A stretch of DNA of 64,000 bases from an uncultured Pseudomonadales bacterium (GTDB lineage: Bacteria > Patescibacteriota > Microgenomatia > UBA1400 > UBA1396), in contig CAZRWP010000005.1 of the NCBI GenBank assembly GCA_964603945.1, positions 432-64,431 of the forward strand, given 5' to 3'. Positions within the stretch are counted from its first letter, which is position 1, and the number at the start of each line of letters is the position of its first letter. The notes beneath the pieces are model-generated. The model made no database searches. It saw only the letters and a program-made list of their open reading frames with translations, and had not been told where the DNA came from. Position numbers and translations under genes: made by a program. Below, one piece after another: positions 1 through 64,000 of the stretch.

Positions 1-1
1 T

Positions 2-187
2 AAATATGTCAGAGCCATGCCCTTTGATACTCGACAAGAGGCGGTTAAATTTGCTAGAAATGTAGTGTCAAGATGGCGTGAAAAACCGCCGGAGATAACA
101 AGTTATAGTGGCATTAACTTAGCCTGGCAAGTAAACCCAAATGAAATAATTAGGTTGGCTGAATTAGCTGATTCACTTACTCGATAA
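2..187 (+). CDS. C-terminal fragment of a hypothetical protein (gene continues upstream of the window)
   Basis: Open frame from the window edge, ...SRWREKPPEITSYSGINLAWQVNPNEIIRLAELADSLTR, ending at TAA 185-187. No recognisable domain. Confidence 0.3.
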   Translation, partial: KYVRAMPFDTRQEAVKFARNVVSRWREKPPEITSYSGINLAWQVNPNEIIRLAELADSLTR

Positions 188-248
188 GATTGGTTAGATC
201 AATTATCTCCGTTGTGTAAGGCATTTCTTAGATAAGAACTTTTAATAT

Positions 249-806
249 TTGACTCAAGTGTATCAAACTGTAAAATACAACTCTATGAACAATCGCAATT
301 ATGATGATGGACAAAACTGGGATGATGAAAGATATGGAAGTTTTGATTGGCTTAATCCCTTAGAAAGTAATGAATCAGAAGCACATCAAGAGGGAGAAGA
401 TGAGCCAACAGGTGTAATAATGACCTTCGAATATCCGGCTGATCCGGATGAAACTTCAGATGATCCTGATTTTGAAGTCTATATGAAACGCGATTCTCAA
501 GAATTAGGCCTTTCAATTATTTGCTTCCCCACTCTTCATAGAGAAATGCATCTCTTATTGTTCCTTGATGAATCAATTGATAAAGATCCAGAACCTGATA
601 AAAACATTGGGCAATATGTTAGGCTCCAGAAATTTCTAACTTTTGAGGCCGCTGAGGAGCATGCAAAGGCTTTGATATTTGACTGGAAGCAATCGGGAGT
701 TGTTAATACTGATAAAAAAGGTAATGTCTGGGGAATTTCAGCGGCTCGCTTAATAACCGCGGCCTTAAAAAATCCCATGGAACAAGCATTCATTAATTCA
801 AATTAA
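249..806 (+). CDS. Hypothetical acidic protein (D/E-rich N-terminal half)
   Basis: 185-aa ORF with no recognisable motifs. Composition is strongly acidic (EGEDEP, DPDETSDDPDFE). Confidence 0.45.
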   Translation: MTQVYQTVKYNSMNNRNYDDGQNWDDERYGSFDWLNPLESNESEAHQEGEDEPTGVIMTFEYPADPDETSDDPDFEVYMKRDSQELGLSIICFPTLHREMHLLLFLDESIDKDPEPDKNIGQYVRLQKFLTFEAAEEHAKALIFDWKQSGVVNTDKKGNVWGISAARLITAALKNPMEQAFINSN

Positions 807-879
807 GTTAATTCGAGTTAATAGCTAAGTATTACGATTTTATTAAATTATCCCAAACCTAGCCTAACTATAATGGTTA

Positions 880-1092
880 TTGCTGTATAATTGTCTGATT
901 ATGGCAAAAAGAATTATATCTGAACCTGAACAAGCAAGAATCATGGCTAAGGCCGCAAAATCTGGCGACCCACATAAAATTGCCTTAGCTATGGCACAAC
1001 TTAACGGCCAAAGCCGAGAAGCATATCTAAATGCTATTGATGGTCAACAGCCTTGCGCTCCGTGTGAAAAGCCTTTAGACAACCTCAGATAA
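880..1092 (+). CDS. Small hypothetical protein
   Basis: 70-aa ORF (true start may be MAKR at about 901). No domain recognised. Confidence 0.3.
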   Translation: MLYNCLIMAKRIISEPEQARIMAKAAKSGDPHKIALAMAQLNGQSREAYLNAIDGQQPCAPCEKPLDNLR

Positions 1093-1121
1093 ATTTGCTG
1101 AAAAATAACTATTTTCTTGTG

Positions 1122-1195
1122 TGGCTGCTAGAGGACTCGAACCTCTGACCTCTCGAATGTGAATCGAACGCTCTAACCAACTGAGCTAAGCAGCC
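1122..1195 (-). tRNA. tRNA-Val (anticodon CAC)
   Basis: Reverse complement folds as a cloverleaf: acceptor GGCUGCU/AGCAGCC, D-arm GCUC-AGUUGGUUA-GAGC, anticodon stem UUCGA/UCGAG with loop UUCACAU, T-arm AGAGG-UUCGAGU-CCUCU. CCA is not encoded. Confidence 0.85.
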
Positions 1196-1341
1196 TCGAG
1201 AGTGTTATTGTACTACGAGAGCCGCCGTCAGTCAGATATATTTTCAAAACTATAACTTTGCATTTAAAATACTTTATACAAATATACTTTTTTAGAATCC
1301 AACCAAAAATGATGCAAAAAATCTGCTTACCCCTGGTATAA

Positions 1342-2115
1342 TTGGCGCCTAATATGACACATTTGGAAAATGACTCAAATATAATGCCTGATGATAGTCA
1401 TGAATTTGTGGATGAATTCGACTCGAAAGAAGAGCATGTTGATGAGTCAATAGTCACGCACTCAGAAACTTTGGGTCACAAACTATTTCCATTTTTGCTA
1501 ATAATATTGGCCATTATCGGTTTAAAGTATGAAAATGACAAGGCGCAAGAGCAGCAAGATAGAGCTAAATTTGCCAGTTGCACCGCAACTTGGATAGTCA
1601 AGCAAGGCGATACTGTCACTAAAATTGCCGAGTCAACAGGAAATACGGTAGAAGAACTAGTTCAGGAAAACAATCTTTCCAATCCAGACTTCATAGTAGT
1701 TGATCAAGTATTGTGTATCAAAGAATCTAATGACAATAATCCTTCACCTTCAAAAATAAATGGCTCAGACTCAGAGACAAGTGGGCAAGAAAAAGTGAAT
1801 GAACCTTCAATTGACGACGACGGTTATGCTGATCGATCAAATAATGACCCAATTTCCGAGCAATTTTGGGAATCTGAAGTCTTTAAAACAAGGGCATTAG
1901 ATTTCGGAGTTGATTTAGATGAATTACTTGAACAAATTCAAGGTATTGATCTTGATGAGTTGAATCCTTCAGAATTGCTGATATATTTTATGCTTGTCGT
2001 GGCAGTCTACAAGCTTATTGATGTAGCAATTCCAGAAAAAGTTAAAGAATTCTTTGTAACCTTAATTGCCTTAAGACATTTACTAGCTTCTAGAAATGAC
2101 TCTGAAAACGATTAA
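1342..2115 (+). CDS. LysM domain-containing membrane protein
   Basis: One TM segment (FPFLLIILAIIGL), then a LysM-like block (WIVKQGDTVTKIAESTGNTVEELVQENNLSNPDFIVVDQVL), then an acidic C-terminal region. Confidence 0.55.
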   Translation: MAPNMTHLENDSNIMPDDSHEFVDEFDSKEEHVDESIVTHSETLGHKLFPFLLIILAIIGLKYENDKAQEQQDRAKFASCTATWIVKQGDTVTKIAESTGNTVEELVQENNLSNPDFIVVDQVLCIKESNDNNPSPSKINGSDSETSGQEKVNEPSIDDDGYADRSNNDPISEQFWESEVFKTRALDFGVDLDELLEQIQGIDLDELNPSELLIYFMLVVAVYKLIDVAIPEKVKEFFVTLIALRHLLASRNDSEND

Positions 2116-2155
2116 TTTAGCTTGGAATAATTCTTAGAGACATTGTCCTTAAAAC

Positions 2156-3262
2156 TTAGCTTAAAATATCGGCTTGCTTCAAAATATCTTCCACTTCCTG
2201 AGCGGATTCAACTTGCATTAATTGCTCGCGTAGCTTGGCGGCTCCAGGCATACCCTTGATATACCAAGCTAAATGTTTACGCATTGGCCAGAAGATAGCT
2301 TCCGGATAAAGTTTCTCATAAATTTGGCTGTGTAAGACGGCTAACTCTTGAGAATTTGGGGCTGGTTTAGACAGAATGGCAGGTTTAGGAAAATAAAAGG
2401 TTTGATCTCGCCATTGTCTGAGTTCTCGCAGGATTTGCGGATTGCCGTAGGTGGCGCGGCCGATCAGCCAGCCATCCACCTTGGTTTCTTCCAAGCGTTG
2501 TTTAGCTGATTCAACACTATCAATATCACCATTGCCGATAATCAAGGTAGGCGAGTTTTGCGCGTTCCTGACTTGTACCGCCTTACCAATCTCCGACCAA
2601 TCGGCCGCGCCAGAGTACATTTGTTTTAAAGTCCGACCATGCAAGGAAATGGCCGCCAATTCAAACTTCAATAAAAAGCTAATCCACTCCTTGGTCACCG
2701 GTTGGTCATAGCCAACTCTGGTTTTAACCGAAACTGGAAGCAAGCGGCGCTGTTGATATTCAGTTGGTAAAGCCTTATGACGCTCTAAAATTATTTTCTT
2801 AGTTTTTTGCTTGAGTTTGGGGATGTCGTCTAACGTTTTGCCGTCCGCAAAGTCCTGAATTCCGGCTTGCACAGCCTGAATTAACTGCCCAGCCAGATCT
2901 GGATTTTGAATTAAAGCAGCGCCACTGCCATGTTGCTCTACATTTTTAGCTGGACAACCCATGTTAATGTCAATGCCATCAAAACCCAGGTAGCCCAAAA
3001 TTAAGGCTGTAGACCTGAAAGCCTCCGGATCCTTGCCAAAAATCTGGGCAACTATTGGGCGCTGTGACTCATCAAATAAAAAATCTTTAAATAACTTGGT
3101 CGCGTTATGGCTTATGCCCTCAGCGGAAGTAAATTCCGTCATGATTAAGTCAGGTTGCCCATACTTTTTCATAATGAACCGATAGGCCTGGTCCGTTACG
3201 CCATCCATCGGACTCAAACCAATTAGCGGCTTGGGCAGATTGGCCCAGAATCCCTGTGTCAT
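2156..3262 (-). CDS. dus: tRNA-dihydrouridine synthase (Dus family)
   Basis: FMN-dependent TIM-barrel Dus signatures (MDGVTDQAYRFIMKKYG, DINMGCPAKNV with catalytic Cys, KTRVGYD). Confidence 0.85.
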   Translation of the reverse strand: MTQGFWANLPKPLIGLSPMDGVTDQAYRFIMKKYGQPDLIMTEFTSAEGISHNATKLFKDFLFDESQRPIVAQIFGKDPEAFRSTALILGYLGFDGIDINMGCPAKNVEQHGSGAALIQNPDLAGQLIQAVQAGIQDFADGKTLDDIPKLKQKTKKIILERHKALPTEYQQRRLLPVSVKTRVGYDQPVTKEWISFLLKFELAAISLHGRTLKQMYSGAADWSEIGKAVQVRNAQNSPTLIIGNGDIDSVESAKQRLEETKVDGWLIGRATYGNPQILRELRQWRDQTFYFPKPAILSKPAPNSQELAVLHSQIYEKLYPEAIFWPMRKHLAWYIKGMPGAAKLREQLMQVESAQEVEDILKQADILS

Positions 3263-3322
3263 AAGAACTGTATTATACGGGGAAATTAGTGGCTGATCTG
3301 GTGAAGATCATGTTTGGCATAT

Positions 3323-3548
3323 AAATCTAACATAAAACTAACAGCTTGGCTTCAAATCTAACAGAAAACTAACAGTTTGGTCTCAAATCTAACATAAAAC
3401 TAACAGTGTGACGTCAAATCAAACAGAAAACTAACAAATACTATCAAAATTCTAACGAAACCTAACGCAAAACTAACAGCTTGGTCTCAAATCTAACACA
3501 AAACTAACAAAAAATTTCCCAATTCTAACAAAAAACTAACAATTTACG
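3323..3548. repeat. Array of about 7 degenerate 31-bp tandem repeats, each with two AAAACTAACA-like decamers
   Basis: Unit starts fall at 3323, 3354, 3385, 3416 and 3489 (period 31). Consensus unit is aaatCTAACAnaaaaCTAACAg-ttggtctc. Intergenic between two minus-strand genes. Confidence 0.7.
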
Positions 3549-4539
3549 GCCAACGTGCCTGAACCAATTCCTCTAAATCCCTGCCAAGAATTTGCCTTGC
3601 GCTAGGCGTAAGCCAACCATTAAGTTTAAAATTCTCGAGTTTGCCAGTAGCTTGTGCCAAAAAAGATTGAGCTGACGTTAAATCATCAGCTGATTCAATA
3701 GCCACAACTTTTTCTAAAAACCATTCAATCAACCAGGGAGAATTAAGTTGATGATCAGATAACATCGACACCAACTCCACTTGGCTAATAACCTTAAATT
3801 CGGCCATTGGTCGCCAGACCAAAGAGTTAGATTCCTTATAAAACTCAATCGAAAGCGGATAATTATCAATCTGCCCAGGCAAAAGCCAATTCAGCTGTTG
3901 GACATTGCCGTCAGATTTATAAATAAACAGCTCAACCTGCCGCGGTGAGGCTCCATAATTAGCCAGATTAAGCAAAAGCTCACCCTCTGGTGGCTTGGGC
4001 CAGTCGTAAACCCAAGCTGGACGATTTTCATATGACTCGAAAATTGGCTGAATAATCTGTTGAGCTTGTTCAACCAAGACACCAGACTCGGTCCAAATGG
4101 AAATCGCACTAAGATCGGTATTTGAAGGTGTAAATAGACGCGCAGACAGCCATGTATTATCAAAATCCAACAATGAATCATAAATATTTGCCGGATCGAT
4201 TATCAATCCGATTTCTAAAGCTGAATTAAAACCATTGACCACCACAAAATGGTTAGGCTGAGCCAAAATAACGGGCAAGGAGCGCCAAAGTTGAACCTGC
4301 AACCAAGTCAGATAATCATTAGGCCGGTTTTCAAACGTGAACTCTAAAGCCGAAGTCTGCCAAGTTTCCTTTATTTGCTGAGATAAGCGAGTTAAGGCTC
4401 GCCAGTTTAGCCAACCAGAGTTAACATAACCATCTGTTTGCGAGTTAAGCCAGGTATTTAAAGTATCTGGCGTCAAAAACTGTCCATCCGGCAGTTTGTC
4501 TAAGCCAAAATAATTAAAAACCATGACAGCACTGGTCAA
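3544..4539 (-). CDS. Hypothetical protein; TTG start at 4539 (GAGG 7 nt upstream) or ATG at 4524
   Basis: 331-aa ORF with no recognisable domain. It lies in the same reading frame as the upstream ORF and is separated from it only by a TGA plus 3 codons. Confidence 0.5.
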   Translation of the reverse strand: MTSAVMVFNYFGLDKLPDGQFLTPDTLNTWLNSQTDGYVNSGWLNWRALTRLSQQIKETWQTSALEFTFENRPNDYLTWLQVQLWRSLPVILAQPNHFVVVNGFNSALEIGLIIDPANIYDSLLDFDNTWLSARLFTPSNTDLSAISIWTESGVLVEQAQQIIQPIFESYENRPAWVYDWPKPPEGELLLNLANYGASPRQVELFIYKSDGNVQQLNWLLPGQIDNYPLSIEFYKESNSLVWRPMAEFKVISQVELVSMLSDHQLNSPWLIEWFLEKVVAIESADDLTSAQSFLAQATGKLENFKLNGWLTPSARQILGRDLEELVQARWP

Positions 4540-4548
4540 GGCACAGCC

Positions 4549-5382
4549 TCAACGCCCAATAGTTGGGTCATTAGGTGACCAGAAATTGCCAGAATCATAT
4601 TCCAAATCACTCCAGCGGGGATCGGTTTGCGTAAACTCCGGCACCGGCAAGGAAATAGTTTGATCAGAATCAGACTCCCATAGTTGCCAATTGTCGTAAC
4701 TGACCTTAGAAATATTGCGCGCCGCGCCTACACTGCCGGCTAAACCTGGAACTCCGGTTAATAGCTTAGGGTCATCTGAAAGTTCAGTAAAAATATGTGT
4801 TTCTATATCATTAATCGTCAGCTTGATCTGACCAAGTTCGCGCTGATACTCAATTTCCAGGTCATACGGCTGATATGTATTAAATTTTGTGGTTCTATAT
4901 GATGGTTGAATTTGATACGACTGACCGTTAATAACTTTTTCGGCGTAAATGGCGCGATCAAACTGATGAAAGCCTAAATAATTATCCTGATCTTGCCATA
5001 AAACCAGCCAATTAAAATCAGCCAGTGGCCACTGGGGCGTAAACGTAAAGTTAAGTTTGAAGTGATTGGTAAAAAGCGGTTCTGACGGCAAATCTAGTAA
5101 CCAGTCAGGTTGAATAACGACTTTACAAGGCACTGAACCGTTGATAAACAGCTGAGCTTGATTATCAAAAATTTGCCAACTCTCGCGATCCGAAAATTGA
5201 GTTCGACAGGGCAGAGTAGGATCTAAAAGCTGGCCATTAAAGGTTTCCCGCCACTTATCAAGTCCAAACCACTCAAAGTTGTCAGCCATAATTAAGTGAT
5301 CAGCGGCTTTAGCAGAGCCAATATTAAAACAAAGCCAAAATAATGAAAATAAAAATGAAAATACTACTAATACTAAGCGCAC
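4549..5382 (-). CDS. Secreted hypothetical protein (N-terminal signal peptide)
   Basis: MRLVLVVFSFLFSLFWLCFNIGSAKA-AD signal-peptide-like N-terminus. The rest is W/Q/N-rich with no known domain. Confidence 0.5.
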   Translation of the reverse strand: MRLVLVVFSFLFSLFWLCFNIGSAKAADHLIMADNFEWFGLDKWRETFNGQLLDPTLPCRTQFSDRESWQIFDNQAQLFINGSVPCKVVIQPDWLLDLPSEPLFTNHFKLNFTFTPQWPLADFNWLVLWQDQDNYLGFHQFDRAIYAEKVINGQSYQIQPSYRTTKFNTYQPYDLEIEYQRELGQIKLTINDIETHIFTELSDDPKLLTGVPGLAGSVGAARNISKVSYDNWQLWESDSDQTISLPVPEFTQTDPRWSDLEYDSGNFWSPNDPTIGR

Positions 5383-5435
5383 AGCTGTACTAAATCAGTC
5401 AAAACTAACAAACTCCTAGCAGTTATACTATTCTC

Positions 5436-6452
5436 ATGGCTGAAAACCGCGATAAACAACAGTTAAAAGATCGCGTCTCAGTTGTGATCACGGTAAAAAA
5501 TGACGCCGATGCTCTGCGCGATCTCCTCAATTTGTTAAACAAACAGAGCCGCTTGCCTGATGAAGTAGTAATTACCGTGGCTGGATTTGACTCTGAAAAT
5601 GAAAACTTCACGCTGGCAGTGGCTAAGGCCTGGCGGCCGCGCCAGGGTACCAAGCAGGTCATTACAGTTGGCAATGCCACCAGAGGGCAAGGCCGGAATT
5701 TAGGTGTCGCGGCCGCCCAACACGACTTGATAGTTTTTACCGACGCCGGTTGTTACCCCCAAGCTGAGTGGCTGGACAATTTGCTCAAGCCATTTACCAA
5801 ATCAACCAAAACTAAGCTGGTCAGCGGCTTTACTTGGGTCAAAAACAGCTCTGCTTGGCAAGAAGCGCAAGGTCTAATGGTCTTGGTGCCACTTGAGGAA
5901 ATAGGTTCGCATCCCTTGCCAGCTACCCGCAACATGGCCATTCGCCGATCGGCTTTTAATCAGGCCAAGGGGTTTAAATCTCAGCTAAATTATGCCGAAG
6001 ATTACGATCTTGCCAAGCGTCTTCAGCGCCTTGGTATCAAAAGTGAGTTTGCACCAGGCGCCAAAGTTATTTGGCAAGGACGAGCCAATATATTTAGTTA
6101 TTTCACCATGATTTTCAACCTAACTAAAGGTGACATACTAGCCAAAACCTGGCGACTTGGCCATTTAACCATGTGGTTACGCTACATGGCATTTATATTC
6201 GCTGTCTGGCTAACTATTCATTATTTTGAAGAACCAAGGAGTATTATTTTCAGTATTTGGATTTACCTGGCTTATCTGATGTCCAAAACCCTGAAATTTA
6301 CCTTTACAAACCGTTTAAGTTATATTTGGATACCTTTGCTACAATTAGTTACAGATATGGCAGTACTGAGTGGCATCGCCGCTGGCTTGATGACTCTAAT
6401 GTTGACAAAATTCATTGCCATTTTTACCGATTCTTCAGAAAGCTTGAGCTAA
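5436..6452 (+). CDS. Glycosyltransferase family 2 with C-terminal transmembrane region
   Basis: GT2 N-terminus (VSVVITVKNDADALRDLLNLL, FTDAGCYP) followed by several hydrophobic helices. Confidence 0.7.
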   Translation: MAENRDKQQLKDRVSVVITVKNDADALRDLLNLLNKQSRLPDEVVITVAGFDSENENFTLAVAKAWRPRQGTKQVITVGNATRGQGRNLGVAAAQHDLIVFTDAGCYPQAEWLDNLLKPFTKSTKTKLVSGFTWVKNSSAWQEAQGLMVLVPLEEIGSHPLPATRNMAIRRSAFNQAKGFKSQLNYAEDYDLAKRLQRLGIKSEFAPGAKVIWQGRANIFSYFTMIFNLTKGDILAKTWRLGHLTMWLRYMAFIFAVWLTIHYFEEPRSIIFSIWIYLAYLMSKTLKFTFTNRLSYIWIPLLQLVTDMAVLSGIAAGLMTLMLTKFIAIFTDSSESLS

Positions 6453-6453
6453 C

Positions 6454-7731
6454 ATGAACTTATTAAGATCACATTTGGTTGAGCTGTGGCAATCGCCGGT
6501 GATCCGCGGTTTTTCCTTCATGTCCTTAATGCGTTACAGCACTAAAGGCATGTCATTATTGCGCCTAGTAATTGTGGCTCGCTTATTAGGTTCATCAGCG
6601 CCATATGAGTTAGGAACTTTTGGCTTAGCTTTGCTTGTCATTGCTGTAACCGAGGTTTTCACCCAAACTGGCATCAACATAATTTTGATTAGAAGCCAAA
6701 AAACCTTAGATAAATACCTTGACACAGCCTGGATTATTTCAATAGTACGAGGATTTATTATTTCTTTGGCCATCTACTGGCTGACGCCATATTTAGTTAG
6801 TATTTTTGACAATCCAGATATAACCACCTATTTGCATTGGGCCTTGCTGGTGCCAATTTTGCGTGGCTTTATCAATCCAGCCATTATCCGTTATCAACAG
6901 ACGTTGGCTTTCGGCCATGAATCATTATTCCGCGTTAGTTTGCAGTTAATCGATATTTTGTCTGGCTTAATATTTGTTTTTCTAGCCGGAAGTGCAATTG
7001 GTTTGATTTGGGGTGTGGTTGTTGGCGTAGCGGCTGAAGTAATTTTATCTTTTATCTTATTCCGACCGTGTCCTGCCTGGTGGAAATTTAAGCTCTCCCT
7101 ACTTTGGCCATTATTCTCTGAAACAAAATACGTCATTGTTAATGGCATTGTTACCTATCTAAATGAGAACTTGGATGACTTGATAATTGCGCGCTTACTG
7201 GGAACTTCAGGCTTAGGCTTTTATCAGATGGCTTACAAATTATCGAGCGCGGTCACGATTGAAATTGGTAATACATTGCGCGATACCCTTTATCCAGTTT
7301 ACGCAAAATTGGTTAACAAACCGCTTGAAATGGCAAAATTAATCGATTCGGTTCAGTGGCGACTACTCAATTGGAATGTGCTGGTAATTTTGCCAGGCTT
7401 TATTTTGGCTGGTCCAGTCATTCGCTTGCTTTTAGGTGAAGATTGGCAAAGAATTGTCTCGGCTGTGCAAATTTTGCTAATCAGCGGCGCCTTGCGTGGC
7501 ATGATGAACAGTTGGTTCCCGGTCTTTATTCTTAGTGATCATGTCAGAATAAACTTCTTGATTAACAGCGCCAGCACTTTAATTATGGTGGTTGGCTTGT
7601 ATTTACTAATTCCGCATCTAGGCTTGCAAGGCTCAGCCATGGCCATCTTGCTATCTGTAGCGGTGGTGGCTCCGTTAATGTGGCAAGCCAAAACAATTGC
7701 TCTGCAGAAATTGGTAACTAAATATGGTTAA
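6454..7731 (+). CDS. Polysaccharide biosynthesis protein, Wzx-like MOP-family flippase
   Basis: 425 aa and polytopic, with about 12 predicted TM helices. Composition is typical of O-unit/teichoic-acid flippases. It sits in the GT cluster. Confidence 0.65.
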   Translation: MNLLRSHLVELWQSPVIRGFSFMSLMRYSTKGMSLLRLVIVARLLGSSAPYELGTFGLALLVIAVTEVFTQTGINIILIRSQKTLDKYLDTAWIISIVRGFIISLAIYWLTPYLVSIFDNPDITTYLHWALLVPILRGFINPAIIRYQQTLAFGHESLFRVSLQLIDILSGLIFVFLAGSAIGLIWGVVVGVAAEVILSFILFRPCPAWWKFKLSLLWPLFSETKYVIVNGIVTYLNENLDDLIIARLLGTSGLGFYQMAYKLSSAVTIEIGNTLRDTLYPVYAKLVNKPLEMAKLIDSVQWRLLNWNVLVILPGFILAGPVIRLLLGEDWQRIVSAVQILLISGALRGMMNSWFPVFILSDHVRINFLINSASTLIMVVGLYLLIPHLGLQGSAMAILLSVAVVAPLMWQAKTIALQKLVTKYG

Positions 7732-8521
7732 CAGTTTGAGTCTGGCGATTTTGCATCGTAATCAAAGTCAGGAAATTACCGCGCTAATTGGCAAAGTTCC
7801 TGCTTGGATTTCTGAGATTTTAATAATTGATGATGACTCTACTGAATCTGAGTTATCTGCCTTATCTAAATTGGAAAAATCTAGACCTCAAGTCCGAGTT
7901 GTCAGCCACGCTTTGCAAAATGACTATTCTGCCCAGCGCAACTTTGCTTTGAGTCAGGCCCGAGGCAGTTGGACATTGTTTTTAGATGCCGATGAGCGTC
8001 CAGCGGGCGCGTTTTTTGATAAACTACAGCGCTTGCTTGAAAAGGAAGTCATTGAGGAATCTGGGGAGGGCGCCACCGCCTTTTCCATTATCCGCCATCA
8101 GGTATTTTTAGGCCGGGAATTACACCACGGCGACGGTGGCGCCCAGCGCCTGATCCGTTTAGCCAAAACCAAAGCCGGACAAGGTCGTTGGCGGCGCGCC
8201 GTGCATGAGGTCTGGGATTTCCCAACCAACCAAGTCAAACACTCAGACCTCACCATTACCCACCACAACTCAGCCAACATAACCGAATTTATAGCAAAGT
8301 TAAACCGCTACGCCGCTCTGGAGCCTGCGGTCAGACCTCGCCAGTCGCTTAGCACTCTACTAATACAACTGCTAATCTATCCTAAACTCAAATTATGCTA
8401 CAACTTCCTCTGGAAACGCGGAATAATTGACGGTTTTCCTGGTCTAGCTCACGCCTTATGCATGTCATATTATTCGGCGATTGTGCGCATCTATCTCTAT
8501 GAAAAACATCACACTAACTGA
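7724..8521 (+). CDS. Glycosyltransferase family 2
   Basis: GT2 motifs: ILIIDDDSTE, LFLDADERP (DxD), QNDYSAQRNFAL. Confidence 0.7.
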   Translation: MVNSLSLAILHRNQSQEITALIGKVPAWISEILIIDDDSTESELSALSKLEKSRPQVRVVSHALQNDYSAQRNFALSQARGSWTLFLDADERPAGAFFDKLQRLLEKEVIEESGEGATAFSIIRHQVFLGRELHHGDGGAQRLIRLAKTKAGQGRWRRAVHEVWDFPTNQVKHSDLTITHHNSANITEFIAKLNRYAALEPAVRPRQSLSTLLIQLLIYPKLKLCYNFLWKRGIIDGFPGLAHALCMSYYSAIVRIYLYEKHHTN

Positions 8522-9713
8522 GGTTTTGCTCCTCCTAATTGGTCTGACCTCTTTACTGGGCCAATGGCAAAGACTATCAACACCTATTGGCTTGATCAGT
8601 CTGCATGAAATACTTTTGCTTGCCCTGGTTGTATTTAGTTTGTACCGGCATCGATCTGCTTGGTTGGACATGCTCAAACATCCAGCTGTTTGGCTTGTCA
8701 TAGCTTGGGTCGGCTGGCTATTGCTGATCACTATTATCAACTCGCAGATTACTGATAACTTTCAGTTGTTACAAGTTGGATTGGCATACTGGCTAAGATT
8801 AGTTTTATATGCCCTAAGCTGGTTTTCCTTAGGCGCTTATCTTAAGATAAATCCGGATCGCCGCAGAATAGTTCTTAATGGCTTAATGGCTTGGCTCGCG
8901 GTACAGTTGCTCTTTGGACTGGGTCAGTATTTGCTTCTGCCTGATACCCGTCAGTTAGTGTATTTAGGTTGGGACGACCATTTAAGTCGAGCGATGGGAA
9001 CGTTACTTGATCCCGGTTTTTTTGGCTTGCTGATGGTGTTTGGTGCCGTCCTTAGTTTTGACCGCTACTTAGAGAGTGCCAAACTCCAGAAACTCATCTT
9101 CAGCTGGTGGCCGATTTTATTTGCCGGCTTTGTTTTAGGCTTAGCCTTGTCATTTTCTCGAGCTTCTTACATAGCATATATTTCAGCTTTCTTGATTTAC
9201 GCGTTTTTAAAGCGCCAGCGAATCATCTGGCTAACTTTGCCGCTCTTAATAATGGCCATACTGCTGATTCCTAAAGATGGCGGGGGAGAGGGGCAAAAAT
9301 TACTGAGAACTAACAGTATTGAGGCGCGCACCGAAGTATTGAGTTACCACACCCAGGATTTTAGTGGCCTGAATTGGCTAATCGGCCGAGGCTGGTACTA
9401 CGAAGGCTCACTTCAGCTTCATCGCCAAGCCCTATCAGAAGAAAAAACGGAGTTCACCGCCACGAGTCACGCCCGCGCGGTTGATAATACTTATCTGCAC
9501 ATCTTATTCTCAGCCGGCATACCTGGATTATTCTTGTTTGGATTGATCTTAATGACCCTGGCTTGGAAACTGAGATTAGCGCCAACCGCCGAAGCTATTT
9601 TAGGCGCGGTAATAATCCACAGTTTATTTAGTACCGCCTTGCTATACCCTTGGGTTTGGCTAATTGGTGGCGGAGTAGTGGTTTTAAGTTTGACTCAGCT
9701 TGATCAAAAATAA
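8499..9713 (+). CDS. O-antigen ligase/polymerase family (Wzy_C domain) membrane protein
   Basis: Polytopic membrane protein with a Wzy_C-like core (LALSFSRASYIAYISAFLIY) and a large periplasmic loop. ATG is chosen at MKNITL; the longest ORF begins at 8481. Confidence 0.6.
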   Translation: MKNITLTEVLLLLIGLTSLLGQWQRLSTPIGLISLHEILLLALVVFSLYRHRSAWLDMLKHPAVWLVIAWVGWLLLITIINSQITDNFQLLQVGLAYWLRLVLYALSWFSLGAYLKINPDRRRIVLNGLMAWLAVQLLFGLGQYLLLPDTRQLVYLGWDDHLSRAMGTLLDPGFFGLLMVFGAVLSFDRYLESAKLQKLIFSWWPILFAGFVLGLALSFSRASYIAYISAFLIYAFLKRQRIIWLTLPLLIMAILLIPKDGGGEGQKLLRTNSIEARTEVLSYHTQDFSGLNWLIGRGWYYEGSLQLHRQALSEEKTEFTATSHARAVDNTYLHILFSAGIPGLFLFGLILMTLAWKLRLAPTAEAILGAVIIHSLFSTALLYPWVWLIGGGVVVLSLTQLDQK

Positions 9714-9716
9714 AGT

Positions 9717-10529
9717 TTACTTATTCCCCTCTTTACTGCTGAACAGCCAAGTGCCCAGAGCAAATGAAATCAAGCCTAAAATCATAAAGATGGTGGCGTC
9801 GTACCAGATTGGATTGGAAACTACCAGGTCAAATTCTGGCCGTCCCATGAATAAAATGTTTCGCATTAGGTCAACGCCGTAATAAAGCGGATTGATGGAC
9901 TTTAAAATGTTCAAAATTAACGGCAGATTGTTGACCGGTGTAAAGGCGCCGCTTAAGAAAATCAGCGGAAAGACCAAAAATGGAAAGATTCTCTGAGCGC
10001 TTTCGGGTGTATCCAGGCGACTGGCGACTAATATTCCCATACTACCACCCACAAAGCTGGCTAAAATAATAATCGGTAAGGCGCTGAAGATTGTTGTTAG
10101 CGGAAAACTCACATTGACCAAAAAACCAAACAACATCAATCCAAGCACCTGAGCTAGGCCAACAAAACTTTCACCTAAGATTTTGCCTAAAATAATTGAA
10201 GCGCGGCTGATCGGCGAGACAAAAATGCCCATGGAAAAGTCCTTCTCGCGGTCAGTTATCAAAGACACAATGCCCATAAAACTGCTCTGGAAGATCGTCT
10301 GCAGAATTAAACCGGAAAATACATAATCCACGTAACTAAAACCGAGTTGCTGTGCTCCGATACCGGCGTCCAAGGTCACGGCAAAAATGCCTAAAAAGAC
10401 AATCGGAAAGATAAAAGTGCCGACAATTCTGCCCTTGTCACGCAAAAACTTTAACAGATCCCGCGTGGCCAGCATTAAAATATTGTTGAGCTCCCGCCGC
10501 CAATTCATGTTAAATATTTTCCAAGTCAT
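9717..10529 (-). CDS. ABC-2 type transporter permease
   Basis: About 6 TM helices of the ABC-2 family. Immediately downstream of the ATPase in the same orientation. Confidence 0.7.
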   Translation of the reverse strand: MTWKIFNMNWRRELNNILMLATRDLLKFLRDKGRIVGTFIFPIVFLGIFAVTLDAGIGAQQLGFSYVDYVFSGLILQTIFQSSFMGIVSLITDREKDFSMGIFVSPISRASIILGKILGESFVGLAQVLGLMLFGFLVNVSFPLTTIFSALPIIILASFVGGSMGILVASRLDTPESAQRIFPFLVFPLIFLSGAFTPVNNLPLILNILKSINPLYYGVDLMRNILFMGRPEFDLVVSNPIWYDATIFMILGLISFALGTWLFSSKEGNK

Positions 10530-10547
10530 GTTGATTCCAATTCATAT

Positions 10548-11504
10548 TTAATCCATTTTCCGTCCGGTGAGGTGAATAAAAACGTCATCCAGCGATGGCT
10601 GGCGAATGTTAATTTCTTGTATATCTGATTTAAGCTGAGCAATGATTTTTTGCGCCGGCAATTTGGCTGTCTCAATAATAAACATCTGATTGCGGCCAAC
10701 TTGGTACTCAATCTTCATTTTTTCCAACTCTTTTTTTAACTGACTGGGCTTTGTCGGCTGAAGGTACAAAAGCTCTTGGCCTATCTGCTTTTTTAACTTG
10801 TCTGGCGTGTCGGTCACCAGAATTTCGCCATGATCAATAATACTGAGACGGTCACAAACCTCGGCTTCTTCCAGGTATTGGGTGGTCAAAAACATGGTAA
10901 AGTTCTTTTCTTTTTGCAAGTCAATTAAATAATCCCAGATAGCGCGTCGGCTTTGCGGATCCAAACCGGTCGTTGGTTCGTCTAAAAACAGGATTTGCGG
11001 AATATGGAACAAGGCCTTAGCAATGTCGACGCGGCGGCGCATGCCGCCGCTCAGCTTCTTGACCACTTGGTGCTTGGTTTGCGGCAAGCCTACCAGCTCC
11101 AGCACCTCATCAAGCCGGCGCTTATACTTGTCTGACATCAGCGAATACAGCGGAGCATAATCGGCTTGGCCGTACAGCACGGCGTGAGATCGGAGATTTT
11201 CCTCAACCGTCAACTTTTCATCCAAGGAAACCTTTTGGTAAACAACTCCAATTGTGGCGCGAACTTTATCTGGATCATCATTAACATTAAAACCATTGAC
11301 AATCGCCTGACCAGAAGTTGGAAATAAAGACGTTACTAAAACGCTGATGGTTGTACTCTTACCAGCGCCATTTGGGCCCAAAAAACCAAAGATCTCGCCA
11401 CGCTTCACCTGTAAATCAATTCCGTCAACCGCGTTCTCCGGCTCACCGTGATAACGCTTGACTAAATCTTTTACATCAATGGCCAAATGAGACTTATTTT
11501 TCAT
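10548..11504 (-). CDS. ABC transporter ATP-binding protein (DrrA/ABC-2 exporter type)
   Basis: Walker A GPNGAGKST, signature LSGGMRRR, Walker B ILFLDEP, plus a C-terminal accessory domain. Confidence 0.85.
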   Translation of the reverse strand: MKNKSHLAIDVKDLVKRYHGEPENAVDGIDLQVKRGEIFGFLGPNGAGKSTTISVLVTSLFPTSGQAIVNGFNVNDDPDKVRATIGVVYQKVSLDEKLTVEENLRSHAVLYGQADYAPLYSLMSDKYKRRLDEVLELVGLPQTKHQVVKKLSGGMRRRVDIAKALFHIPQILFLDEPTTGLDPQSRRAIWDYLIDLQKEKNFTMFLTTQYLEEAEVCDRLSIIDHGEILVTDTPDKLKKQIGQELLYLQPTKPSQLKKELEKMKIEYQVGRNQMFIIETAKLPAQKIIAQLKSDIQEINIRQPSLDDVFIHLTGRKMD

Positions 11505-11544
11505 TTAGTTATTTCTATTAAGAGGATTTAGGCTCAATTCTATC

Positions 11545-13119
11545 TTATCTTGTTTTACTTACCATGGTCTTGTTTTCACGACTGGTAAAGTGACGGCCAT
11601 ATAAAAATAGAATTTCCCAGACCAGCTGAGTTAAATCTTTGACAAACCGCGTCGAATCTTCTGGGCTTAAATACTCAAATCTAAAAAAGCTATAGACCAG
11701 TTTATCTCTATTTAAAGCTGTTTTCCTGATTTTGCTTGAGAGGGCAATCGGTTCATTATTTACAACTTGAGTAATGATCCCAGGTGCCATAGATCCATTA
11801 GACTCTGATAACTGAGAATATCCATGGAGCAAATTAAAGACATTCAGCACCTGGGTGGGGTGGACGACTTGCTTTTGGGAAAAAGATCTGTGACCCGGTG
11901 TTGAGAGCACTTTTTGTTGGACGGCTTGCGAAAAATCAATTTGGTTTAGCTGATGGGCAGGAATTAAAAGTTGCACTTTAAACAGATCATCGGTTAAATC
12001 TAACCAGGTTTGAATTCTTTTTTTTAATTCAGAAAATTCAAATGGAATAACCCCACCCACTTTGTCTATCGAATCAATAAATTCCATTAATAGTTGTCTG
12101 GCATTTCTGATTTCCTTGGGTTGGCCGCGGTTATGGTTGAAAACAAGCTGTCTAGGCAGAGAACTACTGGCATGTAACCATGCTTGCTCAGATGTGCCTG
12201 GTCGAGTATGAAATTGAATAAACGGCTTAACAATAAATTCCTCTAATTGGTCTAGTTTGTCATCAAATTTCTTCAATAATTCCTTACTAAATTCAGCTTT
12301 AGTTAGTTCGCGTTCTGAATCAACCAATTCAGTTGTGAATCTTAGATGAGATGAATGTTTTGGTTTTTTCGAGGCAATTTTTCCCCAATCTTTAACTTTA
12401 AACCACGGATTATCCCACCTCATTCTTTGTTGAGCTAACTTTGGTAGATTTTTTAGGGGGTATTCATGATCTTCTGCCTCAAGTGGTTCTAAACTGAATT
12501 TATAGCCTAAGGCATGCAAAATATTTAAACTGAGCTGAGTTATTTGTTTAGCCAATTCGACATTATCATCACTGGATAAATTATTTATTGACATTTGGCT
12601 GAGAATACTCTGAATTTCTTGATCAACCCTGTTTAATCGAGATTGCCAATAGAAATCTGAGTTCTGCAATATATGAAATAACGCTAATAGTTCAGGCAAT
12701 ATACTGGCAATTAAGGTTGTGTTGTCAAGATAAGCTCGGTTTGGAACGCGGTCAGAATCCGAGTCACTTAAGGGCATCTTGACATACTTTTTCAACTGAA
12801 GAACAAACCAGTTAAACAACTTCTGTTGCGAAGGAGAAAATTCTGTGTAGTGAGCTTCCGTAATTAGTGAATTGCTTAAATTGTACCCATGATCCATTAT
12901 ATTTGGCGCCCTATTTGCTTTAGCAGTTTCTGGTTCTGGTCGTTTCTTTTCTTTAATTTCGCGATCAATGCTTTCAAAATTAAATGGGGGAACGAAATTA
13001 GTGAGATCATCATTTGCTGTCTGAGCTCTTAGTTCAATAACTGAGTCTTGAAATGCCTGGAAATTACCAGAACCATTTCTGGATCTTCCACTTCGTTCAA
13101 TGTCAAAGCTTCTTTTCAT
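11545..13119 (-). CDS. Hypothetical 524-aa protein, first gene of the ABC exporter operon
   Basis: Long ORF with no TM segment, signal peptide or known motif. N-terminus is basic; coiled-coil-like stretches are present. Confidence 0.5.
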   Translation of the reverse strand: MKRSFDIERSGRSRNGSGNFQAFQDSVIELRAQTANDDLTNFVPPFNFESIDREIKEKKRPEPETAKANRAPNIMDHGYNLSNSLITEAHYTEFSPSQQKLFNWFVLQLKKYVKMPLSDSDSDRVPNRAYLDNTTLIASILPELLALFHILQNSDFYWQSRLNRVDQEIQSILSQMSINNLSSDDNVELAKQITQLSLNILHALGYKFSLEPLEAEDHEYPLKNLPKLAQQRMRWDNPWFKVKDWGKIASKKPKHSSHLRFTTELVDSERELTKAEFSKELLKKFDDKLDQLEEFIVKPFIQFHTRPGTSEQAWLHASSSLPRQLVFNHNRGQPKEIRNARQLLMEFIDSIDKVGGVIPFEFSELKKRIQTWLDLTDDLFKVQLLIPAHQLNQIDFSQAVQQKVLSTPGHRSFSQKQVVHPTQVLNVFNLLHGYSQLSESNGSMAPGIITQVVNNEPIALSSKIRKTALNRDKLVYSFFRFEYLSPEDSTRFVKDLTQLVWEILFLYGRHFTSRENKTMVSKTR

Positions 13120-13317
13120 AGAATCTAAATTAATAGTTAGTTATTATTAAAAATAAATAGTATTTATCCTAAATAAAACCCGAGTCTAGCCTGCCTTGGT
13201 AAAGAAAATGTAAGAAATCCCGACAACAAAATTTTCAATAAATAAATCAGCTTAAAAAAGTAAAAGCCGTCACATTGTATTGGATCAGAAACAAAAATAT
13301 CATAAAAGTATGAAAAG

Positions 13318-13390
13318 TGAGCCCGGCTGGGATCGAACCAGCGACGCGCAGCTTAAAAGGCTGCCGCTCTAACCACTGAGCTACGGGCCC
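13318..13390 (-). tRNA. tRNA-Lys (anticodon UUU)
   Basis: Reverse complement GGGCCCGUAGCUCAGUGGUUAGAGCG-GCAGC-CUUUUAA-GCUGC-...GGUUCGAUCC...CGGGCUCA gives a clean cloverleaf. Confidence 0.85.
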
Positions 13391-13584
13391 GAGAACCTCT
13401 GAATTGTAACACAAGACGCCTCTAAAATAATCAATTAATTGGTCATAGTTCAATTGAATTTTGAACAATTTAACTACTAAAAACTGTAACCTTACGGCTT
13501 TCTTGCCCATTTCTTTTGATGTTATATCGCAAAATTATCATGATAATCTCTCGTACAAAAAATGAATTAGGACAAATCCGAAAT

Positions 13585-14787
13585 ATGAAAATAGCTCAAA
13601 TTGCTCCTATTATCGAAAGAGTTCCTCCCAAAAAATATGGTGGCACCGAGAGAGTGGTCTACACCTTAACAGAAAATTTGCTCAAAAGAGGTCATGAGGT
13701 AACACTATTTGCCTCTGGCGACTCACTCACTTCTGGCACATTACAAAGCATTATTCCACGTTCCATGCGTGAATTAGGCATTAGAGATCTCTATGGCTTA
13801 AATGAGTGGCCACTGATGAACTTGGGTCAAGCCTATAAGATGCAATCGGAATTTGACTTGATTCATGATCATCACCACTACATCAGCTTGCCGACTTCTC
13901 ATCTGGCCCAAAAACCAGTGATTATGACTTTACACGGTCCCGTTACCGTCAATCAAAAAAAGATGTTCACCATGTTCAACAATCCGTATGTGGTGACAAT
14001 TTCTCAGGCGCAACTGCCAAATCCAGGCCAAATTAACCATGCTGGTGTGATTCATAATGGCTTAGACATGGAAAATTACCCCTTTAGCGCTGAGCATGAG
14101 GGATATTTGTTATTTGTAGGTCGAATGTCAGAGGAGAAAGGTGTGCATGTGGCAATTGAAGTTGCTCGCACCCTGGGTTTGCCACTGATCATTGCAGCTA
14201 AACTGGACAGAATTGACCGCCGACACTTTGAAGAAAAAGTTGAGCCCTATCTCAATGACAATCAAATTAAGTGGGTGGGTGAAGTGGATGAGCATCAGCG
14301 AAATGATTTAATGAGTAAAGCTATGTGCTTACTACATCCTATTTCCTTTAGAGAACCGTTTGGTTTAAACATGATAGAAGCCATGGCTTGTGGCTGTCCG
14401 GTTATAGCTTTCAGGCGTGGTTCAATTCCGGAAATTATTGAAGATGGTAAAACTGGTTTTATTGTTGAGGATACAGTTGAGATGATTGAGAAGGTAGATG
14501 AGATAGAAATAATTGACCGAGCTTATTGCCGTGAGCACTCGCTTGCCAACTTCAATGCCGATAAAATGACCGATGCTTATGAAGAAGTATATCGCCAAGT
14601 ACTTGAGGCTGATAAACAACCTCTGGACCAAATCATTCCAGATTCAATCCAAACAAATGACCAGATCGCCAGCCAAACAAACACCAGGCTAAACAAAACA
14701 TCAAATAATGGTCAATCTTTAGCGCGCAAGCAGAAATTAATCACCAATCCAGAGGTGCTCTTCTCGGATAAATTTTTAAAGACTTAG
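13585..14787 (+). CDS. Glycosyltransferase family 1 (GT4-type)
   Basis: GT-B C-terminal signature EPFGLNMIEAMACGCPVIAFRRGSIPEIIEDGKTGFIV. Start taken at MKIAQIAPII. Confidence 0.75.
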   Translation: MKIAQIAPIIERVPPKKYGGTERVVYTLTENLLKRGHEVTLFASGDSLTSGTLQSIIPRSMRELGIRDLYGLNEWPLMNLGQAYKMQSEFDLIHDHHHYISLPTSHLAQKPVIMTLHGPVTVNQKKMFTMFNNPYVVTISQAQLPNPGQINHAGVIHNGLDMENYPFSAEHEGYLLFVGRMSEEKGVHVAIEVARTLGLPLIIAAKLDRIDRRHFEEKVEPYLNDNQIKWVGEVDEHQRNDLMSKAMCLLHPISFREPFGLNMIEAMACGCPVIAFRRGSIPEIIEDGKTGFIVEDTVEMIEKVDEIEIIDRAYCREHSLANFNADKMTDAYEEVYRQVLEADKQPLDQIIPDSIQTNDQIASQTNTRLNKTSNNGQSLARKQKLITNPEVLFSDKFLKT

Positions 14788-14853
14788 TATAGAAATTTGC
14801 ATTTAATAGCCGTACTTGTTGAGATCAGCATTTCTTGTCATAATGAGCGAAGA

Positions 14854-16035
14854 ATGCCCGAAACTGATTCTCCTTTAGCGATGTTGTTGAGACCTCTATC
14901 TCTAGATGATGTGGTTGGACAACAGCACTTGATTGGTCCTGGCAAGCCACTTCGCCAACTAATTGACCAAAAACAATTATTTTCCATGCTGTTTTGGGGT
15001 CCGCCTGGAGTTGGAAAAACTACTTTAGCGCGCATCTTGGCAAAAGCCACCGAACGAGAATTTTACGAGCTTTCCGCAGTGGCCGCTAGCAAAGGTGATG
15101 TCCGAGATGTTATCAATTTGGCTAATCAGGGTCAGAAATTACTTACCCAATCTCATCGGGCACCAGTTTTGTTTTTGGATGAAATTCACCGATTTAATAA
15201 GGCTCAACAGGATTACTTACTGCCTCATGTCGAAAAAGGGACGATTATTTTAATTGGTGCCACCACGGAAAATCCTTCGTTTGAGGTAATAGCACCACTT
15301 TTGTCTCGCTTGAGAGTATTTGTGCTGGAGGAGTTGTCACTTGATGATCTGCGAGAATTGGTTCTTAAAGCTGCCAAAGAATTAAAAACCACCATAAAAA
15401 AAGCCGCGGTAGATGAAGCCATTCGTTTAGCCAATGGCGATGCCCGCGCTGTGCTGACCTTAATTGATAACTGCTGGCAAACATATCATTCAATTACGAT
15501 TGAAAATCTGAAGAATTTGGGCGATACCGGATTGCGTTACGACAAACAAGGTGACCAGCATTTTGATACTATCAGCGCGCTAATTAAAAGCATGCGCGCC
15601 AGCAACATCGATGCCGCCTTATATTATTTAGCTCGTTTAGTTGAGGGCGGAGAAGACCTCAAATTTATTGCTCGCCGCTTGGTTATTTTTGCCAGCGAAG
15701 ATATAGGGTTAGCGCAACCGACCGCTTTAGTGGTGGCCAATGCGGTTTTTGAAGCGGTGAATAAAGTTGGTTATCCAGAAGCGCAAATCAATTTAGCCCA
15801 TGGTGTTGCCTATTTAGCTCAAGCCAAGAAAAATCGGAGCGCCTACAATGCCTATTTTGCCGCTTTAGCCGATGTTAAGGCGACTGGAAACCTGCCCATA
15901 CCAAAACTATTGCGTAACGCACCAACCAAATTAATGGAAGAACTTGGCTATGGTGAGGGCTACGAGATGTATAGCCAGCAGGATTTATTGCCGGCCCAGC
16001 TTAAAGGCAAAAAGTATTACTCAGATCGAGATTGA
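14854..16035 (+). CDS. rarA: Replication-associated recombination protein A (RarA/MgsA AAA+ ATPase)
   Basis: Walker A GPPGVGKTTLARILA, Walker B LFLDEIHRFNK, then the MgsA helical and tetramerisation C-terminus. Confidence 0.8.
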   Translation: MPETDSPLAMLLRPLSLDDVVGQQHLIGPGKPLRQLIDQKQLFSMLFWGPPGVGKTTLARILAKATEREFYELSAVAASKGDVRDVINLANQGQKLLTQSHRAPVLFLDEIHRFNKAQQDYLLPHVEKGTIILIGATTENPSFEVIAPLLSRLRVFVLEELSLDDLRELVLKAAKELKTTIKKAAVDEAIRLANGDARAVLTLIDNCWQTYHSITIENLKNLGDTGLRYDKQGDQHFDTISALIKSMRASNIDAALYYLARLVEGGEDLKFIARRLVIFASEDIGLAQPTALVVANAVFEAVNKVGYPEAQINLAHGVAYLAQAKKNRSAYNAYFAALADVKATGNLPIPKLLRNAPTKLMEELGYGEGYEMYSQQDLLPAQLKGKKYYSDRD

Positions 16036-16116
16036 TTACTACATGATACGACTAATATTTACTATTGCTAATTGTTATAGCTGACTCTTGATTCAAGCGT
16101 TCCTTCAGTATAGGCT

Positions 16117-16758
16117 ATGGTCATGTCGGTGACCTCACGGTGGCCAGTTTTAGCAGTTCTAATTTGTAGCTCGGTTTTGCTGTCCGCTTGCTATTCAACT
16201 CAGTCAAATAATGCTCAAGAATTTCCATCTACACCATCGGAACTCCAAAATTCCAAGCCGGATGGTAATGAGGCCGGTTCGGTTTCCACCGATATCGATT
16301 TGACTCCTCAAAACACACAAGTCCCTATGCCCGACCAAAATATTCAGCAATATCCCGTACAAAATAATAATCAAGCACAGGAGAATCCTATGGACCTACC
16401 AACATCTAATGACCCAAACGCCAATAACCCGCTGCCGCCCTTTATCGAGGAGCTTAAAGTTGAGACAGTCCAGCCTGGAACCGGTGGCATTGTGGCGGCC
16501 GGCGACACTGTCAAGGCGCAGTATAAAGGCCAGTTGACTAACGGTTCGGTTTTTGACCAGGGAACTTTTAGTTTTGAGGTAGGTGCTGGACGTGTAATTC
16601 AAGGTTGGGATCAAGGTTTTGTTGGTTTGCAAGAAGGTGGTCAGTACCGCTTGCTGATACCAGCTGAACTTGGGTATGGCGCAAGCGGCGCAGGTGCTTC
16701 AATACCACCCAATGCTGATTTAGTCTTTGATGTAACGGTGATCGAAATACAAAAATAA
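16117..16758 (+). CDS. FKBP-type peptidyl-prolyl cis-trans isomerase, lipoprotein
   Basis: Lipobox LLSAC. C-terminal FKBP domain (GDTVKAQYKGQLTNGSVFDQ...GWDQGFVGLQEGGQYRLLIPAELGYG). Confidence 0.8.
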   Translation: MVMSVTSRWPVLAVLICSSVLLSACYSTQSNNAQEFPSTPSELQNSKPDGNEAGSVSTDIDLTPQNTQVPMPDQNIQQYPVQNNNQAQENPMDLPTSNDPNANNPLPPFIEELKVETVQPGTGGIVAAGDTVKAQYKGQLTNGSVFDQGTFSFEVGAGRVIQGWDQGFVGLQEGGQYRLLIPAELGYGASGAGASIPPNADLVFDVTVIEIQK

Positions 16759-16767
16759 AGGAGGCCT

Positions 16768-18018
16768 ATGGCAGCCATTAATAAAGTATTCGGGCGTCAG
16801 ATTCTTGACTCTCGAGGGAATCCAACGGTTGAAGTTGAGGTTACATTAAAGAATGGCTCTTTTGGTCGCGCTGCTATTCCATCTGGCGCTAGCACCGGTA
16901 GTCGCGAAGCATTGGAACTTCGTGATGGCAGTGACATTTACATGGGCAAATCAGTTAATCAGGCAGTCGCTAATGTTAATACAACTTTAAGTGAACTCGT
17001 TACAGGCAAAGAGTTAACGCAATCTAGTCTTGATATGGCAATGATTGAGGCTGACGGCACAGAATTCAAAAGCAAGTTAGGCGCTAATGCTATTCTAGGT
17101 GTTTCTTTGGCTTTTGCGGTTGCTCAAGCACAATCACTAAAATTACCGGTTTATCAATATATAGCAGATCTAATTGGTCAGACTCCTAGTTTGCCTCGAC
17201 CAATGCTTAATATTATGAATGGCGGTGCTCACGCCGACTGGGCGACAGATATCCAGGAATACATGATTTTGCCGATGGGTAACATTCCTTACGCTGAGAA
17301 AATTCGCAAGTCAGTTGAAGTATTTCATCATCTTGGCAAACTTTTAAAAGCCAAGGGTTATTCAACCAATGTTGGTAATGAAGGCGGATACGCTCCGGCA
17401 ATTAAAAGCAATGCTGAAGCTTTTGAACTAATATTGGCTGCTATTGCTAAAGCTGGCTACGCGATTGGTGAAGATAAAGATTTCTTGTTAGGAATCGATG
17501 CGGCGGCTACTGAGTTCTACCAGGATGGCCAGTATCACCTTAAGCGAGATAACTCAGTTAAGTCTCCGGACGAAATGATAGATTGGCTAGTCGAATTGAC
17601 CGAAAAATATCCTCTTTATTCGCTGGAAGATCCTTTGGCTGAAGCAGATTGGGAAGGTTGGCAGAAATTAACTGCCAGAATTGGCAAGGACCACCAAATT
17701 GTCGGCGATGATTTATTAGTAACAAATCCCAAATTTGTTGCTAAAGCCATTGAAGAAAATAGTTGCAATGCTGTTTTGATTAAATTAAATCAAATTGGTA
17801 CGCTTAGCGAGACCCTGGAAGCCATCAAAATGACGCAAGAGAATGGTTGGAAGGCTGTCTGTTCACACCGCAGTGGTGAAACAGAAGATGTTTTCTTGGC
17901 TCACTTGGCTGTCGGCACCAATTCTGGCCAGATTAAAACCGGCGCGCCGTCTCGCACCGACCGTACTTCAAAATACAATGAGCTTCTACGGATTGCCGAG
18001 CAAATTGAGAAGATTTAA
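16768..18018 (+). CDS. eno: Enolase (phosphopyruvate hydratase)
   Basis: Full-length enolase (ILDSRGNPTVEVEV, SHRSGETED, IKTGAPSRTDR) with RBS AAAGGAGG. Confidence 0.95.
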   Translation: MAAINKVFGRQILDSRGNPTVEVEVTLKNGSFGRAAIPSGASTGSREALELRDGSDIYMGKSVNQAVANVNTTLSELVTGKELTQSSLDMAMIEADGTEFKSKLGANAILGVSLAFAVAQAQSLKLPVYQYIADLIGQTPSLPRPMLNIMNGGAHADWATDIQEYMILPMGNIPYAEKIRKSVEVFHHLGKLLKAKGYSTNVGNEGGYAPAIKSNAEAFELILAAIAKAGYAIGEDKDFLLGIDAAATEFYQDGQYHLKRDNSVKSPDEMIDWLVELTEKYPLYSLEDPLAEADWEGWQKLTARIGKDHQIVGDDLLVTNPKFVAKAIEENSCNAVLIKLNQIGTLSETLEAIKMTQENGWKAVCSHRSGETEDVFLAHLAVGTNSGQIKTGAPSRTDRTSKYNELLRIAEQIEKI

Positions 18019-18051
18019 AAGTAAGAAATAACAAAAAATAAAGGAGTCAGC

Positions 18052-18660
18052 ATGGGCATTTTGGTCCTAGTTAGACATGGTGTTACAGAATGGAATCAAC
18101 AAAAACGCTTTACCGGGTTCACCGATGTTCCGTTGCCGGAAATAGGGCAGGAACAAGCCAAAAAAGTCGGTCAGCAGTTAAAAGAGTTGGGTTATGACAA
18201 ATTTGACGGTTTCTATACCTCCTGGTTGGCGCGATCCATCGAGACGCTTAAAATTATTTTAGCTGAATTAGGAATTCCAAATCAGGAATATACTCAGCAC
18301 CCATTTTTAAATGAGCGCCATTATGGTATTTTGCAGGGTTTGTTCCATCAGGAAATGCGCGAAAAATATGGTGAGGAACAAGTTCAAATCTGGCGCCGCA
18401 GTTATGCTACTAGACCACCAAACGGTGAATCACTCCGCGATGTAGTCGTCCGAACTCAGTTTTACTTAAATGATGAGATATTACCCCGCGTCAAAAATGG
18501 CGAAAATATTCTGGTCTGCGCCCACGGCAACTCCAATCGCGCCATGGTCAAACAACTGGAAAACATCTCTGACGACGATATTGTGAAGCGCGAAATCGCC
18601 TGGGATGAGCCGCTGATCTACGAGATTGACCAAGAGGGCGAGGTTAAACGGTTGCTATAG
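18052..18660 (+). CDS. gpmA: Phosphoglycerate mutase (histidine phosphatase superfamily)
   Basis: LVRHGVTEWNQQKRFTGFTDVPL catalytic RHG motif, and CAHGNSNRAM with the second His. Confidence 0.85.
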   Translation: MGILVLVRHGVTEWNQQKRFTGFTDVPLPEIGQEQAKKVGQQLKELGYDKFDGFYTSWLARSIETLKIILAELGIPNQEYTQHPFLNERHYGILQGLFHQEMREKYGEEQVQIWRRSYATRPPNGESLRDVVVRTQFYLNDEILPRVKNGENILVCAHGNSNRAMVKQLENISDDDIVKREIAWDEPLIYEIDQEGEVKRLL

Positions 18661-18831
18661 ATTGTATTGACAAGCTTTATTTTGATTAATATTGCTTGTT
18701 AAATTGTGGTGTAAACATAATTTATACTATGATTTTATTTAGCTGAATTTTTGTGTACCCAAACTTGCAGAAGGCATATATTTACGTGTAAAATCGTAAA
18801 AATGCCTGAAAAGGCAGAAGGGAGTGGCGGT

Positions 18832-19035
18832 ATGTCTCGTCATAGAGATAGGGGTGATTTAAGAGACGCATTAACAAGACTCGGAATGCAAAGCTCAGCT
18901 GATTTGCTAAGAATGATTGAAAAGAAGAGTCTTTTTCCAAACAGGAGGAGAGTAGAATTTGGCACACAGAAGCCAACTGATACAGAAGCTGAAAAGTCTG
19001 TGCCGGTGTCTGCTGATCAAAATGCTACTCGTTAG
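18832..19035 (+). CDS. Possible small Arg-rich hypothetical protein
   Basis: ATG preceded by AGGGAGTGG. 68 aa, with no homology recognised. It lies between the ttagctgaatt direct repeats. Confidence 0.25.
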   Translation: MSRHRDRGDLRDALTRLGMQSSADLLRMIEKKSLFPNRRRVEFGTQKPTDTEAEKSVPVSADQNATR

Positions 19036-19038
19036 TCA

Positions 19039-20490
19039 CTAAAATATCTTAGCTGAATTACTCAATCGGAGTAGCGTCAAGTTCTGCCCCAACACCTCAA
19101 TCGTCTCAAACAGAGGTGGCGTTGCTTTAAGGCCGGTCACAGCTAGCCTAAGCATCATAAAATACTGTGATTTTGGCCAGTCGTATTTCGACTGGAGATC
19201 TCTAATTGCGGTTTCGATTCCAGCCACATTCCAATCTTCAATACTTTTTATGGCCTCAATGGTCAAGTTCAATTGCTGAGCCACTAATTCTGGCGTGGCT
19301 TTTTTAAGCAACATTGTCTGATCCACTTCAATTGACTGATAAAAGAAATTTGATAATTCTGGCCAATCGGCTAGAGTAACTAGTCGTTCCTTAACTAAAG
19401 GCAATATCTTGGTGATTTTGTCTTCTGGAAAATCAGCCGGAATGAAGGGTCTCAAACGCTCGATTAATTCATTATCACCAAATTCTTCACGGATATATTT
19501 ACCATTCATCCAATTTAGCTTTTCAATGTCAAATACTGGACCGGTTTTCTGCATTCTTTCAAAACTAAATACCTCAATAAACTCAGCCAAAGATATAATT
19601 TCTTTATTATCCGGGTGCGACCAACCAAGCAACATTAAAAAGTTGAGTAATGCTTCTGGCAAATATCCTTTTTTCTGATAGGAAACAATTGAGACATCGT
19701 TTTTTCGTTTAGATAGCTTTGATTTATCAGGATTACGCAATAATGGCATATGCGCGAATTCCGGCAAATCCCAGCCAAACATTTTATAAAGCAAAATATG
19801 CTTAGGCGTCGAACTAATCCATTCTTCACCGCGAATGACGTGTGAGATCTTCATTAAATGATCATCGACTACAACGGCTAAATGATAGGTCGGATACCCA
19901 TCTGATTTGATTATTACCTGATCGTCAATTTGCTGATGATTAATCTTAACCTCACCTCTAATCAGATCATTCCAGGCTGTTTCGCCATCTGGAACACGCA
20001 TTCTGACCACATAAGGTTCACCAGCTTTCACGCGCTTAAGGGCCTGATCCAGCGGATAGTCTCGGTAACGACCATCATACTTTGGTGGCTGACCAGCCGC
20101 TTGCTGTTTTTCTCGCATTTCTCGTAATTCATCTGGAGTGGCAAAGCAATAATAGGCCTGACCATTGTCGATTAACTGTTGGGCATATTTTTGGTATATT
20201 TCTAGTCTTTCTGACTGGCGATAGGGCCCGTAAGGACCACCTTTTATCACGTCTTCATCTGGCTCAATACCAGCCCATTGAATCGTATCTAAGACTAATT
20301 GTTCAGCGCCCTCAACAAATCTAGATCGATCAGTGTCTTCGCTACGGACAATAAACTGGCCGCCATTTTGCTTGGCAAAGGCATAATTAAAAAGTGAAAT
20401 GTACAACGTGCCGACATGGGCAATACCGGTGGGTGAGGGTGCGACGCGGGTGCGGACATTATCAAAACTCATAGGGGAATTGTAGCGCAA
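19039..20490 (-). CDS. gltX: Glutamate--tRNA ligase
   Basis: Class I HIGH-type motif APSPTGIAHVGTLY and KMSKS-like LSKRK, with GluRS architecture. Confidence 0.9.
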   Translation of the reverse strand: MRYNSPMSFDNVRTRVAPSPTGIAHVGTLYISLFNYAFAKQNGGQFIVRSEDTDRSRFVEGAEQLVLDTIQWAGIEPDEDVIKGGPYGPYRQSERLEIYQKYAQQLIDNGQAYYCFATPDELREMREKQQAAGQPPKYDGRYRDYPLDQALKRVKAGEPYVVRMRVPDGETAWNDLIRGEVKINHQQIDDQVIIKSDGYPTYHLAVVVDDHLMKISHVIRGEEWISSTPKHILLYKMFGWDLPEFAHMPLLRNPDKSKLSKRKNDVSIVSYQKKGYLPEALLNFLMLLGWSHPDNKEIISLAEFIEVFSFERMQKTGPVFDIEKLNWMNGKYIREEFGDNELIERLRPFIPADFPEDKITKILPLVKERLVTLADWPELSNFFYQSIEVDQTMLLKKATPELVAQQLNLTIEAIKSIEDWNVAGIETAIRDLQSKYDWPKSQYFMMLRLAVTGLKATPPLFETIEVLGQNLTLLRLSNSAKIF

Positions 20491-20554
20491 CTTGCCTGGA
20501 AGATCATCTCCAACTCTAATAATTAACGAAATTAAAAATAATAATCAGAAGAAA

Positions 20555-21634
20555 TTAGCGAGCGTTAAAAACTTCATACACTTGAGGGTCAAGCGCTGGC
20601 ACTAAGGCCTGAAATCCGTGATCTCCCTCAAAAACATAAACTGGTTGAAAGTACGAGTTGGCAGCCGGGGGCTCATAGTAGGCTAAGTACACATTTCGGA
20701 CGGCGACTGTCTCACTGCCTTTGCGTGTGACATAACCTTGGCCAGATAAAAGCTGTTCCCAGGCTTGTCGGGTGGGTTGTAAGGGATAAGTTTGGGGAGT
20801 TTCCCAGAGAACCGGGAAATATAAAGACTTAAACAGCAAGATTCTTTCACCAGGACTGCGGCTACCGGAAAATACGACACGGATAACGCCGTGATCTGGA
20901 ATATGGGTAACGGTGGGGAGGCCGTTTGGAATATTTCGATAGAGATCAGCTTGGACAAAATCGGCTTCGCTAATACTATTAGCTTCCTTGGTTTCGCCCG
21001 CTAAAGCTCGTAAATATTTGACTTTGGGACTGGCAGTAGCCACGTCAGGATTACTCAGATTAATACTGCGAAGTAATGTTCGCAGTTCGCTGGCCGCCTG
21101 ACGCTCGTCCGGTATAAATTTTTTGTCCAGAAGCGGAACTGATGAAGCCCAATCTGTTTCTAAATCAAACAAATTATCGACAATATTGATTTCTAAAGTT
21201 GCTGGCAGAGGATTTTGCTGTCGCCAACGATAAACTGTGCTGGATATTTTTTCCGGTTCAAATAGAAAACCCAACTGAGAAGCTTTAGTTTTAGCGCGAT
21301 CTAAAGCTAACAAGTCTAGCTCATTACCTGGAACTAAATAAACCGGCATTTGGGTGCCAAAATCTGGTAAGCGCTGACCAATAGTTTCAAGTTTAATTTC
21401 TTCTGGCCGGTCTTCCGGAAGTTGCGCCGGGAAAGAAGGAGTGGGTAGCTTACCAAAGCCCATAGTTGGGGGAGGTGGCCCAGGTGGATTTAGTGCTTTA
21501 TAGATACTAATAGTCGTGGTTAGGGTAAAACGCGCCACAATTAAAAAGACAATACCAATCAAGCCATATTTGACGGCACTTCGGCCGTAATGAGCCCAAG
21601 TTGATAAATTGCTTTTGTTTTGTGCTTTGGCCAT
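20555..21634 (-). CDS. Hypothetical membrane-anchored protein (N-terminal TM, Pro-rich linker)
   Basis: Single N-terminal TM helix then PPGPPPPTMGFGKLPTPSFP. No known domain. Confidence 0.45.
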   Translation of the reverse strand: MAKAQNKSNLSTWAHYGRSAVKYGLIGIVFLIVARFTLTTTISIYKALNPPGPPPPTMGFGKLPTPSFPAQLPEDRPEEIKLETIGQRLPDFGTQMPVYLVPGNELDLLALDRAKTKASQLGFLFEPEKISSTVYRWRQQNPLPATLEINIVDNLFDLETDWASSVPLLDKKFIPDERQAASELRTLLRSINLSNPDVATASPKVKYLRALAGETKEANSISEADFVQADLYRNIPNGLPTVTHIPDHGVIRVVFSGSRSPGERILLFKSLYFPVLWETPQTYPLQPTRQAWEQLLSGQGYVTRKGSETVAVRNVYLAYYEPPAANSYFQPVYVFEGDHGFQALVPALDPQVYEVFNAR

Positions 21635-21656
21635 ATCTCTGCTGTTACTATCTTAC

Positions 21657-22721
21657 CTAAAATTCCTGAATCCGTAAGGACTTCTGCAACCAGGGAATTA
21701 AATTTAAGGCATCACCGTAGCGATCCTGGCTCCCTAAGATAACGACAATTAGGTCCAAATCCTTGAGCTGTGTAAGCTCTGCTGATTGATTGTCCTCATA
21801 CAAGTTTGTTTTACTGGAAGTGGTACTCGGCGAACCTGGTTGAGTGGGCAATATTTCTGAGTCTTGCTCTGTTGAGCTTATCGATACAGGCCAAGTTGAG
21901 CGATAACGGAAAATCAAATTCTGCCCAGCCAGATCGGTTGTACCGGTTTTAATGCCTAAATACTCCGGGCCACGTTGCAATAAGCTATTAGTAGTGTAAA
22001 TGGTGTCTAGACGGCCGGTATTTAACTCTTTAACCATAGCTAATTCTTGGGAAACTGTGGTAGCCAAAAAGGGGTTATCTAGAAAATGATCGGCCAATCG
22101 ACCCAAATCCTCAGCAGTTGAAAACTGAGCCGTATCATCCAAACCAGTAACATTGGCAAATTGCGTGTTTTCCAAGCCTAGCTGTTTAGCTTTGTGATTC
22201 ATTTGGTCAATAAAGGGTGTAGGTGAACTAACTGATTTAGCCAACGCCTCGCCAGCATCATTAGCCGAAAAGACCAGCATGGCAGTCAGTAAATCCCTAA
22301 CGGTGAACTCATCTTGAGGCAAGAATTTCGCCCTATTTCCAGGGACAGCGGCGGCTGAGCCAATCTTGACAATCTCATCTAAATCGGTGTTTTCATAAAC
22401 AACTAAGGCTGTCATGAGCTTAACTAGCGAAGCTGGCGCCGTGGCGGTATTAGCATGATCAGCAAACAACACCTCCTGACTATTTCTGTCATAAATCCAG
22501 ACCGACTTGGCCGAATAAAAAGGTTGATCAGCTGATTCTTCCAATTGGTATTGGGCTATTTTAGGTGGCTCAATGGTGTTTGTTATATCTGATGGCAATT
22601 TTGTTGATGAAGCCAAAGTTTGCCAAAACTGAAGTAGGGCGCCAACAAATCCAACCGCGATCACCACCAACCACAAGGCGATCAGAATACGATACTGAAT
22701 TAAACGGTTAATAAAAGCCAT
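21657..22721 (-). CDS. D-alanyl-D-alanine carboxypeptidase (serine-type, PBP5/DacA-like)
   Basis: N-terminal TM anchor, SxxK (PASLVKLMTALVV), SxN (FSANDAGEAL) and KTG (IKTGTT) motifs. Confidence 0.75.
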   Translation of the reverse strand: MAFINRLIQYRILIALWLVVIAVGFVGALLQFWQTLASSTKLPSDITNTIEPPKIAQYQLEESADQPFYSAKSVWIYDRNSQEVLFADHANTATAPASLVKLMTALVVYENTDLDEIVKIGSAAAVPGNRAKFLPQDEFTVRDLLTAMLVFSANDAGEALAKSVSSPTPFIDQMNHKAKQLGLENTQFANVTGLDDTAQFSTAEDLGRLADHFLDNPFLATTVSQELAMVKELNTGRLDTIYTTNSLLQRGPEYLGIKTGTTDLAGQNLIFRYRSTWPVSISSTEQDSEILPTQPGSPSTTSSKTNLYEDNQSAELTQLKDLDLIVVILGSQDRYGDALNLIPWLQKSLRIQEF

Positions 22722-22743
22722 GGAATCTATTGTGACACAGCAA

Positions 22744-24363
22744 TTAGGTCGCCGCTACTATTTCTATATCTACACTTCCGCGCCGGTACGTTGAGGTTTT
22801 CAGGCGTATGGCTAGTTGTGTTGGTGCTAAGTTGTTAGGCAATTTGTTTTTAAATTGAAAACAAATTGCCGACGCCGACAATCCATCAGCTAGGTTGCGA
22901 AGTTGAATCTTTAAATGAGCGCCATTTTTGCCAACCGGTCGCTGATCAACAATCTCGATATCTTTTAGTAAGAATAATGGTTCTTCGTTACCCGCTCCAT
23001 ATGGCGTGAATTGATTAATTGTGTCCATTGTTTCCAGATTTAATAAAGGCCACGCCAACTGTCCGAGCACTTTTAGTTGAGGTTTTAGCAAATCGGCCGA
23101 AATGGATTTTTGAGACAAACTTCTAAGTTGATTATGAAACTCAGCTAATTTTTCCGGTTCAATGGAGAATCCGGCCGCCATGGCATGTCCGCCTAAAGAA
23201 GTAAATAAATCACTGTCAAGCGAGCGAAGCAGTTCGGTAAGATGAACACCTGGAATACTACGGCAAGATGCTTTATATGCTCCATTTCGATTGGATATTA
23301 CCAGGCTTGGTTTGTGGTATTTATCAACTAATTTACTAGCAATTAAACCAATTACGCCCTCGTGGTAATCACCAACCGCCAACACATAGTTATCTTCCGG
23401 AGTACTAAGCAGTGAGTCCTTTACCTTAGAAATGGCGGCTTCCGTGATATCTTGACGTTCCCCATTAACCGTATTGAGCTTACTCATTAACTCTCGGGTA
23501 TTTTTGGGATTACGAGTCACTAGGGCGCGCAAGGCATCCATGGCACTGTAGAGGCGGCCCATGGCATTAATTCGGGGCGCCAGCGAGTAATTGATAGTAT
23601 TGACAGTGGCTTGTGATAAATCGGTACCGGCCAACTCCGCTAAAGTCAGTAGACTTGGCCTGGTAGTTTGCTGCAAGGCTAATAATCCAGCCGTGGCTAG
23701 ACTTCGGTTAGCGCCAATTAGTGGAACCTGATCGGCAATGGTACCTAAAACTGTTAAATCTAATAGTTCGCCAGCTTGCTGTCGATTATTCAGTAATTCT
23801 CGACCTAATAACCAGGCAACACCAACTCCGGTAACTTGCGTGGTATGGATCAAGGCATCTGCTTTAGGCAAATCGCCGTGTGGCTCATGATGATCCGTGA
23901 TAATTACTTTGACGCCTTGCTCTTTAAGCCAGGCAACTTCCTTATTCGCGACGATGCCATTATCTACCGTAATCACCAAATCAGGCTTTTGGATAGCCAA
24001 TATTTCATCCAGAGCAGTCTGAGTGAGTCCATAGCCATGTTTTTCTCGATGTGGCAGAAATGGTTGTGCCGAAACGCCTTTGATTTTTAAGGCCTCCCAT
24101 AAAACCGCGGTGGCAGTGACACCATCACAATCATAATCACCAAAAATTAAAATCTTTTGTTGGTCTTTAATTGCTTTTTCAATTAGAGTAACCGCTTTAT
24201 CCAATTCTGCTGAAGAAACACCAAAATCCTCAATTGCTAATTCTAGTGGTGAGACCGGATTTAAAAAACCAGACTGCTGATTGGCAGGAATTCTGTCAAG
24301 CAATAATTGTTTCAGCTGATCCTGGCTAGAAATAATTTCATCAGAGGAAGTGATAATTTGCAC
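22744..24363 (-). CDS. recJ: Single-stranded-DNA-specific exonuclease RecJ
   Basis: DHH motifs (GDYDCDGVTATAVL, ITDHHEPHG) and a DHHA1 region. Confidence 0.85.
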   Translation of the reverse strand: MQIITSSDEIISSQDQLKQLLLDRIPANQQSGFLNPVSPLELAIEDFGVSSAELDKAVTLIEKAIKDQQKILIFGDYDCDGVTATAVLWEALKIKGVSAQPFLPHREKHGYGLTQTALDEILAIQKPDLVITVDNGIVANKEVAWLKEQGVKVIITDHHEPHGDLPKADALIHTTQVTGVGVAWLLGRELLNNRQQAGELLDLTVLGTIADQVPLIGANRSLATAGLLALQQTTRPSLLTLAELAGTDLSQATVNTINYSLAPRINAMGRLYSAMDALRALVTRNPKNTRELMSKLNTVNGERQDITEAAISKVKDSLLSTPEDNYVLAVGDYHEGVIGLIASKLVDKYHKPSLVISNRNGAYKASCRSIPGVHLTELLRSLDSDLFTSLGGHAMAAGFSIEPEKLAEFHNQLRSLSQKSISADLLKPQLKVLGQLAWPLLNLETMDTINQFTPYGAGNEEPLFLLKDIEIVDQRPVGKNGAHLKIQLRNLADGLSASAICFQFKNKLPNNLAPTQLAIRLKTSTYRRGSVDIEIVAAT

Positions 24364-24383
24364 TCTCTTACCCTACCATTGTC

Positions 24384-25871
24384 ATGTTACGATTACCAGG
24401 TATGAGACTCTCGCTACCCAAGGAGATAATAGCCATTACAGCGGCTATGAATCAGGCAGGATATGACCTCTATTTAGTAGGCGGTTCTGTACGTGATCTG
24501 GTGTTGAATCGTCCGGTTCATGACTGGGATTTCACCACTTCCGCTTTGCCTGATCAAATTAAAGCCGTCTTTCCAGAAGCCTTTTATGAAAACATTTTCG
24601 GTACAGTAAGTGTTGTTGGTGAGCATCTATATGAACAATTACAGTTAGATGCAGAGGCTTATTTGCTGGAAGACAAATCTCAGGTTTATGAAATCACTAC
24701 CTTTAGAAGTGAAGGTACTTATTCTGATCACCGTCGGCCAGATGAAGTTACCTGGGGAAAATCTATTCAAGATGATTTACAGCGCCGTGACTTCACTATC
24801 AATGCCATGGCAATTAAATTAACCACAAGCCAGGATCAGCAATCAGCAGTTTTTAAGGATTTTGCAGGCATGCCAGATAGAATTGATCTATCAGCGGAAT
24901 TGTTTGATCCTTATCGGGGGAAACTTGATTTAGATCAAAGAGTAATTAAGGCAGTTGGCCAGCCAAATGAGCGATTTGAAGAAGACGCCTTACGTATGCT
25001 TAGAGCTATTCGCTTGGCCGCTCAATTAAAATTTGGAATTGATCCTGAAACCCTAATTGCTATTCAAACTAAAGCAGACCAAATTCAGCATGTCAGCTGG
25101 GAGCGTATTCGTGATGAATTCTTAAAAATCTTAGTCACTGATCAAGTTGAAGATGCCTTGACAATCATGGCTACCACTGGACTTTTAAATCACATCTTGC
25201 CGGAAATTATTCCCGCCAAAGGTGTCGAACAGCGCGGCCATCATGAATATGATGTTTGGGAACATCTTTTTAAGGCTGTCCAACTTTGTCCGTCTAAAGA
25301 TCCAGTTGTCCGCTTAGCAACTTTGCTTCATGACATTGCCAAACCCCAAACTCAAGCTCCATTGCCTGATAAACCTGGTGAATATTCATTCCATAATCAT
25401 GAGGTCGTTGGTGCCAGAGTCGCTAGAGATGTGGCACGGCGTTTACGCATGTCTAAAGATGATGTTCAGCGAGTATTTACCTTGGTACGATGGCACATGT
25501 TCTATTATCAGCCCACCATGACCGATGCGGCCATCCGCCGCTTTATGCGCCGAGTTGGTCCAGAAAATATGGAAGATATTATGGCTTTGCGTGAAGCAGA
25601 TCGCCTTGGCAGTGGCAGTAAACGAACCAGTTGGCGCCTAGAAGAAATGAAACAGCGCATTCATGACCAAATGCAGGAGCCATTGAAGGTTAGTGATTTA
25701 GCCATTAACGGCCACGATGTTATGTCCTCTTTAAATATTCCGGCTGGGCCGCGCGTTGGTCAAATTCTAAATGAATTATTTGAAGAGGTTTTAGATGATC
25801 CAGATAAAAACAACCGTGATTACCTATTAAATCGCTTAAAAGATCTTCCGCTGATCTCTCAGTCTGAATGA
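24384..25871 (+). CDS. cca: CCA-adding tRNA nucleotidyltransferase with HD domain
   Basis: Pol-beta-type head GGSVRDLVLNRPVHDWDFTT, RRDFTINAMA, and HD motif HDIAKP. Confidence 0.8.
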   Translation: MLRLPGMRLSLPKEIIAITAAMNQAGYDLYLVGGSVRDLVLNRPVHDWDFTTSALPDQIKAVFPEAFYENIFGTVSVVGEHLYEQLQLDAEAYLLEDKSQVYEITTFRSEGTYSDHRRPDEVTWGKSIQDDLQRRDFTINAMAIKLTTSQDQQSAVFKDFAGMPDRIDLSAELFDPYRGKLDLDQRVIKAVGQPNERFEEDALRMLRAIRLAAQLKFGIDPETLIAIQTKADQIQHVSWERIRDEFLKILVTDQVEDALTIMATTGLLNHILPEIIPAKGVEQRGHHEYDVWEHLFKAVQLCPSKDPVVRLATLLHDIAKPQTQAPLPDKPGEYSFHNHEVVGARVARDVARRLRMSKDDVQRVFTLVRWHMFYYQPTMTDAAIRRFMRRVGPENMEDIMALREADRLGSGSKRTSWRLEEMKQRIHDQMQEPLKVSDLAINGHDVMSSLNIPAGPRVGQILNELFEEVLDDPDKNNRDYLLNRLKDLPLISQSE

Positions 25872-25886
25872 TTTATACTAACTGAC

Positions 25887-28571
25887 ATGCTTAAGAATCT
25901 CTTCCAGCTCTTTGATGATCAAGCACGGACTTTGTCGCGTTATCAAAAAACGGTTAATGCCATTAATGAGCTTGAGCCGGAAATTAAAAAATTATCAGAC
26001 AAGAAACTTAAAGCCAAGACAGCCGAGTTCAAGAAACGTATAGAAGAGGGTGAAACTCTCCAGCAGATAGTACCGGAAGCGTACGCCGTGGTCCGCGAGG
26101 CCGCTCGCCGCACTCTTGGCATGCGTCACTTTGATGTCCAACTTTTAGCTGGTTTAGCCTTTTATGAAGGCAAAGTGGCCGAGCAAAAAACCGGTGAAGG
26201 TAAAACTTTATCGGCTACCTTACCTTTATACCTGTATTCTCTGACTGGCCGCGGTGCTCATTTAATTACGGTTAATGATTATCTGTCCCAGATTGGCGCG
26301 GGTTGGATGGGTCCGATGTACGCCGCCCTTGGCGTTTCGGTCGGTGTGATTATTCATGATCAGGCTTATCTTTATGACGCCGAGTTTACCGGCGAAGAGC
26401 GTGGCGATGAGCGCCTGGAGCATTTCCGGCCGGTACCCCGTCAGGAAGCATACGCCGCTGACGTTACCTATGGCACCAATAATGAGTTTGGCTTTGATTA
26501 TCTGCGTGACAACATGGCGCAGCGTTTAGGCGATCAAGTTCAGCGAGACAAGCATTTTGCCATTGTTGATGAAGCTGACTCAATCATGATTGATGAAGCC
26601 CGTACACCTTTGATTATTTCTGCACCTGACGCCGAACCAACTGACAAATATCTTGAAGTTGCTAAATTAGTCCGTACCTTAACTAAAGGCACTGATTATC
26701 AAGTCGATGAAAAAATGAAGACAGCTACCTTGACTGATTTGGGTGTTAAGCGCATTGAGCGGAGTCTGGGCGTCACCAACTTGTACGAGGAAAGTTTTGA
26801 TACGATTCATCATCTTGAGCAAGCCTTAAAAGCGGCCAAAGTTTTCCAACGGGATAAAGATTATGTTGTCCGCGATGGCGAAATTGTGATTGTTGATGAG
26901 CACACTGGACGCTTAATGTTTGGCCGCCGCTATTCAGATGGCTTACATCAGGCAATTGAAGCAAAAGAAGGCGTTAAAGTTCAACAGGAGTCCAGAACTC
27001 TGGCGACAATTTCTCTGCAGAATTACTTCCGTTTATACGAAAAGTTGGCTGGTATGTCTGGAACAGCGGTCACTGAAGCCGAAGAGCTTAACAAGATTTA
27101 TGGTGTAGATGTGGTGGCTATTCCCACCAATCAACAGATTCAAAGGCTAGATCATACCGATCAAGTTTATAAAACTGCCCGCGCTAAATTCAGCGCCATT
27201 TTGCGCGAAGTAGAAGAAGTACATGCTCAGGGTCGACCAATCCTGATTGGTACGCGATCAATTGATCAAAACCAAATTCTGAGTCGTTTGCTAACTAAAA
27301 ACAAGATTCCCCACCAAACTCTTAACGCCAAGAATCACGAACGTGAAGCTTTTATCATTGCTGAGGCCGGTAAGCCAGGCGCAATCACGGTTGCCACCAA
27401 TATTGCTGGTCGTGGTGTGGACATTGTCCTCGGCGGTGCTAAACCAGAGGCCCGTAATTTTAAGACTGACAAAGAATTTGCTAAAGCCGTTAGTGAGTGG
27501 CAATCGGCCCATGATGAGGTAATTAACAGCGGTGGTTTGCACATTGTTGGTACCGAACGCCATGAGTCGCGCCGGATTGATAACCAGTTGCGCGGCCGCG
27601 CCGGGCGCCAGGGCGATCCTGGCTCGTCTCGCTTTTTTGTGTCTCTTGAAGATGAGATCATGCGTATCTTTGGCGGTGACCAGATTTCCAAGCTAATGGA
27701 TACGCTTAACATTGATGAGAACATGCCAATTGAGCATCCCATGATCACCCGCGCCATCACTCAAGCGCAGATTAAAGTCGAAGGTTACTTCTTTGACCAA
27801 CGCCGGAATTTGGTTAATTATGACGATGTTTTAAATCGCCAGCGCACCATCATTTACCAACGGCGCCAGAATATTTTGGAGCAGATGGAGGAAAGCAAAG
27901 ACGATCTGGAGGACTCGCGCTGGCGCGACCGCCTGGCAGAAACATTCCGCAAGCATTTTGAACTTCAACTGGCCGCGCGGTCAGAAGATGGCTTTGATGA
28001 GGCCGAGATTAATAATTTAGCCACCGAACTCGCCACTATTATTCCGTTTGATACCAATTCTTTAGAGCGCATCAAAACTCAACTTAAAAAAGAAAATACA
28101 GTTAGTGGAATTCTGAACACTTTTGAAAGGGTCTTTCAGGACATCTATAATATTCGCGAGAAATCACTTGGCTCGATTGCGTTGCGCGAAATCGAACGCT
28201 ACGTCTTTTTAAGCAGTATTGATGAACAATGGATGGATCATCTGGACAACATGACTAATCTGCGCGATGCCGTCTGGCTTCGTGGCGGCAAAGAGCAAGC
28301 TTTAGCCGAGTATAAAAAGGAAGCTTTTAATTTATTTGACACCATGATTAAGCGCATTGAACTAGAAGCTCTAAAAAAGGTGTTTAGAATTCACTTACAG
28401 CCAGTTCAGCCTCAGCCAATTGCTGAAGACCTAGTAATGTCTGGTCCTGCTAAAACTCAGACCACTGATTCAACCCCAGATTTAACCGCCGATCCATTAT
28501 CTAAACCCAAAAAAAGATCAGCTAAACCCAGGGGTAAAAGAAAAGCCAAGGGATCTTACCTCAAAAAATAA
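25887..28571 (+). CDS. secA: Preprotein translocase ATPase SecA
   Basis: 894 aa with DEAD-like motor motifs (GEGKTL, VDEADSILIDEARTPLIIS) and a basic C-terminal tail. Confidence 0.95.
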   Translation: MLKNLFQLFDDQARTLSRYQKTVNAINELEPEIKKLSDKKLKAKTAEFKKRIEEGETLQQIVPEAYAVVREAARRTLGMRHFDVQLLAGLAFYEGKVAEQKTGEGKTLSATLPLYLYSLTGRGAHLITVNDYLSQIGAGWMGPMYAALGVSVGVIIHDQAYLYDAEFTGEERGDERLEHFRPVPRQEAYAADVTYGTNNEFGFDYLRDNMAQRLGDQVQRDKHFAIVDEADSIMIDEARTPLIISAPDAEPTDKYLEVAKLVRTLTKGTDYQVDEKMKTATLTDLGVKRIERSLGVTNLYEESFDTIHHLEQALKAAKVFQRDKDYVVRDGEIVIVDEHTGRLMFGRRYSDGLHQAIEAKEGVKVQQESRTLATISLQNYFRLYEKLAGMSGTAVTEAEELNKIYGVDVVAIPTNQQIQRLDHTDQVYKTARAKFSAILREVEEVHAQGRPILIGTRSIDQNQILSRLLTKNKIPHQTLNAKNHEREAFIIAEAGKPGAITVATNIAGRGVDIVLGGAKPEARNFKTDKEFAKAVSEWQSAHDEVINSGGLHIVGTERHESRRIDNQLRGRAGRQGDPGSSRFFVSLEDEIMRIFGGDQISKLMDTLNIDENMPIEHPMITRAITQAQIKVEGYFFDQRRNLVNYDDVLNRQRTIIYQRRQNILEQMEESKDDLEDSRWRDRLAETFRKHFELQLAARSEDGFDEAEINNLATELATIIPFDTNSLERIKTQLKKENTVSGILNTFERVFQDIYNIREKSLGSIALREIERYVFLSSIDEQWMDHLDNMTNLRDAVWLRGGKEQALAEYKKEAFNLFDTMIKRIELEALKKVFRIHLQPVQPQPIAEDLVMSGPAKTQTTDSTPDLTADPLSKPKKRSAKPRGKRKAKGSYLKK

Positions 28572-28580
28572 TCTTTTTGC

Positions 28581-29792
28581 CTACTGTTCATTTTCTAAAT
28601 TGGCCTCAGGATCCACACCAAATATATAAAGTTCTTCTTCTGCTCTGGTAACGGCAGTGTAGAGCCAACGTCGCCACTCCTCATCATCCATGTGCTTAGA
28701 GCGTTCTTCAACCACAATCACGCGTGGCGCCTGACTGCCCTGAGCTTTATGAACCGTTAGGGCATAACCATAATCAAACAACTGACCAATTTCTCTCTGC
28801 TGGATACGGCTAAACTTTAGTGTGGTGGGATTATTAAACTGCTCAGCCGCCATTAAGCCAGAAAAGATGATATTTTCAAACTCATCTACCACCTCACCGT
28901 AATAAGAAATTATTTTTTCATCATCGCGCTTAGCCACTTCCAGATTCTGCAGTTTACCAGTCATACCGTTAAAAATACCAACTTCCCAGTCATTTTTTAA
29001 ACAAACTACTTGGTCGCCTGACTCCGGCTGATCTGGATTTCGCCACTGAGCGGCCCTAATTGAAGCGTTTATCTGGACACGTGAGTTATTAAAACCCGTC
29101 AAAAATAGTGTGCTGGCTTGATACGTTTGAAAATAATCGTTCATCATGACCTGAGCCTCACTGCTTTGCGAGTTGAATTTCTCCACGCCATCGCCAAATT
29201 TTTGCACTGGAATAACACCTTTTTCTCGGGCCAGTTGTGCTACTTCTAAAATCGGACTACCTGCCGCCTGACGATGAATAGTTTCCAGACGATAATTAGC
29301 CTCGGCCATTAAATTAAAATTACTGCCAATCGGAGGTAATTGACCATGATCGCCAACTGCCAATACCGGCATACCAGTTAATTGAATATCACGCCAGATG
29401 TCTTCCGTGATCATGGAGGCTTCATCGACTACTAGCAATTGATAAGGAAACTTATCTTTTCTAATCCAGGACTCGATTTGGCCAGATTTACCCATAATTG
29501 GCGCATACAACAAGGAATGTAAGGTGCTAATTCTGTCCTTGGTAAAAACCGCTTTCTCATCATTTAGTTTTGCTTCTAATACCCGGGTAGCTTTTCCAGT
29601 AAAACTAGCAAAAGCGACGCGCCATTCGGGACGTTTTTTCTTTAAAATAAGACGCAAAATAGTCAGTAGTGTACTTTTGCCCGTACCGGCGTAGCCGCCC
29701 AATACAAATGGTTCTTTGGGTTCGGTGCTCAACCAACCAAAAATTTGACGCAAGGCCTCGCGTTGTTCAGATGTGATGTCAATTTCCGGCAT
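28581..29792 (-). CDS. RecD/Pif1-like ATP-dependent DNA helicase (AAA_30 + UvrD_C_2)
   Basis: Walker A GGYAGTGKST, VVDEASMI, VGDHGQLPPI, SH3-like VVCLKNDWEVGIFNGMTGK, TVHKAQGSQ. Start set at MPEIDIT; the longest ORF runs to 29954, overlapping aspS. Confidence 0.7.
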   Translation of the reverse strand: MPEIDITSEQREALRQIFGWLSTEPKEPFVLGGYAGTGKSTLLTILRLILKKKRPEWRVAFASFTGKATRVLEAKLNDEKAVFTKDRISTLHSLLYAPIMGKSGQIESWIRKDKFPYQLLVVDEASMITEDIWRDIQLTGMPVLAVGDHGQLPPIGSNFNLMAEANYRLETIHRQAAGSPILEVAQLAREKGVIPVQKFGDGVEKFNSQSSEAQVMMNDYFQTYQASTLFLTGFNNSRVQINASIRAAQWRNPDQPESGDQVVCLKNDWEVGIFNGMTGKLQNLEVAKRDDEKIISYYGEVVDEFENIIFSGLMAAEQFNNPTTLKFSRIQQREIGQLFDYGYALTVHKAQGSQAPRVIVVEERSKHMDDEEWRRWLYTAVTRAEEELYIFGVDPEANLENEQ

Positions 29793-29828
29793 ATATTGAG
29801 CTATTTGTTGTAGAATAAACCATTGTAT

Positions 29829-31238
29829 ATGATTAACCGAAGAACTTTGGCACAGGCCACCCCCCAACTTGTCGGACAAACTATCACCTTGATGGGTTGG
29901 GTTCATAATAAACGCGATCACGGTAAATTGACCTTTATTGATTTCCGCGATCACACCGGTATTATTCAGTGTATTGCACAGGGCATGATGTCTGAGCTGA
30001 CTAATGAGTCAGTGGTTGAAGTGACTGGTGTAGTTCAAACTCGACCAGAAAAATTGGTCAATCCAAACTTACCAACCGGCTCAGTCGAATTATCTGTTAC
30101 AGAGTATAAAGTTCTAAATTTGGCTAAAGATTTACCAATTCAAGTTAAGGACGACGGATTAAATGAAGATGAGCAGGTTCGTCTGCGATACCGCTATTTA
30201 GACCTGCGCCGAGAACGAATGCGCAAGATTTTACGTTTGCGATCTGAATTTTATGAGGCTTGGCGCTCAGCTTTGGCCGAATATGACTTTGTGGAAGTGG
30301 AAACTCCGATGCTGACAAAATCCACCAAAGAAGGCGCGCGCGATTTTATTGTTCCTTCCAGATTTCAACCTGGTAAATTCTATGCTTTACCACAAAGTCC
30401 TCAGCAATATAAACAATTACTGATGACGGCTGGTGTGGAGCGTTATTTCCAATTTGCCCGCTGTATTCGTGATGAAGATTTGCGCGCTGACCGAGGGTTT
30501 GAATTTACTCAATTGGATCTGGAGATGAGCTTTGTTGATCGCGAAGATGTGATGAAGGTTTTGGAAGACATGACCATCAAGGCAGTTGAACAAGCTGGCG
30601 GCAAAATTAAAACCAAACCGTTCCCGGTTTATGACTACCAGGAGGCAATTAAGCAATTTGGTGCTGATAAATTTGATCTACGCACTGAAGAAGACAAACA
30701 GAATGGTGTTTTAGCCTTTGCTTGGGTAATTAATTTCCCGTTCTTTAAGAAAGTTGATAAGAAGGACGCCGCCGAAGTTCGCGATAGTCAAAGCGGTTGG
30801 ACCTTTACGCATAACCCCTTTAGCGCCCCATTGCCAGACCATATTGATGACCACTTAGCCAAGCGTAATATCGACCGAATTCTGACCTCTCAGTACGATC
30901 TGGTATGCAATGGTTTTGAAGTAGGTGGCGGTAGTATTCGAGCTCACCAACCGGAAGTTTTACGCACCACCTTTGAAATCATGGGTTACAGCAACGAGCA
31001 AATTGAAGCCAGTGTTGGTCACATGCTGGAAGCTTTTGAGCTAGGCACTCCGCCGCATGGCGGAATTGCTTACGGTTTGGACCGTCTGGTTATGTTACTG
31101 GCGGGCGAGGATTCAATTAAAGAAACCATTGCTTTTCCTATGACTTCTACTGGTCGTACCGCCGTTATGGACGCGCCAGCTGAGGTGAGTGAAGAGCAGT
31201 TGAAGGAATTAGGAATTTGGGTTGAGCAAATTGGTTGA
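29829..31238 (+). CDS. aspS: Aspartate--tRNA ligase, short archaeal/eukaryal-type (no GAD insertion)
   Basis: OB-fold N-terminus, class II motifs (FYALPQSPQQYKQLLM, GGGSIRAH, GLDRLVML). About 470 aa. Confidence 0.85.
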   Translation: MINRRTLAQATPQLVGQTITLMGWVHNKRDHGKLTFIDFRDHTGIIQCIAQGMMSELTNESVVEVTGVVQTRPEKLVNPNLPTGSVELSVTEYKVLNLAKDLPIQVKDDGLNEDEQVRLRYRYLDLRRERMRKILRLRSEFYEAWRSALAEYDFVEVETPMLTKSTKEGARDFIVPSRFQPGKFYALPQSPQQYKQLLMTAGVERYFQFARCIRDEDLRADRGFEFTQLDLEMSFVDREDVMKVLEDMTIKAVEQAGGKIKTKPFPVYDYQEAIKQFGADKFDLRTEEDKQNGVLAFAWVINFPFFKKVDKKDAAEVRDSQSGWTFTHNPFSAPLPDHIDDHLAKRNIDRILTSQYDLVCNGFEVGGGSIRAHQPEVLRTTFEIMGYSNEQIEASVGHMLEAFELGTPPHGGIAYGLDRLVMLLAGEDSIKETIAFPMTSTGRTAVMDAPAEVSEEQLKELGIWVEQIG

Positions 31239-31373
31239 CCCCACCGGGACTAGCAAGCACGCTCGCTTCCACTCGCTTTGCTTGCACTAGGGTTATCTCG
31301 CATGGATCAGTAGATTAGTATGCTCGATCCCGTTGGAACAGAGACTTCAATCTCGTGCAGAGTCTTAAGCACA

Positions 31374-31399
31374 AAAAAATCCGCTGTTGCGGATTTTTC
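31374..31399. terminator. Bidirectional Rho-independent terminator between aspS and tRNA-Glu
   Basis: aaaaaatccgc-tgtt-gcggattttt: 10-bp GC-cored stem flanked by A and T runs on both sides. Confidence 0.6.
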
Positions 31400-31407
31400 T
31401 ATGCTTG

Positions 31408-31480
31408 TGACCCCACCGGGACTCGAACCCGGGTTGCTGGGATGAAAACCCAGTGTCCTAGACCGCTAGACGATGGGGCC
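31408..31480 (-). tRNA. tRNA-Glu (anticodon UUC)
   Basis: Reverse complement GGCCCCAUCGUCUAGCGGUCUAGGACA-CUGGG-UUUUCAU-CCCAG-...GGUUCGAGUCC...UGGGGUCA gives a cloverleaf. Confidence 0.85.
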
Positions 31481-31538
31481 AAACATACTGTGATGCTGAT
31501 CAGGCATTATATCAAACGCCATGACTATAAGTCACCTG

Positions 31539-31567
31539 TTGCAAAATATGGTAGTTATACTGATAAT
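31539..31567 (+). promoter_or_regulatory. Candidate sigma70-type promoter of the atp operon
   Basis: TTGCAA-N17-GATAAT about 35 bp upstream of atpB ATG. Pattern match only. Confidence 0.3.
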
Positions 31568-31600
31568 ACCGACATATCTCTGTATAGAGCAGGGTAGCTT

Positions 31601-32443
31601 ATGGCTGGACAGTTACATATTGCAATCACACCGGAAACTTTATTTACCATTGGTGGTTTTGAAGTTACCAATACTTTATTTACCAGCTATCTGGTTACCG
31701 TATTTTTAATTATTTTTCTGCTTTACGCTCGCTCACAATTAAAATTAACTAATCGCCCAACTGGTTTGCAAAACTTACTTGAGGTAATTGTAGGCGGTCT
31801 ATACTCATTTATTGACACCATTACTCACTCAGCTAAGAAAACTGCCACTTTTGCACCGATAATTACCGCATTTTTTGTTTTCATCCTGCTTAACAACTGG
31901 GTGGAATTACTTCCAGGCTTCCATACAATTATCTACACTGGTGAACCTGGCATACATCTGACCAACATCCCTGGAGCTGGCAATACAACTGAAGTTTACG
32001 CGGTCGAAAATCCGACTGAAGAAGTCCATCTAGAAGAAGAAAATGAACACACCGGTGTTGCTTTGCTAAGAGGTGCTAACGCTGATATTAATATGACAAT
32101 TGCTCTGGCCTTAGTATCAGTGGCAGTTATTCAATACTATGGCTTTAAATTCTCCGGAATTAATTATGGTAAGAAATACATTAATTTCTCCAGCCCAATC
32201 TTTTTCTTTGTTGGTCTATTGGAAATAGTATCGGAAATTTCTAAGATTCTATCCTTTGCTTTCCGTTTATTTGGTAATATCTTTGCTGGCGAAGTCTTGA
32301 TTGCCGTTATTTCATTCTTAGTTCCGGTAGTCTTGCCCATGCCATTTATTGGCTTAGAGATTTTTGTCGGCTTTATTCAGGCATTAGTATTTGCCATGCT
32401 GACCCTTGTATTTATAAATATGGCTACAGAAGCCCATCATTAA
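31601..32443 (+). CDS. atpB: F0F1 ATP synthase subunit a
   Basis: Polytopic, with conserved C-terminal helices including the essential Arg region (FRLFGNIFAGE). Confidence 0.85.
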   Translation: MAGQLHIAITPETLFTIGGFEVTNTLFTSYLVTVFLIIFLLYARSQLKLTNRPTGLQNLLEVIVGGLYSFIDTITHSAKKTATFAPIITAFFVFILLNNWVELLPGFHTIIYTGEPGIHLTNIPGAGNTTEVYAVENPTEEVHLEEENEHTGVALLRGANADINMTIALALVSVAVIQYYGFKFSGINYGKKYINFSSPIFFFVGLLEIVSEISKILSFAFRLFGNIFAGEVLIAVISFLVPVVLPMPFIGLEIFVGFIQALVFAMLTLVFINMATEAHH

Positions 32444-32464
32444 AGTAAAGAAAGGATACAAAAT

Positions 32465-32677
32465 ATGGAAAATTTACCTTCTGCTCTCACCATGAGTATT
32501 GGCGGAATCGGTCCGGCTATTGCTATTGGTGTTATTGTTAAAGCGGCTTTGGAATCAATCGGCCGCAATCCAGAAGCTGGAAGCCAAATTCAAACCGCAA
32601 TGATTCTGGGTGTCGCGTTTGCTGAAGCGATTGCTATTTATTCCTTAGTCATTGCTCTGGTACTCAAATTTGTTTAA
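32465..32677 (+). CDS. atpE: F0F1 ATP synthase subunit c
   Basis: 70-aa hairpin proteolipid with the conserved carboxylate (AFAEAIAIYSLVIAL). Confidence 0.85.
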   Translation: MENLPSALTMSIGGIGPAIAIGVIVKAALESIGRNPEAGSQIQTAMILGVAFAEAIAIYSLVIALVLKFV

Positions 32678-32695
32678 AAGAAAAGGAGTTCATCC

Positions 32696-33178
32696 ATGGA
32701 GATACAAGTAGGAGCCATACTCCTTCAAATGATTAATTTTGGGATGGTTGTTGGTGCTGTGACAGTGCTATTAATTAAGCCTGTTCGCCGTATTCTTGAT
32801 GAAAGATCTCGTAAAGTTGAAGAGGGAATTAAAGCTAGTGAGTCTGCGATAGCTAAAGAGGCTAATCTGGATAAAAAAGCCAAAGATATTGAGCTTAAGG
32901 CTCAGGAAAAAGCAAAAACAATTCTTGATGAGGCACGAGAAGATGCTAAAGAGCGCCAGGCCACATTACTTAAAGAAGCTAAAAAACAAGCTGAGGCAAT
33001 TAAAGCCAAGGCTCAAGCAGATGCCGCTAAAGAAAAACAGGCTATTTTGTCTGATCTGCAATCTCAGTTTGAATCAGCCGTAGTAGCGGTTGCCGGTAAA
33101 GTTATCGGCGAAGAACTAACTAGCACCAAACATCAATCACTCATTAAAGAAGGATTGAAGGAAATTGAAACTGCCTAA
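32696..33178 (+). CDS. atpF: F0F1 ATP synthase subunit b
   Basis: Single N-terminal TM followed by a long A/K/E-rich helix. Confidence 0.75.
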   Translation: MEIQVGAILLQMINFGMVVGAVTVLLIKPVRRILDERSRKVEEGIKASESAIAKEANLDKKAKDIELKAQEKAKTILDEAREDAKERQATLLKEAKKQAEAIKAKAQADAAKEKQAILSDLQSQFESAVVAVAGKVIGEELTSTKHQSLIKEGLKEIETA

Positions 33179-33180
33179 AC

Positions 33181-33393
33181 ATGACTTTAGTTACCGTAAT
33201 CACTGCTATTAGTTTAAATGACAAATTGCGCGAGAAAGTTAAAAAAGTGGCTCAGCAAAAGCTTGGTCATCAGGACTTTGAATTGCGCGAAGAAGTCGAT
33301 CCTTCAGTTATTGGTGGGGTAAAACTGTCAATGTCTGGTCAGGTATTTGACGCCACTATTGCCAATAAGCTAAAGCAGATTGGGCAGAGTTAG
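33181..33393 (+). CDS. atpH: F0F1 ATP synthase delta (OSCP) subunit, C-terminal domain only (70 aa)
   Basis: Matches the delta C-terminal region (EVDPSVIGGVKLSMSGQVFDATIANKL). The N-terminal alpha-binding domain is absent. Confidence 0.55.
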   Translation: MTLVTVITAISLNDKLREKVKKVAQQKLGHQDFELREEVDPSVIGGVKLSMSGQVFDATIANKLKQIGQS

Positions 33394-33403
33394 AAAGAAC
33401 ATC

Positions 33404-34933
33404 ATGGCTAAGTCAAATACATCTTTACTTGATCGTTTTCAAACAAAACTTGACCAAACTTCGACGTCAGTAAAACCTCGAGTTGCCGGCAAAGTCATCT
33501 CTTTTGGTGATGGCGTGGTGGTGGCTGAAGGCTTAGATGATTTGAAAGCCAGCGAATTGGTTGATTTAGGTCAAGGCAAATTTGGTTTAGCTTTGAATCT
33601 TAACAATCAGACTGTGGGTATTGTGGCTTTAGATGAGGTTCCTCATCTATCTGTAGGTCAGGAAATCTACGGAACTGGTCGCATTTTGTCAATTGGTGTT
33701 GGCGATGAGCTTCTAGGTCGCGTGATTGATCCTCTTGGCAAGCCTTTGGATGACCAGGGTGATTACAAAATCACCAAATATGAGCCTCTAGAAAAGATCG
33801 CGCCAGGAGTGATGGATCGTCAATCGGTTAGTGAACCTCTGCAAACCGGTATCAAGGCCGTCGACGCTATGATTCCAATCGGCCGAGGTCAGCGTGAATT
33901 AATAATTGGCGACCGTGGTACTGGTAAATCATCAATTGCTTTGGGGACTATTCTGAATCAGCATGACCAAGACGTGATCTGTGTTTATGTCTCAATTGGT
34001 CAAAAACGAAGCTTTTTGGCACAAACAATTGCCTTACTAGAAGAACGCGGTGCCATGAACTACACCATTATGGTGACTGCCAGTGCTTCAGATCCAGCAT
34101 CGATGCAGTTTTTAGCTCCTTTTGCCGGGACTTCCGTAGCGGAACACTTCTTAAATCAAGGCAAAGATGTCTTAATTATCTATGATGACCTGTCCAAGCA
34201 TGCACAGGCTTATCGGGAGATTTCTTTGCTCTTGCGCCGTCCCTCTGGTCGCGAGGCCTATCCAGGTGACATTTTTTATCTGCACTCACGTTTATTGGAA
34301 CGTTCTTGCCGTCTGAATGAAGAAAAGGGCGGGGGCTCTATTACCGCTTTACCGATTATTGAAACTCAAGCCAATGACGTATCCGCCTACATTCCAACTA
34401 ATGTTATTTCCATCACTGACGGCCAAATATACCTAGAAGCTGATTTGTTCAACGCCGGTGTTCGACCAGCTATCAATGTAGGTTTATCAGTCTCTCGTGT
34501 CGGCTCCGCCGCCCAAAAGAAAGTTATGAAGCAGGTTGCTGGTCCAATGAAATTGGATCTAGCCCAATTCCGAGAGTTAGAGGCCTTTTCTCAGTTTAGT
34601 TCAGATCTGGATCCAGCGACCAAGAAGCAACTTGACCGCGGACACCGAATTTCCAGTATTCTCAATCAAAACTGGGACACACCTTTATCTCTTGAGCAAC
34701 AGGTTTTAGTTATTTGGGCCGCTACCAGAGGCCATTTAGATGACATTCAACTGGAATTTATAGCAATATGGGAAACAGAGTTTCTTAATTATGTCGCTGA
34801 CAGTGAGCCTGAACTTATCAAGAGTATTCGCCAATCAGCCAAACTTAACGATGAGATAGAAGCCAAACTTGGGGAAATAGTTCATACATTTAACTCACTT
34901 CACCCTGATTGGCACATCGTTAAGGAGGAATAA
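33404..34933 (+). CDS. atpA: F0F1 ATP synthase subunit alpha
   Basis: Walker A GDRGTGKSSIA, plus other conserved alpha blocks. Confidence 0.95.
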   Translation: MAKSNTSLLDRFQTKLDQTSTSVKPRVAGKVISFGDGVVVAEGLDDLKASELVDLGQGKFGLALNLNNQTVGIVALDEVPHLSVGQEIYGTGRILSIGVGDELLGRVIDPLGKPLDDQGDYKITKYEPLEKIAPGVMDRQSVSEPLQTGIKAVDAMIPIGRGQRELIIGDRGTGKSSIALGTILNQHDQDVICVYVSIGQKRSFLAQTIALLEERGAMNYTIMVTASASDPASMQFLAPFAGTSVAEHFLNQGKDVLIIYDDLSKHAQAYREISLLLRRPSGREAYPGDIFYLHSRLLERSCRLNEEKGGGSITALPIIETQANDVSAYIPTNVISITDGQIYLEADLFNAGVRPAINVGLSVSRVGSAAQKKVMKQVAGPMKLDLAQFRELEAFSQFSSDLDPATKKQLDRGHRISSILNQNWDTPLSLEQQVLVIWAATRGHLDDIQLEFIAIWETEFLNYVADSEPELIKSIRQSAKLNDEIEAKLGEIVHTFNSLHPDWHIVKEE

Positions 34934-34939
34934 TCAGTC

Positions 34940-37214
<2,275 letters not shown>

Positions 37215-37274
37215 TTTGTCAGTCTACCGGCGGGAAAAATGTAAATAATGATAACTCACAAATAAACAACTAAT

Positions 37275-37706
37275 ATGTCAAACAAAACACTCAAACTAGA
37301 GATCGTTACTCAGGAGAAACAACTACTGAAAACAGAAGTTACTTCGGTGAGTGTAGCCACGGAAGTTGGCGAAATTACCATTTTGCCTGACCATATTCCT
37401 TTATTTACTAAATTAGCTACCGGCGAGCTTAGATACCGTGAACCAAATTCAAACAAAACTAATTACTTCGCCATTTCTGGCGGTTTTATGGATGTCGGAG
37501 TTAGCGGTCAGGTAACTGTTTTAGCTGATGAGGCATTGCGCGCTGACGATATTAACGAAGCCATGGCGGAGCAAGCTCGTCAGGAAGCTGAAGAAGCTAT
37601 GAAAAATCAAACTTCCCAGCGTGACTTTATTCTGGCTGAGGCTTCTTTGCGCAAAGCTTTGAACGAGCTGAAAATCGCCAACAAGCGCAAGAGTTCTAAA
37701 CGGTAA
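37275..37706 (+). CDS. atpC: F0F1 ATP synthase subunit epsilon
   Basis: Beta-sandwich N-terminus plus helical C-terminus, at the operon-terminal position. Confidence 0.8.
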   Translation: MSNKTLKLEIVTQEKQLLKTEVTSVSVATEVGEITILPDHIPLFTKLATGELRYREPNSNKTNYFAISGGFMDVGVSGQVTVLADEALRADDINEAMAEQARQEAEEAMKNQTSQRDFILAEASLRKALNELKIANKRKSSKR

Positions 37707-37784
37707 GTCAGATTTTCCATCCAACTAAGCAGACTGACTTTGTGTTTCACCCATCATTTCATTTTTACTTGATATACTGATGAC

Positions 37785-38186
37785 ATGAGCACAATCTTTT
37801 CCAAGATCTATCATGGCGAACTGCCAGGCTTTGTGATTGCTGAATCACCAAAGTCTTTTGCTATTCTCAATCGTTTTCCCACCCAACCCGGTCATGCTTT
37901 AGTTATGCCAAAACAGGAAATTGGCTACTTATTTGATCTGCCCCTGGAGGATTACCAAGACATAATGGAGCTTACTTATAAAGTTGCACCTGCTCTAAAA
38001 GCGGTTACTAAAGCTAACAAGATCGGCTTAGCGGTTGAAGGCTTTGGGGTTAAAGATCACGCTCATATTCACTTAATTCCGATTAACTCTAGCGCTGACT
38101 TTAGTACTTCGATGGCTCCTGAGGCCACCGATGAAGAGTTGGCAGAAATAGCTGAGCAGTTTTCCAGGCATTGGCCACAAGCTTAA
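37785..38186 (+). CDS. HIT family (histidine triad) protein
   Basis: HAHIHLIP histidine-triad motif. Confidence 0.75.
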   Translation: MSTIFSKIYHGELPGFVIAESPKSFAILNRFPTQPGHALVMPKQEIGYLFDLPLEDYQDIMELTYKVAPALKAVTKANKIGLAVEGFGVKDHAHIHLIPINSSADFSTSMAPEATDEELAEIAEQFSRHWPQA

Positions 38187-38212
38187 GGTGAAAGTTTGCT
38201 ATAATTTTCACC

Positions 38213-39379
38213 ATGTCATCGACACTAAAAATAGATGAAGCCCCTGAATTTGATAAGACAATCTTAATCGGTGGCGGTCACTTGACCCCAGCTTTAGCCA
38301 CGATTGAATACTTTCAAAAAAATCATCCCAATATCCGTCTTATTTTTGTCGGACGAGAATTTTCTCAGGAAAAAGAAGAGCAATTAGCCAAGGAGCGAGA
38401 AGCCTGTGAAGAATTAGGCATTCCTTTTTACGCGATTGAGGCCGCCAAGTTTCACCGTTCAGTTTGGTGGCGCAATATTTTAGAGATTCCCCGCTTGCTA
38501 CCGTCTTTTTGGGAAGCCTATCAGATTGTCAGACAAAACAATGTTGATCTATTTTTAAGCTTTGGCGGATATCTAGCTGTGCCAATTGCTTTGGTAACTA
38601 AACTGCAGGGCAAAAAGATTGTCACCCATGAGCAGACTCGAAGTTCTGGTCTCGCCAATGAATTAATTGCCTTAATTGCCGACAAAGTAGCTATCTCTTT
38701 TCCAGAATCAGCTGATCAATTTCCCAAACATAAAACTATCTTGACCGGCAATCCCATCCGTCAGAAACTTTTACGCTCATATAAACGCCCGCCAGCTTGG
38801 TTGCCAACCAAGATTAAACCAATTCTTTATATTACCGGTGGCAGTCAAGGTTCTCAGGTGATTAATAATGCGGTTGGACAAATCTTAGCTGAACTAACCG
38901 CCAAATTTACCGTTATTCATCAGTGTGGCCGCAGTCCAAATCAACGCTATTTGCGTCACCTGGAAGAGCAAGCACTAGAACTACCAGAAAATCTTCAACA
39001 GCATTATTTCCCGCGTGAATGGATCGATGAGCAGGAAATTAGCTGGTTTATGCAGCATGCCGCGCTAGCTATTTCCCGTTCCGGTGCCAACACAACTTTA
39101 GAAATGACAATTCATGCATTACCGGCCATCTTTATTCCTTTGCCTTTTGCTCACAATAATGAGCAGTGGAAAAATGCCCAAAGTATGGTTCAAGCGGAAG
39201 CGGCCGTTTTACTTGAGCAAAAAGACTTAACTCCTTCAGCTTTGTTGGAAAAAGTTATGGATACCTCAGCTAAACGAGGATACATGCGCAAACGTGCCGA
39301 AAAACTACGTGACAATTTAATCTTGGACGGAGCTGAAAACTTAGGCAAACTTTGTCTATCTCTGCTACCATCACGGTAA
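38213..39379 (+). CDS. murG: Undecaprenyldiphospho-muramoylpentapeptide beta-N-acetylglucosaminyltransferase MurG
   Basis: ILIGGGHLTPALA N-terminal G-loop, YITGGSQGSQ C-domain motif. Position precedes ftsQAZ. Confidence 0.85.
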   Translation: MSSTLKIDEAPEFDKTILIGGGHLTPALATIEYFQKNHPNIRLIFVGREFSQEKEEQLAKEREACEELGIPFYAIEAAKFHRSVWWRNILEIPRLLPSFWEAYQIVRQNNVDLFLSFGGYLAVPIALVTKLQGKKIVTHEQTRSSGLANELIALIADKVAISFPESADQFPKHKTILTGNPIRQKLLRSYKRPPAWLPTKIKPILYITGGSQGSQVINNAVGQILAELTAKFTVIHQCGRSPNQRYLRHLEEQALELPENLQQHYFPREWIDEQEISWFMQHAALAISRSGANTTLEMTIHALPAIFIPLPFAHNNEQWKNAQSMVQAEAAVLLEQKDLTPSALLEKVMDTSAKRGYMRKRAEKLRDNLILDGAENLGKLCLSLLPSR

Positions 39380-40155
39380 TGACACCCCGACTAAAACGGA
39401 AAACTGATCAGTCGCAACCGCTCAAACAACGGACCGCAAATAATGGCATTCAGCCAAAATCGCCAGTCAATTGGCTAAAGAGATTAATTAGTTTAATAGT
39501 CCTAATTGGAATTCTTGGAGGTGTGCTGTGGTTTCTTTGGCAGGCTCCAAGCAAAGTCGAGTGTGTAACTAATCTCAACTCCTACTGCAATGAAATGATC
39601 ATGGAGTCACTAAAACCGCTAAGTAATACGCCCTGGGTAAAAATCAAATCTCGTTTTGCAGATCAACAGGAGCAAATCCTAGCTCAGCATGATGATTTAG
39701 TCGCTATTACTTTACACCGTCGGCCCCTTCACCAGATCGAAATTACGGCTGAGTATGCACAACCGCTTTTCATGGCAACTGTCGATGGCCAAAGCTGGCA
39801 AGTACTAAGCAATGCTTATTTGAAGCCAATTGAAAAACCAGGCTTGCCAGTAATGACTTTTCCCAATCAGGAAATGTTAAATTCTTTATCTGATGAAGAT
39901 CGACAAAATTACGCTTATTTGTATCAAAATCTGTCAGCTTTTTCTCCCAGATGTAAATCAATTAATATAAATTCTAGAGCTGAGATTACGGCAGAGTTTG
40001 AAAATAGCGGACAAGTTTTACTCAAAATTGGGGACCACCAGATCATAGATAAACAGCTCGCTACTTTACAAGCCTTTTTGCGCTCCTCTACAATGGATCA
40101 AGACTATAATCTGCTGGACCTTCGTTTTGATGGTGTAGCTGTGGTAAAGGAATGA
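39379..40155 (+). CDS. ftsQ: Cell division protein FtsQ/DivIB-like (TM + POTRA)
   Basis: Single TM (LISLIVLIGILGGVLWFLW) followed by a periplasmic domain. Start ATG overlaps the murG stop as TAATG. Positioned between murG and ftsA. Confidence 0.6.
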   Translation: MTPRLKRKTDQSQPLKQRTANNGIQPKSPVNWLKRLISLIVLIGILGGVLWFLWQAPSKVECVTNLNSYCNEMIMESLKPLSNTPWVKIKSRFADQQEQILAQHDDLVAITLHRRPLHQIEITAEYAQPLFMATVDGQSWQVLSNAYLKPIEKPGLPVMTFPNQEMLNSLSDEDRQNYAYLYQNLSAFSPRCKSININSRAEITAEFENSGQVLLKIGDHQIIDKQLATLQAFLRSSTMDQDYNLLDLRFDGVAVVKE

Positions 40156-41465
40156 TGTCTAAAAACAATGTGGTCGCGGCGATCGATATTGGAACCGCCA
40201 AAATATGTACTTTAATTGCTGTCGTGGAAGAGGGCGGGGAACTGCGTATTGTTGGTGCCTCTTCCGTTCATAGTCAGGGAATTCGTAAAAGCCAAATTGT
40301 AAATCTCGAAGAAGCTACTTTAGCCATTACTGAAAGCGTTGACGCCGCCGAACGGATGGCCGGCTTTAATATTTCAGAAGCCTACGTGTCGGTTAGTGGG
40401 CGCCATATTCAATCGCAAAATTCTAAAGGGGTCGTGGCCGTGGCTGATCCTCAGGGAGATATTATTCAAGAAGACATTGACCGGGTGATTGAAGCCGCCA
40501 GAGCCGTATCATTGCCGTCTAATCGCGAAATATTGCATGTTATCCCTACCTCATACCAAGTTGACTCTCAGGATGGCATAAAGGACCCAATTGGCATGTC
40601 TGGCGTCCGCTTAGAAGCGCAAACCCATATCATCACCGGCTCAACAACCGTTTTGAAGAATATCCGCAAGTGCGTGGAGCAACTTGGAATTCAAGTGGGC
40701 GGCTTTGTGTTTAGCGGAGTCGCCGCCGCCGAAGCCGTTATTACTGATACCGAAAAGGAGTTAGGTGTAATTCTGTTGGACATTGGCGCTGGCTCAACCG
40801 CGCTCAGTGTTTATGTTGAAGGCTCCCTGATGTATTCTGGCGTAATTCCAGTTGGCGCTTTGCACGTGACTAAAGATATCGCGCTTGGCTCACGCATCAG
40901 TATTCCAGCGGCTGAAACTATCAAGCATAGTCTTTCAAATTTACCACCAGTCTCGCCAACCCGTCTGCCTAATGAGTCACGAGAAGAAGCTCGTGCCCGA
41001 CAAAAAAGGGAAGATACTATTGATTTAAATGAGTTAGGTTTGGAGGAAGAAGTTAAAACACTCTCTCGAAAAAACTTAGTCGATGGCATAATTGTGCCCC
41101 GCCTACGCGAAATTATGGAGCTGGCGCATGAAGAGCTCAAAAAGCAGGAAATATTGGACGAGGTTCCATCTGGCTTGGTTTTAACCGGCGGCGGCGCCGA
41201 AACCGTCGGTGTCGTTGAGACTGCTCGCCGGGTAATGAATTTACCTGCCAGAGTCGGTCGGCCAGTTGGCTTGCGCGGTTTAATTGATGAAATTGAAACA
41301 CCAATGTACAGCACAGTAACTGGACTACTGACTTATGGCAAGAAACAAGGCATTAGCCAGGTCAGCAGTCATGGCGGCTTTTCTTTGGGCGGCCTACCTA
41401 AAGGAATCAAGCCGAACTCGATCTTTAGTGGTATAAAAAAACTTATTCAATCGATCTGGCCTTAG
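40152..41465 (+). CDS. ftsA: Cell division protein FtsA
   Basis: Actin-like ATPase motifs (VAAIDIGTAKI, LDIGAGSTALSV). Start overlaps the ftsQ stop as ATGA. Confidence 0.85.
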   Translation: MMSKNNVVAAIDIGTAKICTLIAVVEEGGELRIVGASSVHSQGIRKSQIVNLEEATLAITESVDAAERMAGFNISEAYVSVSGRHIQSQNSKGVVAVADPQGDIIQEDIDRVIEAARAVSLPSNREILHVIPTSYQVDSQDGIKDPIGMSGVRLEAQTHIITGSTTVLKNIRKCVEQLGIQVGGFVFSGVAAAEAVITDTEKELGVILLDIGAGSTALSVYVEGSLMYSGVIPVGALHVTKDIALGSRISIPAAETIKHSLSNLPPVSPTRLPNESREEARARQKREDTIDLNELGLEEEVKTLSRKNLVDGIIVPRLREIMELAHEELKKQEILDEVPSGLVLTGGGAETVGVVETARRVMNLPARVGRPVGLRGLIDEIETPMYSTVTGLLTYGKKQGISQVSSHGGFSLGGLPKGIKPNSIFSGIKKLIQSIWP

Positions 41466-41549
41466 AATCGAGATTTATCTATCAACATTTTTGACAAATA
41501 CTAGTCTTGGCAAAGTATTGACCAGGCTGTAAGATAGCAATCACACGTT

Positions 41550-42938
41550 ATGGGTCTTGTTAAACCAAAGAATAATTCATTCGCCAAGATAAAAGTAATT
41601 GGAGTTGGTGGCGGCGGTGGCAATGCGGTCAGTTCAATGATTGAGTCAGGTACAATTGAAGGCGTCGAATTTGTTTCAATTAACACTGATGCACAAGCAC
41701 TTCTCAATAATAAAGCTGAAACAAAACTGCAAATTGGCTCTGGCTACACCAAGGGTTTAGGCTCAGGCGCTGACCCTGAGGTTGGCCATCAAGCCGCTGA
41801 AGAATCCCGCGAAAAAATCAAAGAGCTCATGTTCGATACCGACATGGTCTTTATAACGGCTGGCATGGGTGGCGGAACCGGAACTGGTGCTTCGCCAATT
41901 GTGGCCGAACTTGCTAAAGAATCCGGCGCACTTACCGTGGCCGTGGTAACAAAGCCATTTTTGTTTGAAGGCATGCGTCGCGGCACAGTTGCCGATGAAG
42001 GAATTGAACTTCTACGCGATCATGTCGACACTTTAATTGTCATCCCCAATCAACGACTTTTGGACGTGGTTGATCGCCAGATGACTTTAATTGAAGCTTT
42101 CCGAGTTGCTGACAGTGTTTTAGGTCAAGGCGTCCAAGGAATTTCTGATCTAATTACTAGACCAGGTTTGGTCAATGTTGACTTTGCAGATGTTAAAACT
42201 ATTATGTTGGATTCCGGCAATGCTCTGATGGGTATTGGTGAGGCGACCGGTGAAAATCGCGCCGTAACAGCCGCTAGAGCGGCCGTTGCTTCACCTCTTC
42301 TGGATGTCTCAATTAATGGCGCCAAGGGAATTTTATACAACATTACCGGAAGTGCAAACATGACTCTGCCAGAAATTTCGGAGGCATCCAATATTATTAA
42401 TCAAGCTACTGATCCTGATGCCAACATCATTTTTGGAGCTACCATTGATGACTCCATGGGTGACAAGATTAAGATCTCAGTAATTGCCACCGGTTTTGAA
42501 AACACCAGCATCGAAGCTTATCGCCGCCCAAGTTTTGGAGCCTATGATCATCCAAATGCTGGGGCACAGTCTGCTAATCGTTCAACAACCGCCTCGTCTA
42601 GAGCAAGCACAAGCCCTAATCAATCAGCCAATGCTTTCTCAAATTCCGCTTTACCTAAATTTCCAGGCTTTATCAGTAATGGACAGTCAACTAATCAGCC
42701 AGCCAAAATTGACGAGGATCAAGGTTCGCTTCAACACAACACACTTAAGTTTCGCAAGCCCGCTTCGGAAAATGACGGATTAATTAATGCTTATCGCCCA
42801 GTTCAAACTGCGCCTCAGCCAACCGCTCAGATCCTGACGAATGAACCAGCACCACCTTCAACGGCCGCCGCGGCTACCGATGACACCGGCTCCGACGATG
42901 ATGAGTTTGATATTCCAGCTTTTCTCCGGAAAAAGTAA
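41550..42938 (+). CDS. ftsZ: Cell division protein FtsZ
   Basis: GGGTGTG tubulin signature, T7 loop NVDFADV. C-terminal tail ends DIPAFLRKK. Confidence 0.95.
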
Positions 42939-42988
42939 ACCAGATCCCAAAACAAGAAATCATCTGGTCAATGTAGTACAATTTCCCC

Positions 42989-45829
42989 ATGTCTAAATCG
43001 CCCCTAAATCTTTCTGATAGACCATCTTTACCTCAGATAGAGGAATCTATTTTGGATTATTGGGATAAGATTAAGGCTTTTGAGCGCTCAGTGGAAGAAC
43101 GGCCAACCGAAAAACCTTATCATTTTTACGATGGCCCGCCATTTGTCACCGGCTCGCCTCACTACGGCAGTATTTTAGGCTCAATTGCTAAGGATGTTGT
43201 ACCGCGTTACTGGACCATGAAAGGTTACCGTGTGGAGCGCCAGTGGGGTTGGGACTGCCACGGCTTGCCGATGGAGCACATGATTGAAAAGGAATTGGGT
43301 CTAAAGGGTGGCCGCAAAGGAATTGAAGAATTTGGTATCGCTAACTTTAATAATGCTTGCCGACAAGCTATCCAAACTTATGATGCTACCTGGGACCGCA
43401 TAATTCGTCGCATTGGCCGTTGGGTCGATTTCAAAAACAGCTACAAAACAATGGACACCGATTACATGGAGTCTGTTTGGTGGGCCTTTAAGGACATGTG
43501 GGAAAAAGACCTAGTTTATGAAGGTCGTAAAGTAATTTTGTATTGTCCCCGTTGTGGCACACCGCTTTCCAACTTCGAAATCGCCATGGATAACAGTTAT
43601 AAAGAAGTAACTGAGCCTGCCAATACTTATAAATATGAAGTTTTACCCGCCACCACCGCCAACGAGGAGGCCATGGCCGGCAAGACCTATTTGCTTGCCT
43701 GGTCAACCACGCCATGGAATAAATTAGCCACGCCGGCCTTAGCCGTTAACCCTGATTTGACCTACGTTAAAGTCAAACAGGGAAGTGAGTTCCTTATTTT
43801 AGCTGAGACACGCCTGGAAATGCTAACAGATGAACCTTATGAGATTGTCGACCGTTTTCCCGGCAGTCAGCTAGTCGGTACTAATTTTGTCGGTCATTAT
43901 GATTTCTATCCAGACTTGCCCGGAAAAAAGTTCGTGGTTATACCTGGTGACTTTGTCACTGCTGAAGGCGGAACGGGAATCGTCACCTTGGCGGTTTATG
44001 GCGAGGACGACTACCAAGTAATGCGCGAACACGGCATTCAGCTGGTGGAGCACGTTGATGAAACCGGCCGACTTAAGCCAGAAGTCACCCCCTGGGCTGG
44101 CCTGGATATTCTTAAAGTTAATCCTTTGGTTAATGAAGATTTGCAAGCGCGCGGCCTAATGTACAGCGAAGAAACTCATACGCACAGCGTGGCCACCTGC
44201 TACCGCTGTGGCACTCGTTTGTTTTACGCCCCAATTCCTGCCTGGTTTATCAATGTCCAAAAACTCAAACCAGACCTCCTTGCTAAAAATGAAGAAATCA
44301 ATTGGTATCCCGACCACTTAAAACATGGCCGCTTTGGCAAGGGTCTGGAAGCCGCGCCAGACTGGAATATTTCCCGCACCCGTTACTGGGCCACACCCAT
44401 GCCGATTTGGCAGGATGAAAGTGGTGAGCACCGCCGGATTGTCGGCTCAATTGAAGAACTTCAAGCTTGGGCAGTTAATCCCGATCAGGTAAAAGATCTC
44501 AATGATATTCATCGCGAATTTATTGATGATATTGAACTCTGGGTTGACGACGCTAAGACGATTAAAGGCAAACGAATCGAAGAAGTATTTGATGTCTGGC
44601 TGGACAGCGGCAGTATGCCTTATGCCAGTCGGCATTATCCATTTGAAAACGTGGCCAAGTTTGAGAACTCGTATCCGGCTCAATTTATTTCTGAATATAT
44701 CGCTCAGACACGTGCCTGGTTCTACTGCATGCACGTACTTTCAGTGGCTTTGTTTAACCAACCTGCTTTCTTGAATGCTCACACAACCGGCGTCGTTTTA
44801 GCCAAGGACGGAACCAAGATGAGTAAGTCCAAGAATAACTTTCCTGATCCGACTGAGTTACTTAACCAAGATGGCGCTGATGCACTCCGCTTATACCTAA
44901 TGGCCAGTCCGGTCACTAAGGCGGAGAATTTAGCCTTCAACTCGGCTGATGTTAGCACTATACGTAAGAGAGTGCTAAACATTTGGTGGAACGTATTTAT
45001 GTTCTTGTATACGTATAAATCAGATGAATATACCCCAAGTATACCCAAAGGTGAACATGTCATGGACGCCTGGATCTTGTCACTAAACGAGCAAACTAAA
45101 ACTGAGCTGACCTCAGCCATGGACAACTATGACCTTACTACCGCTGGCCGTTTGATAATTGAGTTCATCGACCAGCTATCTACCTGGTATCTGCGCCAGT
45201 CTCGCGACCGCCTGCGCCAAGGTGACCAATCGGCCTGGGACACCTTCCACCATGTTCTAAGAGAGTTTGCCCTAATCTCAGCTCCAATCGTGCCTTTTAT
45301 CACTGAAGCCATGTATCTGCATCTGAATCCTCAAGCTGATTCCGTGCATTTAGAGACCTGGCCGGAACCTCTACCGCAATTTGCCGATCCAGATTTACTT
45401 ACTGAGATGGCCAATATCCGACCAGTTGTTGAAGCTGGACACGCCCTACGCAAAGATCAGGGTTTAAAGTTGAGACAGCCTTTAGCCAAACTAGTCGTTA
45501 CCACTCAGCAAGCTAAACCTCGTGAAGATGTATTGTCTGTTTTAGCCCAAGAACTTAACGTTAAACAAGTTGAGTGGCAAGTCGTTGAGGGCGCCGATCT
45601 AAGCGCTGAACTAGACACCGAACTCACCCCTGCCTTAATCGCTGAAGGTCAGGCGCGTGAGATTATTCGCTCAGTTCAACAAGCCCGCAAAGAGGCAGGT
45701 ATAGGCGTGGATGGTTCAATCAACCTTACTTTGCCGGAATGGCCGGCCGAGTTTGAAGACGAGATTCGCGATAAGACCAAGGCGGTCAGCCTTCAAGCCG
45801 GTGAAAGTTTGCAGGTCACCTCAGCCTAA
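42989..45829 (+). CDS. ileS: Isoleucine--tRNA ligase
   Basis: 946 aa. HIGH-region PPFVTGSPHYGS, editing CP1 domain, KMSKS (TKMSKSKNN). Confidence 0.9.
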   Translation: MSKSPLNLSDRPSLPQIEESILDYWDKIKAFERSVEERPTEKPYHFYDGPPFVTGSPHYGSILGSIAKDVVPRYWTMKGYRVERQWGWDCHGLPMEHMIEKELGLKGGRKGIEEFGIANFNNACRQAIQTYDATWDRIIRRIGRWVDFKNSYKTMDTDYMESVWWAFKDMWEKDLVYEGRKVILYCPRCGTPLSNFEIAMDNSYKEVTEPANTYKYEVLPATTANEEAMAGKTYLLAWSTTPWNKLATPALAVNPDLTYVKVKQGSEFLILAETRLEMLTDEPYEIVDRFPGSQLVGTNFVGHYDFYPDLPGKKFVVIPGDFVTAEGGTGIVTLAVYGEDDYQVMREHGIQLVEHVDETGRLKPEVTPWAGLDILKVNPLVNEDLQARGLMYSEETHTHSVATCYRCGTRLFYAPIPAWFINVQKLKPDLLAKNEEINWYPDHLKHGRFGKGLEAAPDWNISRTRYWATPMPIWQDESGEHRRIVGSIEELQAWAVNPDQVKDLNDIHREFIDDIELWVDDAKTIKGKRIEEVFDVWLDSGSMPYASRHYPFENVAKFENSYPAQFISEYIAQTRAWFYCMHVLSVALFNQPAFLNAHTTGVVLAKDGTKMSKSKNNFPDPTELLNQDGADALRLYLMASPVTKAENLAFNSADVSTIRKRVLNIWWNVFMFLYTYKSDEYTPSIPKGEHVMDAWILSLNEQTKTELTSAMDNYDLTTAGRLIIEFIDQLSTWYLRQSRDRLRQGDQSAWDTFHHVLREFALISAPIVPFITEAMYLHLNPQADSVHLETWPEPLPQFADPDLLTEMANIRPVVEAGHALRKDQGLKLRQPLAKLVVTTQQAKPREDVLSVLAQELNVKQVEWQVVEGADLSAELDTELTPALIAEGQAREIIRSVQQARKEAGIGVDGSINLTLPEWPAEFEDEIRDKTKAVSLQAGESLQVTSA

Positions 45830-45908
45830 AAGCTCCAAGATACGAACGAAGGTGTGATCGCGAAGTAATTTTTGTACAATCGCTAGCTATCACTGTTAAA
45901 CTAGAACT

Positions 45909-46976
45909 ATGCGTCCCCGCAGTTATGTTTTAGTTGTGTTGATTGTCCTGCTTGCCGTGCTGTCGGTCATATCTCTGCGGGGGATTTCTACTAATCTTGC
46001 CTTAAACCAACTGTTTTTCTTTACTTTTGGTCTAATAATATTTTTTGTTACTAGCGCTATTCACTTTAGTAATTGGCTCAATGGTCGCTGGCTCTGGTAC
46101 TTTGGAATTATTGCCCTGCTGATGGTAACTTTGATTTTAGGCCAAGCCACTAAAGGTGCTGTTAGCTGGTTGGAGTTTGGCTCATATCGGCTTCAGCCGT
46201 CTGAATTGCTAAAACCTGTTTTGCTCTTGCTCCTGGCTGGTGAATTTGCCATCGGAAGTCTAAAAAATACTAAAGGAATCTTCCGCTTTGCCTTGTTGGG
46301 CGGCTTACCCCTAATTTTGGTTCTGCTACAACCAGATTTTGGTACTGCTTCAACCTTAATTGTTGGTGTAGTTACCCTATTTATGTTGACCGAACCACCC
46401 AGGCGCCTGATATTTGGATCGGCTTTACTTGGCTGTATTATCGCTGTAATCACCTGGGCCTGGTTGCTTCAGCCATACCAAAAAGACCGCTTGCTTACGT
46501 TTGTTAAGCCTCAGCAAGATACTCAAGGTCGCGGTTATAACGCTCAGCAGGCAATGATTGCGGTAGGTTCTGGCGGACTGACGGGGCAGGGTTGGGGCCA
46601 GGGCAAGCAATCACATTTGAGGTTTTTGCCGGAACGCCAAACTGACTTTTTGTACGCTACCTATGCCGAAGAGCGAGGTTTTATGGGTTCAGCCTGGCTG
46701 GTCCTGCTTTATGCCGGCTTGTTTATTTCTCTCGGCTTAATTGCTAAGGAAATTAACAACAACCAGCAGCGAATTTTTATAATTAGCTCCGCTTCTTTGC
46801 TTTTGGTACAGACTTTTATCAATATCGGCATGAATATCGGCTTAACTCCGGTTACCGGAATTCCATTGCCTTTATTTTCTCTGGGAGGGAGTTCAATTCT
46901 CGCGACCTGTCTAACCTTAGGCTTAATTGAGTCAATCCGCCGGAGTCAATTGCCAGCTAATAATAGCTTTACTTGA
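45909..46976 (+). CDS. ftsW: SEDS family cell-cycle protein (FtsW/RodA)
   Basis: 10-TM SEDS architecture with conserved blocks (QPDFGTA, TDFLYATYAEERGF, GLTPVTGIPLPLFSLGGSS). Confidence 0.8.
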   Translation: MRPRSYVLVVLIVLLAVLSVISLRGISTNLALNQLFFFTFGLIIFFVTSAIHFSNWLNGRWLWYFGIIALLMVTLILGQATKGAVSWLEFGSYRLQPSELLKPVLLLLLAGEFAIGSLKNTKGIFRFALLGGLPLILVLLQPDFGTASTLIVGVVTLFMLTEPPRRLIFGSALLGCIIAVITWAWLLQPYQKDRLLTFVKPQQDTQGRGYNAQQAMIAVGSGGLTGQGWGQGKQSHLRFLPERQTDFLYATYAEERGFMGSAWLVLLYAGLFISLGLIAKEINNNQQRIFIISSASLLLVQTFINIGMNIGLTPVTGIPLPLFSLGGSSILATCLTLGLIESIRRSQLPANNSFT

Positions 46977-47003
46977 GAGAACTTGTGTTACAATACATGT
47001 CTC

Positions 47004-47324
47004 ATGAAATACGCAATTATTAACGTACTTGGCAAACAGCAGAGGGTTCAGGAAGGCGATCAGCTTGTGGTTGATCGAATTGCTGAAGCCGACTTTTCTA
47101 AGGACAAATTGGTGATTGATAAAGTTCTACTGCTCAGAACTGACAGTGAGGTTAAAATTGGCACACCTTACGTGGCTGGAGCGACCGTCACTCTTAAGCA
47201 CCTTAACGACCAGCGTGGAGAAAAGATTGAAGTTCGTCAATTTCGAGCTAAATCACGCTATCGCCGCCACCTTGGTCACCGTCAAGAACAAACTGTCCTT
47301 GAGGTTGCCGAAATTTCAGCTTAA
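47004..47324 (+). CDS. rplU: 50S ribosomal protein L21
   Basis: MKYAIINVLGKQQRVQEGDQL... matches the L21 N-terminus. About 106 aa. Confidence 0.85.
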   Translation: MKYAIINVLGKQQRVQEGDQLVVDRIAEADFSKDKLVIDKVLLLRTDSEVKIGTPYVAGATVTLKHLNDQRGEKIEVRQFRAKSRYRRHLGHRQEQTVLEVAEISA

Positions 47325-47341
47325 ACTAAGACACAACTCAC

Positions 47342-48505
47342 ATGCACACCTACCTCTTTCTCTTAGGCTCCACCGCAGATTTATGCTGGGCCGAACTTGA
47401 AACCGTCCTCCATCGTTTTAAATTTCCCGCGCCAGAGCTAGTTACGACTGACTTGGCTAAATTAACTACCTCAGAATCATTATCTAATGAACAATTGGTT
47501 GATCTGCAGACCACCCTGGGTGGCACCATAAAAATCATCAGAATTCTTGAGGAAACAAATCACACTGATCTGTCAGAAGTGAGCGAAATAGTTTTGAAAT
47601 TATTAGCTGACGACAAGCCAAAACGATTTGTGGTCTCCGAATATGGCCGCGACCACCTACCCATGCTTGACGCGATTGAATTTAAGGAGGCTCTACGTTC
47701 CCGCGGAATAAAAAGTAGCTATGTGGAAGCCTCACGTCATGGAGCCAACGCGGCCCAGCTTAAGCGAGGCGCCGAGGAAGTCTATGTTATTCAGTTATCG
47801 GACTCTATTCTTTATGGATGGACTGAAACTGTCCAAGATGTTGATGCCTGGGCCAAACGCGATGTAAAAAAACCAGTTCGCGATCGTGAACGCGGTATGC
47901 TTCAACCTAAAGTGGCTCGCATGATGGTTAATTTAGCTCTTGGTGACGGCAATCCAGCCGACAGCGTAGTTCTGGATCCCTTCTGTGGAACCGGAACCAT
48001 ATTGCTAGAAGCCGCCGAGCTTGGTTCTCTCAATGTATATGGCTCAGATTTCTCAGAAGAACAGATTATTGCTTCAAATAAAAACTTAACTTGGTGGCAG
48101 GATCAATCAAAACATGATTTTGCCTTTGAGTTAGTGCGCCGAGAGGTATCTCACCTGACTCCACGCGATTTTCCCTTGCCTGTAACCCATATCGTCACCG
48201 AGCCATTTTTAGGTCGATTACGACCAGCCCCAGAACAATTACCTAATATTATGCGTGGCCTGGAGAAATTGTATCGAGGCATGATTAAAAGTTTTACTAC
48301 TTTGCTCAAGCCAGGCTCTAGAATTGCTATTATTTTGCCATCCTGGGAAATTAAAAGTCGCAATTATCAATTGGAACAAACATTTGCTGATTTAGAAAAA
48401 GCCGGCTTCAAAATTATGCACGAACCTCTGCGGGCAGGCCGGGTAGGAGCTATTACCCAACGGTTTGTGTATGTGTTAGAATACAACCCTTATGTCGAAA
48501 GTTAA
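47342..48505 (+). CDS. Putative THUMP-like class I SAM-dependent RNA methyltransferase (RlmL/Trm11/TrmN-like)
   Basis: Motif [20 protein letters not shown] and a motif IV-like [10 protein letters not shown]. Inserted between rplU and rpmA. Confidence 0.5.
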
Positions 48506-48737
48506 GGCCGGAGGATCAGCCAGACAACACTCTCAGCGCTCAGGCAAACGCCTAGGAGTTAAGTTATTTGGTGGTCAGGCTATTAAAACAGGTCAGATTA
48601 TTGTTCGCCAGAGGGGCACCAAATTTCGCCCTGGCAAAAATGTCGGTTTAGGCCGAGACTTTACGATTTTTTCTCTTAAAGATGGCTTGGTTAAATTTAG
48701 CCGTCGCTTTGGTCGAACAGTCGTAAACGTTGACTAA
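48492..48737 (+). CDS. rpmA: 50S ribosomal protein L27
   Basis: KAGGSARQ...[12 protein letters not shown]...[25 protein letters not shown] matches L27. No N-terminal pro-peptide. Confidence 0.9.
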
Positions 48738-48850
48738 TTTTTAGTCTAACTTTTCAATAAATATTAGCTGTTTAGTTTGTTCTCTAGGACTTTTTAACTG
48801 ATTTTTTCAGAAGATAGTGCGTCAATATTTATTTGCAACTTGGCAAAATA

Positions 48851-49618
48851 TTACTTACTAGTCTCTAATCGCCATTGACCAGATGGCAAATTCCCCAACT
48901 CATATGGACCATGACTGAGACGTACCAGGCGCAATACTTCATGGTTTAATGCCTGCATCATCCGGCGAATCTGGTGGTGACGGCCTTCCTTAATGGTTAT
49001 CTCCAGAATCTGACCAGAATTTGTTTCATCTACTACAATTACGTCTGCGCCTTGTGTACGGCCATCTTTAAGCGGAATACCACTTTGCAGGCGTCTCAGC
49101 TCGGTTGAGGACAAACGACCAGTAATATTCACCTGATAGGTTCGTGGCGATTGATATTTGGGGTGACTAAGCTTGTAGGCCAAATCGCCATCATTAGTTA
49201 GCAATATTAATCCTTCGGACAACTCATCAAGGCGCCCAACTGGAAATAATCGCAAATCTTGATACTGAGGAGGAATATATTTCATCACCGTTGGCTTGCC
49301 ATCTGGATCATTAACTGTTGAGACCACACCTGGCGGTTTATTAATGGCTAGTATTACTTTTTCTTCTTGAATTGTGATTTGTTTGCCTTGATATTCAACC
49401 ACGTCTTGCCCAGGAATTACGCGTCGAGCTACATTATTTTCAACTTGACCATTCACTTTGACTTTTTTGTTGAGGATGAGTTCTTCGGCGCGGCGGCGCG
49501 AAGCGACGCCGCCATGGGCCAAAAAGGCAGCTAATTTTTGACTTTTAGCCTGACTTTTGTCATTGTTGCTTGTCTTAGTTGAATCAATTAATTCTTGATT
49601 GTCAGATTGATAAGTCAT
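48851..49618 (-). CDS. Pseudouridine synthase (RsuA/RluB family) with S4 domain
   Basis: S4 RNA-binding (LAAFLAHGGVASRRRAEELI) and catalytic VGRLDELSEGLILLTNDGDL. Confidence 0.8.
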   Translation of the reverse strand: MTYQSDNQELIDSTKTSNNDKSQAKSQKLAAFLAHGGVASRRRAEELILNKKVKVNGQVENNVARRVIPGQDVVEYQGKQITIQEEKVILAINKPPGVVSTVNDPDGKPTVMKYIPPQYQDLRLFPVGRLDELSEGLILLTNDGDLAYKLSHPKYQSPRTYQVNITGRLSSTELRRLQSGIPLKDGRTQGADVIVVDETNSGQILEITIKEGRHHQIRRMMQALNHEVLRLVRLSHGPYELGNLPSGQWRLETSK

Positions 49619-49760
49619 AGCGCTATTGTACTAGGTTTAACTTGATCTGATTTGTTATATTATTTCTTTTTGCCACCTGATAGCAGATTAATGTGTCACT
49701 AACTTTACTTCTTTTCGTGAAATGCTTGTGAAAAGTGTCTAAATTTGATAGGCTCAGCGC

Positions 49761-50588
49761 ATGGACGTCCAAGACCAAAAGGTTCAACAATTAGATGTTA
49801 ACCTGATTCAACCCAACCCTCATCAACCGCGCAAACATTTAGATCAAGAGGACTTAGATGAACTAATGGAATCCATTAATATTCATGGCGTTCTTGAACC
49901 AATTGTTTTAGCTCACACTCCAGCCGGTTACCAAATTATCGCCGGTGAGCGCCGCTGGCGCGCCGCCAAGGCCGCTGGCCTACCAACTGTTCCAGCCATA
50001 ATTAAAAAAACTTCCCCTCGTGGCATGCTAGAAATGTCGATCGTGGAAAACGTTCAGCGCTCAGATCTTAACTCTTTAGAGCGCGCTCATGCCCTAAACC
50101 GGCTGGTAACCGAGTTTCAATTAACCATCAGTCAGGTTTCCCGACAAATCGGGAAGTCTTCATCTTTTGTTTCTAATTCAATCAAACTACTGAGTTTGCC
50201 TGATGCTTTAAAAGACGGACTTTTATCTGGATTGATTACGGAAGGACACGCCCGTGCTTTACAAGCTATCACCAATCAAAAAAGCATGATTGAAGCCTAC
50301 AAAATAATTCTAAAAGAAAACGGCTCCGTGCGCCGGGCTGAAGAACTAGCCCGTAAATTCCGCGATGAAGATGGCGAGGAGCGGGTTCAGCACCGTCCCA
50401 AAATCTTGGTCAGCAAAGAGATTGAAAAGTGGGAATCCACCATGCAAAAAACACTGGGCGAATTGGCCAATGTCAAACTACGCCGCAGTTACCGTCAAAC
50501 CGAGGTTCGAATTAAGCTAAAAGGATCGCTTGAGCAGACTCAGGAAGCTTTAGATAAAATTTTGAGCCTGGCTCGGGACAATCAGTAA
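49761..50588 (+). CDS. parB: ParB/Spo0J family partitioning protein
   Basis: ParB box VLEPIVLAHTPAGYQIIAGERRWRAAKAAGL, HTH region and C-terminal dimerisation segment. Confidence 0.8.
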   Translation: MDVQDQKVQQLDVNLIQPNPHQPRKHLDQEDLDELMESINIHGVLEPIVLAHTPAGYQIIAGERRWRAAKAAGLPTVPAIIKKTSPRGMLEMSIVENVQRSDLNSLERAHALNRLVTEFQLTISQVSRQIGKSSSFVSNSIKLLSLPDALKDGLLSGLITEGHARALQAITNQKSMIEAYKIILKENGSVRRAEELARKFRDEDGEERVQHRPKILVSKEIEKWESTMQKTLGELANVKLRRSYRQTEVRIKLKGSLEQTQEALDKILSLARDNQ

Positions 50589-50703
50589 ACTTGTAAAACT
50601 TGTGGCAATATATGCCAAAACATTTGATTTAACTGCAGCTTAGATGGTCATTTCTATCTGGTGCCACGCCCTTATAACCACTAGATAGGGTATAATTAAA
50701 GAC

Positions 50704-50721
50704 TGTTCAATTAATTGAACA
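50704..50721. promoter_or_regulatory. Perfect 18-bp palindrome tgttcaattaattgaaca abutting the tRNA-His 5' end; TATAAT-like hexamer at 50691-50696
   Basis: Self-complementary 18-mer read directly from the sequence. It ends 1 nt before the tRNA-His G-1 (50723), and a -10-like hexamer lies 13 bp upstream. Confidence 0.35.
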
Positions 50722-50722
50722 T

Positions 50723-50797
50723 GGTGGTAGTAGCTCAGTTGGTTAGAGCGCCGCCCTGTGGAGGCGGAGGTCGCGGGTTCGAGTCCCGTTTACCACC
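50723..50797 (+). tRNA. tRNA-His (anticodon GUG) with encoded G-1
   Basis: G(-1)GUGGUAG-UA-GCUC-AGUUGGUUA-GAGC-G-CCGCC-CUGUGGA-GGCGG-AGGUC-GCGGG-UUCGAGU-CCCGU-UUACCAC-C. The extra 5' G pairing with C73 is the hallmark of tRNA-His. Confidence 0.8.
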
Positions 50798-50991
50798 CCC
50801 AATAACAAGAGTCTATTAGAACCTTTTTTTGGAATATAATTGTCAGGCTAAAAATTTCCCACGCCTAACGGCACCTAATGAAACTGGATCATACACTGAG
50901 AGCTTTATAACAAAGTTACAATGCCTGGTTGAGAAATACCTTGACTTACATGGAGTCTTGCGACCGCTACATTTGTAACTGGTGTCGTCTA

Positions 50992-51645
50992 CTATCTCAG
51001 AAATCTCTGTAAAGCTCGCGTCGCAATCTCAACATTTTCTTTTTCGATAATAAAAGAAAACTCTGTGTAGGTAGAGATCACTTCAGTAAAGTTAATTTTG
51101 TGCACGGCCAACGCAGCTTGCAGGGTATACAGTACATTCGGTACAGCGAGATACTCTTTTGAGAAACGAACGGTAAGGCCCACTCGATCCCGATAAATAA
51201 CTTTTGGCGATTCACCAAAGTGGTGCACAATATCCTCTAAAAGTACCTGTGGCGCAACAATCGTAATTTCCGACATGCTTTGCGTTACCGTAAAAAAGGC
51301 ATTCTCATCAAGCTCAATGTGGTTATATAAACTGATCATCTGTTTACGTGCCAGCTCGGTTTTACTGAACGAAATATCACACAACGGTGATTTTATGCTC
51401 AAATCATCTATGACCACCTGAGGTCGTAACGTGGTTGAACCATTCATCTCCTGTGCGATTCGCGTCAATGCCACCACCACCGTTCCTTTTTTCACCTCTT
51501 TAAACGTTCTCGCTTCAATGGAGGGCACAATCTGTTCCGCATACGCACTGAAGTTCAACAAACCCGACTGCAGAGCCTGCAGCGCTATGTCGTCTTCCAG
51601 TACATGTGACCTGGTGGCGTCGGTAATCGTTATCATATTTGTCAT
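50992..51645 (-). CDS. Hypothetical protein, possible ACT-domain (ACT_7-like) regulatory protein
   Basis: 217 aa. The C-terminal ...VISTYTEFSFIIEKENVEIA resembles ACT_7 domain ends. This is weak motif-level evidence only. It is the first gene of the GC-richer island. Confidence 0.35.
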   Translation of the reverse strand: MTNMITITDATRSHVLEDDIALQALQSGLLNFSAYAEQIVPSIEARTFKEVKKGTVVVALTRIAQEMNGSTTLRPQVVIDDLSIKSPLCDISFSKTELARKQMISLYNHIELDENAFFTVTQSMSEITIVAPQVLLEDIVHHFGESPKVIYRDRVGLTVRFSKEYLAVPNVLYTLQAALAVHKINFTEVISTYTEFSFIIEKENVEIATRALQRFLR

Positions 51646-51747
51646 ATTTATTACAATTTATACTTTTTTGTTAAATAGTTTTAATTATTTTACATTATAT
51701 CAGTCCAAAAGTACAATCCGACGCAGACAAAGAAAAAAAGGAAACCT

Positions 51748-52650
51748 ATGTCAGCAGAACAACAACCACCAACAGGCGAAGCCGTACAAAGCTTGTACAG
51801 CGGCGTCGATCATAATGCCAGCTGGGAGCGGAGCTACAACGCAGACGGTCGGGTCTTTATAAATCCACGTCGATTGCACGAAGCTTGGGAGGAGTTTCAG
51901 CAGAACTCACAGCGCCATGGTCGCCGTCGAGCAATCATGCGGTGTTACGTGACCCAAGAGGTGCTCAATCACAGTTCTCATTTACCGATTGAAGCAGTCG
52001 TTCCCATGGGAAACGAGTACTTGATTTGGATTGGACAGAATCAACACCCTCAAGTGTCCACCCAGGGACCTTACGCGAGCCGCACACCGTCTGAGTCCAC
52101 GCCCTTACATCGTGAGTACTACCTAGATACAGAGGTCAACAGCAGCGATATAGATCAATTAATTGAGTTGTGGGGGCAGTTTGGCTGGACACCACAAGCC
52201 ATCCGTAACTTTGTACGCAACAATGCCAACGGCAACCCCATTGCCCTCATTCGCACCATGGAGCAAGAGGCCGTCGGCGTGATGATTGCCGAGTCGGCGG
52301 AGTTTGGCGCCCATCGGTTGGTCGAAATCACCGAACTGGCGGTTCATCCCGACCATCGTGGGCAACATTTGGCCAGTGTGCTGATTCGAGAACTTTCGCG
52401 ACTGAGTTTGGAACGCTGGGAAGATGCTTTGGTTTTTGGTGAATACAACCTGACCACCCGTTCATACCAATCCGCTGCCCGAGCAAGCCAACTACCAGCA
52501 GTAACCGGAAGGGTGGATGGCGTTCTCCGTGATCACGTGGGAATCACAACCGGCGAGGGAAATCAGGTGATTGCTCCATGGGACACCCAGTGGCTGCACA
52601 ACTTCCTGGTGATGTACCAACCCAACCGCCGACTCCATCGTTATCGTTAA
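51748..52650 (+). CDS. GNAT family N-acetyltransferase with about 120-aa N-terminal extension (AcuA-like?)
   Basis: Acetyl-CoA-binding motif A ELAVHPDHRGQHLASVLIRELS. RBS AAAGGAAA. High-GC codon usage. Confidence 0.55.
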   Translation: MSAEQQPPTGEAVQSLYSGVDHNASWERSYNADGRVFINPRRLHEAWEEFQQNSQRHGRRRAIMRCYVTQEVLNHSSHLPIEAVVPMGNEYLIWIGQNQHPQVSTQGPYASRTPSESTPLHREYYLDTEVNSSDIDQLIELWGQFGWTPQAIRNFVRNNANGNPIALIRTMEQEAVGVMIAESAEFGAHRLVEITELAVHPDHRGQHLASVLIRELSRLSLERWEDALVFGEYNLTTRSYQSAARASQLPAVTGRVDGVLRDHVGITTGEGNQVIAPWDTQWLHNFLVMYQPNRRLHRYR

Positions 52651-52677
52651 TGAAGTAAAAGGAACACAAGAAACACT

Positions 52678-53682
52678 ATGAACATTTATTATAACTCACT
52701 CCACCATCGACATCGGCCACCCAACGAAATCTTCAATGGCAATCGCGATCCGCACCAAGAGGTGCCAGAACGCATTGATCACATTGTCAGTGCCTTGGAG
52801 GATATCAACCATACACTCATTGACACTCAACCCAGCGAGCAAGAGCAGCAAGACCTACTCACCGTACTCCATGAACTCCACACACGTGATTACCTGGGGT
52901 ACCTCCAAAACACCGAGTTTGGGGAAGAGTGCGTGTATCCAAGTGTGTTTTCGTATCGTCCAGAGGAACCTGCCTCAACACATCCGGTGGCCCAACGCGG
53001 GTTTTTCAGTTTCGATACGTACACTCCACTCAGTAGCACAACATTCCTGGCTGCGTTGCAGTCCGCTTACTTAGCACAACGGGCAGCCCTGGAAACGCTC
53101 AGCCATACTGGAGTTCAGTACGCACTCTGCCGGCCACCTGGTCACCACGCGGAATCAGCCCGCATGGGTGGATACTGCTACCTCAATAATGGCGCGGTGG
53201 CTGCCCAGACGTTGCGTAATGCGGATGAGCAGAATCGAGTAGCAATCCTGGACGTCGATTTTCATCATGGGAATGGGGCAGAGCAGATTTTTGGCGAAAC
53301 TGAGGAAATCCTGACCGTATCTTTGCATGCCGATCCCAATGAGCGCTTCCCGTTCTTCTCTGGACAAGAAACCGATGCCTACGTGAGCAACCACAACTTT
53401 CCATTGCCACTGGGTACAACCAATGCGCAGTACGAACAGGCGCTCGATGCGGCACTCGAACGCATCCAGCAGCACCGATCGTCGCACCTGGTGGTGTGCT
53501 TTGGAGCCGATACACACCAAAGTGATCCGATCGGTGGGTTTCTGCTTACCACGGACTTTTATACAACCATGGCCCGCCACATACGGGCCTTAGGCATTCC
53601 AACCGTCATCATCCAAGAGGGTGGCTACAACACCAGTGTTCTGGGCACCAACGTCGACGCCTTTTTGGCCGGCTTTCAGTAA
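52678..53682 (+). CDS. Histone deacetylase-family protein (AcuC/acetoin-utilisation or acetylpolyamine amidohydrolase type)
   Basis: Classic HDAC motifs CRPPGHHAE, DVDFHHGNG and EGGYN. Confidence 0.85.
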   Translation: MNIYYNSLHHRHRPPNEIFNGNRDPHQEVPERIDHIVSALEDINHTLIDTQPSEQEQQDLLTVLHELHTRDYLGYLQNTEFGEECVYPSVFSYRPEEPASTHPVAQRGFFSFDTYTPLSSTTFLAALQSAYLAQRAALETLSHTGVQYALCRPPGHHAESARMGGYCYLNNGAVAAQTLRNADEQNRVAILDVDFHHGNGAEQIFGETEEILTVSLHADPNERFPFFSGQETDAYVSNHNFPLPLGTTNAQYEQALDAALERIQQHRSSHLVVCFGADTHQSDPIGGFLLTTDFYTTMARHIRALGIPTVIIQEGGYNTSVLGTNVDAFLAGFQ

Positions 53683-53698
53683 ACTTTAGAGAGTACAT

Positions 53699-55207
53699 AT
53701 GGCACAATCCAGACTTCAAACCATGCGTGACGAACGCCTCGCAAAACTGCATCAACTGCAAGCATTGGGGATTCAAACCTACCCATCACACTCCCATCGG
53801 GACTACAGCAATCAGTATGCGGTTGAGAACTCCGCGCAACTCCAAGGTCAAACCCTTTCGCTGGTTGGGCGGGTCGTGTCTTTACGCCATCATGGCAAAT
53901 TAGCCTTCATTGATATCGAAGACGCGACCGGCTCAGTGCAGCTCTACGTAAAAAGAGATGTGTTGGAGCCACTGAACACTGAGCATCAAACCCTTGGATT
54001 TGAGCAACTCCGACTCCTGGATACCGGCGATTTTATTGAAGCTCGTGGCCAGATGACCACCACCAACAGCGGTCAAGTCTCGCTCATGCCTACCCACGTT
54101 CGATTACTGACCAAAGCGCTCAGGCCGCTGCCCACCCCACGTGATTTGGCCAGTGATCCTGAGTTTTTGTTTCGCCGCCGCTACGCCGATCTCGCCACCA
54201 ATGCCAGTCAACGCGCACTCTTTACGAGAAAAGCCGCATTCTGGCAAGCCAACCGTGATTTCCTGCAGCAAAATGGCTTTTTGGAAGTACAAGTGCCGGT
54301 ACTCGAACACGTCACCGGTGGCGCCGACGCGCGACCATTTGTCACGCATATGAATGCGCTGGATCAAGACTTTTTCTTACGCATCTCCACTGAGCTGTAC
54401 CAGAAAAGGCTCATTGGCGGCGGTTTTGAAAAAATCTATACGTTCGGCCCCAACTTTCGCAACGAGGGTATCAGTGACGAGCACTTACCCGAGTACTACC
54501 AGGTGGAATGGTACTGGGCCTATGCCGACTACAACGACAACATGGCATTAGTAGAAGAAATGTTCCAGTACATCGCCCAACAGGTCTACGGTACGTGCAC
54601 ATTTACCACCCGTGGGCATACGTTCCATCTAGACCAACCGTGGGAAAGAATCAGCTATCCCGACATCATTCAGGAGCGATTTGGTGTCGACATTTTTGAA
54701 ACACCAAATGATGAAATGCTGGCAATCATCCGACAGGCCGGTGTACACCTCACCGGTGCCATCAATCGCAATCGACTGATCGACAACCTGTGGAAACTCA
54801 TCCGCAAAGATATTTCTGGTCCGGCTTTCCTCATTAACGAGCCCGCCTTTATGTCACCCTTGTCGAAATCACGCCCTGATCGACCAGAATTGACCGAACG
54901 CTTCCACGTCATTATTGCCGGCAGCGAGCTCGGGAATGGCTACTCTGAGCTCAATAATCCACTGGAGCAATTTGATCGATTTCGAGACCAACAAGGCCAG
55001 CGCGATGATGGCGATGACGAAGCCCAGATGATGGATATCGATTACGTAGAAATGTTGGAGTACGGTATGCCGCCGACTTCCGGTTACGGCCACAGCGAGC
55101 GCATCTTCTGGTTTTTAGAAGATGTCACCTCCAAACAAGGAACGCTGTTCCCACCAGTCAAACACCGAGTTTCGTCGATTACGCGAACTATCTATGGGTT
55201 CGTGTAA
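53699..55207 (+). CDS. lysS: Lysine--tRNA ligase, class II
   Basis: N-terminal OB anticodon-binding domain, motif 2 (YTFGPNFRNEG), motif 3 (GYGHSERIFWFL). 502 aa. Confidence 0.9.
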   Translation: MAQSRLQTMRDERLAKLHQLQALGIQTYPSHSHRDYSNQYAVENSAQLQGQTLSLVGRVVSLRHHGKLAFIDIEDATGSVQLYVKRDVLEPLNTEHQTLGFEQLRLLDTGDFIEARGQMTTTNSGQVSLMPTHVRLLTKALRPLPTPRDLASDPEFLFRRRYADLATNASQRALFTRKAAFWQANRDFLQQNGFLEVQVPVLEHVTGGADARPFVTHMNALDQDFFLRISTELYQKRLIGGGFEKIYTFGPNFRNEGISDEHLPEYYQVEWYWAYADYNDNMALVEEMFQYIAQQVYGTCTFTTRGHTFHLDQPWERISYPDIIQERFGVDIFETPNDEMLAIIRQAGVHLTGAINRNRLIDNLWKLIRKDISGPAFLINEPAFMSPLSKSRPDRPELTERFHVIIAGSELGNGYSELNNPLEQFDRFRDQQGQRDDGDDEAQMMDIDYVEMLEYGMPPTSGYGHSERIFWFLEDVTSKQGTLFPPVKHRVSSITRTIYGFV

Positions 55208-55397
55208 CGCTTACACATGCGGCGCAGTGGAGGGAGTGGAAGTGAAAACCTTGTTCACTTTAGACACTTGGAGATATTAGATAGGAATTGAAGCAGGTCC
55301 TAATAGCGTCTCGAACTCTACCCATTTTTCAATTTTCATGGCTATCATTTGAATAATGATATATTTTGTTATATTTAGTTAAAACAGAAAGGCTATT

Positions 55398-55649
55398 ATG
55401 CGAAATTTAAAAGTAGAGGTCGTAAAAATTCAAATCATTTGATGATCTTAATGATGACATAGATGGGATAGTTGTTGGTGAGGTTAAATACTCTTGGGAG
55501 CTCAGAAAGCAAGATAAGCAAAAAGGCGTTTTTGGATACAGAGACAGCTATGGAATATTACTCAACTATTGGCACTTAATGGAATTGCTCACTCAGCAAG
55601 AGGGTTTAAACGCCGGCCTTGAAGATTACGATAATGTGTAAATGTTTCA
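55398..55649 (+). pseudogene. Possible frameshifted small ORF remnant
   Basis: MRNLKVEVVKIQII stops at TGA. The next frame continues DDLNDDIDGIVVGEVKYSWELRKQDK...EDYDNV. AT-rich context. No homology recognised. Confidence 0.2.
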
Positions 55650-55805
55650 TTAACTCTTAACGCTAAGCTCGAGTTAGTATTATAATTCTAGGAGATGACC
55701 TTTTGTGATCATTAAAACAAAGTACTATAAGTAAATACTTGATATCCTGAGCGGGAGCTAATCGAACATATTTGTTTTAGAGTTAAATTTCAATATTCTC
55801 AATTA

Positions 55806-55834
55806 TTGACAATTTGTAGCTTGCAACCTACAAT
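55806..55834 (+). promoter_or_regulatory. Promoter (TTGACA-N17-TACAAT) with overlapping operator-like inverted repeat, upstream of the toxin-antitoxin pair
   Basis: TTGACA 55806-55811, TACAAT 55829-55834. Inverted repeat ttgtag-N8-ctacaa (55814-55833) spans the spacer and -10. Confidence 0.45.
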
Positions 55835-55846
55835 TAAGAATAAATC

Positions 55847-56174
55847 ATGGAGATCCTAAAAACCGATATTTTCGACAAATGGTTGAAGAAAATAAAGGAC
55901 AAGAAAGCCAAAGCAATTATACAAGTCAATATTAACCGGCTAATGGAAGAAAACATCGGAAAAGCAAGGTCTGTTAGCGAAGGAGTCCATGAGAAGAAAA
56001 TTAACTACGGACCAGGATATAGACTCTATTTTTATAAACCATAATCAAAACATAATAGTTTTACTTTGTGGAGGAGACAAATCAACTCAACAAAATGATA
56101 TCAAGCAAGCTAAGCTTATTAGTAAAGAGATAAATAATGATCTGAAGGGAAAATATGAAGATAACAAATTATAA
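55847..56174 (+). pseudogene. HigB-like RelE/ParE-superfamily toxin (addiction-module killer protein), disrupted by a frameshift
   Basis: N-terminal part MEILKTDIFDKWLKKIKDKKAKAII...GPGYRLYFYKP ends at TAA near 56041. The conserved C-terminal block NIIVLLCGGDKSTQQNDIKQAKLI continues in the next frame (ORF 55989-56174). Confidence 0.65.
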
Positions 56175-56427
56175 CGCCACTGACTATTTAAAAACAGAAG
56201 AAGATATTAAAGAATACCTTAACGCTTCTTTTGCAACAGGGGATAATAAGCTTATTGCCAGAGCATTGGGCGATGTAGCAAAAATTAAAGGCATGAGCAA
56301 AATTGCCAAATCAACCAAGTTGGATAGAAGTAATTTATATAACTCACTCACTGTTGATGGAGATCCAAAATTGAGCACTCTAACTAAACTGATTGAAAGC
56401 TTTGGTTATACTTTTTCAATAAAATAA
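56155..56427 (+). CDS. HigA-family antitoxin (addiction-module antidote, HTH)
   Basis: 90 aa, MKITNYNATDYLKTEEDIKEYLNASF...LGDVAKIKGMSKIAKSTKLDRSNLYNSL matches the HigA antidote family. It overlaps the end of the toxin. Confidence 0.7.
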   Translation: MKITNYNATDYLKTEEDIKEYLNASFATGDNKLIARALGDVAKIKGMSKIAKSTKLDRSNLYNSLTVDGDPKLSTLTKLIESFGYTFSIK

Positions 56428-56490
56428 CTTTCATCAGCTAAACTTTGCCAAAACTCCGATTGAAAATCATCCGATTATTTTTGATATTAT

Positions 56491-56694
56491 ATGTTAGTGC
56501 AATGGTTAGGAATATTAACAGGATTTTTTAGTGGGATGGTCTGGGAGATGATTGCCACCGCGCCTTATAAAAATCACCAAACATTAATTAATAGCATTTT
56601 GCTCGATAACTATAATAAGTTGATTCATTTACATCACTGGGTACTCTATTTTTTTTCTAATAATCCTTCTAGTCATTTGGTCTGCCCGAACTGA
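56491..56694 (+). CDS. Small hydrophobic ORF, possibly a remnant of a membrane-protein gene
   Basis: 67-aa ORF with an N-terminal hydrophobic segment. Further hydrophobic coding-like fragments follow in other frames to about 56800. Confidence 0.2.
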   Translation: MLVQWLGILTGFFSGMVWEMIATAPYKNHQTLINSILLDNYNKLIHLHHWVLYFFSNNPSSHLVCPN

Positions 56695-56858
56695 TCGTCT
56701 CTTTCATCCTGCTGTTTTAATGATTATTTTCTTTTTATTGGGTGCCATCGCTTTCAATTATTATAAATATCAGGATTTTTTTATCTTTTTAAAGTAGTCC
56801 AATATCAATTAATACTTTCAAATGTATCCGTTAAGCAATTACCTGCTAAAATTCCTTT

Positions 56859-57395
56859 GTGATAACTAAAACTAATCATATAAAAACAAATTCGCTCTTT
56901 GGAAATCTTCATCGACCCCAACACGTTTTGATTGTCTTGATTGATCAGGACGGTAACTTTCTTTTAGGTCATAAGCCAAATTTTTACCCAAGCGGCATTT
57001 ACCGTTTTGTAGGTGGTGGTGTAAAGAAGGATGAGGAACCAGACACAGCAGTTGAACGAGAATTTGAAGAAGAGCTTGGTCTCAAGCCATGCCAACAAAA
57101 ACTTAAATTTCTGGCTCAGGTGAATACGATTGCTAACTATAACAACCAAGAATATACAAACCAAACGTTTCTGTATCTATATCAACTTGATGGCGAAGAA
57201 GCATTCAAAGCTGGCGATGACATTGAAGATTTAATTAATTTTACTCCCTTGGAGCTTCAAGAACTAATTTATGATTACTATAAACTAGATGATGATAACT
57301 GGTTTATTGTTAATGGCGAACCAATTCACTGCTGGTCAGATTACGGAAAAATGTATGGCTATATACATCAAGTGGCTCTGGACTTAGTTAGTTAA
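56859..57395 (+). CDS. NUDIX hydrolase
   Basis: Nudix box GGGVKKDEEPDTAVEREFEEELGL (GX5EX7REUXEEXGU). Confidence 0.8.
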   Translation: MITKTNHIKTNSLFGNLHRPQHVLIVLIDQDGNFLLGHKPNFYPSGIYRFVGGGVKKDEEPDTAVEREFEEELGLKPCQQKLKFLAQVNTIANYNNQEYTNQTFLYLYQLDGEEAFKAGDDIEDLINFTPLELQELIYDYYKLDDDNWFIVNGEPIHCWSDYGKMYGYIHQVALDLVS

Positions 57396-57544
57396 TAATA
57401 AAGGGGAAAGTAATTTGATATATAAGGAATATTTATTTATATAATAAGATGATAAGTATGAAATTACTCTTAACCTCGGCTGGCTTATCTAATCAATCAA
57501 TTGTCAAAGCATTATAGAATTTACTGGGCAAATCTGCCAATGGT

Positions 57545-58105
57545 GTGAAGTTAGCTTTTATCCCAACAGCAGCCAACGTCGAAGCTGGTGACAAGCATTG
57601 GATGATTGATGACTTTAATAATTGCCGCCAAGCTGGACTGGAAATTGATATCGTTGATATCTCTGCAACTGCTAAAGATGTCTGGCTACCAAGAATTCAA
57701 ACTACAGAAGTTTTGCTTTTTGGTGGCGGCAACACTTTTCATCTTAGACATTGGCTGAAAAAGTCGGGTCTTGAGGAAATATTGCCCGATTTACTTAAAT
57801 CTAGAGTTTATGTTGGTATCAGTGCCGGAAGCTGTATCGTTGGACCTACAATCTATAATTCCGTTCAAAATTTGTTTGGTGAAAAGTATGAATTAGAGAT
57901 AAAAGATGGATTAGGATTAGTTAGTCTCCAATTTATTCTCCATCTCAACTCAGATTATTTTGTTAAAATCCGCAAGGAAAATCTTAAAGTGGCGTCAAAG
58001 GATATCAAGGAGCCAGTCTATGCCTTGGACGATCAATCAGCTCTAATAGTTAATAACCAAGAAATCGAGGTCGTCAGTGAAGGTACTTGGTATCGTTTTA
58101 ACTAA
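57545..58105 (+). CDS. Peptidase S51 family (peptidase E/cyanophycinase-like); N-terminal 19 codons cut off by an in-frame TAG
   Basis: GISAGSCIVG nucleophile-serine motif, FGGGNTFHL. The ORF as given starts at GTG 57545. In-frame upstream ATG 57458 encodes the conserved family N-terminus MKLLLTSAGLSNQSIVKAL, followed by TAG at 57515-57517. Confidence 0.7.
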   Translation: MKLAFIPTAANVEAGDKHWMIDDFNNCRQAGLEIDIVDISATAKDVWLPRIQTTEVLLFGGGNTFHLRHWLKKSGLEEILPDLLKSRVYVGISAGSCIVGPTIYNSVQNLFGEKYELEIKDGLGLVSLQFILHLNSDYFVKIRKENLKVASKDIKEPVYALDDQSALIVNNQEIEVVSEGTWYRFN

Positions 58106-59232
58106 TTTTTAGGCTTTTTGGCATTAATTAACGGGTTATATTTAAGATTTAGTTTGATTTTGTCCCGTTCCTGCCAAATCAACCCAGCTACAAAAACTAG
58201 CACACCTAAAGCGGCCATGGCTTCCGCAAATTCGTTGACTATGACAGTGTCCCAATCAGCAAATCTATCTGCAGAATAGCCATATTCTGGAGTTAAATAG
58301 CGCTGAATTGACAACTGCAAAAAATAAATTGAGGTCACAAATCCGGGCAGCCAGCGAGAAACAATTTTCGCCTTGGCTTTAAACAACTTATCAGCCAGCA
58401 GCTTGAAAGCCGGCAGCACGGCTCCAGCCAAAATCCCAATCGCCACATAAGCCGGAACCACATGGTAGTAAATGCTTTTAAGATTATGCAATGTTATTTC
58501 ATGCTGAAGATTCTGCTCAGCGATAACGGCTGGCGTGGAGATGCCTAATATTCTTTGGCCCCATGAAACTTCTTCGCCGCCGATTACAAATAAACCAATC
58601 GCCGCCAAAAGCAAACCGAATTTAATTATTTTAGGCTCAATGTGCTGCTGCAGCCAAAAAAAGCCAAAACTGCTGATAATGAAAAACAGGGCAGTCGAGT
58701 ATTCAACAATTGAATCTTCCGCTATTAAGGTTAAAAATAGCTTGTTTTCAAATCTATATAAGTAGAGCATCAGACAGTAAAGCGGTATGGGCAGCAAGAA
58801 TGACAATATCTGGCCTCGCCGACGTAAATAACTCCATGGTAATGAAATTACGAAAAGCGAGGTCAGGATTATCGAAAAATATAATATTTCTTCGCCAAAA
58901 ATCCGATAAGCGGTAAAGCCATAATTAAACTCATAAATAAATTCCAGAAAATTAACCAGTAAACCCAACAGCAAGTGACTTATAGTCACAAGCAAAGTGA
59001 CGTCATGCACCTTGTGACTTACTAAACTAATCTTTTTGAAATCCAGTATCCTAATCATCAACAAACCAAAGGCGGCCAACAAATAAAAATAGCTTGAGGA
59101 AATGCCGATTCTTATCTGCCAATAGTCAGGAAATAACCGCCACTCTTGATACCCAACGATTAGTACACATAAAAACATGATTGATACAGCCAGTTGAGCG
59201 AAATATTCGCGAATCAAAGATTTATTAAGCAC
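58102..59232 (-). CDS. Hypothetical polytopic membrane protein
   Basis: 376 aa with about 9-10 hydrophobic helices. No family recognised. Confidence 0.5.
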   Translation of the reverse strand: MLNKSLIREYFAQLAVSIMFLCVLIVGYQEWRLFPDYWQIRIGISSSYFYLLAAFGLLMIRILDFKKISLVSHKVHDVTLLVTISHLLLGLLVNFLEFIYEFNYGFTAYRIFGEEILYFSIILTSLFVISLPWSYLRRRGQILSFLLPIPLYCLMLYLYRFENKLFLTLIAEDSIVEYSTALFFIISSFGFFWLQQHIEPKIIKFGLLLAAIGLFVIGGEEVSWGQRILGISTPAVIAEQNLQHEITLHNLKSIYYHVVPAYVAIGILAGAVLPAFKLLADKLFKAKAKIVSRWLPGFVTSIYFLQLSIQRYLTPEYGYSADRFADWDTVIVNEFAEAMAALGVLVFVAGLIWQERDKIKLNLKYNPLINAKKPKN

Positions 59233-59361
59233 TAAAGTAATTGTAACAATTTATTTATGATTGAACACTAAATAATTAAACTTAAAACGGAGCTACAATT
59301 AAACCAACGGTTATTGCTACAATCATCAAATAATCTTTAGACAAAAAGAAATGATATCTAA

Positions 59362-60588
59362 ATGCTAAAACGAATATTTATAATCTTGGCTATGTTTATA
59401 TGGGGAGTATTTTCTCTGATTCAACCAGCTATTGCCGATAGCCCAACCACCCTACATTTATTTTGGAGCAAGGGATGTCCGCATTGTGCTAAAGAAAAAG
59501 AGTTTTTGAATAAAATTGCACCAAAATATCAGAGTTTAATTGTTAAGGATTATGAAGTTTCCGGCGATCAAGCCAATGCTCGGCTATTAAGCCAGACTGG
59601 TCAAGCCTTACAAACAGAGGTTTCAGGCGTACCGTTTACCGTAATTGGCGATAAACATATTACTGGCTATTTTAATGATGAAAGCACTGGCCAGACAATC
59701 GAGTCCTTAATTCAAGAGTCACTTACAAATCCATCACGCGACGCAGTTGGTGATATCTTGTCAGCTTCAGAAGAGGAATCAAACAATCCCGCTGCCAACA
59801 CCAAGTCTCAAAATACACCTAACTCAGCCCAGCTTACTGACATCAACTTTAGTTTGCCCGTAGTTGGTACTATCAGCGCTGAAACTTTTTCTTTACCATT
59901 CCTGACTATTATTATTGCTTTTTTGGACGGATTCAATCCTTGCGCCATGTGGATTTTGATATTTCTAATCAGCTTACTGCTTAATATGCAGGATCGGCGC
60001 CGCATGTGGTTATTGGGCGGCACGTTTATTATGGCGTCATCGGTAGTTTATTTTCTGTTTCTAACTGCTTGGCTAAATTTCTTTTTACTGGCTGGCTTTA
60101 TCTCTTGGATTAGACTCCTGATAGGCTTGTTTGCGATTGGAGTTGGAATCTATCAATTGAGAGCTGTTTGGCAAAATCCTGATGGCGGTTGCAAGGTGGT
60201 AGATGGCAGTAAACGAAAAGTTTGGCTCGAACGAATGAAGTCAGTGGTTAGTGAACAACGACTCTGGCTGGCAATGGGTGGCATGATCGCCTTAGCGGCC
60301 GCGGTCAACATGGTAGAGCTGGTTTGTTCAGCTGGTCTACCGGCCATTTATACGCAAGTTCTGTCACTATCTGAACTGCCAACTTGGCAATATTACGCCT
60401 ATTTACTCCTATATATCTTAATTTTTATGTTGGATGATCTACTGATATTTTTCTTAGCCATGACAACCTTGCGTACGGTAGGAATTGAAGGCAAATACGC
60501 CAAGTATTCTCATCTGATTGGCGGGATTATCATCTTGATCTTGGGTATTCTGTTAGTTTTCAAGCCAGAATGGCTGATGTTTGGTTGA
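59362..60588 (+). CDS. Thioredoxin-fold/CcdA(DsbD-like) fusion, thiol:disulfide interchange membrane protein
   Basis: Signal peptide plus CxxC thioredoxin motif (WSKGCPHCAKEKEFL), then a DsbD/CcdA-type TM core with conserved Cys (GFNPCAMWIL, LVCSAGLPAIY). Confidence 0.7.
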   Translation: MLKRIFIILAMFIWGVFSLIQPAIADSPTTLHLFWSKGCPHCAKEKEFLNKIAPKYQSLIVKDYEVSGDQANARLLSQTGQALQTEVSGVPFTVIGDKHITGYFNDESTGQTIESLIQESLTNPSRDAVGDILSASEEESNNPAANTKSQNTPNSAQLTDINFSLPVVGTISAETFSLPFLTIIIAFLDGFNPCAMWILIFLISLLLNMQDRRRMWLLGGTFIMASSVVYFLFLTAWLNFFLLAGFISWIRLLIGLFAIGVGIYQLRAVWQNPDGGCKVVDGSKRKVWLERMKSVVSEQRLWLAMGGMIALAAAVNMVELVCSAGLPAIYTQVLSLSELPTWQYYAYLLLYILIFMLDDLLIFFLAMTTLRTVGIEGKYAKYSHLIGGIIILILGILLVFKPEWLMFG

Positions 60589-60629
60589 GCCTACAAATCT
60601 ATATAAAATCTTGCAATATGTTTGTGATT

Positions 60630-61358
60630 TCACTCAGTGGTCAAGCGCCAGAGGGTTTGAGCGAGCGTATTCATAAACAAATGCCTACTTTTCACAGTTT
60701 CCGGATCAAGTTCTTCAAACCTAAGTCTAACATTGCGTCTAACCGGTCGTTGTAGCCTCTTAAATGATCTAATCATTTCAGCCAGTGCATCCGTCCCACC
60801 TTTATGCGGATTGTAGCCATTCTCGTAGACAATTCCCAGAGCAAATACTGGCGCATCTAATTGTCGAGCAATGAATTCGGTGCCTCGCTTTAAGCCAACT
60901 GTGATTTCATCCAAACTACTTGCTAAACCAGCCCTGGTTCCTTGCGGATAAACAACAACGTGACTCTGTTTTTCCTCCATTACCCGTTTTGCTTGATTAA
61001 TCTCCGCTAACAAACTATCGCGAGTTACATTATCTCTCGTTATCGGCAAAATATTTAAACAAAGCGAAAGAACTAATCCCTTCCACCAAACGTCATAGAA
61101 AGTATCGCTAGCGGCTAAATAGTAAATTCTCTCACTACCTGGCATTAGAAACGAATTTAAGTGTTCACCGTGCGGATAGGGCAGAATCAATGACGGAGTA
61201 GAAGGAAAAGAACCTTCTGTCTCAACTTTATAATTGGCCAACTCAAGTAATAGCAAACGCATCAAGGGTTGTGACCATACGGAAATATATTCCGGGAATT
61301 TTGGCTCTTTATAAAATGAGCTATTAGTTAATTTTTCTAAAATACTTCTTTTACCCAT
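60630..61358 (-). CDS. PlsC-family acyltransferase-like protein with degenerate HX4D motif
   Basis: Block III VVVYPQGTRAG matches FPEGTR. No canonical HX4D is present near the N-terminus (PYPHGEHLNS). Confidence 0.45.
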   Translation of the reverse strand: MGKRSILEKLTNSSFYKEPKFPEYISVWSQPLMRLLLLELANYKVETEGSFPSTPSLILPYPHGEHLNSFLMPGSERIYYLAASDTFYDVWWKGLVLSLCLNILPITRDNVTRDSLLAEINQAKRVMEEKQSHVVVYPQGTRAGLASSLDEITVGLKRGTEFIARQLDAPVFALGIVYENGYNPHKGGTDALAEMIRSFKRLQRPVRRNVRLRFEELDPETVKSRHLFMNTLAQTLWRLTTE

Positions 61359-61425
61359 ATGAATATTTATTGGTGTAAACTGAGACTACTATATTACAAC
61401 TAATTATTTTGAGAGGAATTAGTCT

Positions 61426-61824
61426 ATGCACGGCTTTATAACAGACATCGAACAGGAAACAGTTGCCAACACGGCTTTTCGCAAGGTTTTATACACTGGT
61501 CGGCATAGTCAGCTGGTTTTAATGTCACTTAAGCCAGGCGAAGACATTGACTTGGAAATACACAACGACAACGACCAGTTTTTCCGCTTTGAGCAAGGTG
61601 AGGGAATTTGTTTCATAGATAGTCATGAGCATAAGGTTAAAGACGGCTCGGCGGTGGTGATTCCTGCCGGAGCAGAGCACAACATCCTCAACACCTCTAA
61701 AACAGAAGACCTTAAGATATATACCATCTACAGCCCGCCCCATCACCAAGATGGAATCATTCGCCAGACCAAATCTGAGGCAGTAGAGAATGAGGCAGAT
61801 TTTGATGGTGTCACCACAGAATAA
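61426..61824 (+). CDS. Cupin domain protein
   Basis: Two-motif cupin pattern (LEIHNDNDQFF...GE ; VVIPAGAEHNILN). Confidence 0.65.
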   Translation: MHGFITDIEQETVANTAFRKVLYTGRHSQLVLMSLKPGEDIDLEIHNDNDQFFRFEQGEGICFIDSHEHKVKDGSAVVIPAGAEHNILNTSKTEDLKIYTIYSPPHHQDGIIRQTKSEAVENEADFDGVTTE

Positions 61825-61991
61825 TCCTTATCTTTGACAATAATATTTATATATCCTACTAATTTGCCCATATAGCATCTTTTTGCTATACTATATAGGT
61901 TGGTATAGCGATAGATTTGTTTCTCTTAGCCTTAATTCTAGACTCTAACTGACATTTTTTTAATTTACAGGCCAAGAGGACGAAAGATTTT

Positions 61992-63086
61992 ATGCATGAA
62001 GTTAGAAACACTAGTACAAAATTGTTAGTTAAAGCGGCTAAGGATCTTGGATTGCACGTAAAAGTGCTCTCAAGCAATCGAAGTTTTATTAAAGTCTCTT
62101 CAAGTCGGCAATCAATGTATATTCAGGCAACTTCCGTTCCTCTTAACAACCAAGTGGCGGCCAGAATTGCCAGTAATAAATTTTTCACTAAAAAAGTATT
62201 AGCAGAACATGACGTTCCTATTTTAAAAAGTTGGCTCGTTCGTAAAAAAAGCGAGGCACTAAAAATTGTTGAAAAACATCAGCCATTTCCGTTGGTCTTG
62301 AAGCCAACCCAAGGATCCCATGGAGATGATGTTTACGTTAATATCGAGAACATTGAAGAATTAAAGCCATTATTGGACAGAGTATTAAAAGGCTCGCCCG
62401 AAGATGGTTATCTAATTGAAAAATATTTTGCTGGTCGGGACTTGCGAGTTTCCGTGGTAGGCGACCAAGCTGTGGCCGTTTTAGAAAGAATCCCAGCTCA
62501 TGTGATTGGGGATGGCAAACATACCATTCGCCAGTTGGTTAAGAAATTTAATCAGCACCCCTTGGTTGGCGAAGGCTATGAAAAACCAATTTGCAAAATT
62601 CACCTAGATGCTGAGGCTAAAAGGATTTTAAACAAGCAACAGTTGACACCTTCCTCTGTGCCAGACAAAAACGTTAAAGTGTTTCTTCGGCACAATGCCA
62701 ACATCAGTACCGGCGGAATTGGACAAGATGTTACTGATGAAATCCCCACTAAAATTAAAAATATAGCCGTTTCAGCTAGTCAGGCAGTTGGTTTGGAAGT
62801 ATGTGGTGTTGATTTACTCTATGATGACATTACCGACTCAGCCGTTGTTCTAGAACTTAACGATGTGGCTGGTATTGATGTTCATCACTATCCAGTGATC
62901 GGGCAAGCCAGAGACGTGGCTGGCGCCATCATGAAACATTTATTTGCTGAATCGTTAGAGCAGTCTTCGGAAAACTCCCATAGTCTAAGACGTGACTTTA
63001 TGTCGATTTTCCATCACAATAACGATCAGTCAGATTATGTTTCTAAAGTTCGTCGACCCAGCCCTGCTAAACAAATTCGCAGTTGA
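61992..63086 (+). CDS. Stand-alone ATP-grasp ligase homologous to the ATP-grasp domain of cyanophycin synthetase CphA
   Basis: Strong block similarity to the CphA ATP-grasp core: LKPTQGSHGDDVYV, RVSVVGDQAVAVLERIPAHVIGDGKHTIRQL, LRHNANISTGG, GLEVCGVDLL. Lacks the CphA N-domain and the Mur-ligase domains. Confidence 0.7.
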   Translation: MHEVRNTSTKLLVKAAKDLGLHVKVLSSNRSFIKVSSSRQSMYIQATSVPLNNQVAARIASNKFFTKKVLAEHDVPILKSWLVRKKSEALKIVEKHQPFPLVLKPTQGSHGDDVYVNIENIEELKPLLDRVLKGSPEDGYLIEKYFAGRDLRVSVVGDQAVAVLERIPAHVIGDGKHTIRQLVKKFNQHPLVGEGYEKPICKIHLDAEAKRILNKQQLTPSSVPDKNVKVFLRHNANISTGGIGQDVTDEIPTKIKNIAVSASQAVGLEVCGVDLLYDDITDSAVVLELNDVAGIDVHHYPVIGQARDVAGAIMKHLFAESLEQSSENSHSLRRDFMSIFHHNNDQSDYVSKVRRPSPAKQIRS

Positions 63087-63786
63087 AAGCCTGACGTCTG
63101 GACTTTCGGTGGCGGCTGTATCCGCTTTAAGTAACCGCAAATTAAAAGTAAAATCCAACGGATCTATATCCTCATCTGGACCGCAATTAGTTATTTGCAA
63201 TCATCCAAGTGCAATCGATGGCTTGATTTTGATGTCAGTTATTAACCGACCTGATTTTTATATAGTAGCGGCCAAAACGAATCAAGTTTTTGGCTCATCT
63301 TTTACCAAACAAATGCTGCCGGTATATTTGTCAAATTTGCCCAAACATCAGTTTATTGATTATCTTAGAGTGCCGGTTGTAACCCAAATGGAAGGCAACA
63401 TTTCCCGTAAAGAAGCAATGAGCCGCAATCGGGCAAGCATTTCTCAAGCCGCTGAGAAAGTAAACGATGGACACAGCGTAATTATCTTTCCTGGCGGAGC
63501 CAATCCCTCGCAAGATATGAGCTGGAAAGTAGGTATCGGCTTTTTGATCAAAGCTGTAACTAAACCTGATCTAGAAATTGTTTTGGCTAATATTACTGGC
63601 ACTGATTGGCTTGATTCAATACGTCCAACTATTTTGGGACGACCCTCACCACTTATTCCTAATAAAGAAATTGTTGTTAATTTCAAGAAATTATCACTAA
63701 ATAATCTGGATTCTAATTTAAGTGGAAAATCATTGGCTAGGCAAGTAGAAAGTATATATCGTTTGAGTTGGCAAGACCAGGTTTAA
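63037..63786 (+). CDS. PlsC-family (lysophospholipid) acyltransferase
   Basis: Motif I HX4D in LVICNHPSAIDGLILM. Block III degenerate as IIFPGGANPS. Overlaps the 3' end of the ATP-grasp gene by about 50 nt in another frame. Confidence 0.6.
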   Translation: MFLKFVDPALLNKFAVESLTSGLSVAAVSALSNRKLKVKSNGSISSSGPQLVICNHPSAIDGLILMSVINRPDFYIVAAKTNQVFGSSFTKQMLPVYLSNLPKHQFIDYLRVPVVTQMEGNISRKEAMSRNRASISQAAEKVNDGHSVIIFPGGANPSQDMSWKVGIGFLIKAVTKPDLEIVLANITGTDWLDSIRPTILGRPSPLIPNKEIVVNFKKLSLNNLDSNLSGKSLARQVESIYRLSWQDQV

Positions 63787-63840
63787 TTGCCATTGCAATA
63801 GTGTTAAGTTGGAACAAATAGTTTAGGAAGACTAATACTA

Positions 63841-64000
63841 TGGCGATTACTATTCGAGAAGCAAGACGTACTTATAAAGATAGACTACCAACCAGAGATC
63901 AAAATGTTTGGCATAATTACAATCAACAAGTAGAGTCAACTATTGAATTTGAACAAAGATTGGCTGAATTTGAGGCTGAATTTTTTGATATTTTATCCAG
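63841..64000 (+). CDS. N-terminal fragment of a hypothetical protein (runs off window)
   Basis: RBS AGGAAG then MAITIREARRTYKDRLPTRDQNVWHNY... open to the window end. Confidence 0.35.

Follow-up and report, generated by a model that had tools for sequence, protein, structure and literature searches.

In Bacillus subtilis, the AcuABC system combines a GNAT (AcuA) with a CBS-CBS-ACT protein (AcuB) and a class I deacetylase (AcuC), and its genes lie divergent from acsA. AcuA/Pat enzymes target the A10 lysine of ANL enzymes, a type to which lysyl-tRNA synthetase (LysRS) does not belong. A different kind of control is exerted by the lysine riboswitch (L-box) and the T-box, with which genes for lysine synthesis and transport, as well as lysK and lysS, are turned on at a shortage of lysine or Lys-tRNA. 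Diamines are acetylated by GNATs of the SpeG/SSAT kind, and GNATs that acetylate free lysine or beta-lysine also exist, as reviewed below for AblB. Among zinc deacetylases, the characterised ApaH enzymes favour acetylated polyamines; members of ApaH cluster 4 carry a PIS gatekeeper motif and use their L1/L2 loops to build a head-to-head dimer, and this dimerisation limits ApaH-type active sites to small substrates (PMC11532494).

The locus described here lies in a 64-kb stretch of DNA (the window) and resembles AcuABC in that a GNAT, a zinc deacetylase and an ACT protein are encoded beside an acyl-/aminoacyl-adenylate-forming enzyme. The host is a Patescibacteria-like bacterium with a small genome, which the locus seems to equip for lysine emergencies in a way not described before, rather than to switch proteins by acetylation. 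A preliminary description, made from the sequence, had reported a tRNA-His and four genes; both are real, as ARAGORN, Rfam and the ORF coordinates agree with it (50992-51645 on the minus strand; 51748-52650, 52678-53682 and 53699-55207 on the plus strand). Only 27 nt separate the GNAT gene from the HDAC gene, and 16 nt the HDAC gene from lysS. The features are as follows.

50723-50801 by ARAGORN, 50724-50797 by Rfam (68 bits), plus strand: tRNA-His(GTG), upstream neighbour of the module
50992-51636, minus strand: ORF-A, putative lysine-sensing regulator, 214 aa, N-terminal domain of four helices plus two ACT domains of the aspartokinase type
51637-51658, unstranded: O1, operator-like dyad with core TGTCA-N6-TTACA at 51640-51655, abutting the ORF-A start codon
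51669-51694, unstranded: O2, second dyad TGTTA-N16-TTACA, read from the sequence, overlapping the -35 hexamer of the operon promoter
51689-51717, plus strand: promoter-like site TTTACA-N17-TACAAT, from a consensus scan (10/12 matches)
51748-52650, plus strand: GNAT-like N-acyltransferase, two-domain, 300 aa, zero Lys, PF00583, distantly AblB-like
52678-53682, plus strand: HDAC, ApaH-type zinc deacetylase, 334 aa, zero Lys, PF00850 at 1.4e-59, all catalytic motifs present
53699-55207, plus strand: class II LysRS (lysS), 502 aa, no appended domain, Lys-depleted in this lineage, NF001756

The HDAC aligns with ApaH structures over its full length (5e-63 to 8e-52), with end-to-end matches to 9gkz (5e-63), 6phr and 3q9b; HDAC8 and the class I enzymes give partial-length matches at about 1e-18. 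The motifs CRPPGHHA, DVDFHHGNG, GADTHQSDP and EGGY are present, and the zinc ligands and catalytic Tyr are kept. Full-length homology, RPPGHH, EGGY and the zinc ligands are the hallmarks of ApaH cluster 4 (definitions in PMC11532494), and the window protein has them all. It reads PIG where the ApaH gatekeeper motif is PIS, and its loop region shows two gaps that make it about 9-10 residues shorter. The earlier assignment to the HDAC family with canonical motifs is therefore upheld, and its AcuC-like label is not, the enzyme being ApaH-type (cluster 4) and not class I (cluster 2c) like AcuC.

The GNAT scores 27.2 bits against PF00583 and consists of an N-domain (residues 28-98) and a GNAT core (124-297) with the beta4-alpha3 pyrophosphate loop of the superfamily. 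Of the curated models, AblB (TIGR03827) is matched by the largest number of GNAT-like family members, 9 of 20 with a best E of 8.4e-10; the window protein scores 21.7 bits against a trusted cutoff of 205.1, which makes it a distant relative and not an equivalog. No gene for lysine 2,3-aminomutase (ablA/kamA) was called near the window locus or in the other loci with an ORF-A, GNAT and HDAC trio. An AcuA-like motif A had been proposed for this protein, a label that no model or structure search backs. The LysRS was correctly named: it exceeds the cutoff of the NCBIfam lysine--tRNA ligase model NF001756 (471.4 versus 468 bits), falls just below that of TIGR00499 (419.7 versus 427.6), and comprises a class II core (PF00152) with motif 2 FRNEG and an OB fold (PF01336). 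Thousands of homologues at 60-84% identity occur in Patescibacteria-type assemblies.

The mechanically called frame of ORF-A reaches 51645, and the start used in family members is the Met encoded at 51636. Its Pfam ACT_7 score (18.3 bits, cutoff 27) is sub-threshold for the single protein, and the ACT assignment is rescued by family and fold evidence: two ACT domains stand in the aspartokinase arrangement, with aspartokinase regulatory (beta) subunits as their best structural matches. Of the suggestion that ORF-A is an ACT/AcuB-type regulator, the ACT half survives and the AcuB half does not, since ORF-A has no CBS domains and AcuB combines a CBS pair with a single ACT domain. The N-terminal domain of ORF-A has a near-neutral pI (median 6.6), and its top PDB profile match, a PadR wHTH, is in register and not significant (E = 0.41). 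No described family was found to match ORF-A, whose relatives form 654 clusters at 50% identity. ORF-A is a probable lysine sensor; we infer lysine as its ligand from genomic context alone, and threonine or another amino acid could take that place.

That context was surveyed in 47 dereplicated ORF-A loci, each having 1.2 kb or more of sequence upstream. LysRS occurs in 12 of these neighbourhoods, 11 times as the class II and once as the non-homologous class I enzyme. Genes for lysine biosynthesis are found in 12 of the 47 and represent both the DAP pathway (ask, asd, dapA, dapB, dapF, lysA) and the aminoadipate pathway (homocitrate synthase, lysX, lysY, lysZ), while 18 neighbourhoods contain a GNAT-like gene and 14 an HDAC gene. 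In nearly all loci, ORF-A is divergent from LysRS, lysine-synthesis or GNAT-like plus HDAC genes, and every context recovered for the GNAT family has the divergent ACT protein, GNAT and HDAC together. The trio is followed by lysS in the window, L006/L007, L019/L020, L033 and L035, so that the linkage of the four genes is no accident, as had been proposed; in L036, lysS pairs with a GNAT-like gene. In six or more distinct contexts the trio occurs with no lysS adjoining it, and ORF-A also stands beside lysine-biosynthesis operons devoid of acetylation enzymes. The association with lysine is genuine and extends further than first proposed.

A second line of evidence comes from amino acid composition. 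The GNAT and HDAC contain no Lys in 634 residues, as compared to a host mean of 5.6%, which is among the clearest imaginable cases of cognate-amino-acid avoidance. LysRS has 12 Lys in 502 residues (2.4%), and its K/(K+R) of 0.24 is lower than that of all 48 host proteins. Orthologues share the tendency, with median Lys contents of 1.7% (GNAT, p = 6e-13) and 2.7% (HDAC, p = 9e-8) versus 6.7% in 193 other neighbouring proteins, and the GCS2-type partners of ORF-A have 0.9-1.4%. The loss is directional: relative to L006, about 35 Lys were lost and one gained, and LysRS alone lost 17 and gained one against its L006 orthologue (84% identical). Outside the window lineage, LysRS is not Lys-poor. Low cognate bias is a documented mark of pathways whose enzymes have to be made while the product of the pathway is itself scarce (PMC4209129).

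The DNA between the divergent genes is also conserved. A family consensus TGTAA-N6/N16-TTACA precedes ORF-A, and gaps of 6 and 16, which differ by one helical turn (the amount by which O2 is wider than O1), are alone clearly enriched, other spacings not to a comparable degree. The gap-6 dyad (at most one mismatch) was found in 51 of 73 non-redundant ORF-A upstream regions versus 5.5 in shuffles and the gap-16 dyad in 29 versus 5.3 (14 exact), a signal to which promoter conservation adds, since the dyad partly coincides with -10 and -35-like hexamers. With the weight matrix, O1 alone in the window reaches 15 bits (it scores 20.4 and 20.8), and the runner-up has 14.1. The dyad adjoins the regulator gene itself, as is expected of an autoregulated factor, and the promoter-like TTTACA-N17-TACAAT lies 30 nt 5′ of the GNAT start codon as a pattern match only. 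A search for RNA elements (Rfam) detected no riboswitch or T-box in the operon leader. The TyrR box, TGTAAA-N6-TTTACA, resembles the gap-6 dyad, probably by coincidence.

Taken with moderate confidence, these observations point to a lysine-starvation regulon, in which a lysine-sensing repressor governs a small-molecule N-acetyltransferase, a deacetylase and LysRS. ORF-A would be the sensor, its double ACT module (which binds Lys or Thr in aspartokinases) being fused to a small helical domain, and would most likely bind the dyads, which overlap the start of ORF-A and the -35 on the operon side. When lysine is plentiful, ORF-A may repress its own gene and the divergent operon; when lysine runs short, GNAT, HDAC and lysS would be expressed, as enzymes apparently built so that they can be made without lysine. 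The identities of the genes, their repeated linkage to lysine genes, the conservation of the dyad and the Lys avoidance are shown; DNA binding by ORF-A, the direction of regulation and the substrates are what we infer here. The AblB-like GNAT and ApaH-like HDAC would act on a free lysine-type amine and not on proteins, so that an N-acetyl group is put on or taken off lysine or a close derivative, and lysine is thereby captured, held or released for LysRS. A secondary idea of the preliminary description, an acetyl-lysine salvage route feeding LysRS, comes close to this reading. An acetyltransferase and a deacetylase for one compound in one operon look futile, and the true substrates may therefore differ from each other.

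The operon also stands out in base composition, which is not uniform across the region. GC is 0.536, 0.532 and 0.514 in GNAT, HDAC and lysS, and GC3 is 0.558, 0.573 and 0.575, versus means of 0.428 (sd 0.033, max 0.479) and 0.395 (sd 0.060, max 0.524) in 50 other window genes. The break is sharp at about 51750 and about 55210, the ends of the operon. ORF-A is intermediate and within the host range (GC 0.439, GC3 0.482), so the GC-rich block comprises three genes and not the four first reported. DNA downstream of lysS is AT-rich (GC 0.26-0.38) and includes a Gp49/HigB-type toxin, split here and intact in another strain, in agreement with the decay noted earlier. Horizontal acquisition at the tRNA had been suggested. 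The compositional break is there, in three genes and partly through amino-acid content, but no integrase or transposase occurs among the flanking genes and no direct repeat of the tRNA-His 3′ end within 50600-60000, and the same four-gene order in L006/L010 (67-84% identity) is compositionally native (GC 0.38-0.43 versus a locus GC of 0.41). A tRNA-integrated island is therefore unsupported, and the tRNA-His, as far as can be shown, is an upstream neighbour only.

A tentative explanation of the GC rise, a little short of probable, is that recent homologous recombination exchanged the three-gene operon for a GC-richer relative's allele of the same module. The synonymous shift is compatible with such a replacement: amino-acid content (Lys purged, Arg raised) gives about a quarter to half of the GC excess and the remainder is synonymous, GC3 is 0.56-0.57 at positions where L006 has the same residue, and the excess over host-codon expectation has z = 2.7 to 3.7. 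Sharp borders, the intermediate ORF-A and the existence of GC-richer carriers of the module (L013, L014) fit as well. Against it, the search gave no donor sequence, integrase, att repeat and transposase are all absent, the gene order is ancestral in the clade, and the Lys purge itself explains part of the rise. The lysine-starvation reading accounts for none of the synonymous GC shift. Allelic replacement is not exclusive of any functional reading.

A wider claim can be formulated, although it is doubtful. ORF-A would represent an undescribed large family of lysine-responsive transcription factors, with a small helical DNA-binding domain and an aspartokinase Lys-binding ACT pair, that replaces the lysine riboswitch in many uncultured lineages. 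The family would govern lysine synthesis, both LysRS classes and, in Patescibacteria, a Lys-free acetyltransferase/deacetylase pair running an acetyl-CoA-driven capture-release cycle, where imported lysine is trapped in N-acetylated form and passed on to LysRS after deacetylation.

Less probable is that ORF-A is a free-standing allosteric subunit of the aspartokinase-beta kind, which binds lysine and acts directly on partner enzymes to regulate them, with the dyad bound by some other factor or forming a plain promoter. Its best structural matches are indeed such subunits, its N-domain is not basic and has no significant HTH match, and in L064-L066 and L086 it is near amino-acid kinases without ACT domains of their own. 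However, ORF-A persists in loci without aspartokinase, including the window, where none is present in 64 kb. Near-universal divergence and a helical-turn-spaced dyad beside the only constant gene are classic for an autoregulated transcription factor, and the weight matrix gives no second strong site in a window with many promoters.

It is also improbable that the GNAT and HDAC carry out the protect and deprotect steps of lysine biosynthesis, as non-orthologous replacements for DapD/DapH with DapE/DapL, or LysX with LysK, the middle steps being encoded elsewhere. Acylating/deacylating pairs do recur as ORF-A partners in three chemistries (GNAT with HDAC, GCS2-type ligase with M20, and LysX with M20-type neighbours), and in L016 a 243-aa protein and dapF fill the slot held by GNAT-HDAC in the syntenic L006. 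Patescibacteria generally lack amino-acid biosynthesis; no DAP or aminoadipate gene occurs in the window or beside the trio in any trio locus, and no activity of ApaH enzymes on N-acyl-DAP is known. Lys poverty is what biosynthetic enzymes typically show (PMC4209129), and so sits well with this alternative.

The AcuABC-like switch first proposed, in which the GNAT acetylates a LysRS lysine, the HDAC reverses this, the ACT protein modulates the pair and LysRS activity is tuned, is very unlikely. Tight adjacency and recurrent linkage of GNAT, HDAC and lysS speak for it, as does the fact that a Pseudomonas ApaH has some peptide and AcsA deacetylase activity (PMC11532494). On the other hand, none of the three proteins belongs to an Acu family (the HDAC is ApaH-type, the GNAT nearest AblB, and ORF-A without CBS), LysRS is a class II synthetase and not an ANL-family AMP-forming target, dimerisation confines ApaH-type active sites to small substrates, and both the trio without lysS and ORF-A beside lysine operons without acetylation enzymes are found. 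Weakest of all is polyamine handling, the (de)acetylation of cadaverine or putrescine with lysine as the origin of cadaverine only: the HDAC is a full-length ApaH homologue with cluster-4 motifs, and polyamines are the usual ApaH substrates, but no locus has a lysine decarboxylase or polyamine gene, the nearest GNAT family is AblB and not SpeG, the loop region lacks about 10 residues relative to ApaH, and Lys avoidance with co-regulation of LysRS and lysine synthesis points to lysine supply, not removal.

For most amino acids, Patescibacteria and other ultra-small bacteria have no synthesis of their own, and little is understood of how they perceive and outlast a shortage. The lysine-starvation reading offers a concrete system: a candidate sensor of lysine, whose family comprises hundreds of uncharacterised clusters, a candidate operator and a Lys-purged target operon. 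It would give an ApaH-type deacetylase and an AblB-like acetyltransferase their first physiological context beyond polyamine and osmolyte metabolism, and a capture-release cycle, if true, would add a new strategy by which an auxotrophic symbiont ensures its supply of an essential amino acid. Pairs of GNAT and HDAC should not be annotated as protein-acetylation switches by analogy.

Compared with AcuABC, the window proteins come from other families (AblB-like, ApaH-like, aspartokinase-type double ACT), and the enzymes among them look like small-molecule ones; the divergent gene encodes the ACT protein and not the target enzyme, and the neighbour is a class II aminoacyl-tRNA synthetase. AblB enzymes are likewise two-domain GNATs that acetylate free lysine-type amino acids (PMC9049628), but the window GNAT scores far below the trusted cutoff, has no linked lysine 2,3-aminomutase, and shares its operon with a deacetylase and LysRS, where a putative lysine sensor takes the place of osmotic control. 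With bacterial ApaH (cluster 4 of Graf et al. 2024), the HDAC shares full-length homology, RPPGHH, EGGY, zinc ligands and catalytic Tyr, and it differs in PIG for PIS, a shorter loop region, zero Lys and a lysine rather than polyamine context. The double-ACT fold of ORF-A is the Lys/Thr-binding module of aspartokinase beta subunits, and its amino-acid-responsive logic and divergence from the target operon recall ACT/RAM regulators (TyrR, Lrp/LysM-type); unlike these, ORF-A is a stand-alone protein of 214 aa with a novel N-terminal helical domain and occurs without aspartokinase. The regulon content is the same as that of the lysine riboswitch and T-box, with a protein sensor and DNA dyads in place of the RNA element.

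The locus is best described as an amino-acid-responsive regulon, with a regulator family not previously described and effector enzymes that are strikingly free of lysine. It consists of a tRNA gene, a minus-strand gene (ORF-A) and a plus-strand operon of three genes. All of these are present where the preliminary description placed them, and the families of the three operon products are confirmed by Pfam and NCBIfam:

50723-50801, plus strand: tRNA-His(GTG) (ARAGORN; also found by Rfam)
50992-51645, minus strand: ORF-A (ORF call), separated from tRNA-His by a 190-nt spacer
51748-52650, plus strand: GNAT acetyltransferase (Pfam PF00583, 27.2 bits)
52678-53682, plus strand: histone-deacetylase-family enzyme, HDAC (Pfam PF00850, 1.4e-59)
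53699-55207, plus strand: class II lysine--tRNA ligase, LysRS, encoded by lysS (NCBIfam NF001756, 471.4 bits against a cutoff of 468)

Within the operon, gaps of 27 nt (GNAT-HDAC) and 16 nt (HDAC-lysS) separate the genes. ORF-A encodes a 214-aa protein with an N-terminal four-helix domain and two aspartokinase-type ACT domains. It had earlier been designated a possible ACT-domain protein; on the Pfam ACT_7 model it scores only 18.3 bits, below the cutoff of 27. A PDB sequence search returned no matches for either GNAT or ORF-A, and a literature search on the ORF-A family found nothing. An anti-phage defence system was dropped as an explanation, since PADLOC gave no meaningful result.

During a check of codon usage, it was noticed that the operon is nearly devoid of lysine codons.

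Composition of the locus compared with other genes and proteins of the window
GNAT: GC 0.536; GC3 0.558; lysine 0/300 (0%)
HDAC: GC 0.532; GC3 0.573; lysine 0/334 (0%)
lysS/LysRS: GC 0.514; GC3 0.575; lysine 12/502 (2.4%)
ORF-A: GC 0.439; GC3 0.48 (intermediate)
50 other genes: GC mean 0.428, max 0.479; GC3 mean 0.395, max 0.524
48 other proteins: lysine mean 5.6% (sd 2.0, min 2.3)

By our own arithmetic, the chance of zero lysines in 634 residues at a frequency of 5.6% is ~1e-16. For LysRS, K/(K+R) is 0.24, which is lower than in each of the 48 other window proteins. The avoidance is conserved among homologous loci, which are referred to here by L numbers. Relative to a lysine content of 6.7% in 193 other neighbouring proteins, the median is 1.7% in GNAT-like proteins (n=23, p = 6e-13) and 2.7% in HDACs (n=14, p = 9e-8), and GCS2-type ligases contain 0.9-1.4% (n=3, p = 1.6e-3). 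Measured against their orthologues at L006, the four window proteins show ~35 lysine losses and a single gain. A pathway that must be assembled while its cognate amino acid is lacking bears a documented signature: its proteins contain little of that residue (PMC4209129). This implies that the operon is made under lysine scarcity and serves lysine supply.

The previously claimed link of lysS to the GNAT, HDAC and ACT genes is upheld and can be generalised, as lysine-related genes recur beside ORF-A. The close GNAT family comprises 15 clusters among 5.8 billion proteins. In every recovered context its members are flanked by a divergent ORF-A and an HDAC in otherwise unrelated surroundings, with lysS next in line only for the window and Candidatus Pacebacteria CG10 (L006/L007). 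A metagenome profile scan for ORF-A added 80 further loci, at which ORF-A and the gene upstream of it are nearly always transcribed divergently. Its partners include the GNAT-like family (a 375-aa form included), which in most cases precedes HDAC and in many cases LysRS as well (L019, L033, L035); a GCS2-type ligase with an M20 peptidase; a directly adjoining class II LysRS (L015, L049); and a class I LysRS fused to a B3_4 domain (L039). Other partners belong to the DAP pathway (ask-dapB-dapA-asd in L086; dapA; lysA; dapF) or to the aminoadipate pathway (lysX, lysY, homocitrate synthase, lysZ). Dereplication left 47 neighbourhoods with 1.2 kb or more of sequence upstream, and 37 of these hold at least one of four classes: LysRS (12/47), lysine-biosynthesis genes (12/47), GNAT-like genes (18/47) or HDAC (14/47). 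These partners lack homology to one another, spanning two classes of LysRS and two routes of biosynthesis, so what unites them is lysine rather than shared ancestry of a gene cluster. Within the 64-kb window itself, lysS has no second copy and genes of lysine biosynthesis are absent.

Several of these loci have features of their own. On L036 (3492-10083), two full-length class II LysRS genes share one contig: a 716-aa HD fusion adjoins homocitrate synthase and ORF-A, and the stop codon of a 478-aa copy overlaps the start of a GNAT-like gene. In L064-L066 (~3300-14100), lysA, LysRS, ORF-A, dapF, an ACT-less amino-acid kinase, asd, dapA, dapB and a second ORF-A paralogue lie within 11 kb. C-terminal LysRS fusions are common in Patescibacteria-type proteins (P0020-P0135) and involve HD phosphohydrolase (~700 aa), B3_4 (~735 aa) or DUF2000 (~650 aa) domains, as at L019 3603-5678 and L039 4082-6478. 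The B3_4 fusion occurs on class I LysRS too; the window LysRS carries no fusion. In a distant subgroup (L069, L074, L082, L093; ORF-A 31-34% identical), an M23 peptidoglycan peptidase replaces HDAC after the GNAT-like gene, and in L073 ORF-A lies opposite an Amidase_3 cell-wall amidase. These neighbours hint at a tie between the regulon and peptidoglycan, which holds lysine or DAP. The MAGs of L011, L012 and L013, which bear the ORF-A, GNAT and HDAC trio, are labelled 'uncultured Gammaproteobacteria' or 'Pseudomonadales', while the nearest relatives with a name are Patescibacteria; mislabelling is possible, as is a wider distribution of the module than is apparent.

A dyad, TTGTAAT-N4-ATTACAA (half-sites TGTAA and TTACA), is found directly 5' of ORF-A. 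Of 73 non-redundant loci, 25 carry an exact copy, where shuffles average 0.9 (max 4) and the background density elsewhere in the loci would give ~0.45 loci; with at most one mismatch, it occurs in 53/73 loci versus 14 in shuffles. When every half-site gap from 0 to 25 was scanned, gaps of 6 (51/73 loci) and 16 (29/73) stood out against an expected ~5.5, with a minor rise at gaps of 3-4 (15-17 loci). The two strong spacings are one helical turn apart. When the window was scored with a weight matrix derived from these sites, a single strong match emerged, O1 at 51637-51658 (20.4 and 20.8 bits); the runner-up, at 14.1 bits, is within a coding region. A promoter-like site (TTTACA-N17-TACAAT, a pattern match) lies 30 nt 5' of the GNAT start, and its -35 is overlapped by a wide dyad, O2, at 51669-51694. 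Riboswitch or T-box control was rejected, since a search of the leader and spacer gave the tRNA as the sole Rfam match at E<=1.

As the only gene common to all dyad loci, ORF-A is the likeliest candidate to bind the dyads. In a PDB profile search, the sole sequence match of its N-terminal domain to a DNA-binding fold is a non-significant one, to a PadR winged helix (E = 0.41), and the domain is not basic. An aminoadipate-pathway subgroup (L083, L087, L090, L096, L099, L100) has no TGTAA dyad; its members carry another palindrome, GTCAAATTT-N7-AAATTTGAC, ~60 nt upstream of ORF-A, and a MerR-family gene just 3' of it. In L016 (283-927), from a genome with dapF before lysS, gene calling divides ORF-A in two (115 and 62 aa), and it is probably a pseudogene; the upstream dyad is still there (18 bits).

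In the proposed mechanism, lysine would be sensed by the aspartokinase-type ACT pair of ORF-A. With lysine plentiful, ORF-A would occupy O1 and O2 and repress its own gene together with the divergent operon; when lysine is short, LysRS would be made along with the N-acetyltransferase and the N-deacetylase, whose substrate would be free lysine or a closely related compound. As to the chemistry, N-acetyl-lysine might be hydrolysed to give lysine, imported lysine might be cycled through capture and release, or the pair might provide protection and deprotection in a short synthetic pathway. The module has an MFS transporter beside it in L006, L016 and a JGI contig. What weakens this lysine-starvation model is the futile cycle that would result from co-expressing a transferase and a hydrolase for the same compound.

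The operon had also been described as part of a GC-rich four-gene block, probably acquired horizontally as an island at the tRNA. High GC stands for GNAT, HDAC and lysS and not for the ACT-like gene, and the GC steps at ~51750 and ~55210 coincide with the coding limits of the operon. This compositional break is in keeping with an island. Against it, no integrase and no direct repeat (att) of the tRNA-His 3' end are found at the locus, and the module is native in composition in L006, which has the same four-gene order. A plausible reading of the sequence is that the operon was replaced by an allele from a GC-richer relative; no donor was found. A lysine-to-arginine shift is not the whole cause of the GC rise: amino-acid content explains between about a quarter and about half of the excess, and the remainder is synonymous, with GC3 of 0.56-0.57 at residues identical to L006 and an excess over host-codon expectation of z = 2.7 to 3.7. 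The codon bias of highly expressed genes was rejected, as ribosomal protein genes of the window lack the high GC3. At 51400-51600, in the 5' part of ORF-A beside the intergenic region, GC reaches 0.50, and a recombination breakpoint within ORF-A is possible.

Decayed AT-rich DNA had been reported downstream of the operon, and this is borne out. The segment at 55847-56427 (GC 0.26-0.38) is a decaying toxin-antitoxin pair, in which a Gp49/HigB-type toxin gene is broken into two ORFs (65 and 61 aa) and followed by an intact HI1420-type antitoxin (56155-56427); the toxin is whole (103 aa) on another strain's contig (L003, 2528-3108). Further 3', a low-GC stretch at 57545-58105 carries a peptidase S51 gene (dipeptidase E or cyanophycinase family) and a NUDIX gene.

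The observation made in the preliminary description is partly confirmed; its interpretation as an AcuABC-like switch is rejected on membership. LysRS is not the type of adenylate-forming enzyme on which AcuA acts. The window deacetylase matches solved acetylpolyamine amidohydrolases (ApaH) over its full length (9gkz, 5e-63; 6phr, 9e-53; 3q9b, 8e-52), whereas class I AcuC/HDAC8-type structures match at only ~1e-18, and alignment to the ApaH structures shows retention of the motifs CRPPGHHA, DVDFHHGNG, GADTHQSDP and EGGY. In a survey of bacterial deacylases, RPPGHH and EGGY are hallmarks of the ApaH-like cluster 4, and AcuC is assigned to a separate cluster, 2c (PMC11532494). Therefore, none of the three proteins belongs to the Acu families, and the system differs from AcuABC in that its deacetylase carries the hallmarks of cluster 4 rather than falling with AcuC in cluster 2c.

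Follow-up and report, generated by a model that had tools for sequence, protein, structure and literature searches.

A stand-alone ATP-grasp ligase related to CphA and GshF overlaps a PlsC-like acyltransferase gene, probably without a shared pathway

Does the overlap between an ATP-grasp ligase gene and a PlsC-family acyltransferase gene mark a common pathway, or are the two genes only neighbours? The question is raised by one locus in the window (the whole stretch of DNA that was analysed, 64,000 nucleotides), where a preliminary description had joined the pair, together with a second acyltransferase, a cupin and a peptidase, into a candidate amino-acid/peptide-lipid or cyanophycin-like system. 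The ATP-grasp ORF, the overlap, the second acyltransferase, the cupin and the S51-family peptidase were all confirmed at their positions; the ATP-grasp plus PlsC lipid-peptide system proposed from them fails as stated and is of limited importance. The explanation favoured here, and considered probable, is a stand-alone ligase of a family marked by Asp296 and a separate acyltransferase, which are adjacent by inherited gene order and share no pathway.

The ATP-grasp gene (61992..63086, + strand) encodes a stand-alone carboxylate-amine ligase of 364 amino acids, recognised with the cyanophycin synthetase model TIGR02068, the GshF model, the structure 7WAC and Foldseek, and exhibits the motifs RIPAHVIGDGKHTIRQL (residues 166-182), NISTGG (237-242) and GVDLL (272-276). 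Its catalytic core, residues 1-321 (61992..62954, + strand), is conserved in the family and confidently modelled, and is followed by a variable C-terminal tail, residues 322-364 (62955..63083, + strand), which is unconserved in the family alignment and predicted to be disordered, with pLDDT values below 50 at residues 329-364 of the predicted structure. The features of the ATP-grasp superfamily were observed throughout, namely Pfam ATP-grasp matches, among them PF08443 (the general Pfam RimK ATP-grasp domain) at 69 bits, the fold in the model and in Foldseek, the ATP-binding Lys and, in the residue tally, the Asp/Glu/Asn Mg triad together with the Arg that stabilises the acyl-phosphate. A Shine-Dalgarno-like AAGAGGA (61974-61980, + strand) stands ahead of the ATG, and further upstream a promoter-like site, TTGCCC-17-TATACT with TG (61864-61892, + strand), was found in a consensus scan whose sites were not more numerous than the shuffle expectation, making it a weak indication only. 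Both the ATP-grasp gene and the acyltransferase gene downstream of it have conserved homologues and are therefore evidently real genes, chance ORFs being excluded.

The ligase matches only positions 159-474 of the 862 positions of TIGR02068 (E 1.3e-85, 288 bits) and, as its best sequence match among solved structures, residues 165-483 of TeCphA1 in 7WAC (E 5.9e-52), in agreement with the earlier observation that the ORF covers the ATP-grasp part of CphA alone and that the Mur-ligase half is missing. Its scores lie below the curated CphA cut-offs, with 288 versus 850 bits for TIGR02068 and 277 versus 877 for NF010623. The GshF model follows at 237 bits (NF002688, 237.6 versus a cut-off of 425), matched at positions 433-754 of 756 only, and GshF is also the second solved-structure match (E 1.5e-39), while the Ngg model TIGR03103 gives 145 bits, far under its 569-bit cut-off, and the RimK model TIGR00768 gives 98 bits versus 143. 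Foldseek gave TM values of 0.73 for TeCphA1 (the top match), 0.66 for GshF and about 0.45-0.50 for RimK. The nearest characterised relatives of the ligase are the G domain of CphA1 and then the ATP-grasp module of GshF, not RimK, and the placement of the ORF with CphA, ahead of RimK- and glutathione-synthetase-type enzymes, thus stood.

CphA1 is composed of N, G and M domains, whereas members of the ligase family are stand-alone proteins of about 330 amino acids, mainly from Patescibacteria, and in the window's ligase neither an N domain nor a Mur-ligase (M) domain was found by model and structure alignments. The CphA1 G domain (7WAC/7WAE; SuCphA1, 7LG5) has in common with the ligase the ATP-grasp fold with its G-omega insertion, with 30-34% of about 320 residues identical. 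The catalytic and substrate-pocket residues of the ligase (K104, H110, R152, R166, N237, S239, D274, E288, N290 and G294) were placed on TeCphA1 by sequence alignment, with their roles taken from PMC9427784 and their conservation tallied in 120 members. On this alignment K261, H267, R309, D431, E450 and G456 of TeCphA1 correspond to K104, H110, R152, D274, E288 and G294, respectively, His267 being the P-loop residue of the CphA type (PMC9427784), and the pocket residues Arg323, Asn394 and Ser396, which contact the beta-carboxylate of Asp (PMC9427784), are conserved as R166, N237 and S239. Two further TeCphA1 residues, both required for activity, are Glu215, which binds the Arg side chain of the cyanophycin primer, and Arg458, to which the incoming Asp is bound through its alpha-carboxylate (PMC9427784); in the ligase they are replaced by Arg58 (Arg or a hydrophobic residue elsewhere in the family) and by Asp296, a family-specific pocket residue. 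GshF differs at these sites in another way, with Tyr/Phe in the P-loop, Leu at the Glu215 equivalent and Met/Tyr at the Arg458 equivalent (PMC9427784), so that the GshF/GshAB module (3LN6, 3LN7) shares with most members of the ligase family a hydrophobic residue at the Glu215 position but differs from the ligase at His110 and Asp296; GshF also carries an N-terminal gamma-glutamylcysteine ligase (GshA) domain, which the ligase lacks. In Ngg, the N-acetylglutaminylglutamine synthetase, a CphA-like ATP-grasp module related to the ligase is fused to a GNAT acyltransferase, whereas the acyltransferase of the window is a separate PlsC-family enzyme.

A search with the ligase returned 388 homologues, mostly from MAGs of Patescibacteria (CPR) with a few Bathyarchaeia, and the best 120 listed were all stand-alone, 307-364 amino acids in length, with no PF01553 domain fused to any of them. 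The family therefore has at least 120 members, and the residue tallies refer to these best 120 of the 388. Of the 120 listed members, 118-120 retain the catalytic residues; the Glu215 position is occupied by F, M, L, I or R and never by Glu, and the Arg458 position by Asp in 120 of 120. No curated model describing this family was found, and a literature search on CphA-like ATP-grasp enzymes that occur alone or in truncated form in CPR gave nothing relevant. Judged from these sequences, the Asp296 family constitutes a large, uncharacterised third branch beside the CphA G domain and the GshF ATP-grasp module, and because the substrate-reading residues at positions 215 and 458 are replaced while the catalytic residues are kept, its members are apparently neither cyanophycin synthetases nor glutathione synthetases. 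Many members of about 320 amino acids are named cyanophycin synthetase in the JGI annotation. Metabolic reconstructions of CPR can be led astray by such a label, for instance in claims of cyanophycin storage, a reading of the family against which the replaced Glu215 and Arg458 argue; the product of the Asp296 ligases, once identified, would extend the very sparse biochemistry of CPR.

Readings that would keep the ligase within a known activity have to be weighed on this evidence. One is a minimal cyanophycin-like or poly-Asp system, in which the ligase would polymerise Asp or extend a primer and the S51 peptidase would degrade the product. CphA1 as the best characterised homologue, the conserved contacts to the Asp beta-carboxylate, the P-loop His kept as H110 and the JGI name on many members are all consistent with it, but the polymer-holding N domain and the M domain are missing, two residues required in TeCphA1 are replaced family-wide and the 288 bits fall far under the cut-off. 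The peptidase itself lies outside the feature (57545..58105, + strand), 3.9 kb upstream of the ATP-grasp gene with genes of both strands between; it is of the S51 family, as had been proposed (PF03575, 91 bits), but the assignment to cyanophycinase or peptidase E did not hold, with 22 bits versus 126.6 for the cyanophycinase model TIGR02069 and 47 versus 156 for the PepE model NF003642. It was absent from all related loci compared, and with scores far under the cut-offs and synteny nowhere it was rejected as a cyanophycinase partner; the cyanophycin-like function suggested beforehand is thus unsupported on both counts, ligase residues and peptidase, and this reading is regarded as highly improbable. 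Highly improbable too is a stand-alone GshF-type glutathione or thiol tripeptide synthetase, which would add Gly onto gamma-Glu-Cys that the host or a further enzyme provides: GshF is the second-best relative by bits, E value and TM and resembles most family members in the hydrophobic residue at the Glu215 position, but the P-loop has His instead of Tyr/Phe, the Arg458 position has an invariant Asp instead of Met/Tyr, the score is under the 425-bit cut-off and no gamma-glutamylcysteine ligase gene was seen in the loci examined. A RimK-like tail ligase, whose target would be a particular protein or ribosomal peptide extended with amino acids at its C-terminus, would fit with the fact that elongation from a C-terminal carboxylate is common to CphA, GshF and RimK, and distant paralogues of the ligase (30-34% identity) were indeed observed in tandem arrangements, with RimK as well as with ATPgrasp_ST and Zn_protease genes; these paralogues, however, are without the Asp296 signature, no conserved small-protein or precursor gene was found beside family members, and RimK is far more distant from the ligase than CphA or GshF, which leaves this reading very unlikely.

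The acyltransferase downstream of the ligase gene (63037..63786, + strand; 249 amino acids) belongs to the PlsC/LPLAT family, with 37.8 bits for PF01553 versus a cut-off of 23 and with both the HX4D block (NHPSAID) and the block III-type IFPGG present. Family membership was thus correctly recognised in the preliminary description, but its OlsA type was not upheld, since the protein is far under every NCBIfam cut-off: 27.8 versus 103 for AGPAT (TIGR00530), 15.3 versus 300 for OlsA (NF052553) and 22.1 versus 620 for OlsF (NF052615). No clear transmembrane helix was observed, and a sequence search of solved structures gave no relative, the sole match being a spurious one to a tail fibre (E 0.024). 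An exhaustive HMMER search (1.84 billion) yielded 277 representatives at E<=1e-3, of which 97 had E<=1e-10 and 9 had E<=1e-30, superseding a word-indexed homology search that had returned 2 proteins with the single sequence and 4 with a profile; a pattern scan of metagenomes gave only 3 loci, near-identical or already known. By its sequence, the protein represents a small, divergent, stand-alone acyltransferase subfamily, and no fusions were found among the 150 matches listed from the exhaustive search (98-333 amino acids). Nothing relevant was found in the literature on PlsC in Patescibacteria.

The true start of the acyltransferase is the ATG at 63037, which gives an N-terminus MFLKF... that matches the MFLQF... 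of the orthologue in the related locus L027, in an alignment that also takes in L029. The tail of the ligase gene and the acyltransferase gene accordingly overlap by 50 nt out of frame (63037..63086, + strand), as had been noted (about 50 nt). The junction varies among relatives: in L034 the two genes overlap by 38 nt, and in L027, where the ligase tail is shorter, they are 68 nt apart; the overlap in the window arises because the tail is variable, disordered and long. A programmed frameshift or fusion of ligase and acyltransferase was rejected, as the junction varies and no fused proteins were found. No terminator-like site was seen between the two genes in the consensus scan, which is weak evidence, and the acyltransferase gene has no obvious Shine-Dalgarno of its own; for the latter reason the two genes are likely co-transcribed in the window.

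Upstream of the ligase gene, the motif-degenerate PlsC-like gene and the cupin are also as described before. The former (60630..61358, - strand; 242 amino acids) reaches 26.2 bits for PF01553 versus the cut-off of 23, from profile positions 39-131 only; its PQGTR block is intact, but its block I is degenerate, with HGEHLN (HX4N) in place of HX4D, so that the HX4D dyad is lacking, as it is in the orthologue in L027 (179-949, - strand; 40% identity), which likewise has HX4N. The cupin (Cupin_2; 61426..61824, + strand; 132 amino acids; PF07883, 51 bits) stands directly ahead of the ATP-grasp gene, and homologues near the ATP-grasp gene were seen at only two other loci, L017 and L020, of about 27, on which ground it was rejected as a conserved partner.

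Across relatives, the downstream acyltransferase was observed directly 3' of the ATP-grasp gene only in the window's species, in L034 (75% ligase identity) and in L027 (64%). In L039 (55% ligase identity) both genes are present but form separate transcription units about 2 kb apart, with two opposite-strand genes between the ATP-grasp gene and the acyltransferase orthologue (43% identity), which heads an AT-orf162-Sua5 unit. No acyltransferase was found near the ATP-grasp gene in L038, L030, L042, L003 and L001 (53-61% ligase identity) or in about 20 more distant loci, and none within 6 kb across 26 loci, an absence that covers the ATP-grasp loci only, as the gene may sit elsewhere in those genomes. 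No conserved partner gene of the ligase emerged across 27 loci, and in an NJ tree without support values the loci with an adjacent, a split and no acyltransferase fall within one clade. The conserved pairing anticipated in the preliminary description is thus not borne out, being adjacent in three close lineages, split in one and absent in five close ones, and the ligase-acyltransferase coupling for a lipid-peptide pathway that was built on it loses its ground. The close type of the acyltransferase (>=50% identity), known from the same three lineages, always follows the ATP-grasp gene immediately and in the same orientation, without a terminator-like site between the two. Its relatives at 36-42% identity adjoin genes for enolase, for a response regulator or for a fragment of a Y-family polymerase. 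Sua5 follows the acyltransferase on the same strand in the window's species, L027 and L039, either immediately or after a single small ORF, in a block that runs from Ham1 through the ATP-grasp gene, the acyltransferase and the small ORF to Sua5; in the window the small ORF, of unknown function and about 149 amino acids, begins at 63840 (63840..64000, + strand) and continues past the window end, as identified by tblastn and from its translation in L032, a locus of the same species in which it is followed by Sua5.

A clade-specific pathway of two enzymes, in which the ligase and the downstream acyltransferase, possibly with the upstream one, would be co-transcribed and act in sequence towards a lipid decorated with amino acids or towards an acylated peptide or amino acid, is considered unlikely on this analysis. 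It draws on the shared strand, the 50-nt overlap without a terminator-like site and the adjacency retained in L034 and L027, the latter also keeping the upstream acyltransferase nearby, as well as on the small and divergent nature of the acyltransferase subfamily and on L039, where no more than about 2 kb separates ligase and acyltransferase; Ngg, whose model matches the ligase, offers a precedent for an acyltransferase that cooperates with a CphA-like ligase. The same comparison tells against it, however, as L039 keeps both genes decoupled, the acyltransferase is missing beside the ligase gene at five close loci and about 20 distant ones, acyltransferase relatives have unrelated neighbours, the junction is unconserved and the block also holds the unrelated housekeeping genes Ham1 and Sua5. 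Fusion proteins were not found among the matches listed, and the catalytic residues and the Asp296 signature of the ligase are identical with or without an adjacent acyltransferase. Distinctly unlikely is the combined reading in which the Asp296 proteins, widespread in Patescibacteria, would be a functionally new third class of the CphA-G/GshF type, yielding some novel peptide or amide from a cationic or non-carboxylate nucleophile, and in which the ligase of the window's sub-clade would also form an operon with a rare PlsC-like acyltransferase for an acylated peptide or amino-acid lipid; if true, such an operon would represent a pathway so far undescribed.

Under the favoured explanation of two enzymes without a shared pathway, homology suggests that the ligase would bind Mg-ATP through Lys104, Asp274 and Glu288 and phosphorylate a small peptide or an amino acid at its terminal carboxylate; His110 and Arg152 would stabilise the resulting acyl-phosphate, which an amine nucleophile would then attack. 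The substrates would differ from both the cyanophycin/Asp and the gamma-Glu-Cys/Gly pairs, and the invariant Asp in place of Arg458 points to a nucleophile with a cationic group, or without a carboxylate, at that site. The downstream acyltransferase would be a separate, divergent PlsC/LPLAT-type enzyme, presumably acting on lipids and plausibly re-acylating scavenged lysolipids. Adjacency and overlap would then stem from a gene order inherited in a compact genome, that of the housekeeping block from Ham1 to Sua5; the overlap is a product of the variable disordered tail of the ligase and no evidence for a shared pathway, and functional coupling limited to the window's clade is unlikely. Gene overlaps are common in these genomes, examples being the 41 nt shared by the ATP-grasp gene and a methyltransferase gene in L030 and the 35 nt shared by a relative of the acyltransferase and enolase in L035. 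Rejected as partners, there being no functional theme among them, were the neighbours that recur beside mid-distance members of the ligase family, namely CarD_C-like, RRM, CsoR-type repressor, ABC-F, Fic and NUDIX genes.

The ATP-grasp ligase is encoded by a stand-alone ORF of 364 aa (61992-63086, + strand), which is preceded by a Shine-Dalgarno-like AAGAGGA and carries the motifs quoted in the preliminary description, and the other elements named there (two acyltransferases, a cupin, an S51 peptidase and the overlap) were likewise found in the sequence. When compared with TIGR02068 (cyanophycin synthetase, 862 positions), the ligase covers only positions 159-474 (E 1.3e-85, 288 bits vs a cut-off of 850), followed by the GshF C-terminal ATP-grasp module (237 bits), Ngg synthetase (145) and the RimK family (98), and none of the curated NCBIfam models was reached at or above its own cut-off. 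The nearest solved relatives by sequence were CphA1 G-domains (7WAC, E 5.9e-52), then GshF (3LN7, 1.5e-39) and CphA2, with RimK, LysX and Ddl far below, and the AlphaFold model (pLDDT 81) ranked these relatives alike by fold (TeCphA1 TM 0.73, GshF 0.66, RimK ~0.5). The assignment as a stand-alone CphA-type enzyme, closer to CphA than to RimK, is thus upheld. A homology search returned 388 relatives, the best 120 of which are all stand-alone (307-364 aa), so that, judged from these sequences, the ligase is not an isolated truncation. The named family members and 24 genome loci derive nearly all from Patescibacteria MAGs, including Roizman-, Shapiro-, Beckwith- and Andersenbacteria and Saccharibacteria, with a few from Bathyarchaeia. 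The literature search found no paper on stand-alone CphA-G-like ligases of this type.

The active site was mapped through the 7WAC alignment onto the residue roles of TeCphA1 (PMC9427784) and tallied over 120 family members. The TeCphA1 residues that handle ATP, Mg and the acyl-phosphate (K261, H267, R309, D431, E450 and G456; PMC9427784) correspond to K104, H110, R152, D274, E288 and G294 and are kept in 118-120 of the 120 members, and R323, N394 and S396 (R166, N237 and S239 in the ligase) are also conserved in the family. Glu215, which in TeCphA1 contacts the side chain of Arg in the cyanophycin primer (PMC9427784), is replaced by Arg58 in the window protein and by F/M/L/I/R across the family (Glu in 0/120), and the position of Arg458, which holds the incoming Asp by its alpha-carboxylate (PMC9427784), is Asp in all 120 (Asp296 in the window protein), within a family motif GID[IV]HH[YF]P vs GFRMHVAP of CphA1. 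In GshF, the counterpart of His267 is Tyr/Phe, that of Glu215 is Leu and that of Arg458 is Met/Tyr (PMC9427784), and in the 3LN7 alignment a Met faces Asp296; at its specificity positions the family thus resembles neither CphA nor GshF. The Asp296 signature is still present in ~39%-identical Andersenbacteria members and is absent from a 30-34% subfamily standing in tandem with RimK-type ligases. These distant paralogues, from Patescibacteria MAGs (loci L021 3496-8204, L023 2899-5600 and L026 4287-6918), bear Ala or Met at the Asp296 position and lie in tandem with RimK-type and ATPgrasp_ST + Zn_protease genes, 3' of YebC and RuvC. In a Micromonosporaceae MAG (VSBZ01000012.1, locus L024, 2680-6996), a PGA_cap/CapA domain (residues 391-654) and a C-terminal ATP-grasp bearing the GIDIHHFP signature of the window family share one maximal ORF of 1438 aa; in this high-GC genome the ORF may be a true fusion or two in-frame genes, and the arrangement hints at a link of the signature to poly-amino-acid or capsule chemistry.

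The downstream PlsC-family acyltransferase (AT_down, 63037-63786, + strand) matches PF01553 with 37.8 bits and contains NHPSAID. Its true start was placed at ATG 63037 because its first residues, MFLKF..., align with those of the orthologue in the related locus L027, MFLQF..., and the overlap with the ligase gene is therefore exactly 50 nt, out of frame. The ligase part inside the overlap is a C-terminal tail (residues ~322-364) that is unconserved in the family and predicted to be disordered (pLDDT <50 for residues 329-364). The window is gene-dense, with many small ORF overlaps and 4 tRNAs; in these traits it resembles the Patescibacteria genomes, to which it probably belongs. Because unrelated genes often overlap by tens of nt in such genomes, the 50-nt overlap says little about function. 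An exhaustive HMMER search with AT_down against 1.84 billion representatives gave 9 matches at E<=1e-30, rising to 97 at <=1e-10 and to 277 at <=1e-3, which places it in a small, divergent, stand-alone subfamily; the 150 matches listed are all 98-333 aa, and therefore none of them is fused to an ATP-grasp domain. Relatives with 36-42% identity stand in other contexts: one overlaps enolase by 35 nt (L035), another comes after a response regulator (L036) and a third lies next to a Y-family polymerase fragment (L041).

The second acyltransferase (AT_up, 60630-61358, - strand) gives a weaker PF01553 match (26.2 bits), with HGEHLN in place of HX4D. Its PHGEHLNSFL block (HX4N for HX4D) is identical in the window and in L027 (179-949), and the PQGTR/AQGTR block is kept in both at an overall identity of 40%, suggesting a variant motif under selection and not in decay.

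Differential gene orders were observed around the ligase in its nearest clade. The window species has AT_up(-) / cupin, ATP-grasp, AT_down, orf149 and Sua5; L034 (75% ATP-grasp identity) has the ligase and AT_down with a 38-nt overlap; and L027 (64%) has AT_up(-), orf516(-), Ham1(-) / ATP-grasp, AT_down (68-nt gap) and Sua5. Loci without the acyltransferase are L038 (61%; Ham1(-) / ATP-grasp ... Sua5), L030 (57%), where the ligase overlaps a methyltransferase by 41 nt, L042 (57%; ATP-grasp, 80-aa ORF, Sua5), and L003 and L001 (both 56%), where Ham1(-) lies directly upstream of the ligase, followed by Sua5 in L003 and by an 80-aa ORF and Sua5 in L001. In L039 (55%; ATP-grasp / orf516-like(-), Ham1(-) / AT_down orthologue (43%), orf162, Sua5) both genes are present in separate transcription units, and the acyltransferase remains with Sua5. 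In an NJ tree (no support values), the window and L027, both acyltransferase-adjacent, are sister to a group holding L039 and the acyltransferase-less loci, and the ligase was therefore retained with or without the acyltransferase in the locus. The ORF of ~149 aa between AT_down and Sua5 (window 63840-64000; 745-1191 in L032, from the same species) has many charged residues, and the same slot in relatives holds unrelated small ORFs of 80 aa (L001, L042, L038) or 162 aa (L039).

The likely explanation is a ligase with a predicted specificity unlike that of CphA or GshF beside a putatively lipid-acting acyltransferase in an inherited gene order. The data establish the ligase's fold, its intact catalytic residues and the family signature. 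By the chemistry of CphA and GshF, it would activate an amino acid or short peptide at a terminal carboxylate, as an acyl-phosphate, and couple it to an amine, and the Arg458-to-Asp switch points to a nucleophile other than Asp or Gly, plausibly with a positive charge or no carboxylate there. AT_down, with HX4D, FPGG and no clear transmembrane helix, would be an active LPLAT-type enzyme on lipids, and the two genes are probably co-transcribed in the window as part of a housekeeping block, not of a shared pathway. A clade-specific functional pair of ligase and acyltransferase, as the adjacency in the window, L034 and L027 might suggest, is improbable, and comparative genomics gives it no support: tblastn detected neither AT_up nor AT_down within ~6 kb in 26 loci with family members, unbiased neighbour clustering over 27 loci revealed no conserved partner at all, the genes are split in L039, and their adjacency is not conserved across relatives of either protein. 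The recurring ligase neighbours (Ham1, Sua5, CarD-like, RRM, CsoR, Fic, NUDIX and ABC-F proteins) are mutually unrelated. Of the preliminary interpretation, the CphA-type stand-alone ligase therefore stands, and the lipid-peptide or cyanophycin-like system is unsupported.

Even less probable is a cyanophycin-like, glutathione-like or RimK-like function. The cyanophycin-like system finds no support in the changed Glu215/Arg458 positions or in the S51 peptidase (57545-58105, from sequence and profile match), of the cyanophycinase/peptidase E family in the preliminary description: it scores 22 bits vs the cyanophycinase cut-off of 126.6 and 47 vs the PepE cut-off of 156, genes of both orientations lie between it and the ligase, and it was not found in any related locus. 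The real interest lies in the uncharacterised Asp296 family and its many 'cyanophycin synthetase' labels in public annotation. JGI gives this label to many ~320-aa stand-alone members (e.g. P0017, P0022, P0033, P0070), and a 2026 preprint on 21 Saccharimonadia MAGs counts a 'cyanophycin synthetase', possibly of this truncated type, in 5 and an S51 dipeptidase E in 13 of them (10.64898/2026.09.16.751625).

The Cupin_2 protein (61426-61824, from sequence and profile match) has counterparts around the ligase in two Patescibacteria loci that are otherwise distant, L017 (5115-5507) and L020 (8957-9307), with 52% and 45% identity; it adjoins the ligase only in L017 and lies 2 kb off in L020, cases too few to call a partnership. 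Elsewhere in the window, genes for a GNAT (51748-52650), a histone-deacetylase-family protein (52678-53682) and a class-II lysyl-tRNA synthetase (53699-55207) lie in a GC island (51500-55200; 52-53% within 32-44% GC surroundings). The next stretch (55200-57000) has 32% GC and an HI1420-type antitoxin ORF (56155-56427); this GC shift (51500-57000) may reflect horizontal acquisition or a join in the assembly.
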